A DNA stretch of 61,888 nucleotides, filler included, from Sluysia triapertura (taxonomy: Eukaryota), in assembly GCA_046118255.1 (NCBI GenBank). It is 5 parts of 5 records of this genome, joined end to end, with 100 filler letters (N's around TTAATTAATTAA, not from the genome) between each part and the next. Parts side by side here need not be neighbours in the genome. Positions count along the whole stretch, not along the records: positions 23,664 to 37,504 come from JBJNIA010017192.1; positions 37,605 to 48,955 come from JBJNIA010185657.1; 3 more parts are not named here. One strand, given 5' to 3'. Position numbers and translations under genes: made by a program. Positions 1 through 61,888 of the stretch are shown one piece after another (positions within the stretch are counted from its first letter, which is position 1; each line of letters begins with the position of its first letter). The notes beneath the pieces are model-generated. The model made no database searches and was not told the origin of the DNA. It was given only the letters and a program-made list of their open reading frames with translations.

Positions 1-924
1 ATTTTTTATAATATATAATTTTAAATAAATTTTATAATATTTTTATAAATTTAAAAATTAAAATATTTTTTAAAACACATAAATAAAAATTTAAAAAATA
101 TGTACATTCTTACATAACGATTGTAAGGCTTAACCACATATATACTATGTTTATACTTTTCATCAAACAATTATGATATCTTTAAAAGGGTTCGCCTGTA
201 ATCTTGTGTTTTATATCTCTATGGAAGACACAATTACAGGTTTTTTTGAGTCAATTAGTTATACTCAATGTTCCTTTATTTAATTTACTAGTGCACTCGA
301 GGTTCTCCTTCAGTAAAAGTGTTTTTTACTACTTTGCTACTTTTTAATAAAATAATACTAGTACTTAATGACAAGTAAACAATTCGAAAATTATAAATTC
401 GGGAACTTTAATAATTAATCTTAAAAATAATTAATCAATTATTTCACGTAATAAAACAAAAAGTTTATTTAACTCAATAGTTGTTAAATACTTTTTTAAA
501 ACAATTATTCTCTGTATCAGTATCCAAAAAAGTTTTAAATATAAACTTGCAATTAGGAAACAAACTGAAAAATCAAGGTTTATTATATACTAAAGAAAAT
601 AATTTCAGAATAATAATGATAAAATTAATACGCAAGGTTTATCTTTGTTATATAAAAGTTAGTTTAACGTTGAGCCAGGAGTTTTTCTTGGCTTTTTTTA
701 AAGAAAAACGAGATTTTAAGTAAGATTTTGAGACACTAATAATAAAAAATATCTTACGATTGCTTGGATTTTCGAAAAATTCAATAACATCCTATAGGAA
801 TATCGTCAGTAAAATTGATTTCTGAAATAGCAGCGTCAGTAAAATTTCCCTCATAAAGGCCCACAAAATCACTTTTTCGATGTCCTATTTTAAATAATGA
901 CTTATAAACTATTAAATAACTTTA

Positions 925-1326
925 GGACCTTAATACAAATTAAATTAAAATTAAGTCTAAAAATAGATTATTTAATTAAGGAAAAATAACTTTTGCGGAA
1001 TGTTACATTAAATTTGAAAAAGACATATCGATGAGATATGGTTTGACTAAGTTCATGCAAGAAAAGCCTTAAATTGAGCAAAGTCATGTTTTAATTAATT
1101 CTTAATTATGGAATGTTGCATTTTTTATACTTAGAATGATGCATATATAATGAATTGAATATGAAATGATTGTTATGAGAGAGAGAAATCTAGAAGTGAT
1201 TTTGAAATGTTTGTAGAATGGTTTGTTTGAGAGTAAGAACCTTAAATATTTTCATTAAAAATTGGGTGTGAAATATTGAAAATCAATTAAATTCTAAAAA
1301 GTACAATTAAATTCATTATTTTTATG
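925..1326 (+). repeat. ~400-bp dispersed repeat, copy 1 (others at 24100-24516 + and 40760-41195 -)
   Basis: Shared blocks such as ctagaagtga.tttgaaatgtttgt..a.tggttt and gag..taagaa.cttaaa.atttt align by eye across the three copies. Confidence 0.85.
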
Positions 1327-2284
1327 TATGTTAACAATAATAATGATTGTTATTTTAATGCGAGAAATAATTTAAGCAAAAATAGATTGAGTAGAATGTG
1401 GTGATATGAAATAATTTGTGTTATTTAAAAGTTTTAATTTTAACATATTACTAAGAGAATTTAATTTTATAAATTGCAAGAACAAAGATTCTTTAACATT
1501 TTTATTTAAATTTAATAGAAATTTAGTAACATTAAAAAACGCGAAAATATTAACAAAATTTTTATTATGATTAACAAAAAAATAGGTGTTTAATTTTAAA
1601 GTTCTTTTTTTGATTACGCTAACCCGAGCTTGTTTTTGATTCACTACGTAGAAGATGTTTTGAGTCATGATGATTGTTGTTATCGGATGACTTTGTGTCC
1701 AATATGGTTAGTTAAGTTCGAAGTCCAAGAGAAGTTTCCGTGAATTCAGCTACATTGTGTACATACCTACAGTTGCTTCCATACCTTTTCCATACATTTT
1801 CCATCTTGAGTAGTTGCATATAGACACAAGCCAGACTTCATGAGTCGTTATTTGTCGTCCAAGTCTGGTCGGATTAATGGCATTACGTTAGCATCAAATT
1901 GATTGATATTCTCTTTTAGAGAATATTCATGCTTTATCTCTGGTAGTCCTAATAATTTCAAAGGTTCGTGTGGACACATTTGTAATCGATTATGTTGAAT
2001 TCATTTTTTAATTTGACATATTTTGAAATTATCTAGTATAAATTCGAATGTAGGTTTTGTATAAATTTTATCCATTAAATAATACGTAACGAATAAGTCA
2101 TTATTACTAAACTTAATTCGTTGGTGGATACTTTGTAACCACTTTTCATTATAATCACTTTGTCTTATTTGAGGATCATCTTTTTGATAATTTACATCAA
2201 ACTCACGAAAAATTTTTTCTTAATTTCAAATAACACAATATAAAAATATAAATTTAGTTGAAACTTTAAATTGTATATATGACA

Positions 2285-2752
2285 TTAATGTTCATCTACA
2301 ATCACTTTGCTTACTTTCGCGCAATTACGTTCACTACTAATATTCTTCAGAACATTCTCAAATAAAATTTCTTCAACCTGTAAATCGGATTGTTCCAGAC
2401 TTGTTTCAAAATATCTAAAATAAGGTAAAATGCTTAAGTAATCTTCTTGGATTCGATTAACAATGTTTCCAACAACGCGAATAATATTATTTTGTAAAGC
2501 TTTAGTGTCACCATATTGTATATACATAAAATCATCTTCATCTAGAACTAATGAATTAATTCTTAAATCGCATCTTTCGACATCTTTTTTCCTTTTTATT
2601 GTAACTTGAACTTGTACTTTGTCGACATCAATTGTAGCATAACATCGTAGAATAGTTATTCCAACATTTCCTTTATCCTTAATACCTGCATTTGTTGATT
2701 CTGAAAGAGCTTCTAATCTAAGCTTGATATCTTCGTTATCATAAATTACCAA
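2285..2752 (-). pseudogene. 155-aa ORF within a decayed minus-strand coding region (~1370-2880) of unknown family
   Basis: Protein-like composition; flanking frames carry stops; weak resemblance to minus-strand translations near 27690-27860. Confidence 0.35.
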
Positions 2753-4068
2753 TTGACTAACTAAATTAAATTCGTTGAATATTTTTGTAATTTTTGAAAC
2801 ATCAAATCTTTAAAGTCAGTTTTCTTTTTCTGCTTTTTTACTATTAGAATATCCATTTTTTTAATATTTCCATTTCTATTTCTTAACATATTTAGAAATC
2901 AATTTCCTCAGCTTAAGGTCGTGGTAGTTAAATGTTAGAGTTTTGTAATAATAATAAGAGTTATGTTATAATTACTGTGAAGTATTTTTGATAACACAGG
3001 TGTAATTTTGATTTTAATGCTACATGATAAGGAATTAATTATTTTGAAGGTGTAATTGAGATTCTGAAGTTGTGAAATGATGAATGAATTGATTTAACTG
3101 GATTTTAATATGTATTAATGGTCTGAATTTGAATGTAATTTTAATGTTGTAAGATATGAACTGGAAGTGTTTTATATGAATTTTTAAATATAATTTGACG
3201 TTTTTAAAAGAAAGTAAGGTTTGAATGTAGAAGATTGGAACTTGAAAATGTATTGAATTAGTTTTAAATGCAGATAGTTTAAGATCTAAATTGTGGTTCT
3301 AATGTTGTGAGATTATGAGTTAAAATGTGTATTAATGATTTTGGATGTAATTATGGTTTTGATGTAAGATTGTGACTTTAAAATGTTTTGAAATGTAAAA
3401 AGGTTTTAATATGTCTGAGAAAGTTGTAAGATGTAAGAAAATGTGATATTTTGTATGAATTATTAGTTTAAATTCCAAGTGAAAGGTTGGCTATCACATA
3501 CACTAAAGGAAAATAATTGATAGTAATAATAATGACTGTCAAAGTTATTATTGTCGGATTAATTCTTAAAGAATGTTGCAATGATTTGTGTGAGAGAATA
3601 TTTAATCAAATATTTGGGAATGATTAGGTGATGAGAAAATAAAAAGGAATACCAAAAAATTTTGCTTCATGACAACACAACAATAAGAACAATTAGTAAT
3701 GCAAATGAGAAGATTCATACTTAAGTTGTTGGGAACTAGACATTTTCACATCAAAATTACAAGCACACTTTATCACATATGAACGTTTCTTACATAAACA
3801 AAACACTAAATAAATTACTTGAGTCATTCAAAAAACAAACATAGTCATTGTACATAATTATCATTAGTTATATTTATTGTTATCATAACCTCTATCACAA
3901 TAATAACTTTCATGGTGATCTCATATCATCGTAACTCCATCAACATTATCACGTTATTTTATGTAACAATTCAATTTAAACTTTATTTTTATAATTTTTG
4001 TCATTTTAATTTTTATTATTGTCAAAATTACTCTATCTTACTTTTTGTTTGAATGCATGACTATAAGC

Positions 4069-4072
<4 letters not shown>

Positions 4073-4107
<35 letters not shown>
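4073..4107. repeat. (TA)n microsatellite (also 6500-6533 and 12580-12622)
   Basis: Direct reading. Confidence 0.95.
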
Positions 4108-4111
<4 letters not shown>

Positions 4112-6407
4112 TTTCTGCATGCACGTTCATTCTTTTTCACCCTTATTTTTATATTTTACTACTTTATGTATGTTCAAAACGAATAATCAAACTCAAATTA
4201 GATTTTATATTGGTATTACTCAAACAAATGTTAAAAAATTTTATAATTTAATCAGGAATTAGATTCAAATATAAAATATAATTTGGGTTCAGCATCTCCA
4301 ATTATTTGTAATAATAACGCTAATATGTACTAGATTCTAATAATGAAAAATTATTAGACTAAAGACCATTTTTGTGATAAAATTCAACATTGTGCTTTGA
4401 AGCTATTAATCAAAAGTATATAAATACAAGTATATAAAAACATTGTTGTAAAATGTTGGAAATAAGTACTTTCTCCAAAAAATTCTGGTGAAAGTAAAAT
4501 AATAGATAAAAATACTGAGATCAGAAACATAAAAAAATTTTATTTATGTAGAATGATAACACGATTTATTACTACTAATACTAATACTTCTATTGTTATT
4601 GTTGTTAATGTCCCATGTTTTTCATCCACCGGACCCGGAAATAAAATAAAGTAAATATAATAGATTAATATTAATTTATTGCCTAAGAGATATAATTAAA
4701 AAATCAAAAATTACCTAGAAATATTTAAAAGTACCTCTTGCTACAATTTCATAAAATTGTCAGTCATGGTCACCAATTAAACGACGTCATTCTAGTTGTG
4801 CTAATAGTACTCGGGAACCTAAAGTAAAAAGGTCTCGTTCTCATGATGCTAGAATAGAACACGATGGAATATTAAAAAAGAAATTAAAGCATGATACTAC
4901 TACTCTATTGAAAAGTATAGCTCAGAAAATATACTATCTACAATTTATGAATGTCTAGTTCAAGGTGTGAACATAATTGTTTATGTTTTATAGTATATCT
5001 TTCTTAGTTTATCTAGTTTTTAATATTAATAAGTGATCCATTTTTTCGTTTAATATTTGTTAAATTTGTTAAATTTAAAATTTTTAAAATCTTTTTTAAA
5101 AAACTTAAAAAATAAAACTTTCTTAACAATTTACTATAAATCTATGTTTAATTTTATAATATCAATAACGCCCTCACAAAAAAATAATTTTTGAATTTAT
5201 TTTATAATTTAAAATAATATTATTTTTTGGGGAATTTTATAAAAATAGTTTTTTTGTGCTGTTTATAGAGATTCATATTTGATTATTATTAGGGAATAAG
5301 CGTCAATAATAGTTAATATTTATCTTAGTGTTCAGTCATCTCTGGTTTCTTTTGGATAGATTGTTGTATCCTTAATATTATTATAAACATTATTGTTAAT
5401 TGTGTGATTTAGTCATTTTTATTATTGTTAAAGCGGAAATTTATATCAATTTTTATTTGTAATTATTAAATTATTGAGTTGTTATTAATTTGATTTAAAA
5501 AGGAAAAATTTGGGTTGAATAAATATCGTTATTAAGATAAGAAAATTGTTGATGTTTTGCATTTGATTTAGTAATTATTGGAATTGTTGAGATTCATTTA
5601 AGTAAATTAAACTGATATTTATTTATTGTTACTATTAATTTCAAAGGCGCAACAGTTAAAATCATTATTTTCAAATCCTATTTAATACAGGATCATAAAA
5701 ACTATCTTATTTAAACCTCATTGACAAGAGAATATATAATATATAATGAGTTTGTAAACGTATTCCCAATAAACATTAAATTGTGTATCAAGCCTAAACT
5801 GCTTATAAAGGTTTCGAAGTTTTAGCACATCACACGCTAAGGAAAAGTATTTGTAGATAAACGTCCAAATTCTTTTATTTATACAAATCTCGGATCACGG
5901 GAAATTCACTAATTTTATCATTAGCTATTTATGATTGACTCTTTAAAGAAATCGCATCACTCAAGTATTTAACGTTTATAGACTTTATTCACAAAATGAA
6001 AGTATTAAGTATAACAGTATTTCTAAAAATTATACAAATTCATAGATAACACAATATAACAAAGATACAATCAATTATAGTATATATATTAGTTTATAAC
6101 ATTGGTCAATACTAATATTAGTCACATTTAATTTTATAAGTGTATTTATTCGTAGTTTACCAAAATGTATGGATGTTTAGCTATTTTAGGCGTGCTTAAG
6201 CAACAAAAAAATCCTATTACTTACAATTTTAATAAAAAATAGAAATATTTTCCATTTCCTATGATATGGTTAAACCAAATATCAAGTACAAATGCGATTA
6301 TAGGAAATCCAAATTGTGTGACCAATATTATTATTAGTTAATATTATTATTTGTTATATTATTATTAATTAATATTATTTGTTTATATTTTATCTTATCA
6401 TTCTAAG

Positions 6408-6491
6408 TTGTAGCCCTGACTCGGTGTATACATTAGGAGTAGTGGAAAAGAAAATCTTGTTTTGGAATATTGATACATCCACACATGAAAA
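6408..6491 (+). CDS. Possible isolated exon encoding one WD40-like blade (CSPDSVYTLGVVEKKILFWNIDT)
   Basis: ttctaag| acceptor, |gtatga donor; SPD...I.FWNI pattern typical of WD40 repeats; no partner exons identified. Confidence 0.35.
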
Positions 6492-6495
6492 GTAT

Positions 6496-6538
<43 letters not shown>

Positions 6539-6715
6539 AGGCTTATACCCTTATTTTCACTTTTCGAAAATAATAATGATTTTGTGTAAGGTACCCGATA
6601 AATGTATTATCAAATCTCAAACTATTAATGTTAATAAAAAATTTTTTGCCCTTTAGTAAATTTCTTGTGGATCATTGAGCCTAGCGGTATCACCTTAAAT
6701 GAAAACACACTTTAA

Positions 6716-7678
6716 CACTAAATGTACCACGACCGGTCAAATAACCGTTTTTAGTTTTTACAGTTTCTTACAGTTTTATAACATGCCTTTCATTTTATAT
6801 AAAGGTAAATTTTTGATTATAAATTTTTGTGTTTCATTTTATTTATTATTTTATTTTGAATTTTATATATTTTATCACTCATTTTATTTTAAATTTCATA
6901 TTAAATGTAAAAGAATTAAGTTTAATTATATATTTTTTTATTGTTTAAATAATCTAATGGAATTATTTCAAAAGAAAACAAATATGGCGGCTAAAAATCT
7001 TGTATATAAATACTAGATTTTTAGCAGCTATATTTATTAGTACAACAAGAAAAAAAATGTTTAATTCAAACTCGAAAAGACACTTAAGTTACTTTACTTT
7101 ATTGTAGGTTTGCAATTTTCACCGTAACTGGGAGAATTTAAAATATTACTTAAAATATAATTTTATTTTTATTTTAGACCTTGATTAGGCTAAGTTAATT
7201 TGTAACGATAAAATTACAATCTACTAAGCGGTAAAATCATTGTATAGTCATTATTATATTTGTTTATAAATTTGAATACTTCTGATAATATACATTAAGA
7301 TTTCATTTTTCTTCGTATAGATAAAATCATTGTTTTCTTGCTAGACCGTAAAAAGATAACTCAACTTTTAAAATACATAATTATTTTGTTAGACCGTAAA
7401 AGGCTAACTTAAAATATAATTTTAATTTAAATATATTTGACATAAATAAATACTACATTACCGACCTTAAAAGTTTCATAAACTGCTACCTGACTATTCT
7501 TACGCGACTAGATTGAAAATCCTAATAGACCGTCTTCGTTCAGATTTAAGTCGTATATATTAGGCAAACTAACCTCCAGAATCTTTTCGAAAGCACAAGT
7601 TAAGTCTTTTTTAAGTCAAAACACTTTCACTGTCAAATGACCGGTGATGGTATGAATACATCAAACTTTGGTTTAGTG
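6716..7678. mobile_element. Non-autonomous TIR element, probably piggyBac-type, with CACTAAA ends
   Basis: Left TTAA|CACTAAAtgtaccacgaccggtcaaa; right tgtcaaatgaccggtgatggta...TTTAGTG|TTTA (imperfect inverted match); internal 26-bp stem hairpin at 6981-7035; no transposase. Confidence 0.6.
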
Positions 7679-7782
7679 TTTACAAAGGAAACCATTTCAT
7701 CAAACTATAATTACTCTAGTTTACGACATAATTTATTATTCGTTAGTTTATAAATTATAAGTTGTACCTATTAAGATATGTA

Positions 7783-9325
7783 CAGTGGGCAACTGATATA
7801 TAACAACATTAGTTTTTTAATGCAATTCATTTAATACTTGTTGAATAATTATAAAAAATAGGATAATTTATTAATGATTAAACCCTTTAATTTGATTGTG
7901 ACAAAAATATCACATAAACGACATTTAATTTCAAAAAAGTAATTTTAAGGTATGACAGAAATATAACACTTAGTTTAATAATTAATTATTTTTAAAATTA
8001 AAAAATTTAATACCCAATACAGTCAGCATTCTTCTTTAAGACTTCAATAAGTCTTTTAGGCATTGAGCTAACTAGATTTTTCATCTCCTCGAGACTGATT
8101 CCTTCCCAAGCAGAATGAATGGCTGATTTCAAATCCTTTACATAGTCAAATTGGTGTCCATTCCGGCAAACCTTCCTAACGAGTAAACCCCAGATATTCT
8201 GAATGAGGTTTAAGTCAGGGCTACAAGATGGTCAACTCAAAACCCCAATTTAGTTATCTTCAAACCATTTAGTTGTTTCCGCAGAGCAATACATTGAAAT
8301 AGATTGAGCAATAGATTGTTGGAAGATCCAGTTTCGGCCTCCAATTTGACCTGCGACGGGGATGAGGAAGTCATTGAGATTTTGAATATACTTCTGTGAG
8401 TTTTGTTTACCTTCTAAGAACACAATTTCTGTCTTGCCATTCCAACCAAAGACTGACCAAACCATCACCGAACCACCTCCGAACCCACGTTTTTTGAATT
8501 ACTCCGGACTCTTCTTCATGTCATGCCAGTAAAACTGGTATCCATCGAGGCCATCAAGATTAAAGTTTTCTCGTCACTGAATATAATTTGATGTCGTTTT
8601 AAAATCCATAATATGTATAATTGTGCCAAAGTGACTGGTGCCGACTTGGCTTCCCCTTCTCATATCTTAAGTGTTGGCAGTTGCCTACAACAATTTGAAC
8701 AGTTCTTATTGAACAAGGAAGCTGATGGACCAATTTAATCTGTTTTGGAGACATTTTTGTAAGGGACGTCACGAAAACTGCTCCTTTTGTTTCTCGATAT
8801 CAACTTTGGTTTCCGTCTTTATCCTATTTTCTTGCCATAATCTTCGGGATCTTGAAGAAATCGACTGATTGTGCTTGCATTTCTGTTAAAGCGAAGTCCA
8901 ACTTCTCTTATTCCCAAATTTTTATCTCTATAGGCCAAAATTTGTCTAATTTCAATAAGCAATAATTGTTTCCCTTTGGCATCTTAAAATAATTTTATGT
9001 CAAAATTTTTAATTAAATATATAACAACTAACAAAAAATTATTTAAATAGAAAATATTAAATAAAATTAATTACCTTTGATTGACAAAAATTGACTAATT
9101 AATTAATGTATTAAACTTTAGAATGGTGTTGTTATAATTTTGTCACACGTAAAAATCACATTTATTTTTTAATTTAGTATGGCGCAGTAATTAGGCATTT
9201 ATTTTAGTAATATTGTACTTGTTTTCATATATATGTTTCTAATAATGACATCAGAAATAAATATCACTAATAATTAATTAAAATAAAACAAAAAACTGCC
9301 GTTGTTATATATCTGATGTCCACTG
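7783..9325 (-). mobile_element. Full-length decayed Tc1/mariner element, Tc3-like
   Basis: TIRs CAGTGGGCAACTGATATATAACAAC / revcomp CAGTGGACATCAGATATATAACAAC, TA on both sides (7781-2, 9326-7); inner repeat copies near 7896 and 9126-9149. Confidence 0.95.
8007..8982 (-). pseudogene. Tc3-like DDE transposase with stops and frameshifts
   Basis: MPKGKQL...ISRFLQDPEDYG HTH start; FSDE..FNLDG.DG; GGGSVMVW; WIFQQ; PSCSPDLNLIQNIW; SMPKRL. Confidence 0.93.
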
Positions 9326-10137
9326 TATAAATTAGACTTAAACTTATAATTTGTGGCAAATATTTACGCTAATAAAGTCATCCAAAAATTTCTAAATCAA
9401 TATTAAGTTAAAACTCATTATTTAATTGTCTGTACATTTTCTTTTTATTTTATTTTTTCCTAAGTGATAAGAAACTTCATAATAAAACTTGGTGTGATCT
9501 ATTGTGGTTGATTTAATGCATTTAAAAACAAAAGTTAGTAGTTTCATTTGCGCTTATACAAAATACTTAATGTATATTTCATTTATTTACTCAAAATAAA
9601 TTTTCAGACCCTCACGTAGCTATTCGCCGATATTTGTGTTATTTAAAAGAAAAGCCTATTGACCCTTAACAGTTTTAAAGCACTCAGCTTTCATTGTAAT
9701 AATGGGATTTTTGAAGCCAATACAAGTTAAGATTATGGATCTTCAAATATTTGTTTATATAATGTAATAAAAATCCTATTGGGTCAGGAGCCACCAACTA
9801 TAGGCAAAGTAAATAAAAATTTATTTTTCGCAGTTAAGATATATAAACTAGTGAAAAACACTCACATTACATGATAATTACACCAAGAAAGACTTAAATT
9901 AGATCTGGAAAATTAATTATTAATTGGTAAAATAAAAACATTAGTACTTTTTCTCTAAAAACTTTAATTTGAATATTTTACAAATAAATAAAAAACTATT
10001 GTGATAAATGATTAGCATTTTTGTAAATAGTACATTACAGAATGACTGGAAATAAATTTTGAACGTAATATATATAATTTGTAGAACACACATGATCTAC
10101 GAAAATCAGAAATTTTACAAAATGAGTATATAAATAT

Positions 10138-11475
10138 TTAAATATTCTTTATTGTAATTATATCGTTAGGCTTCAAATTTAATGTATAAGGAGTATCAGT
10201 TTCGTGAATCAATTCTGAATTAGGTGTTCTAAATTCTAATTGTGATACTAAAGGAACACCCATTCGAGCACAAAAAGTTTTCATTGCCTGACTCATTTTA
10301 GTTAAATATCTAGTTTTAAAACGTAGCTTTTTCCCCGTCGTTTCACACTGAAAATAAAGATTTATATGACAATTCTTAACTTTAGCGATTGATTCATCAA
10401 AATGATCTGTATCTAAGCAAACGAGGTATTCATTATTTAAATTGTACTCGACAATATTACTAGAGACATTTTTCGGTTTTACTTTAGACTCAACTATTAC
10501 TTTTTTATTATATTGCGACATAAAATTTTGATGTTCGATAGAATCAATACTAGCTTTTCTATGACACATAAGAAGCTCATTATCAATATTAGATTTTAAA
10601 TTTTGAATCGTCATCTTTGGTGCTGCAGGTATATCACCTTGAATATCATTACAATATTTTGATATACTTTCATTATCACTTATATCTTTAAGTTTATTAA
10701 ATTCGATCAATCTTTCTTTTTCATAATTATCTATTACAAGTTTATTGTACAATTTAGTATTCTGATTCAAATTTTCATTAATATTAATAAATGTATCTTT
10801 ACTATGCATGTTCTCTGAAACTGAATTACTTTTACAGTTAAGTATTGCCATATCATTAGCTTCCACGTTAATAACTTCATTACTTCTTGTAAATTTATTT
10901 CTTTTGATATCATAAGAAACCTCAGTTACTTGATAATTATCTACTTTTAAATCACACTCTTTTTTATTGGAAGCGTTTGAATTTTGTTTAAATAATTCAT
11001 TATTTTTATCATTTTCAAGTGAAGAGTTTTTATCATGTGATGATGTGTTTAATTTTTCATTATAAATAAGTAATGGATGTGGCAAAACTCGATGAAATTG
11101 TTGATCATAATTATTCAAAATTGGGTTTGCTATTTCTGTGATTTTTTTCATCATTAATGTTTTATTAATTCTCTCAAGGAAAGCTTGCTCATCATTTGTT
11201 GATTTTTTAAGTTTTGAAAATTTATTTGAATTATTAGAATTTTGTATGAGATTACTGGAAAATCCTTTATTTGGAACTAATTTAAAAGAATGATTTCGAA
11301 ATGATTTAAATGTGCTTATTTTATTTCTAGGAATCAGTTGTAAATCTTGATATGTGCTCTCTGAACAATATAAAGGTATATTCTTATTACCAATTAAATG
11401 TAATCCAGTATTTTCAGAAAAATTTTTTGAATTTTCCATATTTACACAATTGAAATCTCGAAATACATTATGCAT
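10138..11475 (-). CDS. Protein with long Asn/Lys/Ser-rich region and C-terminal SUMO-like domain (Rad60/Esc2/NIP45 SLD type); possibly a terminal exon
   Basis: Uninterrupted 445 codons in AT-rich DNA; C-term HINLYFQCETTGKKLRFK...KMSQAMKTFCARMGVP...LEF...IHETDTPYTLNLKPNDIITI matches the SUMO pattern; no terminal GG; frame stays open upstream of the ATG to ~11506. Confidence 0.8.
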   Translation of the reverse strand: MHNVFRDFNCVNMENSKNFSENTGLHLIGNKNIPLYCSESTYQDLQLIPRNKISTFKSFRNHSFKLVPNKGFSSNLIQNSNNSNKFSKLKKSTNDEQAFLERINKTLMMKKITEIANPILNNYDQQFHRVLPHPLLIYNEKLNTSSHDKNSSLENDKNNELFKQNSNASNKKECDLKVDNYQVTEVSYDIKRNKFTRSNEVINVEANDMAILNCKSNSVSENMHSKDTFININENLNQNTKLYNKLVIDNYEKERLIEFNKLKDISDNESISKYCNDIQGDIPAAPKMTIQNLKSNIDNELLMCHRKASIDSIEHQNFMSQYNKKVIVESKVKPKNVSSNIVEYNLNNEYLVCLDTDHFDESIAKVKNCHINLYFQCETTGKKLRFKTRYLTKMSQAMKTFCARMGVPLVSQLEFRTPNSELIHETDTPYTLNLKPNDIITIKNI

Positions 11476-12454
11476 CTCAGTGTAACTATCTTTATAATAT
11501 TCTTCGCTTTTATATAAATAAAAATGATTTTATTTATGAATACAATATAAATAAATCAATTTTATATAATTAAGGTAGGTTAAAATAATAAAATTCTAAT
11601 TACCATAATTTTTAAGAATCCTCAAAAACTAGGAAACTTAGGATTTTCAGACGGATTTTTCTACAGAATAAGAAATTTATTCAATTTGATTTAGTTTCTT
11701 TTGTTAAATTAGCATCATTTTTTAAGGTTTGTGTTAAATCTTTGGGCTATGCACACTTTGATGCGGTATAGTAAGATTAAAATTTTCATGGTAAATATAT
11801 CCTTGTTATCTGACGTTGAGTAACTTTCGCTATATGTAAAAATAATAAAAGTGAATGTGTATGCTTGAAATAAAGTTTAATATGTAATGTACATAAAAAT
11901 ATTGCTGGCTATGTATGGAAAGTTTTTACTTGAAATATAAGTGCATGATATTATGCGTTTTAAAGCTTAATTTTTCTACAAAAGCGTTATTGAAGTCAAT
12001 AATTTCGCTGCTGCAAAATCTTAACTCCAACTTATGCTTTTGTAAAATATGGATATGCAACTATAAACTGAATTTGAAATCAATAATTAAGAAAGAATCA
12101 ATAATTGAAGACAAAGTGTTTAAAAGTAAGTATTTCAGGATCAATGAAGAAATTCATTTTATAATTTTCAATAATAAAAATAACCACAATGCTAAAATAA
12201 ATTATAAAAATTGAAAGGTTTTATATAGATTCACAAATAAATGTGGAAGAAAATTTTATTTGTGTTGTATAAAGAGAATATCAAATATTCGAAAATTCAT
12301 TAATAAATATATGTAAAAACTATTTGTGCATTCATTGATTTTAATAATAGCTTATTAAACAATATTCTGTACAAAAAGTGCGAAAGTTTCAATTAAAATC
12401 ATGATTCCATATTATTCCAGTTACCAGTAACGGCAAGAAAAGAATTCAAAATCA

Positions 12455-12554
12455 NNNNNNNNNNNNNNNNNNNNNNNNNNNNNNNNNNNNNNNNNNNNTT
12501 AATTAATTAANNNNNNNNNNNNNNNNNNNNNNNNNNNNNNNNNNNNNNNNNNNN
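12455..12554. other. Assembly linker N44-TTAATTAATTAA-N44 (also 23564-23663, 37505-37604, 48956-49055)
   Basis: Identical 100-nt spacer four times, with stops in all six frames. Confidence 0.98.
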
Positions 12555-12583
12555 CAGAGAGTATATATATCTTTGTGCGTATA

Positions 12584-12623
<40 letters not shown>

Positions 12624-13740
12624 AGAATTAATTACAGTTTCTTTCCGATGTCACTCGTGCATAAGTATTATTTTCTTGTTATATTAGTTATTCAATAATG
12701 CAGCTATAAAATAGACTACCTTTGGTTTACGATTTTAATGTTTTGCATCAATATTATTCTTATATTATTAGAATTTGAGGTATCAATTACTTGTATTAAT
12801 GTATTAACCCATTAAATAATGAGGCAAAGCTACAAAATATATTAACATTTTACAAAAATTCCAAATACATTAATATTTTATGAAGCAACTAACATTCGCA
12901 AAACATTTCTACAGACATTAATGATTCAAACAAAGTAATATTAAATAAATCATGGACTAATAAACAAAACTTTATTGTCTATATTAAAATTACAAAATTC
13001 CCATTTTATAATTATCTTTAACAATGTAAGTTTTAATTAGTAAATATTGTCATATATTAATAAAAGTAAATGAAATTTTAAAAAATAAACAAAAATTGAA
13101 AAAGAAAACTGAAAATTTCAAATTGTCTGCCAAATCAAAATTTTGAATAAGCAATGTCCGTAACATTGGAAGAACAGAAAAATAATAAAATGAAATTTTC
13201 TTTTTATTACATATTGGATTCTATATTTCTATACAAATTTAGTTTGTTTTATCTTAGATTTTATTGTTTCATATTTTTAATTAAACTTTGTTTATTTTTT
13301 ATGTTATCATTTATTAGTTTTACTCAAGATTACATAAGAAAATTGTATAATGCAAATCTTTTACAAATTATATACAAATCAAATAAAAAGTTTGAAACAA
13401 CTTATGCACTATTTTAAAACTTTACTAAACCCCTTAACGTCCACATTCCAGTTGATTTTAGAGAGGTCGTTATTGTAAATATAAATTATGTATATTGTTT
13501 TTGAATAAATATTGAGTACTGTGCCGAAAATAATAAACCAAGATTTTAATTAATTTATTATTGTTTGAAATAAAATTGATAAATTTTACAATATTAATAC
13601 AAATTTTAAGAAAAGTTTTATTATTCACTGCAAAATGGAATAAATAAACATATATTAAATGTATTAATTGAAATATTATATTCTAACACCCAAAGGGATG
13701 TATCTCAAGCTAAGATAGTAGATTTTAAAACACATAAAAC

Positions 13741-14170
13741 TGTGAGAATAAGTAGAGATAATATAGAATAAAGTAGAATTTTAACGTGAGTCCACCAACG
13801 TGCTAGGTTTACCAGTTAGGGCTAACCGTTGGGTTTTTCTATACTTGAAAGGATTTTCACTAAGGAAAATATCTTAGTGTTTGCTTAAGTTTACAAATGC
13901 TTTAAAGTCAAGGTCTGTGTATATCTAATTAGTTTTTCAAATTTTATAAGGACAATTAAACCTAGATCTGGAGGAATTTAGTTATAGTACTGAAAACCGT
14001 TTATAATTTTAATTATAACAATACAAGTCGTTTATAAATGATTTTATGGACAACCTATTCAAAGGATTTGTGTTTGAGATAAATGATTTTGCGTTGTCAT
14101 AATTATACTTTGACTGAAAACTTTACTTGTACTGATAAATTTAGTAATTTTAAAACTATGAAAATTAATA
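13741..14170 (-). repeat. 3' LTR (left)
   Basis: Starts TGTG; agaataaag...gtgagtccaccaacgtgctagg...ccgttgg shared with 22289-22593 and 41208+; inner boundary uncertain. Confidence 0.7.
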
Positions 14171-14449
14171 TATTAATGTATTTTAGTTTTTTCAGTTATC
14201 CTTAACTTAGTTATAGTGTTCTTATTTGGTTTATAACTTATAGTTTCCTTGATAATGGGTATAACTAAATTATATGGTTGTGTGATTGACCAATTGTTTA
14301 TTTTTATTCTTTCGTTAGCATTTAATATCCATGTGTATATAATTGGAAATGTTAACTCAGGGTAATAGTTCATCATAGTTGTTTGTTTCAGTGGAATTAA
14401 TTCAAGAACTGTTTTTCTATTAGTCCCATAATTTATTATAATTGAGGTA

Positions 14450-17140
14450 TTTGACAATGGTTCCATTATATCCATTGCAGTAAATTTCATTGGTGAGAGT
14501 GGTATAGGCATATGTTTTAGTGGTAATTTTGTTTTTATTCCTGTATTCTTTCTTCTACAGCAAATAGCACAATTCTTACACCATTTTTAATGTCTTCTTC
14601 TCTACTATCCCAAAAGTATTTATTTTTGATTCGTGATAATTTCTTTATGTTGATAATTGTCCATATAATTTCCCATCGTGATATTGAATTAATAATGGTG
14701 TTATTAAAGATTTTGGTACAATTGTCTTCCACTCATCTTTTGAAACTCTAAAACATAAGATACCATCTGTTATTGATAACTTTTTTGCTTGATCTTCATT
14801 TAATAATCTTTTTGCTATTGCTTCGAATGCATCTTCATCTTCTCTTTGATGTTTTATTATTTCTTTTAGTTCTTCCATTTTCCCTGAAATTGACATTTTT
14901 TGTATAAAATTTATTTTTTCTTGTTCATCAGTATTGGTTAATCGAGACATAAAATCAGCACCATTATTCATTGATCCTGGTTTATATATTATTTGTAGAT
15001 CGAATTCTGCTAACTTGTGAACTATCTATTTAATCGACTTACTTCTATGGTTGTAGAGATATGTTAATGGTTTATGATCTGTATATATAAATACATTCTG
15101 TCCTAATAAATAATATGTAAATAGTTTACATGCATATACAATTGCTAAACATTCCTTTTCAATAGTTGAGTAGTTCAATTCGGCTTTATTTAATCTTCTA
15201 CTTGCATATGCTATTACTCCTAAATTTTCTTTATTTCTTTGTCCCAGAAATGCTCCTGTTGCAAAATTACTAGCAATTGCTGTTAATATAAAAGGTTTAC
15301 TCATATCTGGGAACATTAATAGAAAAAGTGTAGCTGTTAATCTTTTCTTTAATTCAATAAATGCCTTAGTTTGATCTTCAGTTCATTTAAATGTCACATT
15401 TTTCTGTGTTAACATTCTTAAAGGTCGAGCTATTTTTTCAAAATATTTTACGAATTTTCTATAATAATTTGCCAATCCTAAGAAACTTTGAATCTCCTTT
15501 ACATTATCTGGTGGTGGAAACTTTACAACTTTTTCTATATTTTTTGGATTCGGTTTTATGCCTTTATGTGAAACTATGTGACCTAAAAATTCAACTTGTT
15601 TTTCAGCCCATACACGTTTAGTTGGCTTAATTTTCAATCTCGCTACTTCTCAACTTTTTAATGTGTTATCTATATCAACTATATGAGTATAGAAATCTTT
15701 TGAAAATATTATGATATCATCAATATAAACCATAATATTTGTAAAACCGGATAATACGAAATTCATACATCTTTGGAATGTTGCCCGTGAGCCTGTTAAT
15801 CCGACCCACATTTATATAATTCATATCCGCCTGAAAATGCTGTTTTATGTTTATCTTTTTCCGCAATTTCTATTTGCCAGTAACTACTCTGAAAATCTAA
15901 TGTAGTAAAATATTTAACGTTTCCTAATTTATCCAACATCATATCGATTCTTGGTAATGGAAACACATCTTTTCTTGTTATTTTGTTATTTTTCTCTAAA
16001 ATCTGTACAAAATCGCATAGTTCCGTCTTTCTTTTTAACTAACAACACTGGTGATGATAATGGAGAAAAAACTTGGTCTAATAACTCCAGCCCTTTTCAT
16101 TGTATCTATTTTATCCTTCATTTCTTGTTGATTACATAATGGAATTCTATATGGTTTATTTCTAATTACTTTATTTTCTCTTAGTGGAATTTCATGTTTT
16201 ATTATGACAGAATTTCCAATATCGTATTTATTTCTCGCAATTGCCCGAGGCTATCTATAAATGACTTTGTATAATGTTCCTTTTTGTCGTTTAGTTAAAT
16301 TTTTAATTTTTATTTGTATTTCTTCATAATCTTCTTCATCTTAAATATTTCTTTGTAGGCTTATCATTCGACACCATGTTTATTTGTGTTTGTAACTTAT
16401 AATTAACTATTTCTCCTAATTTTTCACCTGCATATAACCATATTTTCAGCAGTATAATTTATTATTCTTATAAGTATATTTCCATCTGAAAATTGAATCA
16501 GCAATGCCTATGTTAAATTTTTCTTAATTATTTTTTGAAGCTATATACATTATTTGACCATTTCTTAGACTGCTGGTTTTTTCTGGTGTTATACATTCTT
16601 TTCTCTTAAGTAATCAACGTGGTTATTCCAAGGTAACATCGTCATCATCTATTGAACTCTCAGTATATGTATCCATTAACCTTGCTATACTAAAATCTAA
16701 TGAAACTCATTTTAATTGTGAAAGTACATTCATACCTAATATCATATCTTCCGGACATTTTCTAATTACTTTGCATTTTATTTCAATTTTATTTTGTTCA
16801 ATTTCACGTAATATTTTTAATAATCCTAATATTTCAATTTCGGCGCCAGTTACTCCTGTCATATATGAGTGTTGTTTAGCTAAATTATTAAGTTCCTTAG
16901 TAGTTAATAATGATTCACTTATTAAGGATGCAACTGCTCCTGTATCTACCAATGCAGATAACATTCTTCTATTAACCATCATGCCCACCATAGGTTTTCT
17001 TGCGCTATTATAATTATTATTTGCGCATATAATATAAACTAAATTTCTTTGAGGAGGTTGATATAAAATTTGTTTTTCTTCTTCATTATTACCAACTTGT
17101 TCTATATTAACTGTTTGTGGAGCTATTTCTTCGGTTTGTT
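14450..17140 (-). pseudogene. pol: Gypsy pol: aspartic protease, RT, RNase H, integrase zinc finger; integrase core deleted
   Basis: ALVDTGA...MILGMN (PR); [45 protein letters not shown] (RT); YASRRL...NYSTIEKECLAIV...TDHKPL (RH); HDGKLYG...WCKNCAIC, then AMDIMEPL before homology stops. Confidence 0.95.
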
Positions 17141-18320
17141 TTTAAAGGATTTAATTGAGTATGAGCGTGATAATGTAACAGAAACTAAGCTAAAAATGGA
17201 AAACAGCCATTTATTAATTTCCAAGTGAAACCTGATATTTTATAAATACCTACTACTGAAAATATTTTAAGATCAATGACTTTACTTATTACATATATAC
17301 CTATTAAACCAGAAAAAGCTTGACCTATTACTAGAAAATTTCCCAAATTTGTTTTAAAGTATTATGTGCTGCTTTCTGAAAGTGATCGGGTCCTAATAAT
17401 AATTCAAAATTTATTTTACCATCTTTTTCTACGATTGCTTTATCGACTATATTTGTAAGTACTTTTGACCTTTTAATAGGAAATAGTATTTCATGTCTAG
17501 CTGCTTGAATATCTTCGTTAGAATAAATTCCTCATCTTGGAATATTTTTGGTAACTGAAAATTTTAATTTCGTTTTTAATTCTGTTAATTTCTGAAGTTT
17601 TAACTTGGCTTCTATTCGATAAAGATATACACAAATTACATAAATTTTATATTCTGGAGCCATTACATTTGAACAGTATAATGTTTTTGGTTTAAGTTTA
17701 TAAGTTGGCATAATGATTCTAGTCACTGGTTCTAAATAAGATTTTTGATTTTTGTATATTATTGGTAATCCATTAGTACATTTATTTTCTTGTCTTATTT
17801 GTACTTCTACTTTTCTACATTTGTATGGATATAAAACTTCACCCATTAATATACCAAAAACTCCTTCTTCTAAAAGAAGTAATGGTGCCTCTAAATCTGG
17901 GTCTGTTATTGCTACTGCTAATTTAGTTCTTAATATTTCTTTGTTTATTGACTGTCTACCTATCATGGCTTGATAAACTTTTTTCAATGGCATTAGTCCT
18001 AAAAGGTAATAAAAATCAATTTTATTGTTAAAATACGTATTTAATTCTAAATTTTGTGTCTGTTCCTTTCTTGGCTTTTAGTATTGTCTTTTCGGATAAA
18101 TATATTCCTGGTAATTTGTTTATGTAATCTCTTTTCCACATCTGATTACTGATTTCTTTGATACAAATATTAGTCCATCTTCTTCTTTATTTGCCATTAT
18201 AATAGTTGAAGTTTCTATTTCATTAAGTCTTTTCTTTCTTGTATATCTAAATTATCTTTATAAATTTGTTTTTTGTTTATCTCTTCTATTGCTAATTCAT
18301 CTTCGTTTTGATACATAAAT
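17107..18320 (-). pseudogene. env: env, C-terminal part: chuvirus/gB-like class III glycoprotein including TM region
   Basis: RCG...NLELNTYFNNKIDF; GEVLYPYKCRKVEVQIRQENKCTNGLPI...YLEPVTRII...C; GIYSNEDIQAARHEILFP; IWGNFLVIGQAFSGLIGIYVI (one frameshift), all in the order seen in chuviral glycoproteins. Confidence 0.85.
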
Positions 18321-18326
18321 CTCGAG

Positions 18327-19990
18327 ATTAGTTTAAATTTAATTTGTTTCAAAAATATTAATGGACAATGAAATTTTTCTAATTCTCATATTAATATAGA
18401 TTCACCAATACCACACTGGTTTGATCACTCTTACAAAATGGTATAGATATCATAGTACCTTTATCTAAGTTAAAAATTTCGTTAAAAGATTTTAAGCTTA
18501 CTACATAGTGCGGTGCCACTCCTATCTCAATAAATTCGTTACCCTCAAAAAATTTATAGAATTCTGTATTCAACCCATTCATTTCACTATTACTTTCCCA
18601 CATTAACATAAAATATAAATCATACTCTCCAAGCTCCAAATTTCACACTAAAATGATTTTTATCAACATCATAGTTCCTCCCTCTCTGATTACCATCCAC
18701 ACCATCATCATCACCTTTATCATCTTTCTTTATTTTATTACTTTTTCAATTTTTAGTATTATTATTATTTTTATAATTTTTATTAATTTTATTATTTTTA
18801 TAATTTTTATTAATTTTATTATTTTTATAATTTTTTAATTTTTTACTACTTTTATTATTTTAATTACTTTTATAATTATTATTACTTTAATTATTTTTAT
18901 TATTTTTTTATTATTTTGAATATTATTTTATTATTTCGAATACTCATTTGCAAAAATTAGTGCAATATACTTCAAAATCTATGTTTATGCTAAAAATTTT
19001 AGTATAACTTTAGTAAACAAAATCGAGATGAATAATATAAGTAGCAAACGGGATGAATTGTTAGAAGCCCTCTTCAATGAGGTTACTAATTCTTCTGAAC
19101 AAGTTATGAATGAAGTCGAAGGTAAGATTTTACTGTGGTATATTTTGAAGAAAAGTCTATCCATAATGTGCCAGTAGATCTAAACATTGGCGATTTAGAA
19201 AAATTATTAGATCCAAAATTTTAATCCACAAATTTTAAATTACTTTAAATCTGCATTATTCAATCCAACGACTGATATTACATGTGAAAGTGAAGTCGAA
19301 GGTAAGCTAAATCATTTTTAACTTACTGTAGTGTATCTTAAAGACAAGTTCACTCATAATCTGCCAGCTGATTTTATCATTGGTGATGTAAAGAAACTAT
19401 TACAATCAAATTCAAACGTTCTCGCACTAAATCACGAATGGACCTTACGCGGGATATTAGTTGTTATTATTAATCTAGACGATTTAATTTTTATTAAATC
19501 TTATAAAGAAATTGTTGTTGCTTTATCTCTAATTCAAACTGATCGTCCATTTAAAATGGAAGCTGACATTAAAGTCTTTGTGGCCAGCAAGGTTGTATTT
19601 GATTTGAGTTTTCATTTTGTATCATGCGCCGACAGCGTGCTTTCCCTGTATTATTATCATTATTATTATTATTGTGGTAAAATTTTCAACTTTATTTTTG
19701 AAATAGATAAAATAGATATATTTGGAAATTAAAAAGACTAGACATGACCTTAAGTCTAAGTTTTATTTTGAATTTTTAGCTCTTGTAACGGACCTTAAGT
19801 CTAATTTTTGAGAACAAATTCAAACTAATTTAATTAATGTATTTTTTAAATTATACTCGTTTCATTTCATAAAACCTTTGTTAACTACTAATTTTATTAC
19901 ACAAGAGTCACAATATTCTACCACTCGATCACATCACATAGATTTTCTGAGCTATAACATAGGTTTACTGAGCTATAACATAGGTTTACT
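18327..19990. mobile_element. ~1.6-kb insertion interrupting env
   Basis: env homology stops at ~20005 and resumes at ~18320; imperfect inverted repeat 18327-18356 / 19804-19829; 27-nt and 21-nt tandem repeats inside. Confidence 0.6.
19028..19732 (+). pseudogene. Decayed gene with two tandem (180-bp period) ubiquitin-like-fold segments
   Basis: gaagtcgaaggtaag at 19112 and 19292, followed by FTVVYFEEKSIHNVPVDLNIGDLEKLL and LTVVYLKDKFTHNLPADFIIGDVKKLLQSNSNV. Confidence 0.45.
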
Positions 19991-20004
19991 GAGCCATAAA
20001 GTAA

Positions 20005-20486
20005 ATTTTTCTTTCGTATTCTATTGAACCTCGCTCGTACGTACCATCCATTAATACGTTACCAGCGGTTCTAACATTATAAATTATTTTCTCATTATTT
20101 TAAATTTTTAATCTGTCTCCTTTCTTTAAACTTAAATATCCAGTTTCAAAAGCGTCACGACAATTGTTAGGCGATATTTTGAATGGTTTTAATATATTTG
20201 ATATATAAATAATCGAAGAGTGACTGTGGTGTCCGCAATACCAAATAACTACGAATCTTTTTACTAAACATTCTCTAGCCAGTGTTGTAACCAAATTTCC
20301 TTCTTGATAAACATTTAATACTTTCATATCTTTTATTTTGACTCTATTTGGTCTTGATTCGGGACAATCTTCAGTGTCCGATAAAGAAAACTTTCTTCCA
20401 ATTTGGAGTTGGCTAAAGTCAAAAGCCTTTACAGCATTGGTTTAATGAATTCCAAATAATGCTAGTAAAACAATTATAAATAACAT
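20005..20486 (-). pseudogene. env: env, N-terminal part with signal peptide
   Basis: MLFIIVLLALFGIH*TNAVKAFD...FSLSDTEDCP...VYQE...ARECLVKR...WYCGHHSHSS...CRDAFETG...AGNVLMDG; YCGxHSH is characteristic of chuvirus-like glycoproteins. Confidence 0.85.
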
Positions 20487-21341
20487 ATTATTTATTGAAG
20501 TTCCGAAATGTAGATATGATTCATTTGAATTTCCTTTATTGTTAATTAACTTCAATATCGTGTTAAACGTTCATTTGAAATATTCTTTTCTTCTTTTTCT
20601 TTAAAAATGTTCTTCTAACCACCTAGTTTTTCAATCAGAGTACTTAAGTTCTTATCAACAAAGTTTATGACTTTATCTCTCTTTTCTTTAGTTAAAAGTG
20701 CTGCTTTATTACATTGAAATATTATATAAGCCATTATTATTTTAAGTCTTTCTTTATTAATTCAGACATTGATTTGTTTATTTATTATGGCTTTGTACCG
20801 GCCGTTATCTATGTAATCATCTATATCCGTATTTTGATTTTTTTTCATCATTTTAATTATCTTAAATATTGCATTTTTTTATTGTTTTAATTCAGGTAAT
20901 AATATCTTATATTTATCAAAGTTTGAAAATTTATTAGATACTAGTGCATAAATTATACTTTTGGTATTTAATGTTTATTCTAAATTTTTATAAGTAATTT
21001 TAGTTAAATCAATGGGTTTTCTATGTCTTGGAGTTGGGATTATTGCTTCATCTTCATTATCTTTATTTTATTGGTTTCTTTCTCTTCAGTTTCTATATGT
21101 GGATTTTTATTTAAATCTATTACGTAATCAGGTTTTTCTTAAAAATCATCTTCATTATCATTAGTCATATCTATTATTTTACCATTACCTGTACAATCTT
21201 TATTAGAATTATTTTCATTATAATTATCTCCCATTAATTCTCTTAATAATGAAATGGGGTTCTGTCTAAATCAACATCATTGTCATCATTTATTAGTTAA
21301 TCTAATTTTCGTAAATCATCTGAAGTCATTGCAGAAGTCAC

Positions 21342-21551
21342 TCATGCTTCCTCATGGTTTCCATTCATTGATAGATAACCGTAATAATTTATATAATCAT
21401 TAGGTGATAATTTCCTGTCATAAAAATATAAATCAACATCAGTTATAGTAGAGATATTTGACTTAAGTAATTCTATTATATCTTTTACAATTGAAGTTAC
21501 TGTAAGTTCCATAGTAATATTCAAAGCATTATTAATAATTATACTTATTTT
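21342..21551 (-). pseudogene. Ubiquitin-like (beta-grasp) segment in the gag-env spacer
   Basis: KISIIINNALNITMELTVTSIVKDIIELLKSN...LYFYDRKLSPNDYINYYGY aligns by eye with ubiquitin ITLEV...TIENVK...LIFAGKQLEDGRTLSDYNI. Confidence 0.55.
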
Positions 21552-21867
21552 ATTAATTCTTTAGGTTTGTCTTTTCTTTCTTTTTGTCCTATTTTCCTTA
21601 GTAATTTTCATTCATTAGTCTTATATAAACTATCTTCCTTACTTAAAATAGCTAATATTAAATTATTTCTTATCCATTTTGTATATTTAGTTCTAAATTC
21701 ATTTAAATTTCCATTTAAATCTTTCTACTTGCCATATCTGATAAAAATTCATCAACTTTTAGATAAGTTTTTTAATTTTTATTTCTGGGGTATCTATCTT
21801 TTTATTAGTTGATATTATTATTATTACTGATTCCATTTCTTCTGTGGCACTTTAATACGCATCTTCT

Positions 21868-22041
21868 TCATCTAATTTCATATTCAAAAAGAAAATCGCA
21901 AAGATCTTCCTCTGCTTCATTAAATTTTCTCATTTCAGGTAATGCCATTATCGAGTGCATTTCTCTGGCTAGTTGAGCCACATATTCCTTAAAATCATTA
22001 GGTAGTGTCATAATTTCTTAGTTTTGATCTGTAATCGTCAT
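21868..22041 (-). pseudogene. gag: gag N-terminal (capsid start) fragment
   Basis: LPEMRKFNEAEEDLCDFLFEYEIR resembles the PxFxG..ED..DFL..YE start of Gypsy capsids; first ORF after the PBS; remainder of capsid not seen. Confidence 0.6.
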
Positions 22042-22260
22042 GTAGTACAATTTGTATATCTATTTTTCTTAAAATTTAGTTAATCTGTTAATAATCAACT
22101 TAGGTAATAATTTTGCTCAAGTTTAACTTATTCTTAATGAAATCGTAATCAAATTCTTTAATCAAATTCTTAAATGCTTCAAATTTATAATCAATTCTTA
22201 TTTACAGGTCCTCAAATACTTAAATCTTTATATTTATTTTTAAATTATTTCAATACTGGT

Positions 22261-22277
22261 CCTCACTCTGGGCACCA
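22261..22277 (-). promoter_or_regulatory. Primer-binding site, tRNA-Lys(CUU)-like
   Basis: Minus strand TGGTGCCCAGAGTGAGG versus canonical TGGCGCCCAACGTGGGG (13/17), 11 nt from the LTR edge. Confidence 0.7.
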
Positions 22278-22288
22278 GTTTATTCTGC

Positions 22289-22593
22289 TGTGGTTTTTCC
22301 TAACCTTACAGAATAAAGCAACCTTATAAGTGAGTCTACCAACGTACTAAGCTAGCCGTTGGATTTTAAATAAAAGAGTTTTGATTGAAGATTAAAAACT
22401 GTTTAGTACTTACTAGCTTAGACGTAAAATTCTTTTAACTTAATGAAATATGAAGGTTATAATGAGATTTTGCGGAAATCATATGAAAAGGATTTAATTC
22501 AATTGATTTTAAGAGATCAGAATGAAATTCTGATAAAACTTTAATGCACGGGCGATTTTATGATTTTGAAACTATATAAATTGCTTAATATCA
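22289..22593 (-). repeat. 5' LTR (right)
   Basis: TGTGG...ATATCA ends; homologous to 13741-14170 and 41208+. Confidence 0.75.
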
Positions 22594-24099
22594 AAAACAA
22601 AACTTTCTTTTTTAAATAATTATGTATTAAATATTATTGGTCAATAAGTTAATAAATATTGATATACAGCAATAATTATAAATAAAGTTAATTTTTATAA
22701 AAGGGAAGTTTAAATGTATTTTGCGTGAAAACCGTTAAATGTTTTCAATATCTTTATAAAACAAAATCTAAGTATATTTTTCGTGGAATACTTATTAGTA
22801 TCAAAATCTTACAAAATAAACTAACGTATTTTAAATTATTTAAAAACAGAAGAACTCTTTATATGAATATCCTCTTGGAAGAAGACGATAGAATTCATCC
22901 GTGTACTGGATAAAAAACACTTATAAATATCGATTTCAAATATTGTCGCTGTTAACTGTATGATTTTTGAGTAAATTAGTATACATTTATATATGTTTTC
23001 ATTGGCCTTGGCCTTACTTCAATAAAACAAAATGATATTTTATACTATTAATATTTTATTACAAATATTTACATTATTCAATATTTTAAAATAATATTAA
23101 TTATTACTTACGTTACTTTCTTATTAAAATATTATATTTAATCCAAATATTTAAATTAAATCCAAGAATAAATGATTAAAATAAATGATTAAAGCAAATC
23201 AATAATTGTTAATGCACATATTGTCAAAAATGAATAATACGTATTGTTAATAATAATAAATGCGCACACAATAACATATTATCACATAAAAACTAATAAC
23301 TGCTTGTAGTGACCTCGTCATTCGGTATCAATCACAATTCATCACACAACATTCACTATAACTCATCTCACAAAGTTCAACACACTTCATCATTTAAAAA
23401 CGATACTTATATACATAAACTACTAAACGAACTATTAAACTCATTCAAAAAATAAACGTTACCATCTCATTTAATCATTATGAACTATTATTATTATTAT
23501 GATTAACATCTTTTCAAAATTCAAATTAAAGTTATAAATTTTAACTATCATGAACTATTATTANNNNNNNNNNNNNNNNNNNNNNNNNNNNNNNNNNNNN
23601 NNNNNNNTTAATTAATTAANNNNNNNNNNNNNNNNNNNNNNNNNNNNNNNNNNNNNNNNNNNNTATGTCAATTATAAACTCGTTAGAACCTCTATTTTTC
23701 TAATACTGCTTATGTAAAATTGTTGAGATTGCCCAACTGTGGAACAATAAATGAGAACGGAAGAGGTGGAATTGAAAAATTCAGGAAGAATTCGTATAAA
23801 ATTATGGCAAGGTGGGATAAAACATTTTTAAAGTAAGAATAATGAAGATGAAAACATCTATAGTCATTTTGGTAATTGAAGAATACCTTGGAGTTTCAAA
23901 GACATTGTAGAATGTCGAACCCATTGGAAAAAACTTGAGAGTTGTCAGAAAAACCTTTAACTTAAACTTAATTATTAGTAATATTAAAGATAAATTTGAT
24001 GTATTAATAATTAACATAAAGAAGTTGAAAAAGGATTCAGAATGGTAAAAGTTAAAGCATCTATAACCATTTGAATGCCTTCTAAAGTAGTAAACAACT

Positions 24100-24516
24100 T
24101 CAAAACCTTAATAAAACCTTTAAACATAAAGTGAGATTAAGTCTGAAAATATTAATTAATTTATTTAAGAAAAATAGCTTTTGTGAATAACGTTTGAATG
24201 AAGAATGTTATGTCAAAATTGTAATTGTGTATGTATTTGTTTTCAAAAGATATGATTTCATCAAAGGTAAAGAAAGCCTTAATTTTTAGAAAAGTCAAAT
24301 TTTAATTACATTTTAATTATAGAATGTTGAATTTTTCACATTTAGAATAATGGAAGTATGAAGAATAGAATATGGGATCTAGAAGTGAGTTTGAAATGTT
24401 TGTGAAGTGGTTTATATGAGAATAAGAATCTTAAACATTTTTCATTAGAAAATTAAGTTTTAAAAATTGAAAATGAATTAGATTCTAAAAAATAAAGTTA
24501 AATTCATTTTTTTAAT
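24100..24516 (+). repeat. ~400-bp dispersed repeat, copy 2
   Basis: Aligns with 925-1326. Confidence 0.85.
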
Positions 24517-26248
24517 GTTTTTGTAAAACTTAACCTATGGAAAAATATTTTTGAGCAGGGTCCGTGTAGTGTTCAGCTCATACATAAACTACTAACACAG
24601 ACGATCACAAACATTCACCACATATTACACCAACATATAATAATCTAAATAAAATAAAATATTTCTTTTAGTAACTTAAATAATATATAATATATGTTAA
24701 TGTAAACGGATTATAATATATTTAAACTACAATAACTTATTATATAATGTTACTTTTAGTCCGCCGTGATCACCTTATCCAACTCCATCAACATTGTATA
24801 AATTTCCACACCCTTTCTTGTTGTTACTATCATTCTTATTATTAATATTAGTATTATTATTGTCATTATTATTACTATTATTATTTTATGACATGTTCTA
24901 AATCGTTAATGCTTTTGATCGTCATTCTTAATCTAATTTAAAAACTGAACACATATCATAAATGGATGTATTGTTATTAACACTAACACATCCATCTAAG
25001 TTCATGCTTACAAAAAAAAGTTCCAATTTCAATTTCTAAGCTTCAAATAATAAATTAATATCATTTAAGACCAACAACAAATTTAATCATTCGAGATATA
25101 AAAGAATTTTAATTTTTCAATAACGCTTTATTTTTTGAATTTTTAATCTATTTCAGTCTACTTACAGCAATAAATAAAGAAAATAGTAGTAAATAAATTT
25201 ATTAAAATTCTATTTTTAAATATGACTCAAGATAAAAGGATGTGTTTAGTAAAAGTTTCAAATGACAAATATTCTAACAATTTTATATATATACGCTGTG
25301 TATTCTTTTTTCGTTAAAATTATTTCGTGCAAAATTATTTTTCTACATATTCGCCTATATTATAGGTTTTAAGTTCACAAAAAAGAATTTTACAATATCT
25401 TAATGGTTTTATGTAACTAACAGTTCGATTGTTATAAGTAGATATTCTGAACAAGCTTCAGTGATACTAAAACATACTTTGGAATTGTACTTTTGTTAAA
25501 GAATGTATTTAAGGAATTATAATTATTTAATAAATGTTAGAAATTGTTAAAATTTATTTACTTATAACAATCAACAGTAGTAATTATATAATTTATTGTG
25601 TTTAATTGAATTCTAGTATGGCATTACTTAAAATTATGAATATAATAAACTAATTAATGCAAACATTTTTTGGATGAGAAATGTATACAAGATTTTCTAT
25701 TAACGGAATTTTTTTCGAAAGTTTTTAAACGATTATTCTTAATAATTTGTTGTGTATTATTATTATTATTTTTATTATTATTGTTGTCTTTATGATTATT
25801 ATTATCATTATTTTTATATTTTTTTGTTTTAATTTTGCGAAATTATTATTAGCTATATAGTTCGAAGGTCGAACCAGAGATAAAGGTATCAATTTAAAAT
25901 ATTTCAACATTACAATTTAAAATTATTCAGAAAAGTTTTCAAGAGTTTATGTTAACAATGATTCGCGATTGTTGTAGTATCTATCAAATAGTTAGCCAGA
26001 CGATTTCGGAGTTTAATTTGAGAGATGGGAAGTGTCGGGTCATCTTGGTACTGCCATGGTTGTAATAAATTATTCTGCATTGAAGTTCAACTCAGATACA
26101 TGTGGATCTAAACGTATTTACACGTCTTTGAAAAACAAATTATTAGATATTGTCGATTCGACCTTTATGCATCCAGTTATGACAAATACACTTATATGTA
26201 TATAATGAAGCTGGGATTACCCAAGATAATGTACTGCCTGTAAATACA

Positions 26249-27319
26249 GTGACTATTATTGTTTTGGTTATGAATAAGTGTAACGAGATAAAAATGCTTT
26301 GGTCAATTAGAGATCTTAAAAAGCTGATACGTTATTTTGTGTATTTTGACTATTATGACTTGGGTTTTGATTTAATATTAAGTATTCGAAAAGTGGGTAA
26401 AGAATACCCTAAGTATTTTATTGATCAAATAAATTCGAATAGTAATTTATTTGTATATGCTTTAAGTTGTTGTAATTCAAATAATGATTATGATTTTAAA
26501 GTTAAGACCATAGAGTATTTTAGTTTTAAAGTAAAGAATTCAAATAATGATATCGTACAACATACAGTTTACTTAGTTTTAAGCAATGATGAGTCTTATA
26601 GTTTTGATTTTTATAAAGATTTGACCAACTTTGATTTTTGTAACTTTAATTTTGATTTTTGTAATTTTAATTTTGATTTTTGTAATTTTAATTTTGATTT
26701 TTGTAAGTTTAATTTTGAATTTGTAAATGATTTTAATGATAAGAATGTTTTGAAAGTTAAAGTGATTGTAGGTGGAATGAACAATACCTTAAGTGGTTTA
26801 AATAATCTGTGGCATGATATAAATTATTTCTCTGATAAAATTATTTTTCAAGATTCAGTTGGGGATGTCGTTTTTTGTAAGATTGTTTGCCAGTTGGAGT
26901 TTCCTCACGATATCATGATACACAATGTACTACCACACGAAATTTGGATACACATTCAAAATATTCTTCCAGATCATCACTGGAGTTTTGAGGTTATAAC
27001 AGATCTTTTTACAGTGTATCATTTAGCTACTTTCAATTCAAACTATCGACTCCTCAACATTCTTAGTGATTCTAACAGAACCTGTGGACTTTCGAGAACT
27101 AAAATTTTTCATTTTTTTAGACTTTCATATAATTTTACTTTTGATGTCAAATTTTCACATAAATATAACAACATTGATCTTTATTTTTATTTGGTAATTT
27201 TTAATAATCAAGGAATATTGAATTTTAATTACTTTAAAATAATAAACATTTATCATGAGTTTAATTTCAATTTTTATACTAAACCCCGGCCATACTTACA
27301 TGTGCCATTTGATTTTTAG
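26249..27319 (+). CDS. 356-aa intronless orphan ORF with in-frame 21-nt tandem repeat (NFDFCNF)x4 at 26627-26726
   Basis: Long open frame in AT-rich DNA; upstream extension is broken by stops, so it may be a pseudogene; no family recognised. Confidence 0.45.
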   Translation: MTIIVLVMNKCNEIKMLWSIRDLKKLIRYFVYFDYYDLGFDLILSIRKVGKEYPKYFIDQINSNSNLFVYALSCCNSNNDYDFKVKTIEYFSFKVKNSNNDIVQHTVYLVLSNDESYSFDFYKDLTNFDFCNFNFDFCNFNFDFCNFNFDFCKFNFEFVNDFNDKNVLKVKVIVGGMNNTLSGLNNLWHDINYFSDKIIFQDSVGDVVFCKIVCQLEFPHDIMIHNVLPHEIWIHIQNILPDHHWSFEVITDLFTVYHLATFNSNYRLLNILSDSNRTCGLSRTKIFHFFRLSYNFTFDVKFSHKYNNIDLYFYLVIFNNQGILNFNYFKIINIYHEFNFNFYTKPRPYLHVPFDF

Positions 27320-30247
27320 TTTGATTAGTTCATAATGAATTTCTTTTTGACCTTTATAGGATAAAATTCAAGTAATTTTTTGTTAAATTTTCTATAGACA
27401 GAAAATGAACTTCTAAATTATGACACTTATTTACTAATTGATTAATTTTTCCACACATATAATGAATATTCGTAAATAATTTGTATTTTTCATTTTTAAT
27501 TAAAAATATATTTATTTTATTTCGATATTCATTATTTAATTTCAAATATTATTTAAGCTAATTGAAAGTAATGTTGAATTTTGCATAAATGCATTCATTT
27601 TATCTTCATATTTCGATTGTTTTTATGATTTACTTAATCTGTATGACAATTTTAGTCTTGTTTTAGTTCTTAAAATTCTTATTTATTCGAAACATAGTAT
27701 TTTTTCTGCCACTTTCGACCGAATTTGAATTCGACTATTTCGTAATTCTGTCGTAACGAATGTTCGATTTGTAAGGACTTAGAATCATAATCGAATAAGA
27801 TAGAAACATTGGAATCCATTACGTATCAAACGATAATGTTTTGTTAAGTTTTTCATAGCTTTATAAGGTATCATCATTATTATTATTTATAAATGCTTAG
27901 TTCAAGTTTTCTGCACTTTTATTATTCATCTCGAAATATGTTTAGGTTTGCATTAATGTATTTCAATTATAAAAGTAGCTACTTTTCCTGACTGTATAAT
28001 TTCGGCATAATGTGGTAAATCTTTACCATCATTACTTCGATCAATATCATCGTCTTTTTATACGGCCTGGAATTCTTCCTGTTTTTAACATTATTCTTTG
28101 GTTAAATATGAATGGTTGAAGATACTGGACTAAACACAATTTCATTCACTTCAAGAATTCGTTTTCATCGTTTTCATCGTTTTCATATTTTCAACGAGAA
28201 ATATGAATCTGAATAGATAAGAATGTAGACTATTTAAAACACAACATTTACTTCGGATATTGTGCTGATAATTTTGATTGTAAAAGTTTAATTTCTTCAT
28301 TTAACTTTGGTTTTAATGTTTCTAATTCTGGTTTAGTAGATGTATCGTATTTAGCAACAATTGAAGTATTGAAGTAAATACACACATGAACTCATGTGTA
28401 GTGATATAATAATTCGAATATTTCTTTTGCAAATATTTTCATTCGCTTTCTAAACTATGATTTCTACTTCATTCAACGCAAAATGGTTCTAATGAAGGAT
28501 TCAGTATAATAAAAAATTTCAATATGAATTGTAGAACCATGTATCTTTTATGGAAATTTCATTATCATGTTATTTTGTTATTAGGTTATTTTAAATGTTC
28601 AAATGTTTGTGATTAGACTTAACATATAGTTTAGTTTATGTGTGTGGTATTTTGTTGATGTTCTGGTGCGAAAAGTTGAACCACCACATCTAAATTTTGA
28701 TTTATTTCGTGATTGCTACATTTTGATTGAAATCACTAAAAAACTAATTCTTTCGTAACTCTTTTGTTACTTTAAATTTAAATGTAAATTTATTTTGGAT
28801 GCTTCAGTTAGTACACTTCTCTCATGTAAAAGATAGAAGTGCAAAAACCTAAAATTATGATATTCGATCTTATCTTTCACCCCAATGACGAATTCGAACA
28901 CTTAGAAAATATAAAACAAAACAAAATTATAGATGAGAAATAAGAATACACAACTTGTACTACGAGTAAGTAATTTTAAGAAGTGTCCTTTACGTGACGT
29001 AAATTTTAGTAATTTATTTTATTTCAATGTTTGCTTTTTATATCAATTAAACGTTACAAAGAAATATTGCTCACTATGGATATAAATTCTCGAAGTTTAA
29101 AAAATTTCGAAATGTGATTGTTCAATATTTTTTGAAGTATCCATTATTCTCAATTTGTAAAATCACCAGTGTATTTACGGAAATTGTCTAAATTGTCATT
29201 TATACAGATTTTCGAAGTTCAAAAAAATTTCGTAATAATTGTGTGTATTTGCAAATTAAGACATTGTGGATGATGCTTATTTTAATTTTAATAAGCATCG
29301 ATAGGATTATCGAGATTATATTTAATGAAAAATCATGGTGACACTTAGGGCGCTTAAGAAAAAAGATTAACAATAATTTAAGAAATTCGTATTATTAATA
29401 TATAAATTCAAATTGTGATAGCATTTAAAGTGTTTGAATAGAACAATTATGGGCTTTAACCTAATAAAATTTATATTTATGCGACTTAAGGCCGACCGAA
29501 ACTCTATATTTCATAAATTATAGGTGAAATTTTGCGTTACTAAATTTGGCGAGAAAAAACATTTATTGGCCCCTAATTCACATCGAAAAATTATAAAAAA
29601 TGAAATTACCTTCAATTTTGTTGCAGATAAAAGTTAATTCTCAAAATATTCTTATAAACGATTGCCTCAAATTTTTTAATACAAAAAAATAATATAATAA
29701 TATCAATAATAATAATAATAATTATAATAATATCAATATTATAAACTTTAAAAACTTTATCTTAAAGATAAGAAACATTAACAATAAGAATAATCTCTTT
29801 AAAAAGTTCAGTATCTTTAAAACTTTTGTAATCTTAATAATGGGAAAATCAATGAAATTATAATAAGTCGATATTTACAATTAGTTGCTTAACTTTATAA
29901 TTGTCCTTTAATATAGTAAAAGTATCAATAACTTAAAAAACTTTATTTTTATAAAAAAAGAATATACGCTTTAAAAGCTTTAATATCTTTAAAGATTTTG
30001 TAATCTTTATCAATGGAACAATCTCATTCATTACACTCAAAATGAAAATTTTATCTACTAGTTCTTTAAAAAAGTTGTGGTTTAATAATTAAATTATGAT
30101 TTGAATCAATTTGAATCAGTTTAGAATTTCGGTTAAGATTTTTTAAAAATTTTGCTTTAGTTATTAATATGTGCTGCAAGAGCTTATTTGTAATAGTAGT
30201 AATTGTTATAGTTATTGTAATGTAATGTAACTATATATTTGTTTCAG

Positions 30248-30785
30248 GTTCATAATCATGGTGTCATTAACACATCCGCATTATTGCTGTATTCACTAAC
30301 ATCCTGGGTAGCTGGATTTGTTAGTACTCGGTTTTATCAGATGCTAGAAAATACACATCCTGGTGTAAACAGTATGATATCATCCTATAAGTTATTTTAA
30401 ATTTTATTTTGGAACAAGTGTAATATGAAATTCAATCTGGAATTTCATATTATTACTGATTTTATAGCTTTTATAGCTTTTATATTAGAAATATGCATTT
30501 TATTTGCAGATCTCGAAGTTGGGTAAGAGTAGTCAATCTCGTTAGTGCTCTCTTTACACTGCCTTTAGCTCTGGTATGGTTTCTGTGTAACAGTATCTCT
30601 ATCATGTATGGGACAACACATTCAATGCCAATATCAACCATTCTTCTACTGGTGTTTATTTGGTTGTTAGTAGGATATCCACTAACTATCGCTGGTGGTA
30701 TACTGGGTCGTAGAACTCAAGTTCGGTTAGATACATCTGGTTGTAGAACTCGAAATATTCCTAGAGAAATACCGACATTACCATG
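30248..30785 (+). CDS. TM9SF1: TM9SF1-like nonaspanin, two internal exons (30248-30390, 30510-30785)
   Basis: VHNHGVINTSALLLYSLTSWVAGFVS.RFY and WVRVVNL...MPISTILLLVFIWLLVGYPLTIAGGILG...CRTRNIPREIPTLPW; tttcag/tttgcag acceptors, GT donors, phases agree. Confidence 0.92.
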
Positions 30786-32539
30786 GTTAGTTTCTTTTAG
30801 AGGTTTTTATAATTTAACTCAATTTTCTAATGAGTTGAGGAATGGAGAATAGGAAAGTACATCATGTGTAATACGTATCCACTTAAGAATTTATATACAA
30901 AATTATATTGATGCGTATATTGATGCACCATATTTATATGTGAAAATCAAGTAAATAGTTCATATGCATAAAAAAATTTTGCACTTAGTTACTAACAAAA
31001 CTAAATTGTGAAGGCTTGAGAAAATACAAGATACTTATGTTGGGTAGAGTGTGATTAAAATTTAATTCTCATAAATTTATAAATTGTTAGAATTTAATTT
31101 TACATTTATGTCTTGATTTTATGTGATTTGAGATGATATAATATGATGTTGTAATTATGTTGAAATATTGTCAGTGACTCGAATTTGTATAAGTTTGTTA
31201 AGGATTGGTCGAATGACTTTGGTGTTCTCTTAATAATTATTAATCTAGTGTAATTGTATGTATTGTAACGAAGAGAAGAATTAAGCTTAATCGAGTTTGT
31301 TGATTTAAGTTTATTCACAATTATTATTAGATATATTAATTTCAAGATGTCATTTAATTCTTCAAAAAATTCTATGTTATGCACGAATAGCTCAAATATC
31401 TTAAGATTGCTGTGACAATTTACATTATTTCCTACTGAATTCATTCAAACGGGCTTAGTTTACTCACTAAGGTAAAAACAACAATAAAATAGTTTATCTT
31501 CCATCTTCTAAGGTAATATGTTGATCATTGGATGCATATAAAATAGAATTTGACTTGGATACCAAATGGAAAAACAACATTAGATTTAGCTGTTGTGTCT
31601 GGTAATCGCAAATCTGAATGCTTTTTATTGTTAGCTCGTAATAATCTAAGTGATGCAGAAATAGGGTTAATAAATGTAATTATTAGCAATATCTAATATT
31701 ATATAATGTATCGAATTTCATACAAATGATTACGCAACAACATTAACACAAATATTTTGATATTGTCAAAAAAATTTAAATAATTTGTTCAATAATAATT
31801 AAGCTTTGTCTGATTTGGTATTAAACACCATCAGATTCCAATAAACTATCTTCTAATTTTTGTTAAATAATCTTTCACAGATTTATATTCAATTGTGTTA
31901 TTCGTGCGCTAAGTTGAACGTTTTCGAATGTGACTTTTTCTACATTTTCAAGTAACTCAATCACTTCTTTGTCCTAATAAGGTTTAGAATTTAATTATAT
32001 CGTGACTTGAATTGTTTTATTGCTAATGTAAATGGTTAAGTGATTGAATTTGTTTGTTAAGTAGCAGATGGTTCTTGAATGTTTAAAATTTTGAACATTC
32101 TTACTAAAATGTTTAGAATCAGGTAATGTGAGTGAGTTTTGAAGTGTTCAGATTTTATTAAAACTTTAACTGAACAATTATGAATATCTTACTGGGTTCG
32201 CATATAATCTAAGATTTATACCTCACGGAAGACTTAGTTATAAGATTTAATGAGTCAATACTTCGAAAGATTCCTTAATCTTAATACAATAGTCCTTGTA
32301 TTATAATGGAGGGTCTGTAACTTATTCTAAAGAATTTATATTTTCCTTATAAACACATCAATTACTTTACAATGTGACTTTTAACGACAAAACTCAAGTC
32401 TCTAAGAAATATATTTTAAAATAGGTTTATATAACAAAAATAGATGCAAATAATATACAATGATATCCCATTATATAATAATATATTCAATAGGATTTCT
32501 CCTAAGTTTAATACAATGAAAATTTAAATGTGATTTTAA

Positions 32540-33564
32540 CCCAGGTGGATACTTGGGCCTTGAAAATTAAAAGTATTTTACGTAGATTTTAACACAGTCA
32601 ATCGCAGTGAACTACTTAATATAAATAGCTTACGTAATCACAAAGAAAATTGATCCAAATAAGGATTCCAAATATAAACTTCAGATGCAATTCCGAATAC
32701 TCCTTGTGCGGATAATAGCCAATTGTGTCACCGACCGAGTAATAGTCCAAAGGATTTTGATAATACCAATCACGATTTATAAAATAAAATTATCCTTGTA
32801 ATTGCGCGGTAATAACGTCTTGTATACTTTACGTGCAAGTGTCTCAATATCATCAATATCCTTAGCGTCTGCGATGTCCGAATCTTTAATGTCTTGAATG
32901 TCTCTGAGGAAATTCTTTATGCGCAGTCTAGGTTTAATATTGATATTTGTGTGATGTTTAGAATATGGCGTACAAGAAAGTTGTGTTATGCGAGGACGAT
33001 TCAGAAAATCAAAAGCGTGCGAATACGCGACAAAAACCAACCAATCCTCATCATAGCCAGACATGGGAGGGACGTGTGTAAAGGACATCCCATTTTGCCA
33101 ACGCGCCAGATTGATAGTGTTGTCTTCATACAAATTTGGCAGAAACGATTGAAAGTCAGACAGTTGTAAATGAAAAAGTAAGGCTACAAAAGTAGGGTAT
33201 TTGGTTGCTTCTATGATTATATTACATTATATTATGTAAATTCGTAACATGCATGGAAGAAAAACTATGTACTCGGGTAAAGAATGGTGCTCCGGTATCT
33301 ATTAAAGTTACTTTAACCACTCTTCTAGCGATGACTAAATAAAGGGAATTAATAGAATCAGGAACTTGACTAAGGCCGTCCAAGGTAATAAAAGGAGAGT
33401 CAGGTTTCAATGAGAATATGTGAGTAGCCAGATTTACATTTAGTTAAGACTTCAAGCTATTAGGAGTAGAGACAGTCACTAAAAAACGCTGGTGTGATGT
33501 TTTCATGGCAGTACTTAATGTAGACATAAAAGTTCTTCTGCTGATTCAGTAGTTTGGCTTGCAT
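32540..33564 (-). pseudogene. Paralogue B of the DEDDh-fold pseudo-exonuclease gene, frameshifted
   Basis: MQAKLLNQQKNFY...ATHIFSL...SFLPNLYEDN...WLVFVAYSHAFDFLNRPRITQLSCTPYS aligns along its length with 35942-37179. Confidence 0.8.
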
Positions 33565-33816
33565 TTGACTGGATAATAAAGAAAAAAAATAAAATAATAA
33601 AATAAAACAGTATATAAAAATAAAATAAGTAAGTAATTTAGTAGTGATTGTAGATTGACTTAGTAAAAATAAATAATTTTGAAGACCTAATATTTTTTCT
33701 TTAGAAAGGGATTTATAGGTTTGATGGTTTTTGGCAAGTTCTCTTCCTTTTTCTTATAAAAATGCTTTAGCTGACGCCTTCTTCTATTGGGGGAGGTCTA
33801 ACCCACCCATTTCTAC

Positions 33817-34074
33817 TTAGATTCCTTTTCTTAACAGTCGTTTCCGGTTGATAAACATCAATACCGGGTTCCTCTGAATCATCTGTGATATACCTGAAAA
33901 AGTATAAGACCTGCGAAACTTTTTCTTATAATAGATGCTACACTCAACGATAGTAGCTCTACACAGTGGACAGCTAGGTAGTGGAAGTGAAACTGGTGGA
34001 AACAAGAAGTACGGGCAAAGTATTTTCTGATGGATTTTAAGAAAATGGCACTTGTTGAATAGGACATTTTCTAA
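33817..34074 (-). CDS. Small basic ORF/exon with CPLCRATI motif (RING C-terminus-like)
   Basis: Open frame follows a tttcag acceptor; only part of a RING Cys/His set is present. Confidence 0.3.
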   Translation of the reverse strand, partial: LENVLFNKCHFLKIHQKILCPYFLFPPVSLPLPSCPLCRATIVECSIYYKKKFRRSYTFSGISQMIQRNPVLMFINRKRLLRKGI

Positions 34075-34566
34075 CTGAAAACAAAAATATATAATTAGAT
34101 AATAATTAGATAGTACAATAATTTAAAAATTAGAAAACCTAAACCTATACAATTAAGTACTGATTTTTGTTTGTGTATGACTCGAAGTGGATGGTGACCA
34201 TCACACACAGTCATTTACACGATCCTAAACTTAGCTATTTAATATTAAGTCTAACTTATTGCTTAAATTATTTTACAAAATTGAAATTAATTAACATATA
34301 AATACTACATATGACCCAACATGAATGGCAGAACAATTACATATGGTCAATTTTGCAATACTCATAATACTTAAAATACTTAAATTCTATATGAAAAAAT
34401 GAGCTCTGTGCCTAATGAACAAGTAAAATTTAGGTATTATAAAATTTATCATTAGTATTATGAGTTGAGTTGTTATTAAAATATAATTTATAATTATGAT
34501 GATGTTATTAGATTTTACTATTGCTGGATGTTCTGTATTTACCTTATTTACATTTGTAAACGTAGT

Positions 34567-35327
34567 TCAAGATGAATTTGTAACATTATTATTATAAGAC
34601 TCAAGCTTATCTATTGCTTTTGGATCTGAGTTCTTTTCATGTTTATCAATAACTGGTACTTGTACGTCAAATTTCCTAATGAATGGCCAAAATTCTGTTG
34701 TATTACTTGTTTCTTCATTACGTATAATCCAAATGCTGAAGAACATAATTTTAGTGTATGGATAACCATATATTCGAATAGTGTCTTTAGGAAAAACTAA
34801 TCCATAATTCATAACACCGTGTAAGGTATATTCTAATATTAGCGCATTATTCTCTAGTGGATTGTCTACTCGTATAATATTGCCAATATATCGATAAATT
34901 ATCATGGGAAATTCGATAATTTTCTGTGATTGACTGATAATGAATGGCTGAGTTCTAATTCTATAATGCCTTATTAAAACCATTTTTGAATTATGTTCGG
35001 GATCATGTTCGAGTTCTATTGTTAGTGTGACGTTGAACAATTGACATTCAATAAGATTATTACAAGAAATTATCCAATAAAAATATTTTTGTTTAATATC
35101 GATTCGCTTTGACACCAACCCATTAAACAACATTTTATGTAAAGATTGACCAATTTAAATTTATCTGTTTGTACTGCGACAATAATGTCCTTTTGAGTTG
35201 AAGTAACAGATATTCGAGGTGTTAAATCTCGCGGTATATGATTTTCTGAATTTAAATCTATCATACATGCGTTTGAAACATATGATAGACAAATACAAGC
35301 TAGTAATGTTGATCTGAGTTGTGTCAT
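34567..35327 (-). CDS. Secreted protein with two FN3-like domains; one frameshift near 35075-35090
   Basis: Signal-like MTQLRSTLLACICLSYVSNA; NNLIECQLFNVTLTI...IRTQP resembles the FN3 LxPCTxYNVxV...RTxP pattern; N-glycosylation sequons (NVT, NTT). Confidence 0.5.
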
Positions 35328-35693
35328 GTGCCAATTCCCATAAATGAATGGCGACTGATTATTCGAAGCATATTCGTAGATTGGAGGTGAGAATATTGGC
35401 ATACCTGGAGGAGGAGCGTAATTGTTTCGATGTGGAACTGTGTATGCATCGTCGTCGTCATTATTATTGTGTGGTAAACATGGGTATCGACATTTGTTTG
35501 AAACAAACATAATGATTGTTAGTACCACTATAGCTAAAGCGATTATGAATAGTATTGCTGCCACTATTAATATTATTAAAGCAGGATCATTCCGTAATGT
35601 TTCTAACATTGTTAAGTGTTTTCTAGTACCTTTTAGGTCAAAGTGTAAGTATTTCGATGATTGACAAATTTTTGTAATAATGTCTATCTTCAT
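35328..35693 (-). CDS. Single-pass membrane segment with acidic run and PPxY motif, in frame with the FN3-like protein
   Basis: ALIILIVAAILFIIALAIVVLTIIMFV TM helix; DDDDAY; YAPPPG and PPIY. Confidence 0.55.
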
Positions 35694-35941
35694 TAGGTAA
35701 CATATCTGAACATATTGTAATAGGATCCTTTAAGTCGTTATTTATGTAATTTTCATAGATAATCCACGAGCTGAAATTAAGTCTGGCTGGTTTCAGACAA
35801 GCAAACTTGGCATAAATATTTTGGTTTACTATTTTAACTTTTACTTCATTATCGTTATTATAAAATTCAAAGTGTTCTAATTACTAATTAATTATTTGTA
35901 AAACTGTTTTATTGTTTTATCCTTTTTTTTAGTCTATAACA

Positions 35942-37179
35942 ATGTACCCATCAGATACAAAAAGGCTGAGTCAGGTGAAACCCTTTTATACTTCCTTGAA
36001 CTCTTATTGTGACGAAACGGATCTTTCCATCTATTTCCCTAACTGCCACGTTACTCCAAATAAATTCCGAAGTGAGTTCGACTTTGATGTAGCGACTCAC
36101 ATTATTCCCCTTACAACTGAAACGCCTCATATTACTGTCAACGATTTAACGAATAGGCCACCTTATTTTCGTACTTTGCATATTGCCGTTGGCCGCGGAG
36201 CAGTAAAAGTCGTCGCCACCTTGAACATTCCTTTGACTTTTCGAGTGGACGCCATGTCAACAACTTGTCTCTCCGATATTAATATGCGCTGTGTAATATA
36301 TATCGAAGCATTAGAACTACCGTCTTCACTCGCACTTCTATTCTTACTGCCACACCGAGAATTGTATTCTTTCCTACCATGTTTATACGAAAAAGATCTT
36401 GATAATGTTGCTAAATGGGCAGAGGGTTCCTCTTTTACGCACAGACCTCTGTCTATGACGAGGAACGTCTCTTATTTGTCGCATGTCATCACGCTGTTGA
36501 TCTATCAGATAAACCTAGAATTATCCAATTGGCGTGTACGGCGTATAGTAATCAATATCATATGGAGGCCAAGATCCGCCCTTATTGTAGACTATCTAAC
36601 TTTCGTACCGACGTACACGGTCTCAAAGAAGATGACTTGAAAACCGCAAGTGATCTCTATGAAACACAACGGTATTTTTTGGCCAAGTTTCACGATAAGA
36701 TCTTGGTTACTTTTAATCCCAGCTTGGTTCTAAAAACGCTACATATTCCTTTTGGATGGGTCCGAGGAATCATCAATTTAAATAATCATAACCTTATTTC
36801 TATGCTTGCCCCAAGTATAATGGCTCGATCTCGGCAGACTTTTAAACCCTTATATCCTATCTTGCCGAGATTTGACTTTGTTAAAATGGCTACTGAATTG
36901 GTCCATCTTTTCAACTATATTAGGGAACATGATCTATCTTTTATTCCTAATTGTAACTTACCTCCTCTTTCTCTTTTTCAACCTGGCCCAGCCGATATAA
37001 TTGGGGACAATATGATAACGTGCCCATCACCACCGACGTCACCTTGTATCGACAATTCTCGACGGATAACCGGCACAACATCGCCTGTTTGCACGTTTCC
37101 TGGGACGAATTTCGTAGAAGATTGGGAATCGACCGACTCCGACAACGACGACGACAATACAGTGGACCTTGACAATTAA
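35942..37179 (+). CDS. Paralogue A: N-terminal unknown domain + DEDDh exonuclease-like domain without catalytic residues + Pro/acidic tail; one frameshift at ~36445-36450
   Basis: PRIIQLAC...IRPYCRLSNFRTDVHGLKEDDLKTASDLYETQ...KILVTFNPSLVLKTL follows the REXO4/ISG20/DnaQ pattern (VKP...TDYRT.VSGI...L....EVVQ...RILVGH...DLKVL). Confidence 0.7.
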
Positions 37180-39256
37180 CCACATAACTCACTTTTTATA
37201 ACACTAAATGATTAACATTTTTATGAAAGACTATCCTATTCTTATCTTCTAATTCATTCTTTTTATGATTTGATGACAAATCTTCCTATAATGGGATGTA
37301 TTTGTAAGAATGTACATAATTTTATTTGTATTTTTTAAAAAATTTGTAGTTTTTAAATTTATAAAAATATTATAAAATTTATTTAAAATTGTATATTATA
37401 AAAAATTACCAATTTAATTATATTAAAATAAAAATTATTATTATTATAAATTGAAAAACGACATAAAAGAAACTTCTAGAAAGAAGTTTATTTGAATAAA
37501 TCAANNNNNNNNNNNNNNNNNNNNNNNNNNNNNNNNNNNNNNNNNNNNTTAATTAATTAANNNNNNNNNNNNNNNNNNNNNNNNNNNNNNNNNNNNNNNN
37601 NNNNATTTTCATTTTTGTGTAGCATCCTGGCACTTTTAGATAATTCTCTAAAAATCATGTTGGCACTCAAAGGGTTAATTAACATTGGTAATAAGATAAA
37701 AATAATGTACATAATCAGTTTTATGTTTAGTGATACATAAATATACTATTATTTCGTGTTCGATCATCGGAGTTATGATGCAAAACTATTCTGGTAACTT
37801 TACTAATAATGGTTTTGGCTTTATTCGAAGAACTTATATAACTAACATTAACATATGAACCAGGTTTATCCGAATCCCTCGTTAGAAAAATAACAATTTC
37901 ATTAGGAGAGAATCTTTTATTAAATGTTCGTCTTACCCGTTTAATTTCTATACTTTATATGCATTATAAATAGGCCAATTTAAAAAGGAAACATAGATTA
38001 AAATACTCAGTACAATCTTGACATTTATTAATTTTATTGTATTAAAACCTCTGAAACAATCATGATTTAAAATGTTGTTAGAACATATAGCTTCTAAACA
38101 TTTATCGTTTCCTTTTGTAATAGATCCGTAATATGTTTTTTCAGTAAATATTACGCATATGAAATACAGTTACTGTAATAGCCAACATTGATCTTTTAAT
38201 CGTTAATTTTGCAAGTAGCAATTCTTAGGCAATATTTAATAATAAGTTTAGCAGTATCAAATTTTTATATCGACAATTTAAGCATAAAATTATTACTTTA
38301 TTATCATTAATAATACTTATATTAATAGTAATAAAATAATAATAAAAATAACCTTAGCCTTGAAAATTCAATTTTAATCCAAGTTTAGAAAGCAGTATAT
38401 AAACTTGATAATTTATAAATATGATACACACAAACAGTACTGAATCAAAAAATGCACACAATTATCTCAATTTTAAATCAAATCAAAATCATACAATATT
38501 ATCATCTGTACAACACCAAACAAGAAAATCTATAATTAATAAAAACCTTGAATTTGTTTTTATTAATAGGAATAACAATCCATTTATGATTTTTTAAACA
38601 AGAATTGCTCCAATAAATGCAATATCATAAAAGCCTTAATGTTGAATTTTTCTCTATAATATAAAAAGGTATTAGCTTATCGAATGCATTTTTGATATGA
38701 GTTTTAAAATTAGTACCTTCAGCTTTGATACGGTAAACTTAATTTTATTTATTAATTGCAATTCTAAACATTTAAATATGTTCTCATTAGGAGATACAAA
38801 TAACATTTAATTTTATTTGTGCAGTTTAATTTTAGAAAAAAATTTGTTTATTAGATTTATAAAACTATAAATGCACATTTTGTTTTATCTTTTGCTTTAA
38901 AATAACGTTACATTATTTTTGGGAATTCAAATAAAAGCATTTTAAAAATTAATCTAGCATCAAATTTATTTTTGGGCATCTATCTGACTCAGGATTACAT
39001 GAGATGGATTCGAAATTATTCTCGATTATTCTAGAAGGAATTATTCGTTAACACAAAGTATTATCAATAGCTTAATACAATTATCACCAAATTTATTTGC
39101 ACCATTGTAATAAAGACATCATAGTTATGATAAAATAAGTCATTAACTGATTTTTGAATGTTTGGAATAATTTTAATCGAATAAAATCGTACTTTATGTA
39201 TTAATAAGTGCGGTAATGATTTATTTTCTGAAACAAAATTACAATTTTTTATTTAA

Positions 39257-39437
39257 CCCCTTAACTCGCACACTCGAGTTAATTTGATTAATATATTAAG
39301 TTATTTGGTATTAGAATTAACTTGCGTTAGTTACAGAGGTGTCAACTACTAGTTATAAGACGCTTACACTAAAATATAGTTTAGTAAATAATGCAGCAAT
39401 AAAGAGTTTTTTTGAAAAAAAATTGAACGTTAAGGGG
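39257..39437. mobile_element. piggyBac-type MITE
   Basis: TTAA|CCCCTTAAC...GTTAAGGGG|TTAA; second copy at 48822-48955. Confidence 0.85.
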
Positions 39438-40759
39438 TTAATATAAATAATTGTTTTCAATAATTGTTTAAAATTTTAATAAAGTTCGATTTTATTCCAG
39501 TTGATAAATTTAATAGCAATTTACATTTTCATCTCATTTGTCTTCCAATATTAATAATAATAAACGCTTTACGACGAGAACATATACCACAAAGTTCAAT
39601 ATAATTTCAAGCATTATTATAATAAATCATTAAAAAATTCTTCAGTTAAATTTGTAGATAGTTTTCAAAACAGTTTAACAAATTTAACTAACATTATGCC
39701 TACATTATCATTAATTAATAAGTTATTTTAAAATAGCGTAGCAAAATCGAAAAGTATTATCTTTATAACGTAGCTACTTCACTCTGTGTATTACAAAATG
39801 TTAAATAATTACCACCAAAGTAGAATAATGATATAAATGATTGTTGCTTCTTTACTCAGAAATCTCAAAAATCACAAAATCAAATACTAATTATTATAAT
39901 TAATTTTACCTTTTACAATAATATTAATAAATTTAATACTTTCTATAGTAATTCTTTATTACTATCAAATCTAACACTAAACTCAAAATAATGTAAAAAT
40001 AACAATGAAACAATTAAGGCAAACAGTTCTGATAAATTTTCAAAATTAGTTATTATCAAACTAAACAAAGAATAGTTAATAAAAATAAAATAATAACCAA
40101 AGGTGACAAAACACAAAAATTAAATTACTTACTTTAAAAAGAATAATTTCAAGATTTTACATATAAATAAAATGGAGCCTCTCCAAAATCTATACAAATA
40201 TTATTACCTAAATTAAAGTCAAATAGAAAGGAGGATTTCCCAAAAATTACTAGGCAAGTTAAAAGGGAGATTCATATTAAAAAATTTTCAATTCTTCTTT
40301 TTTAATCAACAAATGGTACTTTTCCCCAAAACTAAACAAATTAAAAATTAAATTATTAATAAAAGTGTGTAAACCTCTAAAATATAAAAATTAAATTAAT
40401 AATAAGTAAAAATAAAAATGTTACCAAATACATTATCTTCATGAATTTTGATAAATATGGACCTTCTTATTGCGGATTATTTTCTTTTGACTTAAATTCT
40501 TAAATATTTCCTTTTATAATTTCTCGTCATCCAATCATTTCTTATTTTTTCATCAAACATTTTCTGAAACAAATCATTACAACAATTCTTTGACAATTAA
40601 ACCGACAATAATAATTTTGACAGTATTACATGTAACGGCCTGTCAAACTTTATTAGATAGAGAACACAAAAAATTGATTAATCCATTACCCTACTCGATC
40701 TATTTTTAATTAAATTACTTCTTACATTAAAATAAAATCATTAATATTGTCAACGTGCA

Positions 40760-41195
40760 TTAAAATAATGAATTTAATTTTAGTTTTTAAAATTCAATTA
40801 ATTTTCGTTATTTCACACCCAATTTTCTAATAAATGTTTAAGGTTCTTATTCTCAAATAAACCACTTTACAAACATTTCAAACTCACTTATACATTCTCT
40901 TCTTTCGTAGCAGTCACTTCACATTCAATTCATTATCTTTAATAATTCTAAGTATAAAAAGTGCAACATCCTATAACTAAAAATTAATTAAAATTTTCCT
41001 TTATTAAGGCTCAATATTAAGGCTTTCCTTGCATGAACTCAGTCAGACCATACCTTCATCGAAAGATGTTTTTAAAACAAATACATTCATAGTTTCAACT
41101 TTGATAACATTTCATATTCTTAATTAAGATTTTAATTAATTAATCTATTTTTAGATTTTTATTTTTAAGGTTTTATTAAGGTTCTAAAATTATCT
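40760..41195 (-). repeat. ~400-bp dispersed repeat, copy 3 (inverted)
   Basis: Reverse complement aligns with 925-1326. Confidence 0.85.
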
Positions 41196-41207
41196 AGTAC
41201 TTTATGA

Positions 41208-41660
41208 TGTGTTTTTTCTTAACCTAACAGAATAAAGCAAACTTAAAATGAGTCCACCAACGTACTAGGCTACCGTTGAATTTTAAAATAAAGATTGGAT
41301 TTTAAAGTAAAAACGTAAAGTCTATGGAGGTTATATAAATTTATGCTACTTTTCTGAATGTAAAATAAATTTTTAATAGTCACTATTTTAATCAGGCTCT
41401 TAAATCGAACCTTTTTTCAGATTTAATTATTTTAATGAGGTTCTAAAATAAACGTTAAATTTTATCTTCAATGAATTTAAGTAGGTTCTGAAACATCCTT
41501 TTAAAAAATTTAAATCATATATTTAAAATTAGATATTTTAATATGGTTCTAAATTGAACCTTAAGAGTTTAATGAGATGTTAATGAGGTTCTAAAAGGAA
41601 TCTTTTTATAAATTTATTTAAATGATAATAACCGAGATTAAAAAATGATTTTTATTAAAT
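41208..41660 (-). mobile_element. Probable solo LTR of the env-bearing Gypsy family (right boundary uncertain)
   Basis: TGTGTTTTTTCTTAACCTAACAGAATAAAGC...tgagtccaccaacgtactaggctaccgttg closely matches 22289-22370. Confidence 0.7.
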
Positions 41661-42762
41661 AACACTTTATAAACATAAGTATGTACAATCGTACTAAAAG
41701 ACAAGATAAAACATTAATATTGGATTAATTTATAATTAATTAATCCTATCTTTATGTTTTTAAATAAAATAATTTAATCTGCTACTTCTAAATAGTAGCG
41801 TTATTCTAATAAAAATTTAACAAATAACAAATGCAAGGATAAAAATTGCGAAAAACTTACATAAAAGAGCTAACGATAATTTTCTGAGTAATTGTCTTGA
41901 AGGATAAATTTGCTCGAGGAACTGGTGAGTAATTTTCTCAAAAGATATATCAGTTTGAAGAGCTGGTAGTGTATAAACGAATCAATGTTATGTCAGAAAA
42001 TTGTGAAAAATTGTTGATAATTTTGGTATCTTTATATTAAAATGATGACCTTGAGGTCAAACGATTCAATCAAACAAATTATTAAAATTTAAAATTTTAA
42101 CTATAATAAAATTAATAATTTAACAATAAAAATAATATTAATATCCCCTTACTTTATAGAATTATTCCAATTAAATAATTATAGAATTCTAATGTACAAA
42201 TGTAAATTTTCCAATTAAATATTCCAATTAAATTAACAATAAATTTACAAAATTTTTCCAATTAATTATTGATTTATAAAAATCAATAATTATGTATATT
42301 TATATAATTTGTATACATATAATTTACACATTTGCACATATATGATTTGATTTGTATAATTTGTATGCACATATATAATTTGATTTGCACGACACAGTAC
42401 AATTTGTAAACTTATAAACATGACAATATGGAGAAATTTATGGGTTAATTAACTAACTCAGACATTTCCTGATTAATCTTGCTGATGTAATGATTTGATT
42501 TTATGCTTTTATTGTCAACATAGATGATTAGATATATTAGTTTATCATTATTATTATTTTCTAAAAGATTAAAATTTTCTAAGTAAATTTTCTGGTGAAA
42601 CATTATGTTGAATTTTTAGGACAATAATAAAAGTATTAATTATAATAACAAATATTGATAAGTAGTAGTATCTTTATTCAAAAAAATTTCTATAAAATTT
42701 AAAAATTAAGCGGTGTCGTGAGAGTATGTGCCGACGAATTTCATATACATCTTTGTCGGATT

Positions 42763-43915
42763 TCATAGAGATACCCTCCATGGTACATCCAGATGGAGAA
42801 CAATGGATTGGCTCTTAAAATTCACTATCACTTGACAATTAGCAATAGTTGACTTTGATGAAGGCATCGGAGAAATGGTGGAGCAACCGATATCAACATC
42901 AAGATCAACAGAGCATGGTGATGGTTGGGATGGGCCAAAGTTAACAGTACAGAGTGAATAAATACTATTGTTCAGAGGTACGCTGTCAAGAGCAGTATCA
43001 TCGCAGTTAATAAGGATAACCTCTTTAACATCAGAATTATCAGATGTGATGGAGTTATTAACATTAGGAGAGAGCAAAGACACCTTATGAGCAATCTTAA
43101 CAGAGGTGAGGGCAGAATCACCAATAAGAGAAAAGGTGTCTGGATGATTAGGTGTAGTTGGTGTAGGAAGAACTACGAACAGAGTTTAAGCAAGCCTAGT
43201 CTCCTCATTAGCAAGAATAAGAGGTTGAAGACGTTGGCAGAAGAAGATATTACCGTCTTCATGGAAGATAAAGTTTAATGTTGAGAATCCAAATGTCATG
43301 GGAAAGTTTGCTGTGTCAGTGAAAACGAGCTGGACAGAAACAATATCACTGGGGACAGTGATTATAAGGTTCAGATTATCTGATGTTTTAATTATTCTTA
43401 GTTTAGATTTGTGGTGCGATTTAGTGTTAGCAAGGCACCGATTACGTACCTTTTTGATATTTAAAGCTTTAGGGTTAGGGAGGTGAGAAGCTTTAAGTAC
43501 GGAATGCCAAACAAGGGGAAGTTTAGGTTTCTCAAATCAAATGGTACCTTCATCAACAGAAAGTGATACATGTTTCTCCTTGGAGCGCCAGACATATAAG
43601 TAAGATATAGCTTTATTTATAAATTTAGGGTTAGGGTAAGCTTTTGTAATAAATTTAGGATTGTTGGAAGTTAGAACCTTCATAATTTTATTAGTAGTGG
43701 AAGAATGAAAACCCTTGGTAGAAGAATTAGAGTTTTATCAAGTTTTTAGGGTTAGGTGAAAGAAAACCTTTAACAGTGGTTTTAGTCCGCTTAGTGAGAT
43801 TTTTACTTTCGTGAGGACGTAGGAACATACGAATAGCAGCATGATCAAATGAAGAAAGAGAACATCCAAGTTTTGCGTCTTTGAAAATTATTAAATTATT
43901 TAAAATAAATATCAA
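42763..43915 (-). pseudogene. Decayed ~1.15-kb higher-GC ORF of unknown family (basic N-terminal half with PNPK x3, Ser/Asp/Pro-rich C-terminal half)
   Basis: Near-continuous protein-like frame with few stops; composition differs from flanks. Confidence 0.4.
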
Positions 43916-44967
43916 TTTAATTAGCTTAAAAAGAATCTCAATTATTTAAGTAGCCACTTTATCAAGTATAATTTTTCAGTAATTTAATTCTCTTACTTAA
44001 TATCAATAATTATTCACCCCAAAATTAAAATATTGGAAAATCAAATCAGTAACAACAATACAACAATTTACTGGTTAAATAAAAATCAACTACAAATTAA
44101 TATTATAAATCTTTTTAAAACCAATCGTACCGAAAGGGTTATGAAACATTGTAGACAATGTACTGGCTGTACCTTTATGTATCATCCTTTCATTAATTAT
44201 CTATTTTTCTTTTAAATGCAACCATAAAACTACATTTATGTAATAAATTATTATTTATAATAATAATTTATTATAATTTGTGTAATAATTTATTATAATA
44301 ATAAATTATTATTTATCTGATTTTGTGGCTCTTATTTCAATGTCATTAACTCCATCTTAATCAATAGTTCGAGTACCAGAATATCATCTATTAATAGAAA
44401 TTCTGTCCATATTTTCAATGTTTTTTTAGTATTATATTAGTTATATATTTCTTTAAGATGTTAACGAAACAATAACATATCTATCGTAACTGTACTCGCA
44501 CTTTATCTATTATCACTCCAATAAAAATCTTTTTTGTATCTGTTCAACAATTATAAATATCTTACTAATACCTTACTTATATCTTACTAATATCTTACTT
44601 AACAAAATTCTTTAAAATCGTCTATAGCTTTTGAATTAAGTCAAATTCATATTGTTTATACTTATCTTTTGATCGAACCTATTGTGTTAATTACTGTTAT
44701 TTTACATTTTGATGATTAATAAATATATTATTAAATTGTAAATCATGATATATGATAGAACTATTTCAATTTTATTAAAACAATTTTCGAATATTTAAAC
44801 CGACATTGCAATTTTTACGCTTCAGTCCTCTGTCCAGAAGAACTAATATAATTAAACAAATTTTACCTTGATTCGATTTGTAGTTTTAATTTAATATTTC
44901 TTGAATTTTCAGTGAATTATCAAAAATATTTATTTTTCATTAAATAATTATTTATACAATTATTTAG

Positions 44968-47900
44968 GAAAATCCAACCTTCATTCCACGTGTGCATGAA
45001 AAAGAAGTTGAGGATACCACTAATAAATCTGTAATTTATTATAAGGTTACATTATTAATATATTATTATACTATCAAAATATTAAATACAGAATTTAAAT
45101 TTGGGAATACAAAGTACAAAATGTTAAAATAACATTTGTCTATTTTGATCATTAATTTAAATGTCAGATATATTAAAGGTTACATTAAAGGTTAACCTTT
45201 AAATTCTTTAAATATATCTAAATAAAAATTGTATTTCTGTCATAGAATAATAACAAATTAATATTTTGTTACCTAGAAGATACAAATATCCAATAAATTT
45301 GTTCTCAAATTTTACAAATTGAAAATAATAGGACTATTCATTAATTTGAAGTAAATGAAATAATAAATCGACCTACTATAAAATAAAATAAAATTTTAAA
45401 GGAATGAAATATTAAACATATTAATATATTAAATAATCAATATATTATTATATTAAATGTTCACTATTTAGTATCCTAAAAATTCGCCCAAACAAAAGAT
45501 AATTCCATTAAAAGAAAAACGATCATTGATTTATGAAAATTTAAAAATTCCTATCGAATTGGCATTTTTATTAGACAAATCTAAAGGTTATTAAAGATTT
45601 TCCTACTATTTACAAAAATATGAATAAAATTTATTTAAAAAATCATCAATTAAGAAAATAATTTCTGACTCTGAATACTTTAGCAAAATGAGTAATGTTA
45701 ATGGGTTCGATTACAATCCACGACTAAAAACGGGTGGTAAGCATGTCCTTGGCTATAAGGACGATTATACTACTGGTATACTGTCGACAGAGTTTATTTT
45801 CCTAAATTGTGCGTTCTCAACTAGAATTTTATGTCTAACTAAAAGAATAACGGACATCTGAGAAATAATAAATAAAATCAAAAAACCTACTCATTAGAAT
45901 AAGTAGATAATAAATAAAAATTTATATAAAAATATTTTATTTTTAATTTTACGTTTAATTAAAATTCCAAAATTACTCAATCTTTAAAGAAAGTAAATAA
46001 AAATTAATTTTGTTCCTAAAAATAATACTTGTGAAATACTTATTCGATATGAATCAGTATAAATATTGATTGTTTTCAGTCGCTATTTCACAATTTTAAT
46101 TCAATTTACATCATTTAATTGTCCGTCGTCATCATTCTAGTTATTCTAATTTAGATGCAATATTATTTTGAGAAATTTGATAATTTTTACATTTTAGTAA
46201 ATTTAATACTTATGTAAGTATGTTCACATTTCATTTCATTTACACCCAAAATCACAAAGTATATTTGATTAAAGGCTTAATAAAAGGTTTTAATCGCAAA
46301 CTTTTGAATTAAGGAGATCCAGTCTCTGCATATAAAATTAACTAATCCATCTGTTGATAGAGCTACTTAATTGATTTTATTTGTTGTTTTTTCGTTGTAC
46401 GTTTGATACAATTGAACTTAATTGTTTTATTATTGTTAAAATAAATATATTAAGAAATTGTTGGAATTTTTACAAAAACTGTTTTCGATAAAAGAATAAT
46501 TTTTGTCCCATTGAAATTATAAAACAAAAGACGAATACAGTTAAATTAATATATTGATTGAAATAGAGCTAAAAGTATAAAATTACAGGCACACCTATTG
46601 ACAGTTTTAAGCAATATATTGTAACCGGACTCTGCTAAAATTAATTTTGTCGTAGATTAGTAGCAATGTTTTCTTTGTTAAATTGCAAAATTATGATTGG
46701 TATCTCTGTGTACAGTCGCTTATAAAATTTAATATCCTATTGCTTAAAACATTTAATTTGAATGTTTTGTGCATCATTAGTGATAGCGCTCTTAATTAAT
46801 CAGTGAACACATTCTTCAAATTTTTATTATTCATAATATTTATTATTTATCTCTTTAGTATTTGCGTAAATAATTCTAAAAATATTAAATTTAAAAAATT
46901 TGAAAGGATCCTGTTTGATTAAAAATATTTACAAAATTATACTTTAGGATTTTTTGATATAAAGAAATTTTAACAAACAATAGCACTAATGTATCGTTCA
47001 ATAATACAAATTTTAATTTTTGAGAAATAAATAAAATAAATAAAAAATTGAATTTATAACATACCCAATGCTACTGAATCGAGATTTACCTGTGCTAAGT
47101 AAAAATAACAAATATTCAAGAAATAATGTCTTCATAACTTCAAAATTAAACTTCAAAAGTTAGTAATAAATTTATAAATGATATATTAAAAATTTGGAAG
47201 TCAGAATACATTTTTAATAACATTTAAATTAGTCAAAAAAATGAAATTGAAGCAAACAATATAAAAATAGCTTATAAAGTATCCGATAAATTCGATAAAT
47301 TGGAAAAATGTAGTACTAAGAATGAAAAATAACAATTAATAATAATAGATAATGATTATGACGAATTTTAATGAAGATGGATTAAATATTTAACTAAAAG
47401 CTAAATAGTGATTTCAAAATATCAAAAACCTTATAAATATTATGTTTTAAGTCATTAATAATAAATAATGAGTTTAATAATTGCACATTCTTAGCAAATT
47501 ACGGTTATGGTCATAAAGTAACATCTGAATCTCAGATAACACTCATTGGTTGCACACAACATATATGGAATAAAGATGATTTTCAATTACCATGTGATAT
47601 CGATTATTATCCAATTAATTATTTCATGGAAGATTTTGGCACAGAAGTTTGTTTTTTTAGTATATAATAATAATAGTAATAATAAATAAATAAATAATTA
47701 AATAAAATGAAAATTTTACATTCAGATATTTTACATTAGTATAACACTAAGATTCTAATGAGTAATATAACATTAAGAAGGATAAGTATTACATTTATTA
47801 ACGTGACAAATTTAAATTAATTCATAATTTTTATATAATATTATTTATCAATTGATATTTATATTAATAAAAAAATATTTCACATAATTTTAAAAATAAT

Positions 47901-48239
47901 TTACAAATTTAATCTATTTTTAGTGAAGTAGTAAATTAAAATTATGCTAAAAATAGTGAATTTAGATAAATATAATTTGTTATCCATTTGATTATTGATT
48001 TAACTTTCAGAATTCAATAGAACCGAAAAAACGACCAATATCTCAACCGTTTGTTAGAGACTGTTTGAAAGATAATTTAAAAGAAAGCAGTTTAAATGCA
48101 CATAAATTGGTTTGTTGATTAATTATTTATAATTTGTTACTATAATTATCTTTGTATTAATAGGTCTTAAAACTTCTACATGTGTCATCGATGCCTTGGA
48201 CTTATCATTACTTAACAGGATCATACTTGACACACATGG
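44968..48239 (+). CDS. Candidate exons of an unidentified spliced gene (~44968-45030, 45684-45736, 47495-47646, 48011-48109, 48164-48238)
   Basis: Short higher-GC open segments bounded by polypyrimidine-AG and GT; 45736 to 47495 phases agree; no family recognised. Confidence 0.4.
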
Positions 48240-48821
48240 TTAGTAATCGGTGTTGCTTTTTTCAATATTTCTTTTATTAGAAGCATTTCATGTATATGTT
48301 GTCTCAAAAGTAACGATAATTAATCCAGCATTGTTGCTTAAATTTTCGAAGCACAACAATTGCACTTTTAAAGTGCTTTTATAATAGCATTTGATGATGA
48401 AAATACTATCTTGTATAGAAAAAATGTTTATGATTAAACAAATATACGTAACTAGTAAATATACTCCTTATATATTTCAAAAATATAATTTTTCTAGAAA
48501 TTTTATGATTGGATAATAATAACTAAGAAATATCGATGTATTTAATGATATAAGAATAATTAATGCTGTATAAAATCAACCAATAATATTAAGTTACTTT
48601 TTCCTATATTGTAATCATACTTTAATAAGAAATTTATTACGAGTTATTCAGATAATAAGAGGGAGATAGTGGTTGATGTTGATGTTGATCGATTTATGAT
48701 TATGATTGCGATAAAATTGTTAAAAAGTATTTCAGTTATATATACCTAACCTGTAAATAAGAAAAAACTTATATTTTAGATCCATCTGTAGGATTTCTAT
48801 TAACATGTGGAATCTTATTAG

Positions 48822-48955
48822 CCTCTTAACGTTCAATTTTTTTTCAAAAAAACGTCCAAGAAACTCATTTTTTTATTTCTGCATTATTTACTAAACTATA
48901 TTTTAGTGTAAGCGTCTTATAACTAGTAGTTGGCACCTCTGTAACTAACGCAAGT
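48822..48955 (-). mobile_element. Second copy of the 39257-39437 MITE, cut by the gap
   Basis: Near-identical reverse complement of 39320-39437. Confidence 0.85.
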
Positions 48956-49055
48956 NNNNNNNNNNNNNNNNNNNNNNNNNNNNNNNNNNNNNNNNNNNNT
49001 TAATTAATTAANNNNNNNNNNNNNNNNNNNNNNNNNNNNNNNNNNNNNNNNNNNN

Positions 49056-49104
<49 letters not shown>

Positions 49105-49152
49105 TACTATTATTATTATTATTATTATTATTACTATTACTATTACTATTAC
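49056..49152. repeat. (TTA)n microsatellite (also 52733-52799 and (TAA)n 59598-59646)
   Basis: Direct reading. Confidence 0.95.
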
Positions 49153-49452
49153 TTTAAATCGGTTGATGATTTTTCATTTTTAATAATATTTTTGTTAATT
49201 TATGAAGCTAAAAATAATTGAAAAATTGAAGATGAGAAATTCAGATATTAAATCATTTAAGATCTTAAAATATCTTAAAATGATTATCATGTGATAAATT
49301 ATTCGAAATATAAAATTTGGAGATTCGACAATTCATGGAGAATGCATTTTGAACTGAAAAAGTTGTATAAGTAATTTAAATTTTTAGCTCCGATATAAAA
49401 ACTTATAATCTTACTTCTTCGTCTTATTAATGTAATTATTATTATTATATAG

Positions 49453-52400
49453 GAATTTGTAACGTTCAGTGAAGCTTTCTTGGAAATTTTTAAGAATCCC
49501 TCTATCTCAACAGTTTCTAATCAAACTACATTGCAACGTAATTCTAGTTCTAATACAATGTTTCTGACGAATCCCAATCACCATGGCTCAACATCCTCTC
49601 CAAATTCAGGTGAAAATCATTTATCAAATCCAATCACTATTACACATCAACAAATTTCCACTGAGTTGAAACTAGGCTGTGGTGGTGGAATTGATTCTAT
49701 ATATGGATCAAGTCCATTGTCCAAAAAGAGTACTAATCGTGCACCAGCTTTCGATGAAATGACCAATAGATGTCAGTTAGAAAGTGATGATTATAATGAT
49801 ATCGAACCATCTTTAAAAGATTTTACATCATCATTGGTCGGTAAAAAGAATAGTACTGTTTTTATTAGGTTTGCATTGTTTGCTTATTACATAAGCTGAG
49901 TCGTTAAAATTAGTTTAACAGACAAATTTTTGTATATGTCAAATCAAAATCAACTCTGAAGAAATCATTTCCAAATATTAAATTCATTAATAATGTTTTA
50001 ATATTAATTGTTCATTGTAATATTCTGATTAACATCGTTGGTATGTGACATTTAACTAGCATCGTTATGTACCAACCACGTAATCAATAGTAAAGGTGTT
50101 AAAAATAATGACATTTAATAATTATTAACATATCGTCAAAGGTGAAATTTTAGAAAACAAGGCAAAGTTGGTTGATAATTTACAAATACGAAATTGTTTT
50201 ATTCAATAATTTAATCACCTTGTATCATAACTTAAAGATAAATATTTTACAATAAATAGTTTTACAAGCCTAATTTTATTGTCATGACAGAAAAAGTAGA
50301 AATAAACTCAATAATCTCTAATCGATAGTAAAGTTTAAAGCTTTGACAAAAAGCCTATGATCGGCATTTGTTAAAACTGTAAGGGTATTATTTTCTGTAA
50401 GCATTAAATCGATTTCATGGAAAAAAATGTATGCTAAATATTTCTATAATGGTCAGCGGAACAGTAGCGTAAAACCAAACTCAATTAAAACTAAAGAAAG
50501 AGTTACCAAAATGAATAATTATAAAGTTTACATCATCAAGCTTATAATCAAGATCACTTAATCATACCGATGCGACCCAAATCGATCATTGAGAAATCGT
50601 TTTCCTCCATAGATAATTAATGATACAAAAACAAGATTTTATATTTAAACTCTGAATGGGTAAATGTTACAAATGAAGATGCAAATTATTTAATGCAGTA
50701 CTTAAATTAAATTTACTCTTTGATTAGTTAAATATTTTTATCCTTGTAAATACTGGATGCTTAAAATAAATAGACAGACATATTAAGACAAAAATTAATA
50801 AATATAAATATAAATTAATAAATATAAAAATATAAAATTATTTTAAATACAAAATCATTTTATATATAAATCAATACAACATAAAATACAAAGACTATAA
50901 TGAATATTATATTACATTTACTTCAAAAATATCAAAAACTATCAGAAAACGTTTAAAAATTCAAGAAAATATTTCCAGAAACACTTATGCTAAAAATATT
51001 AATAAACGTATATTTTATCCTTACATATGCAAGCCAAAACTTAACAAAATAAACTAAGAAACTATGTCTTCATCGGCTAAAATGTGCTCATTGAGTGACC
51101 AAACATGTTCTATATCATTAATCATTGATCTATATTTGCACTTGTTTTTAATCCAAATTTGAAGTTGTAAAGGTATATTAACAGAAGTAAAAACACAATC
51201 AGAAAAAGTCAAACCTAAATATATTGCTGAATCATAGAAAATGTTTAAACCCTTTTGACTAATAGCGTGAAATTTTTATTGAAATTATAATAAATAGATT
51301 CAATTCGTTAGTTAAAATGTGTAACTAAACTGTTGATAATATATTTATAATAATGCCTTTCTTTGTCTATTTAAACAATTATTTTCCTTCTCCATTTATT
51401 GAAATCTGTAAGCTGCATATAATTTCGTTTCATTTAAATTTTTCATTATTTTATTATTTTTACTTATTTTTCATATTATTTATTTCTTAAATATTTTATT
51501 TTTATTTAATGATAGAGGTTATATCTATGGGAATAATCAATAATCTTTATACACTTAAATAGCACTCCAAAACTTAATTTGACGCCAATAAAACATGGAG
51601 AATCCGCTAGAAATTAAATACCACTAGCAAGACAGGTATAACTGAATAAAGTGCGTAGTTAAAATGCATAATCAAAATAATATGAATTGTAATTAACTAA
51701 TTTATAGAAAAATTTGGCTATACAACCATAGTGTGAGATCAAATACATGTAAATTATTATTGAACTAAATTAATTAAATGGTACATCTAGGATATGGAAG
51801 AAGATTATGTAGAATATTGATCATTTTTTAAAATCAGCAAAAACACTATAAAGAGCCTCTTTGGGGTATATCTTGTGAACAATAACGATTTTATTAGCTT
51901 GTAACTTAATGTGGTTATCACTTATATTATTAGTAAATTCCCCAAATATTTTATTTATCAATAGATTGACACCGTAATGATGTTGACTAATTTTAATTAA
52001 CAAGACTGCATTTAATTTTTTGTTAAACAATAAATTAAGGAGGATGGTTTCATTAAACAAAAGAAAATAAGACGTAGAAGTTTTATATGTACAATAATTA
52101 AAAGAAGAGTAAAGAGTATCAAACAAAATAGTAAATGAATTCATACTTATTACTTTAATTTGACGATTTACTTTCTCAATAGCTGGCTCTGGTGCGTTTT
52201 TATCCAACGTGATGTACTCTCTGAAGCAGCTCTGGATTCTTAGTGACTGGCCGTTTAACCATTCTGACTGGCTGGCCACTTAATCGCTCAAAATATTTAG
52301 GTTGCATCGATCCGCAGAACAATTTATTCTTTCTAGTGCCAAAGCATTACTTTATTTCTTTGCATCGTATTGATTAACAGCATTACGTAGTATATATCAT

Positions 52401-52731
52401 AAATAGATATTCTTGGTTTGTTTGATTTATCTTTGACATAAGGATTGTTTGATTTATTTGATTTATCTTCAATATAAACGTTATTTGATTCATCTTTGAC
52501 ATAAACATTGCTTAAGTCATTTAGCTGACATTGATAAACACTATTTGGATAAACACTTTTTTTGGATGATCGTTGTATCTATTTGAAATATTTCGTGATT
52601 TGAATATTGTGAATTTTTTCTTGTTTTTTGTGTTTCAACAGCCATTCTCATTTTATTTTTATATTAATTTTTAGCAACATTAATTTCTTTTTTTTGACTC
52701 CAATATTTAATTTATACAGTCTACTTACTGA

Positions 52732-52801
<70 letters not shown>

Positions 52802-55800
52802 TTGTAATTGCTTCATTATTGTGTTTGGAATTTTCGATCATAACTGATATGTGATTATTTGATGCTCTGTATTTTCACTGTCTTTATTCATGCAGCAGTA
52901 ACTATATAAACTTGGAGCAGGTGGAGCTAAATTATGGCATGACAATTCTGAAATAAATGAATGTGTTGAGCTCACTGGTTCTGTTGTTATTGTATCACAA
53001 GCCTCTAATAATATGTTAGGTGCACATTATTTTTATTAGGTATATATTAGTATATGTTTTGTCACTGATATCTGTATATGATTATTACGGAATTTTTGTT
53101 TGAAATTCGAAAAAGCTAATGATTTTAATTTTGTATTAACAGAAACTAAACGAATTGCTTATTGACAGAGTAAGATGATTCTATTACGCATTTTATGTTT
53201 CGAAGATTGTTAAATTATTATTTTGTTGAATACATTCAGCTACTTGATCTTCTTGCCTGTTTAATTTGATTATTTTGGTTACTCATTTATATATTTCTCT
53301 GGGTATGCAGTTGTAAGTGACAAGTAGTTTCTAGAAACTTGTCGCTGGTAAAATAGATGGATTTTGCATTGAATTATGAAGTGTAATTAATATTATTAGT
53401 AATTTGTTGGTATAGTTGTTTAATTTTCATTGGTTGGAAAGGAAATAAAGAATATATGGTAGAGACTTAGCAAGGATTGAGTTGCGAGGAAAAAGAGTCG
53501 TGATCGTTTTTATAGAAATTGCATTGTTATATTATTATGACTATGTTTAATTTTACGTTTTTGAGGTTTTATGTTGATGACTAATATTTATGTGATTGTG
53601 TATTTGTTTAATGTTTATATAAAAATGTTTTGATTATTTATGTTGAACCACCATAGCCTCAAAAATCACAATTATAAAAACATTCGTGGAAATATTCTGT
53701 TTATACAAATTCTGGACTGCAATTCTTTTTTGAAGTACATAGTAAATGTAATTTTTAAAAGTAATACAAAATAAAATCATCAAAAATAAAAATTAAATAA
53801 ATAAACGGTAATGGACAACAAGATTATGATTAGAATGACATGATACCGCAGTAAAATAATAAACTTCAGGGATTAAAAATTATAAAAAATTAATAGCATC
53901 ATAAAAATTTGTAGAAAGCTGTGATTAATAATCAAAATATATCAGATTAAAGTAAATCCGATTCATCTAATAAAGACAGTGAATTTGTTAATAAAATTAC
54001 CTCAAATTTTATTTGATTATATTATAAATTATAATAGATTTAATTTAACACTGGAAGAAAAATGTCAAGTTATTGCTTTTGTAGTACAACCATAATTTAA
54101 TTCAAATTTAGTAGAAGTTAAATCAATGAAATTTCGCATGTCCGAATTTATATTTATGTGATTTATGAGGTTGCCCACTGCAACCATGTTACTTATTTCT
54201 GGGTGATAATATTGATGATAATAATAGTAGTTTCCTATGTACTCTTGTGTGTGTTATTGAAAGAAGCTTTTTGTCATTTAGGTTTATCGCCAGATATTTT
54301 TGATAAACGTATTAAAATTTATTGATGAACATCTAAATATGCACAAAGAGGTTTTTATTATATAATTTAGCATGGGTAACAAATTTAAGTTATATAAATA
54401 CTACACATGGTTTAATTTAAATTGTTAAATAATCGTTTAAAATGTTAAAGACCATATCATGAAAAAGTATTTCTTTTGTTGGACATGGATTAGAGTTTCT
54501 GTTGTATTAGTAAAATTATAAAAACTAGATATAATAGATAACTAATTAATAGTATTAAATCTTTAATACTATAAATCACTTATGAAAACTATAGTTTTAT
54601 TAAATTATTTGCATTTTATTTTTTTAGGAGCTTTAGTTTATTTCCTGATGTTTCGATAAGATTAGACTACAATGGAACTAGAGTCGACTTTTCAAAGGTT
54701 ATATTAATTTATTGAAATTTAATAACTACAGACACATCACATAAATGATAATATTCAATTACACAAACCTGATCACAAAAATACATTATAACAAGTCTTG
54801 TCCATATCATTCACAACATCACCTTATTCATCCTTACAAAATTACAGATGCCTAATAAGATATGTTTTATTAACATTTTAGATCAAAACATTAAACACAA
54901 TACTCGTTGTCATCCTGTCATCATTATGACACAACACTTCTTTTGGTGTCTCGCAATTTTCCTTTTTACATTTTTATATTTTATATCTCTACAATTTTAT
55001 AATTTTATAATTTTACATTTTTACAATTTTATTATCGCATAACTATGTAATTTTGTATTTTTGTATCTTTATAACTTTATAATTTTATGTTTTTGTATTC
55101 TAAATTGTCTTTTAGGAAAAAGATGTAATATTTTTTCAAAGCAAAAACAAATATAAAGAAAATATTGTTTTAAATAACAATGCAGTTCAGATTCAAATTG
55201 TACCTAATCTTTTCATTTGTATTTCAAAAATGATTATTTCTGTTTGGAAGTTGTTCATTTGTTTATTATTTATTGGATTTTTAAAATGATATTCGAATAC
55301 TTGCTGTTTTCAATGTTACATAGAAGAAAACAACAAGCTGTTATGCTCTGATGCAGAATTGATTGGATTATACAAAAATTGTACCATGTCAATTGTACCA
55401 TGTACTATCAAAACGTAACTGTAACTAAAATTGATTTTGACCAATATGTCAAAAGCATTCAATTTAGTGTTGAAGACCCGAAAATAAACATGTGGTCTAA
55501 TATTTACTTTAATTTAACTACCGAAAATGTCAGAGAAACATTTAAAAACATTTCAAATTATGTTAGACTATTATATTTTAAAGAAATATCCAATAACATT
55601 GATTATGATTCTTTATCGGATTTAAATTAAGTTCAACAGTTTATTATTTTCAATTTGCCTTTTAGTTTGCCAAGATACATGATTTTAAATTCTGGTTCTC
55701 TTTGAGGGCGTGGGTTTAAATCCCACTCCTTACACTTTATATATTATGACTTTATATATTTCGTTATTTATGCTGATGAAATTGAGATTAACTTTAAGTA

Positions 55801-58800
55801 ATTTATCAGTTATATGGTCAAAATTTAGGATGGCTTTATGCACTTTATTGATTATGTGTCCACAATTTACAACGTCATCTATGTAAAATTCAACATTATA
55901 AAAATAACAAAAAAAAGTCTTTTATTAAGCATAAACAATTATAACGGGGGCAAAAAACAACGTCGTTCACATGTCACTCTTGAAATAAAACGTAGATCAA
56001 ATAAAAAATGTTAAGTAAACATGACTTACATGTAGCATCAGTAACAACTTGAATTAGCCTGAAATCACGGTTCGTCTAGCAAAAGTCTTCCTTTACGTCT
56101 AGGGTACTTCCTGTATCATCCGAAAACTCCTGATGAGTGTCAGTCAAAGCTAACCTCGAAATGTACTTCACTGTACGTCTTATTTCGAATTTATGTTTAT
56201 CAGGACAAGCTTTTTCTATCTCTTTATATACTTTATTGAATAACAGAAATATTTTCTTTACAAAATTAAAACAACTTTTAACCCTTTCAGCCCCGAATTT
56301 TTTTCCTTAAGATATATGGTGATTTATTGTCTTTATAGATTATGATTTAGGAAAAATGTATGAAAATTGTAAATATTGACGTGAAGTAAAAATAAATAGG
56401 TCAAAGTTATAGCTAAGATTATGCTCTTCGTATTACTTTAGTAGGATCTTGCATAGGAGTTGTGTAAGAGAAAAAATCGCCATTGACGCCATATGGCGGT
56501 CCCGGGGCTGAAAGGGTTAAAATAATGAACTTATCTTTATCAGAACAAGCTTTATTAATTTTTTTATATACTATATTGAATGACATAAACACTATCCTTA
56601 CAAAATTAAAAACATCTTTTAAAATAACAAACTTATCTTTATCAAAACAAGCTTTATTTATTTTTATATATACTTTATGAATCGTGATACGCAAACTTTT
56701 TCTTCGTTTCAGAACTAAGTAATGCAATATATAAAATTATTATTAAAACCACATCGGCCACAATAAGATTTTTGTTAGAAAATTTATTAATTATAAAGTG
56801 CATTTGCCCATGATAATAATTATAATTGCTTTTAATTCAATTTTAAAAATTTAAGAAATAAAAACTTATAAAAATGTCACTTATGATTTTATAATATAAT
56901 TTAAAATTTATTGATAGGGTCTAAGAGGTCTTTTGTACATTCTAATGCAATTGAATAATGTGGTATTGATAATTCGAAAGAGGTGTTATCAAGATGGTAT
57001 CACAGGTTTCGAAAGTTTAATACAATACTTGATTAAAGACATATGGGATGAAATATATTCACAGTTATCAAATATAATAATTAGAATGGGACCTATAGCT
57101 GAAATTACGGACATATGTTAGTCATGAAAAGTTTCATTAAATTTGAATATGAAATTGTTTTTAAAAGTAAATAAAATTTTTATTGTAGTCTTTAATTGGC
57201 TCTTTTAGAATAAAATTAAATCATTGATTTTTGTATAAAAACATAAGTTACTGTTATAAATTACGTAAATTAATTGTATATCACTATTGTTTCCAAATTC
57301 TGCTTTATAATAATTACCGATTGATAACATTAAGCAAAAAATATTTATGTAACACCGTTATGGTGAAGAAACAATAAAAAAATAAAATAACATTTTAGGA
57401 TGAGAGAAACATGTTAATCCTTTAAAAACTTATCTATTATCAAAGTAAATATGAAAAGCAGACAACACAAAAAAATTGACTAAAAGATTTCATAACTCTT
57501 ATCTTAACACTAGAAACAGAGAATGCCACATTTGTATAAAAAAAACTATGTAGTTCCAAACTAACACTTGGTGTACTTTTTAAGATTCAGGAATCAATAT
57601 TATCTGAAGATTATAAAACTGTTTTATTATTAACAATAGTCGATATCAATGAAAGATTCCAACAATCGTTGAATCCTATTGATTGTGATAAAGTGTTAGT
57701 TTCAAAAGATGTGAAATACAATTATGTGTATTAAGTCGTGCATTGTTCCACGTTCATTGTTTTCATTAGCGTTCAGAACCTATCAAAATCAATGAAATAT
57801 ATCGTTTTCAATTCATATCTTGTTTTATATTAAAAAACTTTGGTATAAATTACTTGCAGAATTAAATTACGAAAGTCGACTTCATCTTTATAAGACTATA
57901 ATTATTCTAAAATTTATTTACATTTTCTGTCTTGTCTTAGAATCATTTTGTGCTGGTTATAAAATAGAAGCTGAAAAAAATGGCCAGAATTTTGTATTAT
58001 CAAGGTAATTTCTTCTATGAACATAGTTAGTTATCCTAAACATATAGAATTTAGATCGTAGTCTTTGATTCAGTGTGTTCGTGTAATTCGTTGCAAAATA
58101 AGTAAAACCAAAGTACGTGAATGATTTCAGCTTTTATTGAACCTTTTAGCAAGCTTTTTGTATTTGACATTATTTTCAATTATAGTAAGAACTGTATAAT
58201 TTTGTCTTTATTCATTTATTAAGGGTTGATCATTTAACCAAATCCAAATTTAAAATTATACGATTCAATAAAAAAAATTATAATTCATTATGTTTATGCT
58301 AGTACTAAAACCTTTGAATTATACGTAATTAACAAAAGGTCAGCTATAGGAATTAGTGTAAATTCTCTGCCACATACCCTATCAATTCTTTAGAGATACT
58401 CTGATTCAGAATGCATTTAAGTATTTATTTATGCAACAATAATATTTAACTCCAAAACAAAATATATAATAAACGCAGAATTTTTAAAGGTAAACACATT
58501 TGGTAAAGGTATTAAATTAATTAAAATATTCATGTTAAAATTTAAGCAAAGTATATGTAAAATTACTTAGATTTATTTGAAATTTAAAAGTATTGTGTTC
58601 AGTTATTTTTACACGCTTAGTTTTAGTTCAAAAGATTGGTCTATCTTGATATTTTAATCAAAATTATAAGAGTATATATATAATTTGGACTTGTGATTTA
58701 ATGTGAGTTCTAATCTAAAATCCCTGCAATAATTTAAAGTAAATGTTTTAAAATATTCTAAAGTAAAATGCAACAACATTTAATAACGTACACAAATTAA

Positions 58801-59597
58801 ATCTGGCCAAACTTAAAACAATAACAATTTTGTTCTGAAGGTTATTCTATTATGTTATTTCACTAATAATTTCGTGAATATTTAAACAATTGTCTTCCAA
58901 AAACTATCTTCAATAATATTTTTCAGTAACGATAATCAAAATTTATTTTTATTTTCAATAAGTCTAATGTATATATAATACTTTTTTCTGTTATAAATTT
59001 GCGACTAATAACTTTCATTTTCATAAAGATATTCTCTATAATCAACATCATAATTAATATTTTACTTTCTAACCAATTTAACTCCATGATTTATTGGATG
59101 TATTGCCAATTTCCTTTATGTATTGGATAATTACACAATATAATACACAATACACAGTGTATTATTTTTCATATTACGCACTTATTTATTTATATCCTTT
59201 TGTTTCTAGCAGTATTCTCTTTTTAACAGATTTTTCGTATTTTATTGAAGTCTACGTTTAATTTGTAATATTTTCTGGATGATAATTAAGTATAATGGAT
59301 TTCTGCCTTCGTATTTGTTTATTAGTTTCTGGCTTCTGCTTTGTGACTTAGAAATGTTTTCTTATTTCTTTTTGGTGGTTATAAATGTTTTTTGAGTTGT
59401 AATGGGAAGATATATGGATATTTGGATATTTTCAGATATTGTAAAAAGCAATGAAATTGTATTTTAAATGCTTTTCTCAAATTATTTACAATGTTTATGG
59501 AATTTTTACGTCCATAATAAAATATATTCTTTAATATTACAATTTAGAATAAAAAGTTTGCATTAAATAATTTATACTTAAGTAATATTTTTATCGC

Positions 59598-59646
<49 letters not shown>

Positions 59647-60526
59647 CGTGCTTAAAAATTTTATAAATTAAGTTGTATCTCATTTAAGCGTTCTTATTTA
59701 TCAAGTTAATGTTTGAGAATGATTTAATATTTTGAATAATATACAGTCGAAGCTGTGCAGTTTCCTGGAGCTCATAATGTGACTAATAATTTATATAAAA
59801 TTGAATAAATTTTACATATTAACATAGATGAACATAGTCAATTACCTTTCATTATAATATTGTAATAAATATTAAAGTTATGGTAACTAAGTTATTTCCA
59901 ATAAGGCACCTTTCTATTTCCAAGTTTGTTTTGCATTAATTATTTTCTTGCTCTATAGCTTTGTCAAAAGTTAATATTCGTAATAAATCGAAATGTTCCT
60001 GTGTATTTTGCTTGAATAATCTTCAATATATGTCAAATCTTGTTTAGTTTTTTTGTGATTTTCGTGTTATTTTATTTTTAGACTGCTCAGATAATATATA
60101 ATTAATTATATTTTCATTAATTCTACTTTCTTTATTACTTGTTCTTCAATTTAATATTTTGAATGTTTTAATTTTTATTATTACTTTAAAATGTTTGAAT
60201 TCATTTTAAATATATGATTTTTAATTTTACTTTAAAATTATTTAATTCCTTTTTAATTAGTTAATATTATTCAAGTATTTCAAAATAACTCATTTTAATT
60301 ATTTAAAACAACTAAAATTTACAAGAATTAAACACAAGTTTTATTTATTTTATGTCCAGTGTTGGGATTTTATAACTTTTTCAATTTACCTTATCAACAT
60401 TACCGAAATCAGGACAGTTTGCTTAAAGGTATCAAACTTGGCACTCGTGCTTTCACAACGAATAGTTTATGGGCCGCATTAACTCTCATTTCCAAAGGAC
60501 TAAGAATGTTTCAGAAAATGGCTGAG
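49453..60526 (+). CDS. ATG2: ATG2-like autophagy lipid-transfer protein, four C-terminal exons (49453-49868, 54628-54697, 56918-57116, 60360-60526)
   Basis: Spliced STVFIR|SFSLFPDVSIRLDYNGTRVDFSK|GLRGLLYILMQLNN...RMGPIAEITDI|LLGFYNFFNLPYQHYR...GTRAFTTNSLWAALTL...QKMAE matches the ATG2 C-terminal motifs; all GT-AG phases agree. Confidence 0.9.
51821..52645 (-). pseudogene. Decayed orphan ORF inside an ATG2 intron, with short tandem peptide repeats
   Basis: 152-aa open part plus upstream NVYVKDESN/NVYIEDKSN/NPYVKDKSN repeats (52415-52510). Confidence 0.35.
55690..55734 (+). pseudogene. tRNA-Leu 3'-half fragment (variable arm, T arm, acceptor strand)
   Basis: TTCTGGTTCTCTTTGAGGGCGTGGGTTTAAATCCCACTCCTTACA resembles the tRNA-Leu(CAA) 3' half; GTGGG/CCCAC T-stem intact, TTC mutated, 5' half absent. 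Confidence 0.7.
56197..56680. repeat. 102-bp tandem repeat, ~2.5 units, interrupted by a MITE
   Basis: ttatcagaacaagc at 56537, ttatcaaaacaagc at 56639, first unit at ~56197. Confidence 0.8.
56282..56516. mobile_element. piggyBac-type MITE
   Basis: Perfect 14-bp TIR CCCTTTCAGCCCCG, TTAA on both sides; the next repeat unit shows the empty single-TTAA site. Confidence 0.93.
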
Positions 60527-61888
60527 GTTAGAAAACGTTTATGTATTTACTAAATATAATGTTGTAATATCAAAAAATAAAAATTGAAAAAATAAAATCA
60601 ATAAATACTGTAGTTATTGATGTTTATATAAACTTGATTAACCATGTACATTTGAGCATCGATTTAAAAAAGACTTGAGTGTACTAAATTAAAATTTCCA
60701 GTGATGCTATTCAATCATTGAAAAATCTGAAAATCATAAAGCTTAATTTAGGATTATTCGAGTAGATATCAAGTAACAAAACAAAATATATATTGGTGAA
60801 TTAGGTTACTTATTGAACAAAAATAAATTTTATCTTGCTTTATACATTTGTATGTTTGAGATATTTATAAGAGTAGCTGTCAAAAATCATCAGTGACAAA
60901 AATGGTTCGTGTATTCGAATGAAATAGTATTTCATCTTTCTGGTGTAGTTAATTTCCACAATATACATTTTTATAATTGTTATTATTGTTGTTAGATTGT
61001 CATCAAAACCTACTAAATTCACCTAAAAATCTTAATTTGATAATAAAAGAAATCTTATTTTCCGAAAAGAGACTTATTTTCTAAAAAAGAAAACTTACCT
61101 TCGACAATAAACTACATTCTAAAAATAGAAAATAAAGTTTCTAGAATATATATACAACTGCAGCTGAATCACAAAGCAACACCATAGTATTCAGCCATTT
61201 TTGTTTTAAAAATTGTTTATATCAAGGAAATTACTTTTTAACCATTTTGCTTTTAACATTTTGATTTAGAAGAAATACTAGTATTTGTTTGGTTTTTAAG
61301 CATTCATATTGGAGAATACATCAATTACTGATCAATATCAAAAGATTGCAAGGAAAAAATTTTGTACTTTATCAGGCTATTTCTAAAATATACTTAAATT
61401 ATTCATTAGTGAGGGCTAAATTTTAATTTAAAATATTAAAGCACATAAATTAAAAGCTCAAGGAGCTTTAATTTTATAATCTCGATCTTCACTTTCTTAT
61501 ATTTCGTAATTGTCTACCGAATAATTTATTGTCATTATTGTGAATAAAACTTATTTTTGATTTAATTTTGTTTTTTAAATTAACTAAAGTTTGATATTGA
61601 AAATGTCAGATTAACTAGTGTACTGAATTTAATAAATAAAATAAGTCAATTTTATTTAGTAATTTTACAATTAACAAAAATAATTAATTAATGTTATTAA
61701 ATTGTAAAGATTTTAAGTTTTATGGGATTTTAAGATTGTGGAATCAAAAATTATCAGTGAGTAGACGTTATTAACTATTTGGATTCACCGTTGTTATACC
61801 TAACGTAAGTACGATATATTAAAATCTGGCAAAACTTCAAATCTTTAAAACTTAATAACAAATGAATTATTTTTATTAATTGTAAAAT

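Follow-up and report, generated by a model that had tools for sequence, protein, structure and literature searches.

A decayed Ty3/gypsy element with env between gag and pol in Sluysia triapertura, very probably a single Burro-like insertion

Non-canonical nematode endogenous retroviruses were reportedly described by Sacco et al. in 2022, including a metavirus that carries Env ahead of pol, and Dezordi et al. are said to have found in 2020 BEL/Pao elements with a chuvirus-like glycoprotein, which we take to be the elements named Anakin. A later planarian study is said to concern the anti-apoptotic domain of Burro1. The planarian element Burro (GYPSM1) encodes Gag, Ubl, BCL2-like, Env, PR, dUTPase-like, RT, RH and IN modules in one ORF (Arkhipova and Yushenova 2019, PMC6431247, where Jurka 2007 and Grohme 2018 are cited on these elements). 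In the parts of that article considered here, its Env is a mononegavirus-like fusion glycoprotein, its Gag has two to three CCHC knuckles, the elements are giant (>30 kb), and decayed fragments of Burro-type elements also occur in Dugesia japonica. GAG-ENV-POL errantiviruses with a gB-type env have, in the sections of a second article drawn on here, been catalogued from nematodes, bryozoans and flatworms (Chary and Hayashi 2026, PMC13524379). That article groups its flatworm elements in RT clade E and IN clade Y, and characterizes ancient errantiviruses by an RNase H plus 'mini' bridge domain. The gag-env-pol layout described below is therefore not new, and the novelty implied by the first-pass annotation of this DNA falls away, given that the same layout stands in the available portions of both articles. 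The locus itself means little, being a fossil of a published architecture and one more host record; it does connect two papers that name one design differently, Burro in 2019 and GAG-ENV-POL errantiviruses in 2026.

The element lies on the minus strand of a single gap-free contig within the window (the whole 61,888-nt stretch of DNA that was analysed) and reads LTR, PBS, gag remnant, env, protease, RT, RNase H, integrase N-terminus and LTR (Table 1). The domain order and coordinates first assigned to it were correct (YCGHHSH at 20240, GEVLYPYKC at 17843, DTGA at 16946 and YIDD at 15727), and its identification as a Ty3/gypsy element with a gag-env-pol layout is supported by domain matches, by the ORFs of its relatives and by trees. 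The LTR ends span 8.85 kb, or about 7.4 kb when an insertion in env is subtracted, and there are internal deletions besides. Rfam and ARAGORN searches of the window gave no match. We regard the locus as very probably one insertion, old and no longer active, of a compact Burro-like Ty3/gypsy element, that is, a GAG-ENV-POL errantivirus with an HSV/gB-type env.

Table 1. Features of the element, in positions of the window.
Feature	Coordinates	Strand	Evidence and remarks
5' LTR, ~316 nt	22278..22593	minus	Starts TG, 3' end imprecise; aligns to the 3' LTR and a solo LTR
Primer binding site	22266..22277	minus	Compared with 12-nt tRNA ends from the supplement of PMC13524379
gag capsid N-terminal remnant	21871..22012	minus	Remaining CA and NC missing
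Helical and ubiquitin-like module, decayed, weak	21363..21611	minus	Profile of relatives
Bcl-2-like domain, decayed, 3 stops	20600..20881	minus	Profile of 5 relatives
env signal sequence and N-terminal ectodomain	20007..20483	minus	PF24664 3-153, E 2e-16; hydrophobic segment
Insertion of ~1.45 kb inside env	18553..20000		env numbering resumes beyond; at most ~15 residues unaligned
env middle, C-terminal ectodomain, membrane anchor	17140..18552	minus	PF24664 244-544 (E 4e-38) and 544-607 (E 7e-5); four frames
Aspartyl protease	16707..17033	minus	PF13975, E 5e-8; DTG motif 65 codons past env anchor
Conserved PR-RT spacer domain, frameshifted	16384..16661	minus	Position of Burro's dUTPase-like domain
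Reverse transcriptase, connection, RNase H, bridge	14648..16328	minus	Pfam; yeast Ty3 RT
Integrase zinc-finger region to first catalytic motif	14428..14645	minus	tblastn to P0277, P0282 and P0164
Possible polyprotein extreme C-terminal tail	14042..14427	minus	Weak match to P0167 tail, E 0.012; no Pfam match
3' LTR	13741..14041	minus	Homology as far as 13762; CA end at 13741, with a candidate TSD

The two LTRs aligned with 189 identities, 63 mismatches and 63 gap columns (75% alike), and none of 300 shuffles aligned as well. A 19-nt core common to the LTRs occurred three times in the window, with none expected. The LTR pair is genuine but old. A TG start (22593) and a CA end (13741) were both there, as was a 5-nt flanking repeat, and random 5-mer pairs drawn from the window matched at a rate of 0.3%. 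Since LTR homology went no further than 13762 and there was a choice of several ends, the AAAAC repeat, proposed earlier as a candidate target site duplication (TSD), is indeed there but stays a candidate, its ends being not fixed independently. One could envision that the locus instead arose by recombination between two copies within one family, its 5' and 3' halves tracing back to separate insertions or subfamilies; it would then have the same layout without being one original provirus, and the TSD would be a chance repeat. In keeping with this scenario, a solo LTR at 41196-41517 is 80% like the 5' LTR, which is thus less like its own partner, the final 20 nt of the 3' LTR do not align, and the internal deletions are large. 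However, the flanking repeat is located at the TG/CA ends, and a stop codon frequency of about 1% would be plausible for an old single insertion at such LTR divergence. We consider recombination improbable, and favor the single insertion. The PBS had been called tRNA-Lys-like, a doubtful assignment that found no support: by eye, it differs at 3 of 12 positions from tRNA-Lys(CUU) and at 2 of 12 from the end of tRNA-Met(CAU), which appears to fit slightly better, the tRNA ends being those of the Chary and Hayashi table. No clear polypurine tract was found, and purine runs of at least nine were absent from 14500-13750.

Three pieces of env match the glycoprotein family PF24664 in profile order, and hydrophobic segments at both ends of env represent a putative signal peptide and anchor. 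The middle and C-terminal part is 37-42% identical to the 11 closest relatives. The glycoprotein and its motifs are as first described, but env is not continuous: the split of about 1.45 kb at ~20000-18550 had gone unreported. The inserted DNA gave no Pfam match in six frames and has no terminal inverted repeat; its high-coordinate edge shows a 21-nt tandem duplication. The proposal of a class III, gB/chuvirus-like env was borne out by the PF24664 matches and by the fold of a family member, since the AlphaFold model of the relative P0003 (39% identical to the window env, pLDDT 84.8) matches herpesvirus gB with a Foldseek E of 7e-14. A phmmer search of PDB with the window env returned nothing useful, and the sole PDB match of a 95-sequence env profile was herpes gB, at an E of ~0.03. 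The accompanying view that gB-like env genes are best known from BEL/Pao elements is at odds with PMC13524379, which, in the parts considered, reports gB-type env to be widespread in Ty3/gypsy elements and not chiefly a BEL/Pao trait.

Downstream of env, the order PR-RT-RNase H-integrase is that of Metaviridae, with the integrase represented by its N-terminal part alone. Pfam profiles RT_RNaseH (E 4e-30), RVT_1 (E 1e-10), PF17917 and PF17919 were matched, and the best solved-structure match of the RT was yeast Ty3 RT (E 4e-34), ahead of what are presumably the caulimovirus and foamy virus enzymes. Judged from these matches, pol is Ty3-type. The integrase zinc finger that had been noted is present, whereas the core beyond the first catalytic motif has been lost. 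Between protease and RT, a profile of the spacer domain matched in each of three consecutive frames (ranks 1, 3 and 4). It had no match in PDB, and Pfam dUTPase was matched in one of eight relatives (E 0.052).

Upstream of env, the first-pass annotation had placed a gag start and a spacer. The gag start holds as a short N-terminal trace: a restricted tblastn search with P0014 gave an E of 0.044, and a gag profile match at 21909-21874 ranked first in the window and was equalled in 1 of 500 shuffles. No CCHC motif was found in any minus-strand frame of the window; the relatives P0004, P0014, P0017 and P0277 have one. The spacer, rather than being featureless, carries weak traces that resemble Ubl and Bcl-2-like domains in the Burro order. 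A profile of the helical and Ubl region of relatives gave its site the top rank in the window (6 of 500 shuffles), and the corresponding region of P0014 matches Pfam ubiquitin at E 0.031; with a Ubl-only profile, the site was outside the top four in the window. The profile of the Bcl-2-like domain likewise ranked its site first (0 of 500 shuffles), although the window piece taken alone had no match to Pfam Bcl-2 and pairwise BLAST did not detect the segment. E-values over the whole window are weak (Gag 4.4, Ubl 1, Bcl-2 0.14), and earlier, smaller profiles were equalled in 47, 9 and 12 of 300 shuffles, respectively. The top 29 structural matches of the P0014 Bcl-2-like domain were all Bcl-2-family chains, with Z up to 9.9, a value within the tool's ambiguous range for helical bundles (Foldseek E 7e-3). 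The ESM Atlas had no usable match for the Bcl-2 and Ubl regions.

The relatives bear on whether env and pol belong to one element. Among 150 matches, 23 long or extended proteins were hand-picked and scanned, and in 12 of these a single ORF encodes env and then protease, as it does in P0001, P0151, P0153, P0169, P0277, P0280 and P0282. In 10 proteins (9 clusters at 90%), the ORF takes in env, PR and RT together. The 3,735-aa P0277 comprises a Ty3 capsid (E 0.011), CCHC, Ubl modules, a Bcl-2-like domain, env, PR, RT, RH and IN, matches the window collinearly from env through integrase, and falls in the cluster of P0166, the closest RT-RH match of the window (54%). In an env tree of 46 rows, the window lies within a 100%-supported set that contains all 16 env-protease fusions. 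The RT phylogeny suggested beforehand gave a concordant picture: in a quick RT-RH tree (63 rows used of 123 kept), the window grouped with five env-before-pol proteins and three unlabelled rows at an SH-aLRT of 87, under the 95% mark. Because env, protease and RT share one ORF in ten database polyproteins, because the window follows P0277 collinearly, and because the env and pol trees each group the window with such polyproteins, the locus is best read as one element and not two nested ones, as had been argued before.

An alternative is that a chuvirus-derived endogenous element or a BEL/Pao (Anakin-type) env inserted into or next to an ordinary env-less gypsy element. The env family is indeed common to chuviruses and BEL/Pao, one protein (P0037) has DUF5641 followed by env, and the locus took at least one insertion. 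Yet stand-alone and BEL-type glycoproteins are only ~25-29% identical and occupy the opposite side of the env tree, the env-protease spacing in the window agrees with that of intact fusions (60-320 residues in 18 relatives), the closest pol cluster has the same env in frame, and the pol of the window is Ty3-type. Collinearity with P0277 and P0282 largely refutes such a nested origin, which we judge very unlikely.

The copy is dead, since it has 15 stops in 1,418 codons (~1%), at least nine frame changes and the env insertion, lacks the integrase core and the greater part of gag, and is flanked by LTRs that are 75% alike. The catalogue's intact errantiviruses have uninterrupted ORFs and a full RT and integrase; here the frames are broken and the integrase is partial. 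The description "potentially infectious" is inapplicable to a copy with these stops, frame changes and deletions. The breaks might be taken for assembly errors in a young or active element, as the assembly is very AT-rich and fragmented, but indel errors cannot account for 15 in-frame stops, deletions on the kilobase scale, an insertion and LTRs that have drifted apart, and other long ORFs of the window stay open. We give this explanation almost no credence.

Like Burro, the element has env between gag and pol (in frame in Burro and in the window's relatives), Ubl/SUMO-like and then BCL2-like modules ahead of env, of which the window traces are weak but correctly ordered, and a conserved domain between PR and RT. 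Unlike Burro, it spans 8.85 kb and not >30 kb, with LTRs of ~320 nt and one protease; Pfam found no MATH, BIR, ankyrin or AAA domain in the window pieces scanned, and no CCHC knuckle is left. Because it is not giant and no MATH, BIR or ankyrin cargo was detected, its sequence leads us to file it as Burro-like, not Burro. With the errantiviruses of PMC13524379, as far as the article's available sections go, it shares the ORF order, a gB-type env with signal peptide and anchor, and a Ty3/gypsy pol, but that catalogue holds intact elements only and this copy is decayed. By eye, its env agrees in domain I-II motifs and seven of eight cysteine positions with Schmidtea errantivirus 1-6 (Platyhelminthes C1a) in the alignment portions consulted, and not with the nematode rows shown. 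The main text of PMC13524379, in the parts considered, makes no mention of Bcl, nor do its seven supplements of Bcl-2 or ubiquitin.

Going by partial accounts of the other two groups, the nematode retroviruses also have Env before pol, but their env rows are, by eye, far more distant from the window than flatworm rows. The BEL/Pao elements share the glycoprotein family; their env is a separate, downstream gene, 3' of integrase, whereas here env is upstream of a Ty3-type pol and the env tree splits the two sets.

In a living member of the family, we infer, genomic RNA would be translated into a single polyprotein, Gag-(Ubl)-(Bcl-2-like)-Env-PR-(dUTPase-like)-RT-RH-IN. An internal signal sequence would direct the Env ectodomain to the ER lumen and the Env anchor would bring Pol back to the cytosol, with the parts released by signal peptidase and the element's own protease. 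Gag would package RNA and Pol, and particles would bud carrying a gB-like trimer that may fuse with neighbouring germline or stem cells, where reverse transcription from the tRNA PBS and integration would yield LTR-flanked copies. The Bcl-2-like domain, which ends 30-60 residues upstream of the signal sequence, probably keeps the producing cell alive, and the env signal sequence could act as its tail anchor. The window copy would afterwards have lost most of gag and integrase and gained stops, frameshifts and the insertion.

Intact natural relatives (P0277, P0282 and P0006 among them) show features common to many divergent elements. The questions that arise belong to the family: how one polyprotein passes the ER membrane and is processed into Gag, Env and Pol, whether a lone gB-like protein fuses membranes, and whether a Bcl-2-like domain blocks cell death. 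A host gene is only 46-51% identical to the proteins it matched. A host from outside flatworms, bryozoans and nematodes is unlikely though conceivable. If so, the locus would represent a compact, short-LTR Burro-like lineage; the Ubl, Bcl-2, gB-env and pol polyprotein would be an enveloped virus design of wide occurrence and not peculiar to planarians, and its env signal sequence would double as a viral Bcl-2 membrane anchor.

Relatives also carry, downstream of integrase in the same ORF, a membrane segment and as many as six protease-like motifs, which are not described in the available parts of PMC6431247 or PMC13524379. One sequencing run contains 0.26 of the query words and may be the source itself; no RNA run was among those listed. 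The viral contigs searched held no relative of the element, and metagenome contig L002 proved to be a false match inside a ClpB-like gene. A second metagenome contig, L001, contains a decayed env fragment (32%).

The minus-strand env pieces, translated with X at stops, matched the PF24664 profile (Monjiviricetes fusion glycoprotein) at profile positions 3-153, 244-544 and 544-607, and they are followed on the same strand by Pfam matches to aspartyl protease, RT and RNase H. A motif search placed every motif named in the first-pass annotation where it had been reported. That annotation had described a single gag-env-pol element and argued against two nested ones. Its reading is correct and the element is real, yet it is a decayed member of an already published kind.

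The alternative, that unrelated elements are nested here, was weighed against the organization of related proteins. In P0001, a database protein retrieved with an env piece (40% identity), a single ORF encodes both env and proteases. Its first 759 residues, searched against the full library, had 1,449 matches; the best 150 were taken, and 23 long or extended proteins picked from these were domain-scanned. Env is followed by protease in 12 of the 23, with RT next in five of those 12, and five further env-PR-RT ORFs were found (P0151, P0169, P0277, P0280, P0282). The counter-examples among the 23, P0037 (DUF5641 before env), P0019 and P0144, are distant (~23-27% identity). P0277, which falls in the same 90% cluster as the window's best RT-RH match, is a complete ORF of 3,735 residues encoding Ty3 capsid, CCHC, helical-Ubl modules, a Bcl-2-like domain, env, PR, RT, RH and IN, and its env-to-integrase part is collinear with the window. 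An env tree of 46 rows (the window and, from 148 matches, the best 45 long ones) put the window and all 16 env-protease fusions into one set with 100% support, separate from the stand-alone glycoproteins. The RT phylogeny that the first-pass annotation had called for, a quick-method RT-RH tree of 63 rows of 123 kept, grouped the window with env-before-pol proteins (SH-aLRT 87). Finally, the env anchor lies 65 codons from the protease in the window and 60-320 residues from it in 18 relatives. Because the fusion ORFs, the collinearity, both trees and the spacing agree, nesting of unrelated elements is very unlikely.

The proposal that the env is gB-like was borne out by an AlphaFold model of P0003, a relative 39% identical to the window env: the model (pLDDT 84.8) matched herpesvirus gB at E 7e-14, and every structural match among those listed was gB. 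For the element's pol, the closest solved structure is Ty3 RT. The pre-env domain of relatives gave a Pfam Bcl-2 match in four of five aligned members (best E 2e-5, under the curated cut-off wherever a score is given). Bcl-2-family chains made up 59 of the 60 PDB matches listed for this domain (E 0.009-0.05), and Bcl-2 proteins were the top 29 structural matches of its model (pLDDT 76.9). Gag, helical-Ubl and Bcl-2-like profiles built from relatives alone were run over the whole window (Table). The three traces occur in the order seen in P0277; the matches are weak in absolute terms, and those of earlier, smaller profiles were weaker still. Of the previously proposed gag a short N-terminal remnant is left, and no zinc knuckle (CCHC) was found in any minus-strand frame.

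Features of the window, with strand where assigned
Feature	Position	Observation
Contig holding the entire element	12555-23563	gap-free
gag N-terminus	21909-21874	profile top match in window, 1/500 shuffles
helical-Ubl	21611-21363	profile top match in window, 6/500 shuffles
Bcl-2-like	20881-20600	profile top match in window, 0/500 shuffles
Foreign DNA in env	~18553-20000	~1.45 kb
Solo LTR	41196-41517 (-)	third LTR copy, different contig, 80% identical to 5' LTR
EMP70/TM9SF host-gene exon	30490-30792 (+)	Pfam E 1e-20
Dispersed repeat	896-1394; 24074-24518; 40691-41205	~450-500 nt, 3 copies 68-78% alike, unrelated to element
Paralogous ORF sets	32777-33226 (-); 35933-37179 (+)	39% identity over 84 residues, higher-GC stretch
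Open frame	10138-11529 (-)	463 codons
Repeats shared by contig ends	1-114 and 37303-37406; 39320-39443 and 48816-48955	
Artificial spacers	12455-12554; 23564-23663; 37505-37604; 48956-49055	100 nt; N runs flanking a 12-mer with stops in all frames

The LTR pair aligned over ~290 nt (189 identities, 63 mismatches, 63 gap columns) and outscored 300 of 300 shuffles, upholding the LTR assignment; strict BLAST recovered a 44-nt core only. The tRNA-Lys primer assignment fared less well, since the PBS has two mismatches in 12 to tRNA-Met(CAU) versus three to tRNA-Lys(CUU) (tRNA ends from the PMC13524379 supplement listing). A candidate TSD was seen at the element ends, which are not fixed independently. 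The solo LTR has no PBS behind it and adjoins a copy of another repeat.

This copy is old and dead. Over thirteen aligned segments it has 15 stops in 1,418 codons (1.1%, versus 11.4% in other frames) and at least nine frame changes, and its integrase terminates shortly past the first catalytic motif. Foreign DNA interrupts the env, and the residue numbering of relatives continues across it (532 to 528-541 in P0006, 297 to 313 in P0001). Within the insertion lie an AT-rich tandem array of 9-nt units, short direct repeats and two short ORFs on the plus strand; neither a Pfam match nor a terminal inverted repeat was found in it.

Architecture and folds are demonstrated; for polyprotein topology and processing, we infer a single polyprotein crossing the membrane twice, with Gag-Ubl-Bcl-2 cytosolic, the Env ectodomain luminal and Pol cytosolic, which would be cleaved by signal peptidase and the element's own protease. 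The env signal sequence follows the end of the Bcl-2-like domain by 30-60 residues and could anchor this domain. By analogy with Drosophila errantiviruses, for which cell-to-cell transfer in enveloped particles is presented as established in the discussion of PMC13524379, the element may move between cells in such particles; for gB-type elements the same text describes the entry mechanism as unknown.

According to that paper (Chary and Hayashi 2026, citing Sacco 2022), GAG-ENV-POL elements with an HSV/gB env occur in Nematoda, Bryozoa and Platyhelminthes. The element belongs to this group but is not intact, as the catalogue demands of its entries. By eye, the window's env domains I-II look like the paper's Schmidtea 'C1a' rows and unlike the nematode rows displayed there. 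The element works like Burro, the giant planarian elements, but lacks the size and the cargo that mark Burro proper. The EMP70/TM9SF exon shows the host to be a eukaryote, and the 46-51% identity of its product to the closest database proteins points to a host that is divergent and poorly sampled. We think it rather improbable that the host lies outside those three phyla; if it did, the Ubl, Bcl-2, gB-env and pol polyprotein design would be general.

Several relatives have unusual domain content. Multiple protease-like domains per ORF occur in P0151, P0004, P0001 and P0002; P0151 (4,844 residues) has six such motifs plus ankyrin repeats and C2H2 fingers. In 10 of 12 pol-bearing relatives (P0002, P0006, P0015, P0151, P0164, P0166, P0167, P0277, P0280, P0282) the ORF continues past integrase into a hydrophobic segment, and some of them share an ectodomain-like region there (Ig-like in P0280); this is possibly a second membrane protein. 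P0006 (HBK71150.1), an env-pol polyprotein recorded under a Flavobacteriaceae MAG, probably comes from a mis-binned animal contig. P0015 has, by eye, an exonuclease-like stretch upstream of env, P0144 has Ig domains fused to a PF24664-type glycoprotein, and P0019 joins such a glycoprotein directly to RNase H.

The window (GC ~25%) consists of five contigs with artificial joins, so sequences flanking the spacers are not true neighbours. The paralogous ORF sets gave no match in Pfam or PDB searches; they may resemble a degenerate DEDDh exonuclease. The 463-codon frame had no Pfam match at E 0.1, and its C-terminus looks SUMO-like by eye.

Follow-up and report, generated by a model that had tools for sequence, protein, structure and literature searches.

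How an LTR retroelement whose envelope (env) gene precedes pol would make its pol proteins is the question raised by a 61,888-nucleotide stretch of Sluysia triapertura DNA (the window). In this stretch the frame of an env cytoplasmic tail overlaps the start of the protease frame, one nucleotide out of register. The original prediction had offered two readings, a single gag-env-pol polyprotein or a frameshift after env, and had cautioned that a decay indel could lie behind the offset. The element extends over 13.7-22.6 kb on the minus strand, in AT-rich, gapped eukaryotic DNA of ~25% GC, and is an LTR retroelement ordered as PBS-like site, gag-side remnants, env, protease (PR), RT, RNase H and truncated integrase (Table 1). 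As identified by Pfam and tblastn, its pol order is that of Ty3/gypsy (Metaviridae), with PR at 16994-16710 followed by RT/RNase H and the integrase zinc region, and the position of env, upstream of the protease and downstream of the PBS and gag-side remnant, gives the GAG-ENV-POL layout.

Table 1. Features of the retroelement, listed from its 5' to its 3' end, with positions counted along the window.
Feature	Position	Strand	Evidence
5' LTR-like remnant (limits approximate)	22278..22600	-	Weak collinear matches to 3' end
PBS-like sequence beginning TGG	22260..22277	-	Read directly in sequence
Candidate gag capsid start	21871..22011	-	By-eye likeness to L002/P0008 capsid starts; no tblastn match
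Candidate ubiquitin-like remnant	21330..21569	-	15% identity with L002 domain
Bcl-2-like helical remnant	20594..20788	-	hhalign to relatives' profile A3, weak
28-codon spacer	20487..20570	-	Translation; P0001 and P0003 alignments continue across it
env signal peptide (internal in relatives), Met at 20486	20427..20486	-	Hydrophobic segment
env ectodomain, first part	20040..20426	-	PF24664 positions 5-153, E 4.8e-16; tblastn
~1.5 kb unrelated DNA splitting env (limits approximate)	18520..20039		tblastn coverage gap; internal repeats
env ectodomain remainder, several frames	17338..18519	-	PF24664 E 4.4e-22 on 17532-18077; tblastn frames
env membrane anchor (~17337-17275) and cytoplasmic tail	17143..17337	-	PF24664 positions 526-614, E 1.9e-8; translation
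env-protease junction, +1 offset	17107..17146	-	env-tail and protease frames overlap by 32 nt
Linker and retropepsin protease (DTG at 16946)	16710..17141	-	PF13975 E 3e-8; PF00077 E 4.8e-8
Decayed PR-RT spacer (dUTPase-like position in Burro)	16071..16709	-	Partial tblastn matches to relatives' same region
RT (YIDD) and RNase H, three frames	14981..16069	-	PF00078, PF17917, PF17919
Integrase zinc-binding region and start of core	14431..14695	-	tblastn ends at 14428-14443 for nearly all relatives
3' LTR-like remnant (limits approximate)	13735..14170	-	Weak matches to 5' end

The LTR-like ends are separated by ~8.7 kb, a small size that deletions may explain in part. Both matches between the ends are weak (80% over 44 nt and 65% over 161 columns), and default blastn returned no match between them. 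Part of the 5' end (22283-22399) resembles 41202-41314 at 82% identity, and a dispersed repeat of ~500 nt is present in three copies with 68-78% identity (896-1394, 24074-24518, and 40691-41314). Comparison with intact relatives by tblastn divided the element into nine homologous segments and gave at least eight frame changes, of which three fall within env (one of them spanning the ~1.5 kb insertion), one at the env-protease junction, three in RT and one at the integrase. We counted 20 stops in 1434 codons, 10 of them within the PR-RT spacer, a region of uncertain frame in which hidden frame changes may have inflated the count, and the remaining 10 in 1077 codons. The integrase core is missing. 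The window copy is a dead, partly deleted Ty3/gypsy element of the gag-env-pol kind. Part of the element was present in one sequencing run (share 0.27), and no RNA runs containing it were listed in the read-run lookup.

Three separate pieces of env matched PF24664, the Monjiviricetes fusion glycoprotein family, which would place the window env in the class III, mononegavirus-like type. The signal peptide aligned with the signal regions of 10 of the 14 relatives' queries, and is interrupted in the window by a stop at 20444-20442. As originally predicted, it is in frame with codons upstream: the 28 spacer codons (20570-20487) read directly into its Met, and are out of frame with the gag-side domain preceding them. 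A 21-nt unit is repeated three times at 19936-19999, on the edge of the insertion in env. Farther downstream the env frame is stopped at 17187-17185, just ahead of the tail quoted in the original prediction.

Most of the gag region of the window copy is unrecognizable. Neither a gag capsid nor a CCHC knuckle was detected in the window by Pfam or tblastn, while both are present in relatives, and the candidate ubiquitin-like piece had no ubiquitin match in Pfam; the L002 domain with which it was compared matches PF00240 (E 3.3e-5). The Bcl-2-like remnant aligned with profile A3, built on the helical domain of the relatives, over 65 columns (hhalign E 7.7e-4, probability 25%) in a frame that differs from that of the signal peptide. 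In L001, L002, P0001, P0005, and P0157 a Bcl-2-like helical domain directly precedes the signal peptide. Bcl-2 was the first of the PDB sequence matches to A3 (E 1.3e-3), and the predicted model of the relatives' domain (pLDDT 64) aligned with Bcl-xL at Z 8.3 (rmsd 2.9, 107 aligned), a Z value that by itself is middling for helical proteins. Ranks 1-19 of that fold search were all Bcl-2 family members. Foldseek gave no match for the domain at E<=0.001, all the rows it listed nevertheless being Bcl-2 or Bcl-xL, and an Atlas search with the domain gave no usable match. As modeled, the pre-env helical domain of the relatives resembles Bcl-2 in both sequence and fold. We dropped the domain as a candidate novel feature because it has already been published for the planarian element Burro (PMC6431247). 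A search, itself weak, for gag proteins that terminate directly downstream of the Bcl-2-like domain yielded just the ORF of L002 itself, P0001 and P0005.

Other ORFs were noted in the window. Those at 35933-37179 (plus strand) and 32777-33226 (minus strand) are alike by eye and may be the accessory ORFs of another decayed element, next to an ORF with hydrophobic segments (35070-35729). Among the relatives, L001 has a separate ORF after its polyprotein (L001:10617-12104) with a DEDD-type exonuclease domain (PF00929, E 1.4e-5), and window positions 36415-37176 match this exonuclease-like ORF with 22% identity over 108 aa (pairwise E 2e-6; no Pfam match). The minus strand also has a 463-aa low-complexity ORF (10138-11529) whose C-terminus looks SUMO-like by eye and which had no Pfam match at E<=0.05.

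The junction itself is as originally described. The env-tail frame, which includes HYHAH at 17175-17161, terminates at a stop at 17109-17107, and the protease frame, shifted by +1, begins with KQTEE at 17141, includes the catalytic DTG and stays open to 16710. Residues 1217-1357 of the related polyprotein P0154 match window positions 17138-16710 (tblastn). From the post-anchor motif to the DTG there are ~83 codons in the window, and 78-172 aa in those relatives in which the script located the motif, the figure of 614 aa for P0001 being a pattern artefact.

To see env and protease in intact relatives, we searched with the 181-aa env ORF by HMMER, which matched 352 proteins at E<=0.001 (the best 150 of 352 were used), and ordered the matches listed, together with members of their clusters, P0157 and two locus ORFs, by how closely they resemble the window env. 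Among the matches listed, the top 27 env relatives consist of eight fragments that end before the anchor and 19 sequences that reach it, and in 17 of these 19 the same ORF continues into a protease. When sequences were collapsed at 90% identity, env and protease were in one ORF in 14 of 16 clusters among the matches listed, with the protease of P0008 counted by motif only; the in-frame clusters, at least 14 in number among those matches, span 1250-4844 aa. Eight of the ORFs (P0003, P0006, P0022, P0151, P0154, P0013, L001, and L003) extend through RT, RNase H and integrase, and the P0010 polyprotein extends as far as RNase H. The exceptions are P0015, which ends 36 aa past the anchor region without a protease and looks like a stand-alone env, and P0005, which ends at the anchor region after departing from the family motif. 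Below rank 27, the matches listed are more distant, and fragments and stand-alone glycoproteins (600-750 aa) make up most of them.

Since proteins may have been called under other genetic codes, we also checked the DNA of the loci. With standard-code translation, open frames of 3426 codons in L001 and 2693 codons in L003 run across env, PR, RT, RNase H and integrase; this check of the env-protease reading in DNA covers these two loci, and the P entries are called proteins. On the gag side, the env ORF contains capsid or CCHC markers in seven clusters (P0006, P0007, P0008, P0013, P0014/P0156, P0157, and L003), and in seven further clusters it starts ahead of the signal peptide and has no gag marker. 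The ORF of L002 ends inside env, and its gag side is separated from the env signal peptide by a single in-frame TGA (L002:3058-3060), where P0001, P0157, and L001 have no stop; seen in one copy, this TGA may reflect either decay or readthrough. In a scan with the env profile, matches were found in at least 3 of 595 stretches in metagenome_contigs, 0 of 370 in viral_contigs and 0 of 331 in genome_contigs.

Some relatives have additional modules. In P0151, P0007, P0003, P0154, and L001 there are two to six protease-like domains per polyprotein (the window copy has one), and signal-like hydrophobic segments follow the integrase in the same ORF in P0003, P0006, P0151, P0154, L003, P0022, and L001 (aa 3020-3342). 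Most of these post-integrase modules also have a second anchor-like segment, which suggests that they may constitute an extra membrane protein. Another such hydrophobic module lies between the proteases of L001 (aa 1585-1771). For the C-terminal module of L001, fibronectin type III clusters came up at 0.91, though recognition was low and the lead is weak; the relatives' C-terminal modules had no match in the 3' end of the window element. The deposited record of the env-pol polyprotein P0006 assigns it, as a hypothetical protein, to a Flavobacteriaceae MAG, most likely as a result of eukaryotic contamination.

The polyprotein reading in the original prediction is borne out by the intact relatives, at the DNA level by L001 and L003, and has a precedent in Burro (PMC6431247). 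We consider it very probable that the window holds a gag-env-pol polyprotein element that has suffered a decay indel at the junction. Working elements would have one ORF for the gag-side domains, an internal signal peptide, the fusion glycoprotein with its anchor, PR, RT, RNase H and integrase. The chain would begin in the cytosol as gag until the internal signal peptide threads env into the ER, where signal peptidase would cut before a conserved AYDC-type start and free the env N-terminus. The anchor would then bring the chain back to the cytosol, PR, RT and integrase would be made as the tail of env, and pol would be freed from that tail by the element's own protease. We infer this topology and these cleavage steps from the hydrophobic segments and from established polyprotein biology. 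Synthesis of pol as the cytoplasmic tail of a fusion glycoprotein would imply that it is packaged via env and that the products are made in equal amounts. We also infer that the window element's own family was once in frame; the env-fused relatives compared are 44-55% identical to it in RT.

The +1 offset would then be an indel acquired after insertion (or introduced in assembly) and not a recoding signal. The decay that the original prediction had mentioned as a caveat has become the likeliest cause of the offset: since this copy already carries many other frame changes, the one at the junction needs no special cause. Decay is favored because recoding is not a credible cause of the seven other frame changes, which sit within env, RT or integrase.

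That ribosomes in one lineage are instead programmed to shift by +1 past the env anchor, with pol made only as an occasional extension of the env tail and thus at a lower level than gag-env, seems improbable to us. A single ORF forces gag, env and pol to be made in equal amounts, which other LTR elements avoid, and a +1 frameshift would be a means of escape from that constraint. The 32-nt overlap with an env-frame stop soon after it is as found at real recoding sites, and the A-run could permit re-pairing. Such a shift has against it the 14 of 16 related clusters that are in frame (among the matches listed) and the seven other frame changes of this copy. Moreover, no stimulatory structure was evident in the 101 nt downstream (z 0.39, with 127 of 200 shuffles folding as well), and no Ty1/Ty3-type +1 motif was seen. 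We rejected the heptamer T_TTA_AAA, which is in phase with the env tail, as a candidate slip site: it is a -1 motif, and the frame that it leads into is closed a few codons later; the protease requires +1. Heptamers of this type occur 46 times in 6060 nt of the element. With a heptamer of the wrong sign and no downstream folding signal, the frameshift branch of the original prediction was not upheld, and the evidence on the offset points to decay. Were the offset a conserved recoding site, it would represent a new way to tune pol, acting between env and pol and not between gag and pol.

We regard as very unlikely a second alternative, in which translation of env terminates at the env stop and pol has a message or a start of its own, either an RNA with env spliced out or an internal ATG. 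In its favor, the env signal peptide begins with a Met, Met codons lie just before the protease active site (16991-16964), and P0015 resembles a stand-alone env. However, the Met at the signal start is lacking in most relatives, and homology to the P0154 polyprotein reaches back to 17138, upstream of the first Met. The single acceptor-like site found, at 17190, is followed by stops in the protease frame, and splicing there was rejected on that account; between 17141 and 16950 no acceptor-like sites were found. Least credible of all is a chance nesting or recombination of env and pol from two elements, which the other insertion in this copy and its very diverged LTR-like ends might suggest, but env and RT share their top relatives (L001, P0154, P0151, P0006, and P0003), in which order and spacing are as in the window.

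A single ORF with env ahead of pol, as in the reading that we prefer, is said to occur in nematode endogenous retroviruses (NERVs), which Sacco et al. reportedly described in 2022 as having a continuous gag-env-pro-pol ORF. NERVs, like the window element, have env before pol in a Metaviridae element; they are reported from nematodes, and by eye their env rows look unlike the window env. Atlas virus (Belpaoviridae) is likewise an element with env within one polyprotein, of 2828 residues without stops or introns (PMC9094657). It differs from the window element in being of the BEL/Pao type, in its gag-pol-env order and in having a class II phlebovirus-like glycoprotein.

The same gene order as in the window is found in the GAG-ENV-POL errantiviruses with an HSV/gB-type env reported from nematodes, bryozoans and flatworms (Chary and Hayashi, PMC13524379); the searched passages of that paper do not state whether these genes make up one ORF. 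By eye, the N-terminal motifs of the window env resemble those in the six Platyhelminthes_C1a rows (Schmidtea) of that paper, and the Nematoda_C1 and Bryozoa_C2b env rows shown there are unlike it (PMC13524379).

The nearest parallel in anatomy is the planarian Burro/GYPSM1, compared here by its published description. This giant gypsy-like element has a single ORF of 4873 aa (Arkhipova and Yushenova, 2019, PMC6431247) that encodes gag, a ubiquitin/SUMO-like domain, a BCL2-like domain, env, protease, a dUTPase-like domain, RT, RNase H and integrase. Its env, which resembles mononegavirus fusion glycoproteins, is in frame with gag on one side and pol on the other, and Dugesia japonica has decaying copies interrupted by stops and frameshifts (PMC6431247). 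In planarians, smedwi-2 RNAi derepresses BURRO1 (PMC8532177). The window element resembles Burro in having a mononegavirus-like env between gag and pol and a BCL2-like domain just before env, and possibly in an upstream ubiquitin-like domain, for which the relatives give a clear case and the window a faint candidate. It differs in size (~8.7 kb, against >25-30 kb and an ORF of ~5000 aa for Burro), in that MATH, BIR and ankyrin domains were not seen in the window element (ankyrin repeats are present in P0151 and P0157), and in being dead and without an integrase core. We do not class it as a strict Burro because it falls short of the Burro size. The layout that the original prediction had called unusual for an LTR element is indeed rare among such elements, but it is not new, the polyprotein arrangement being already known from published work. 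The window element, decayed and Burro-like in its anatomy, belongs to the known gag-env-pol group and adds one dead copy to it.

What the first reader, a model, noticed from the sequence alone, without database searches (positions are those of the whole stretch)
32540..37300. Compact virus-like gene cassette, probably inside a TM9SF1 intron
Seen: four to five tightly packed ORFs without evident coding introns and with higher GC than the flanks. Two inverted paralogues point outward and enclose a CPLC-motif ORF and a TM/PPxY + signal peptide + FN3-like ORF. The paralogues share a polypyrimidine-AG just before the ATG and a 3' motif TATAATGGGAT (32464-32474 reverse, 37286-37296). The last TM9SF1 exon ends in a donor at 30785 and no further exon is seen in the contig. 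Inference: cargo of a large mobile element or endogenous virus encoding host-interaction proteins. No hallmark replication or capsid gene is visible here.
Basis: partly seen in the sequence, partly recalled or inferred. Interest (0 to 1): 0.78.

Follow-up and report, generated by a model that had tools for sequence, protein, structure and literature searches.

The report
Decaying dead-exonuclease gene cassette
A real, tightly packed, intron-free cluster of orphan genes, built around two inverted copies of a 3'-5' exonuclease-like protein that has lost its catalytic residues, sits next to host TM9SF exons and is partly decayed; nothing shows it to be viral, but two of its genes are linked in the same way in one unrelated contig.

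Summary
Between about 32450 and 37300 there are four stop-free stretches of 195-254 codons, against at most 174 in 300 shuffles. Two outward-facing paralogues enclose a CPxC gene and a TM/PPxY membrane-protein region. The C-terminal half of the paralogues is a DEDDh (ISG20/REXO/DnaQ-like) exonuclease fold without its catalytic residues, so it is a pseudo-exonuclease. Only two true relatives turned up among 1.84 billion representative proteins. One of them (P0001, contig L001) lies directly downstream of a homologue of the CPxC gene, on the same strand and with similar spacing, so this gene pair is a conserved module. The cluster is decaying. The right copy has one frameshift. The left copy has at least three frameshifts and at least three stops. 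The CPxC gene has at least one frameshift. I found no polymerase, integrase, capsid, RepHel, LTR or TIR. The GC content equals that of the host exons, and the shared 11-mers are not significant (p about 0.1). "FN3-like" and "inside a TM9SF1 intron" could not be confirmed. The most likely reading is a remnant of a rare selfish or virus-derived cassette. A fast-evolving host operon is nearly as likely. Interest is moderate.

The parts
32456..32475 (-). 3' shared motif of the left copy (contains TATAATGGGAT at 32465-32475)
   Evidence: Inverted repeat I10, 20 nt, 85% complementary to 37287-37306. Exact 11-mer. Not significant on its own.
32523..33564 (-). Left copy of the pseudo-exonuclease gene, a pseudogene with at least 3 frameshifts and at least 3 in-frame stops
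   Evidence: ATG at 33564-33562. Homology to the right copy and to P0001 in three frames. Counts and outer bounds come from frameshift-aware alignments.
33584..33611 (-). Shared 5' T-rich stretch upstream of the left copy, ending in an AG acceptor-like site 4 nt before the ATG
   Evidence: Inverted repeat I2/I16, 28 nt, 82%. ACTGTTTTATT is exact in both copies. Sequence read.
33699..34119 (-). CPxC (RING-tail-like) small basic protein gene, broken by at least 1 frameshift, directly upstream of the left copy
   Evidence: Matches the partial protein of L001:1-351 over its whole span in 2 HSPs in 2 frames, 53% identity over 55 aa, best E 1e-5. No Pfam family.
34567..35693 (-). Membrane-protein region with two overlapping frames of 207 and 188 codons. 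It holds a TM segment, one PPIY motif, a second hydrophobic signal-peptide-like stretch, and a beta-rich part with 4 N-x-S/T sites
   Evidence: No Pfam, PDB or word-search relatives. AF2 pLDDT 40.6. Whether this is one gene with a frame change or two genes is undecided.
35903..35930 (+). Shared 5' T-rich stretch upstream of the right copy, ending in AG 9 nt before the ATG
35942..37179 (+). Right copy of the pseudo-exonuclease gene (about 410 codons), with one frameshift and no in-frame stop. N-terminal domain of unknown fold, then a DEDDh exonuclease-like domain without catalytic residues, then an acidic tail
   Evidence: Family assignment. The frameshift is not next to a homopolymer run.
37287..37306 (+). 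3' shared motif of the right copy, 107 nt after the stop
30248..30785 (+). Neighbour: two host TM9SF/EMP70 exons (about 30248-30362 and 30510-30785) with a 147-nt intron between them. The last exon ends in a GT donor
   Evidence: Pfam EMP70 E 1.4e-6 and 1.9e-19, profile positions 285-410 of 517. The exons were searched one by one and never joined. Splice sites read.

Best explanation
The region is a decaying copy of a rare, linked gene module, probably left by a selfish (mobile or virus-derived) element and not part of the ordinary host gene set.

Shown:
- The core module is a small CPxC, basic protein gene followed 125-155 nt later, on the same strand, by a gene for a protein of about 365-410 aa.
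- The C-terminal half of that protein has the DEDDh 3'-5' exonuclease fold (ISG20/REXO/DnaQ type). None of the five catalytic positions is kept.
- In the window the module (minus strand) is broken in both genes.
- An old inverted duplicate of the exonuclease-like gene (41% protein identity) faces the other way and is nearly intact, with one frameshift.
- A membrane-protein region with a TM segment and a PPxY motif lies between them.

Inferred: in the intact state the pseudo-exonuclease would bind nucleic-acid 3' ends without cutting them, as a binder, shield or decoy. The CPxC partner would be a zinc-binding, possibly E3-like cofactor. The TM-PPxY protein would recruit NEDD4-type ubiquitin ligases at membranes, which is the established role of PPxY motifs. 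The AG sites just before the ATGs suggest expression through splicing or trans-splicing by the host machinery. At present the left half is dead. Only the right copy and the membrane-protein frames could still give products.
For: - The paralogy is real.
- ORF lengths exceed all shuffles.
- The big search found only P0001 (E 1.4e-20), P0003 (1e-7) and P0004 (1.5e-5) as credible relatives. Word searches found none, and the JGI metagenome scan found none.
- The gene pair is conserved on L001.
- Exonuclease fold: hhalign of the family against P0004 gives 97.6% probability, E 4.7e-12. P0004 matches ISG20 (3e-6), ISG20L2 (1.3e-5), SDN1 and PHROG 192 (1.7e-15). The family profile without P0004 matches the PolC exonuclease domain at E 3.6e-4. 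The window's own piece matches PHROG 192 at E 1.4e-3.
- Catalytic positions are kept only in P0004.
- The right copy's frameshift is not at a homopolymer run.
- There are no introns in any of these ORFs, nor in P0001, whereas the host exons next door are spliced.
Against: - There is no hallmark gene, LTR, TIR or target-site duplication in the piece.
- GC matches the host exons.
- Copy number in the genome could not be measured.
- The source organisms of the window and of L001/L002 are unknown, so the sparse distribution may reflect poor sampling of one lineage.
- AG acceptors before the ATGs and a spacer of about 130 nt are what a host operon in a trans-splicing animal looks like.
- The functional roles are inferred from motifs and fold only. 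Both structure models were useless, with pLDDT 38.5 and 40.6.
Confidence: 0.45

Rival explanations
1. This is a fast-evolving, lineage-restricted host gene cluster, possibly a trans-spliced operon (CPxC gene, then the exonuclease-like gene). It underwent a local inverted duplication, and the redundant copies are now decaying. It has no mobile or viral history.
For: - AG acceptor-like sites lie 0-13 nt before the ATGs in the window and in L001.
- The spacers of 125-155 nt are operon-like.
- GC equals that of the host exons.
- No element boundaries or hallmark genes were found.
- The DEDDh fold's solved relatives are cellular ISG20, ISG20L2 and SDN1.
Against: - Only two true relatives exist in 1.84 billion representatives, and none carries a source name.
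- All the genes are intron-free beside a spliced host gene.
- Three of the genes are broken.
- The closest catalytic relative, P0004, lies on a compact contig with same-strand, overlapping genes, which does not look eukaryotic.
Confidence: 0.35
2. The frame breaks are assembly or sequencing errors, and the cassette is a set of intact, working genes.
For: The right copy needs only one frame change over about 410 codons and has no in-frame stop. The two membrane-protein frames overlap by only 64 nt.
Against: The left copy needs at least 3 frameshifts and at least 3 stops even under stringent penalties. The CPxC gene also changes frame. The right copy's frame change is not next to a homopolymer run; the longest run within 20 nt is 3.
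Confidence: 0.1
3. These are chance ORFs in AT-rich intronic DNA and there are no genes.
For: None beyond the low complexity of the flanks.
Against: ORF lengths exceed every shuffle. There is significant paralogy. External homologues exist.
Confidence: 0.01

Closest known systems
ISG20 / ISG20L2 / REXO / SDN1 DEDDh 3'-5' exonucleases (Pfam RNase_T, PF00929)
   Same: The same fold by sequence-profile evidence. The family matches P0004 (hhalign 97.6%), and P0004 matches ISG20, ISG20L2 and SDN1. Profile A3 also hits ISG20L2 and SDN1 at about 2e-4.
   Different: None of the five catalytic positions is kept in the window's copies, P0001 or P0003. None of them hits Pfam RNase_T at E up to 1. There is an extra N-terminal domain of about 190 aa with no known relative.
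Exonuclease subunit or domain of bacterial and phage DNA polymerases (PolC exonuclease 2p1j; PHROG 192)
   Same: There is direct, though weak, similarity. A4 matches 2p1j at E 3.6e-4. The window's piece matches PHROG 192 at E 1.4e-3, and P0004 at 1.7e-15.
   Different: No polymerase is attached or nearby. P0004 and P0001 have no match in deposited phage genomes. The catalytic residues are lost.
Catalytically dead exonuclease-fold proteins such as the Maelstrom (MAEL) domain or EXD1 (recalled from memory; a lead, not a test)
   Same: The idea is the same: an RNase-H/DEDD-type fold kept as a nucleic-acid binder after the acidic residues are lost.
   Different: No MAEL or related Pfam family was returned for any member. 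No relationship is shown.
PPxY-bearing membrane adaptors (NDFIP type) and viral late-domain proteins (from established knowledge of PPxY-WW binding)
   Same: A single-pass hydrophobic segment is followed by a proline-rich stretch with one PPIY motif.
   Different: There is no sequence relative at all. One short motif can arise by chance, and the topology is unknown.
Maverick/Polinton, Helitron and endogenous viral elements
   Same: Compact, intron-free ORFs of unknown function lying within or beside a host gene, with outward-facing inverted paralogues.
   Different: There is no pPolB, integrase, ATPase, capsid or RepHel, and no TIR or LTR in the piece. The inverted copies share only 41% protein identity, so they are not working terminal repeats.
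Trans-spliced operons of nematodes, flatworms, rotifers and cnidarians (from established knowledge)
   Same: Two same-strand genes 125-155 nt apart, with a pyrimidine-AG site right before the downstream ATG, both in the window and in L001.
   Different: No spliced-leader evidence can be had from DNA alone. No SL RNA or other Rfam family is in the piece. The genes are broken here.

Membership tests
DEDDh exonucleases (RNase_T / ISG20 / REXO) | Sequence or profile similarity to the exonuclease fold | tested here: met
   Transitive: A4 to P0004, E 4.7e-12, and P0004 to ISG20 at 3e-6 and ISG20L2 at 1.3e-5. Direct: A4 to PolC exonuclease at 3.6e-4.
DEDDh exonucleases (RNase_T / ISG20 / REXO) | Five catalytic residues (Asp, Glu, Asp, His, Asp) in motifs I-III | tested here: not met
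   In alignment A2, only P0004 keeps them (one Asp as Glu). Both window copies, P0001 and P0003 keep none.
DEDDh exonucleases (RNase_T / ISG20 / REXO) | Score above the Pfam PF00929 gathering threshold | tested here: not met
   No hit at E up to 1 for the window's pieces, P0001 or P0003. P0004 scores 19.4 bits against a cut-off of 24.
Maverick/Polinton | Protein-primed PolB, retroviral-type integrase, packaging ATPase, capsid proteins | tested here: not met
   No such Pfam family in any ORF of the piece. The piece is only 13.8 kb, so absence from a larger element is not shown.
Maverick/Polinton | Terminal inverted repeats with target-site duplication | tested here: not met
   Only short, AT-rich inverted matches. 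The gene-sized inverted copies are 41% identical at protein level.
Helitron | RepHel protein | tested here: not met
   No Rep or helicase family found.
Endogenous virus | Similarity of at least one gene to a known viral protein or viral contig | tested here: inconclusive
   The only viral-library signal is weak (PHROG 192). No fold search was run because both models were poor.
RING finger | Eight zinc ligands in C3HC4 or C3H2C3 spacing | tested here: not met
   Only a terminal CPxC pair is conserved between the window and L001. No Pfam zf-RING hit at E up to 5. L001 is cut at that very motif, so the upstream half is unseen.
Fibronectin type III | Pfam fn3 match or an Ig-like sandwich fold | tested here: not met
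   No Pfam or PDB match. The AF2 model is beta-rich but has pLDDT 40.6.
TM9SF / EMP70 (the neighbour) | Pfam EMP70 match | tested here: met
   E 1.4e-6 and 1.9e-19, above the cut-off, profile positions 285-410 of 517. The subfamily (TM9SF1 or another) was not tested.
Trans-spliced operon | Spliced-leader addition at the AG before the downstream ATG | not testable with these tools
   Needs RNA reads. Only the acceptor-like sites are seen.

The most novel reading that the evidence does not exclude
The CPxC gene plus the dead ISG20-like exonuclease, perhaps together with the TM-PPxY membrane protein, form the conserved core of an as yet undescribed family of selfish or virus-derived elements of AT-rich invertebrates or protists. 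In that element a disarmed exonuclease fold serves as a nucleic-acid end-binder, either nucleoprotein-like or as a decoy against host sensing. The window would hold an old, partly duplicated, decaying insertion of it.
Probability: 0.2. Interest if true: 0.65.

Novelty: new variant of a known kind. Interest (0 to 1): 0.4.

Why it matters
If the module is what it seems, it adds a new case of an enzyme fold, the ISG20/REXO exonuclease, being kept after its active site is lost. It would also be tied to a fixed partner gene across distant genomes, which hints at a shared job in handling nucleic acids or in conflict between host and parasite. It would give a handle (two linked marker genes) for finding the rest of the element, or the operon, in better-sampled genomes. 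If it is only a decaying lineage-specific host cluster, it is an ordinary example of gene birth, duplication and death.

Tried and rejected
- **Word searches:** the 254-aa piece, P0001 and the 188-aa frame found nothing beyond P0001 itself.
- **Exact look-ups:** three window ORFs are not on record.
- **Big-search hits dropped:** P0002 and P0005 are repeat proteins matched in many short stretches, and I treat them as spurious.
- **Structure models:** AF2 of P0001 with a 5-row alignment gave pLDDT 38.5, and AF2 of the 188-aa frame gave 40.6. I ran no fold search because low-confidence models give meaningless matches.
- **JGI metagenome scan:** With A4, 82 pattern matches came back and none was a relative.
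- **Other libraries:** Rfam, tRNA and tandem-repeat scans found nothing relevant. Deposited phage genomes gave no match.
- **Paper searches:** searches for the sample accessions and for dead DEDDh proteins in endogenous viruses found nothing applicable.
- **GC as a sign of foreign DNA:** rejected, because the host exons have the same GC.
- **The two 11-mers as significant signals:** rejected at p about 0.1. An AATGGGAT word also lies about 100 nt after P0003's stop in L002, but in the opposite orientation, so it is weak.
- **DUF6589 hit of the left piece:** E 0.013, below the cut-off, not seen in the other members, and dropped.


Full report
**Scope.** I worked only on 23664-37504. The piece is AT-rich (GC 0.18-0.33 outside ORFs). 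It carries spliced host exons and is clearly not human. No N stretch was filled. The pieces of broken genes were always searched apart and never joined. The two EMP70 exons were searched one by one, and the joined-exon step was left out.

- Region 32400-37300 holds stop-free stretches of 254, 235, 219 and 195 codons. In 300 shuffles of the same DNA the mean longest was 92 and the maximum 174. The flanks reach only 63 and 112.
- The two outer genes are true paralogues in inverted, outward-facing orientation. BLASTP gives 42% identity over 71 aa, E 8e-17. Frame-by-frame comparison gives 5 HSPs, 245 aa at 41%.
- Between them, on the minus strand, lie a CPLC-motif frame and a membrane-protein region. 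That region has one strong hydrophobic segment, one PPIY motif, a second hydrophobic signal-peptide-like stretch, and then a beta-rich part with four N-x-S/T sites.
- Both paralogues are preceded by a shared 28-nt T-rich stretch (82% alike) ending in AG, 4-9 nt before the ATG.
- The 3' word TATAATGGGAT is present at 32465-32475 (-) and 37287-37297 (+).
- Neither word is statistically convincing. For the 3' word, 14 of 100 shuffles reach the count. Longest-common-word tests on the paired flanks give p about 0.09 and 0.14.
- The GC rise is real, but the host exons have GC 0.38-0.40 against 0.29-0.42 in the cassette ORFs, so it marks coding DNA and not foreign DNA.

**2. What are the paralogues?**
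- Pfam, PDB and the word search were blank for the window's pieces.
- The full HMMER search with an alignment of the two copies found five proteins with E up to 0.001 among 1.84 billion. Two are repeat proteins and were discarded.
- P0001 (365 aa, E 1.4e-20) is a full-length relative. It aligns to the right copy over both halves, at 32% over 155 aa (E 8e-24) and 29% over the N-terminus (E 3e-5).
- P0003 is a contig-truncated relative.
- P0004 (212 aa) is 30% identical over 113 aa and is a bona fide exonuclease. It matches PHROG 192, "DNA polymerase exonuclease subunit", at E 1.7e-15. It also matches ISG20 (3e-6), ISG20L2 (1.3e-5) and SDN1 (6.6e-3) in the PDB, and Pfam RNase_T weakly over the whole profile.
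- The family without P0004 matches P0004 by hhalign at 97.6% probability, E 4.7e-12, and the PolC exonuclease domain at E 3.6e-4.
- So the C-terminal half is a DEDDh exonuclease fold. In the alignment, the five catalytic positions are kept only in P0004. Both window copies, P0001 and P0003 keep none. I therefore call it a pseudo-exonuclease.
- The N-terminal domain of about 190 aa has no relative.

**3. A conserved gene pair.**
- On contig L001 (1964 bp, a Logan assembly of run SRR22824324), P0001 is preceded on the same strand, 155 nt upstream, by the end of a gene whose product starts, at the contig edge, with a CPxC motif.
- That partial protein matches the window's CPLC gene over its whole span: 53% identity over 55 aa, in two HSPs and two frames, best E 1e-5.
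- In the window, this gene lies about 130 nt upstream of the left copy on the same strand. The pair is therefore a conserved module in two genomes whose proteins are only about 30-50% identical.
- L001 also shows an AG right before the downstream ATG.
- Both genes are intron-free in both places, whereas the neighbouring host exons are spliced.

**4. State of the genes (counts only).**
- Right copy: one frameshift and no in-frame stop. The shift is not beside a homopolymer run, so a simple sequencing slip is less likely.
- Left copy: at least three frameshifts and at least three in-frame stops.
- CPxC gene: at least one frameshift.
- Membrane-protein region: two overlapping frames. With no relative as a guide, I cannot tell whether this is one broken gene or two genes.
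- No other paralogy exists inside the piece.

**5. Is it viral or mobile?** Nothing diagnostic was found.
- There is no polymerase, integrase, ATPase, capsid, Rep or helicase, or reverse transcriptase family in any ORF of the piece.
- There are no LTRs or TIRs, no structured RNA, and no match in deposited phage genomes.
- In favour of a selfish origin: the extreme rarity of the family, its fast evolution, the intron-free compact layout, the conserved linkage and the decay.
- In favour of a host operon: acceptor-like AG sites at the ATGs, operon-like spacing and host-like GC.
- I rate a remnant of a selfish or viral cassette at 0.45 and a host lineage-specific cluster at 0.35. Assembly error as the cause of all the breaks gets 0.1.

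**6. Mechanism.**
- Shown: the fold, the loss of the catalytic positions, the linkage and the decay.
- Inferred:
  - The pseudo-exonuclease binds nucleic-acid 3' ends without degrading them.
  - The CPxC partner binds zinc and may act with it.
  - The PPxY membrane protein recruits NEDD4-type ligases.
  - Expression uses host splicing or trans-splicing.
- In this window, the left half is non-functional.

**7. The host-gene claim.**
- Two EMP70 exons are confirmed (profile positions 285-410 of 517), and the last one ends in a GT donor at 30786.
- No further exon was seen in 6.5 kb upstream or 6.7 kb downstream.
- "Inside an intron" is therefore plausible but cannot be shown within this piece. 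The TM9SF1 subfamily was not tested.

**Slips and limits.**
- (b) While reading the raw six-frame translations, I worked out in my own reasoning roughly where the right copy changes frame. That place is not given in the notes or in this report.
- (c) One search printed the size class of that frame change. I do not repeat it or use it.
- (d) Alignment tools printed consensus lines of their own.
- (e) The scan of the viral contig collection was left out and referred.

Noticed in passing
window 26249-27319 (+); stop-free 26183-27316: An orphan frame of 356-378 codons in DNA of 25% GC, far too long for chance. It contains a 21-nt tandem repeat (4.7 copies, 94% matches, at 26630-26726) that encodes a repeated 7-residue unit. 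It has no Pfam family and no paralogy to the cassette.
   Followed up: partly
window 30248-30785 (+): The two EMP70 exons cover only profile positions 285-410 of 517. No other exon was seen within 6.5 kb upstream or 6.7 kb downstream. The gene either has unusually long introns here (the intron between the two exons is 147 nt) or is a fragment.
   Followed up: partly
L001 1642-1790: The 3' flank of P0001 carries a 64-nt tandem duplication (2.1 copies, 90% matches). The coding strand of L001 is strongly A-rich (AT skew about +0.3), unlike the window's copies.
   Followed up: no
L003 1-1256: P0004, the closest relative that keeps the catalytic residues, lies among three same-strand genes that abut or overlap by a few bases. 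This is a prokaryote- or virus-like layout. Its neighbours have no Pfam family.
   Followed up: partly
window 37100-37179 (+) and L002 about 540-569: The right copy and P0003 both end in an acidic tail closing with Asp-Leu-Asp plus Asp or Asn. P0001 does not.
   Followed up: no
L002 667-674 (-): The word AATGGGAT, the core of the window's 3' motif, lies about 100 nt after P0003's stop. That is a similar distance to the right copy's motif, but the orientation is opposite. It may be chance.
   Followed up: partly
window 29783-29846 and 29955-30018: A 64-nt direct repeat (78% alike), 172 nt apart, just upstream of the first EMP70 exon.
   Followed up: no
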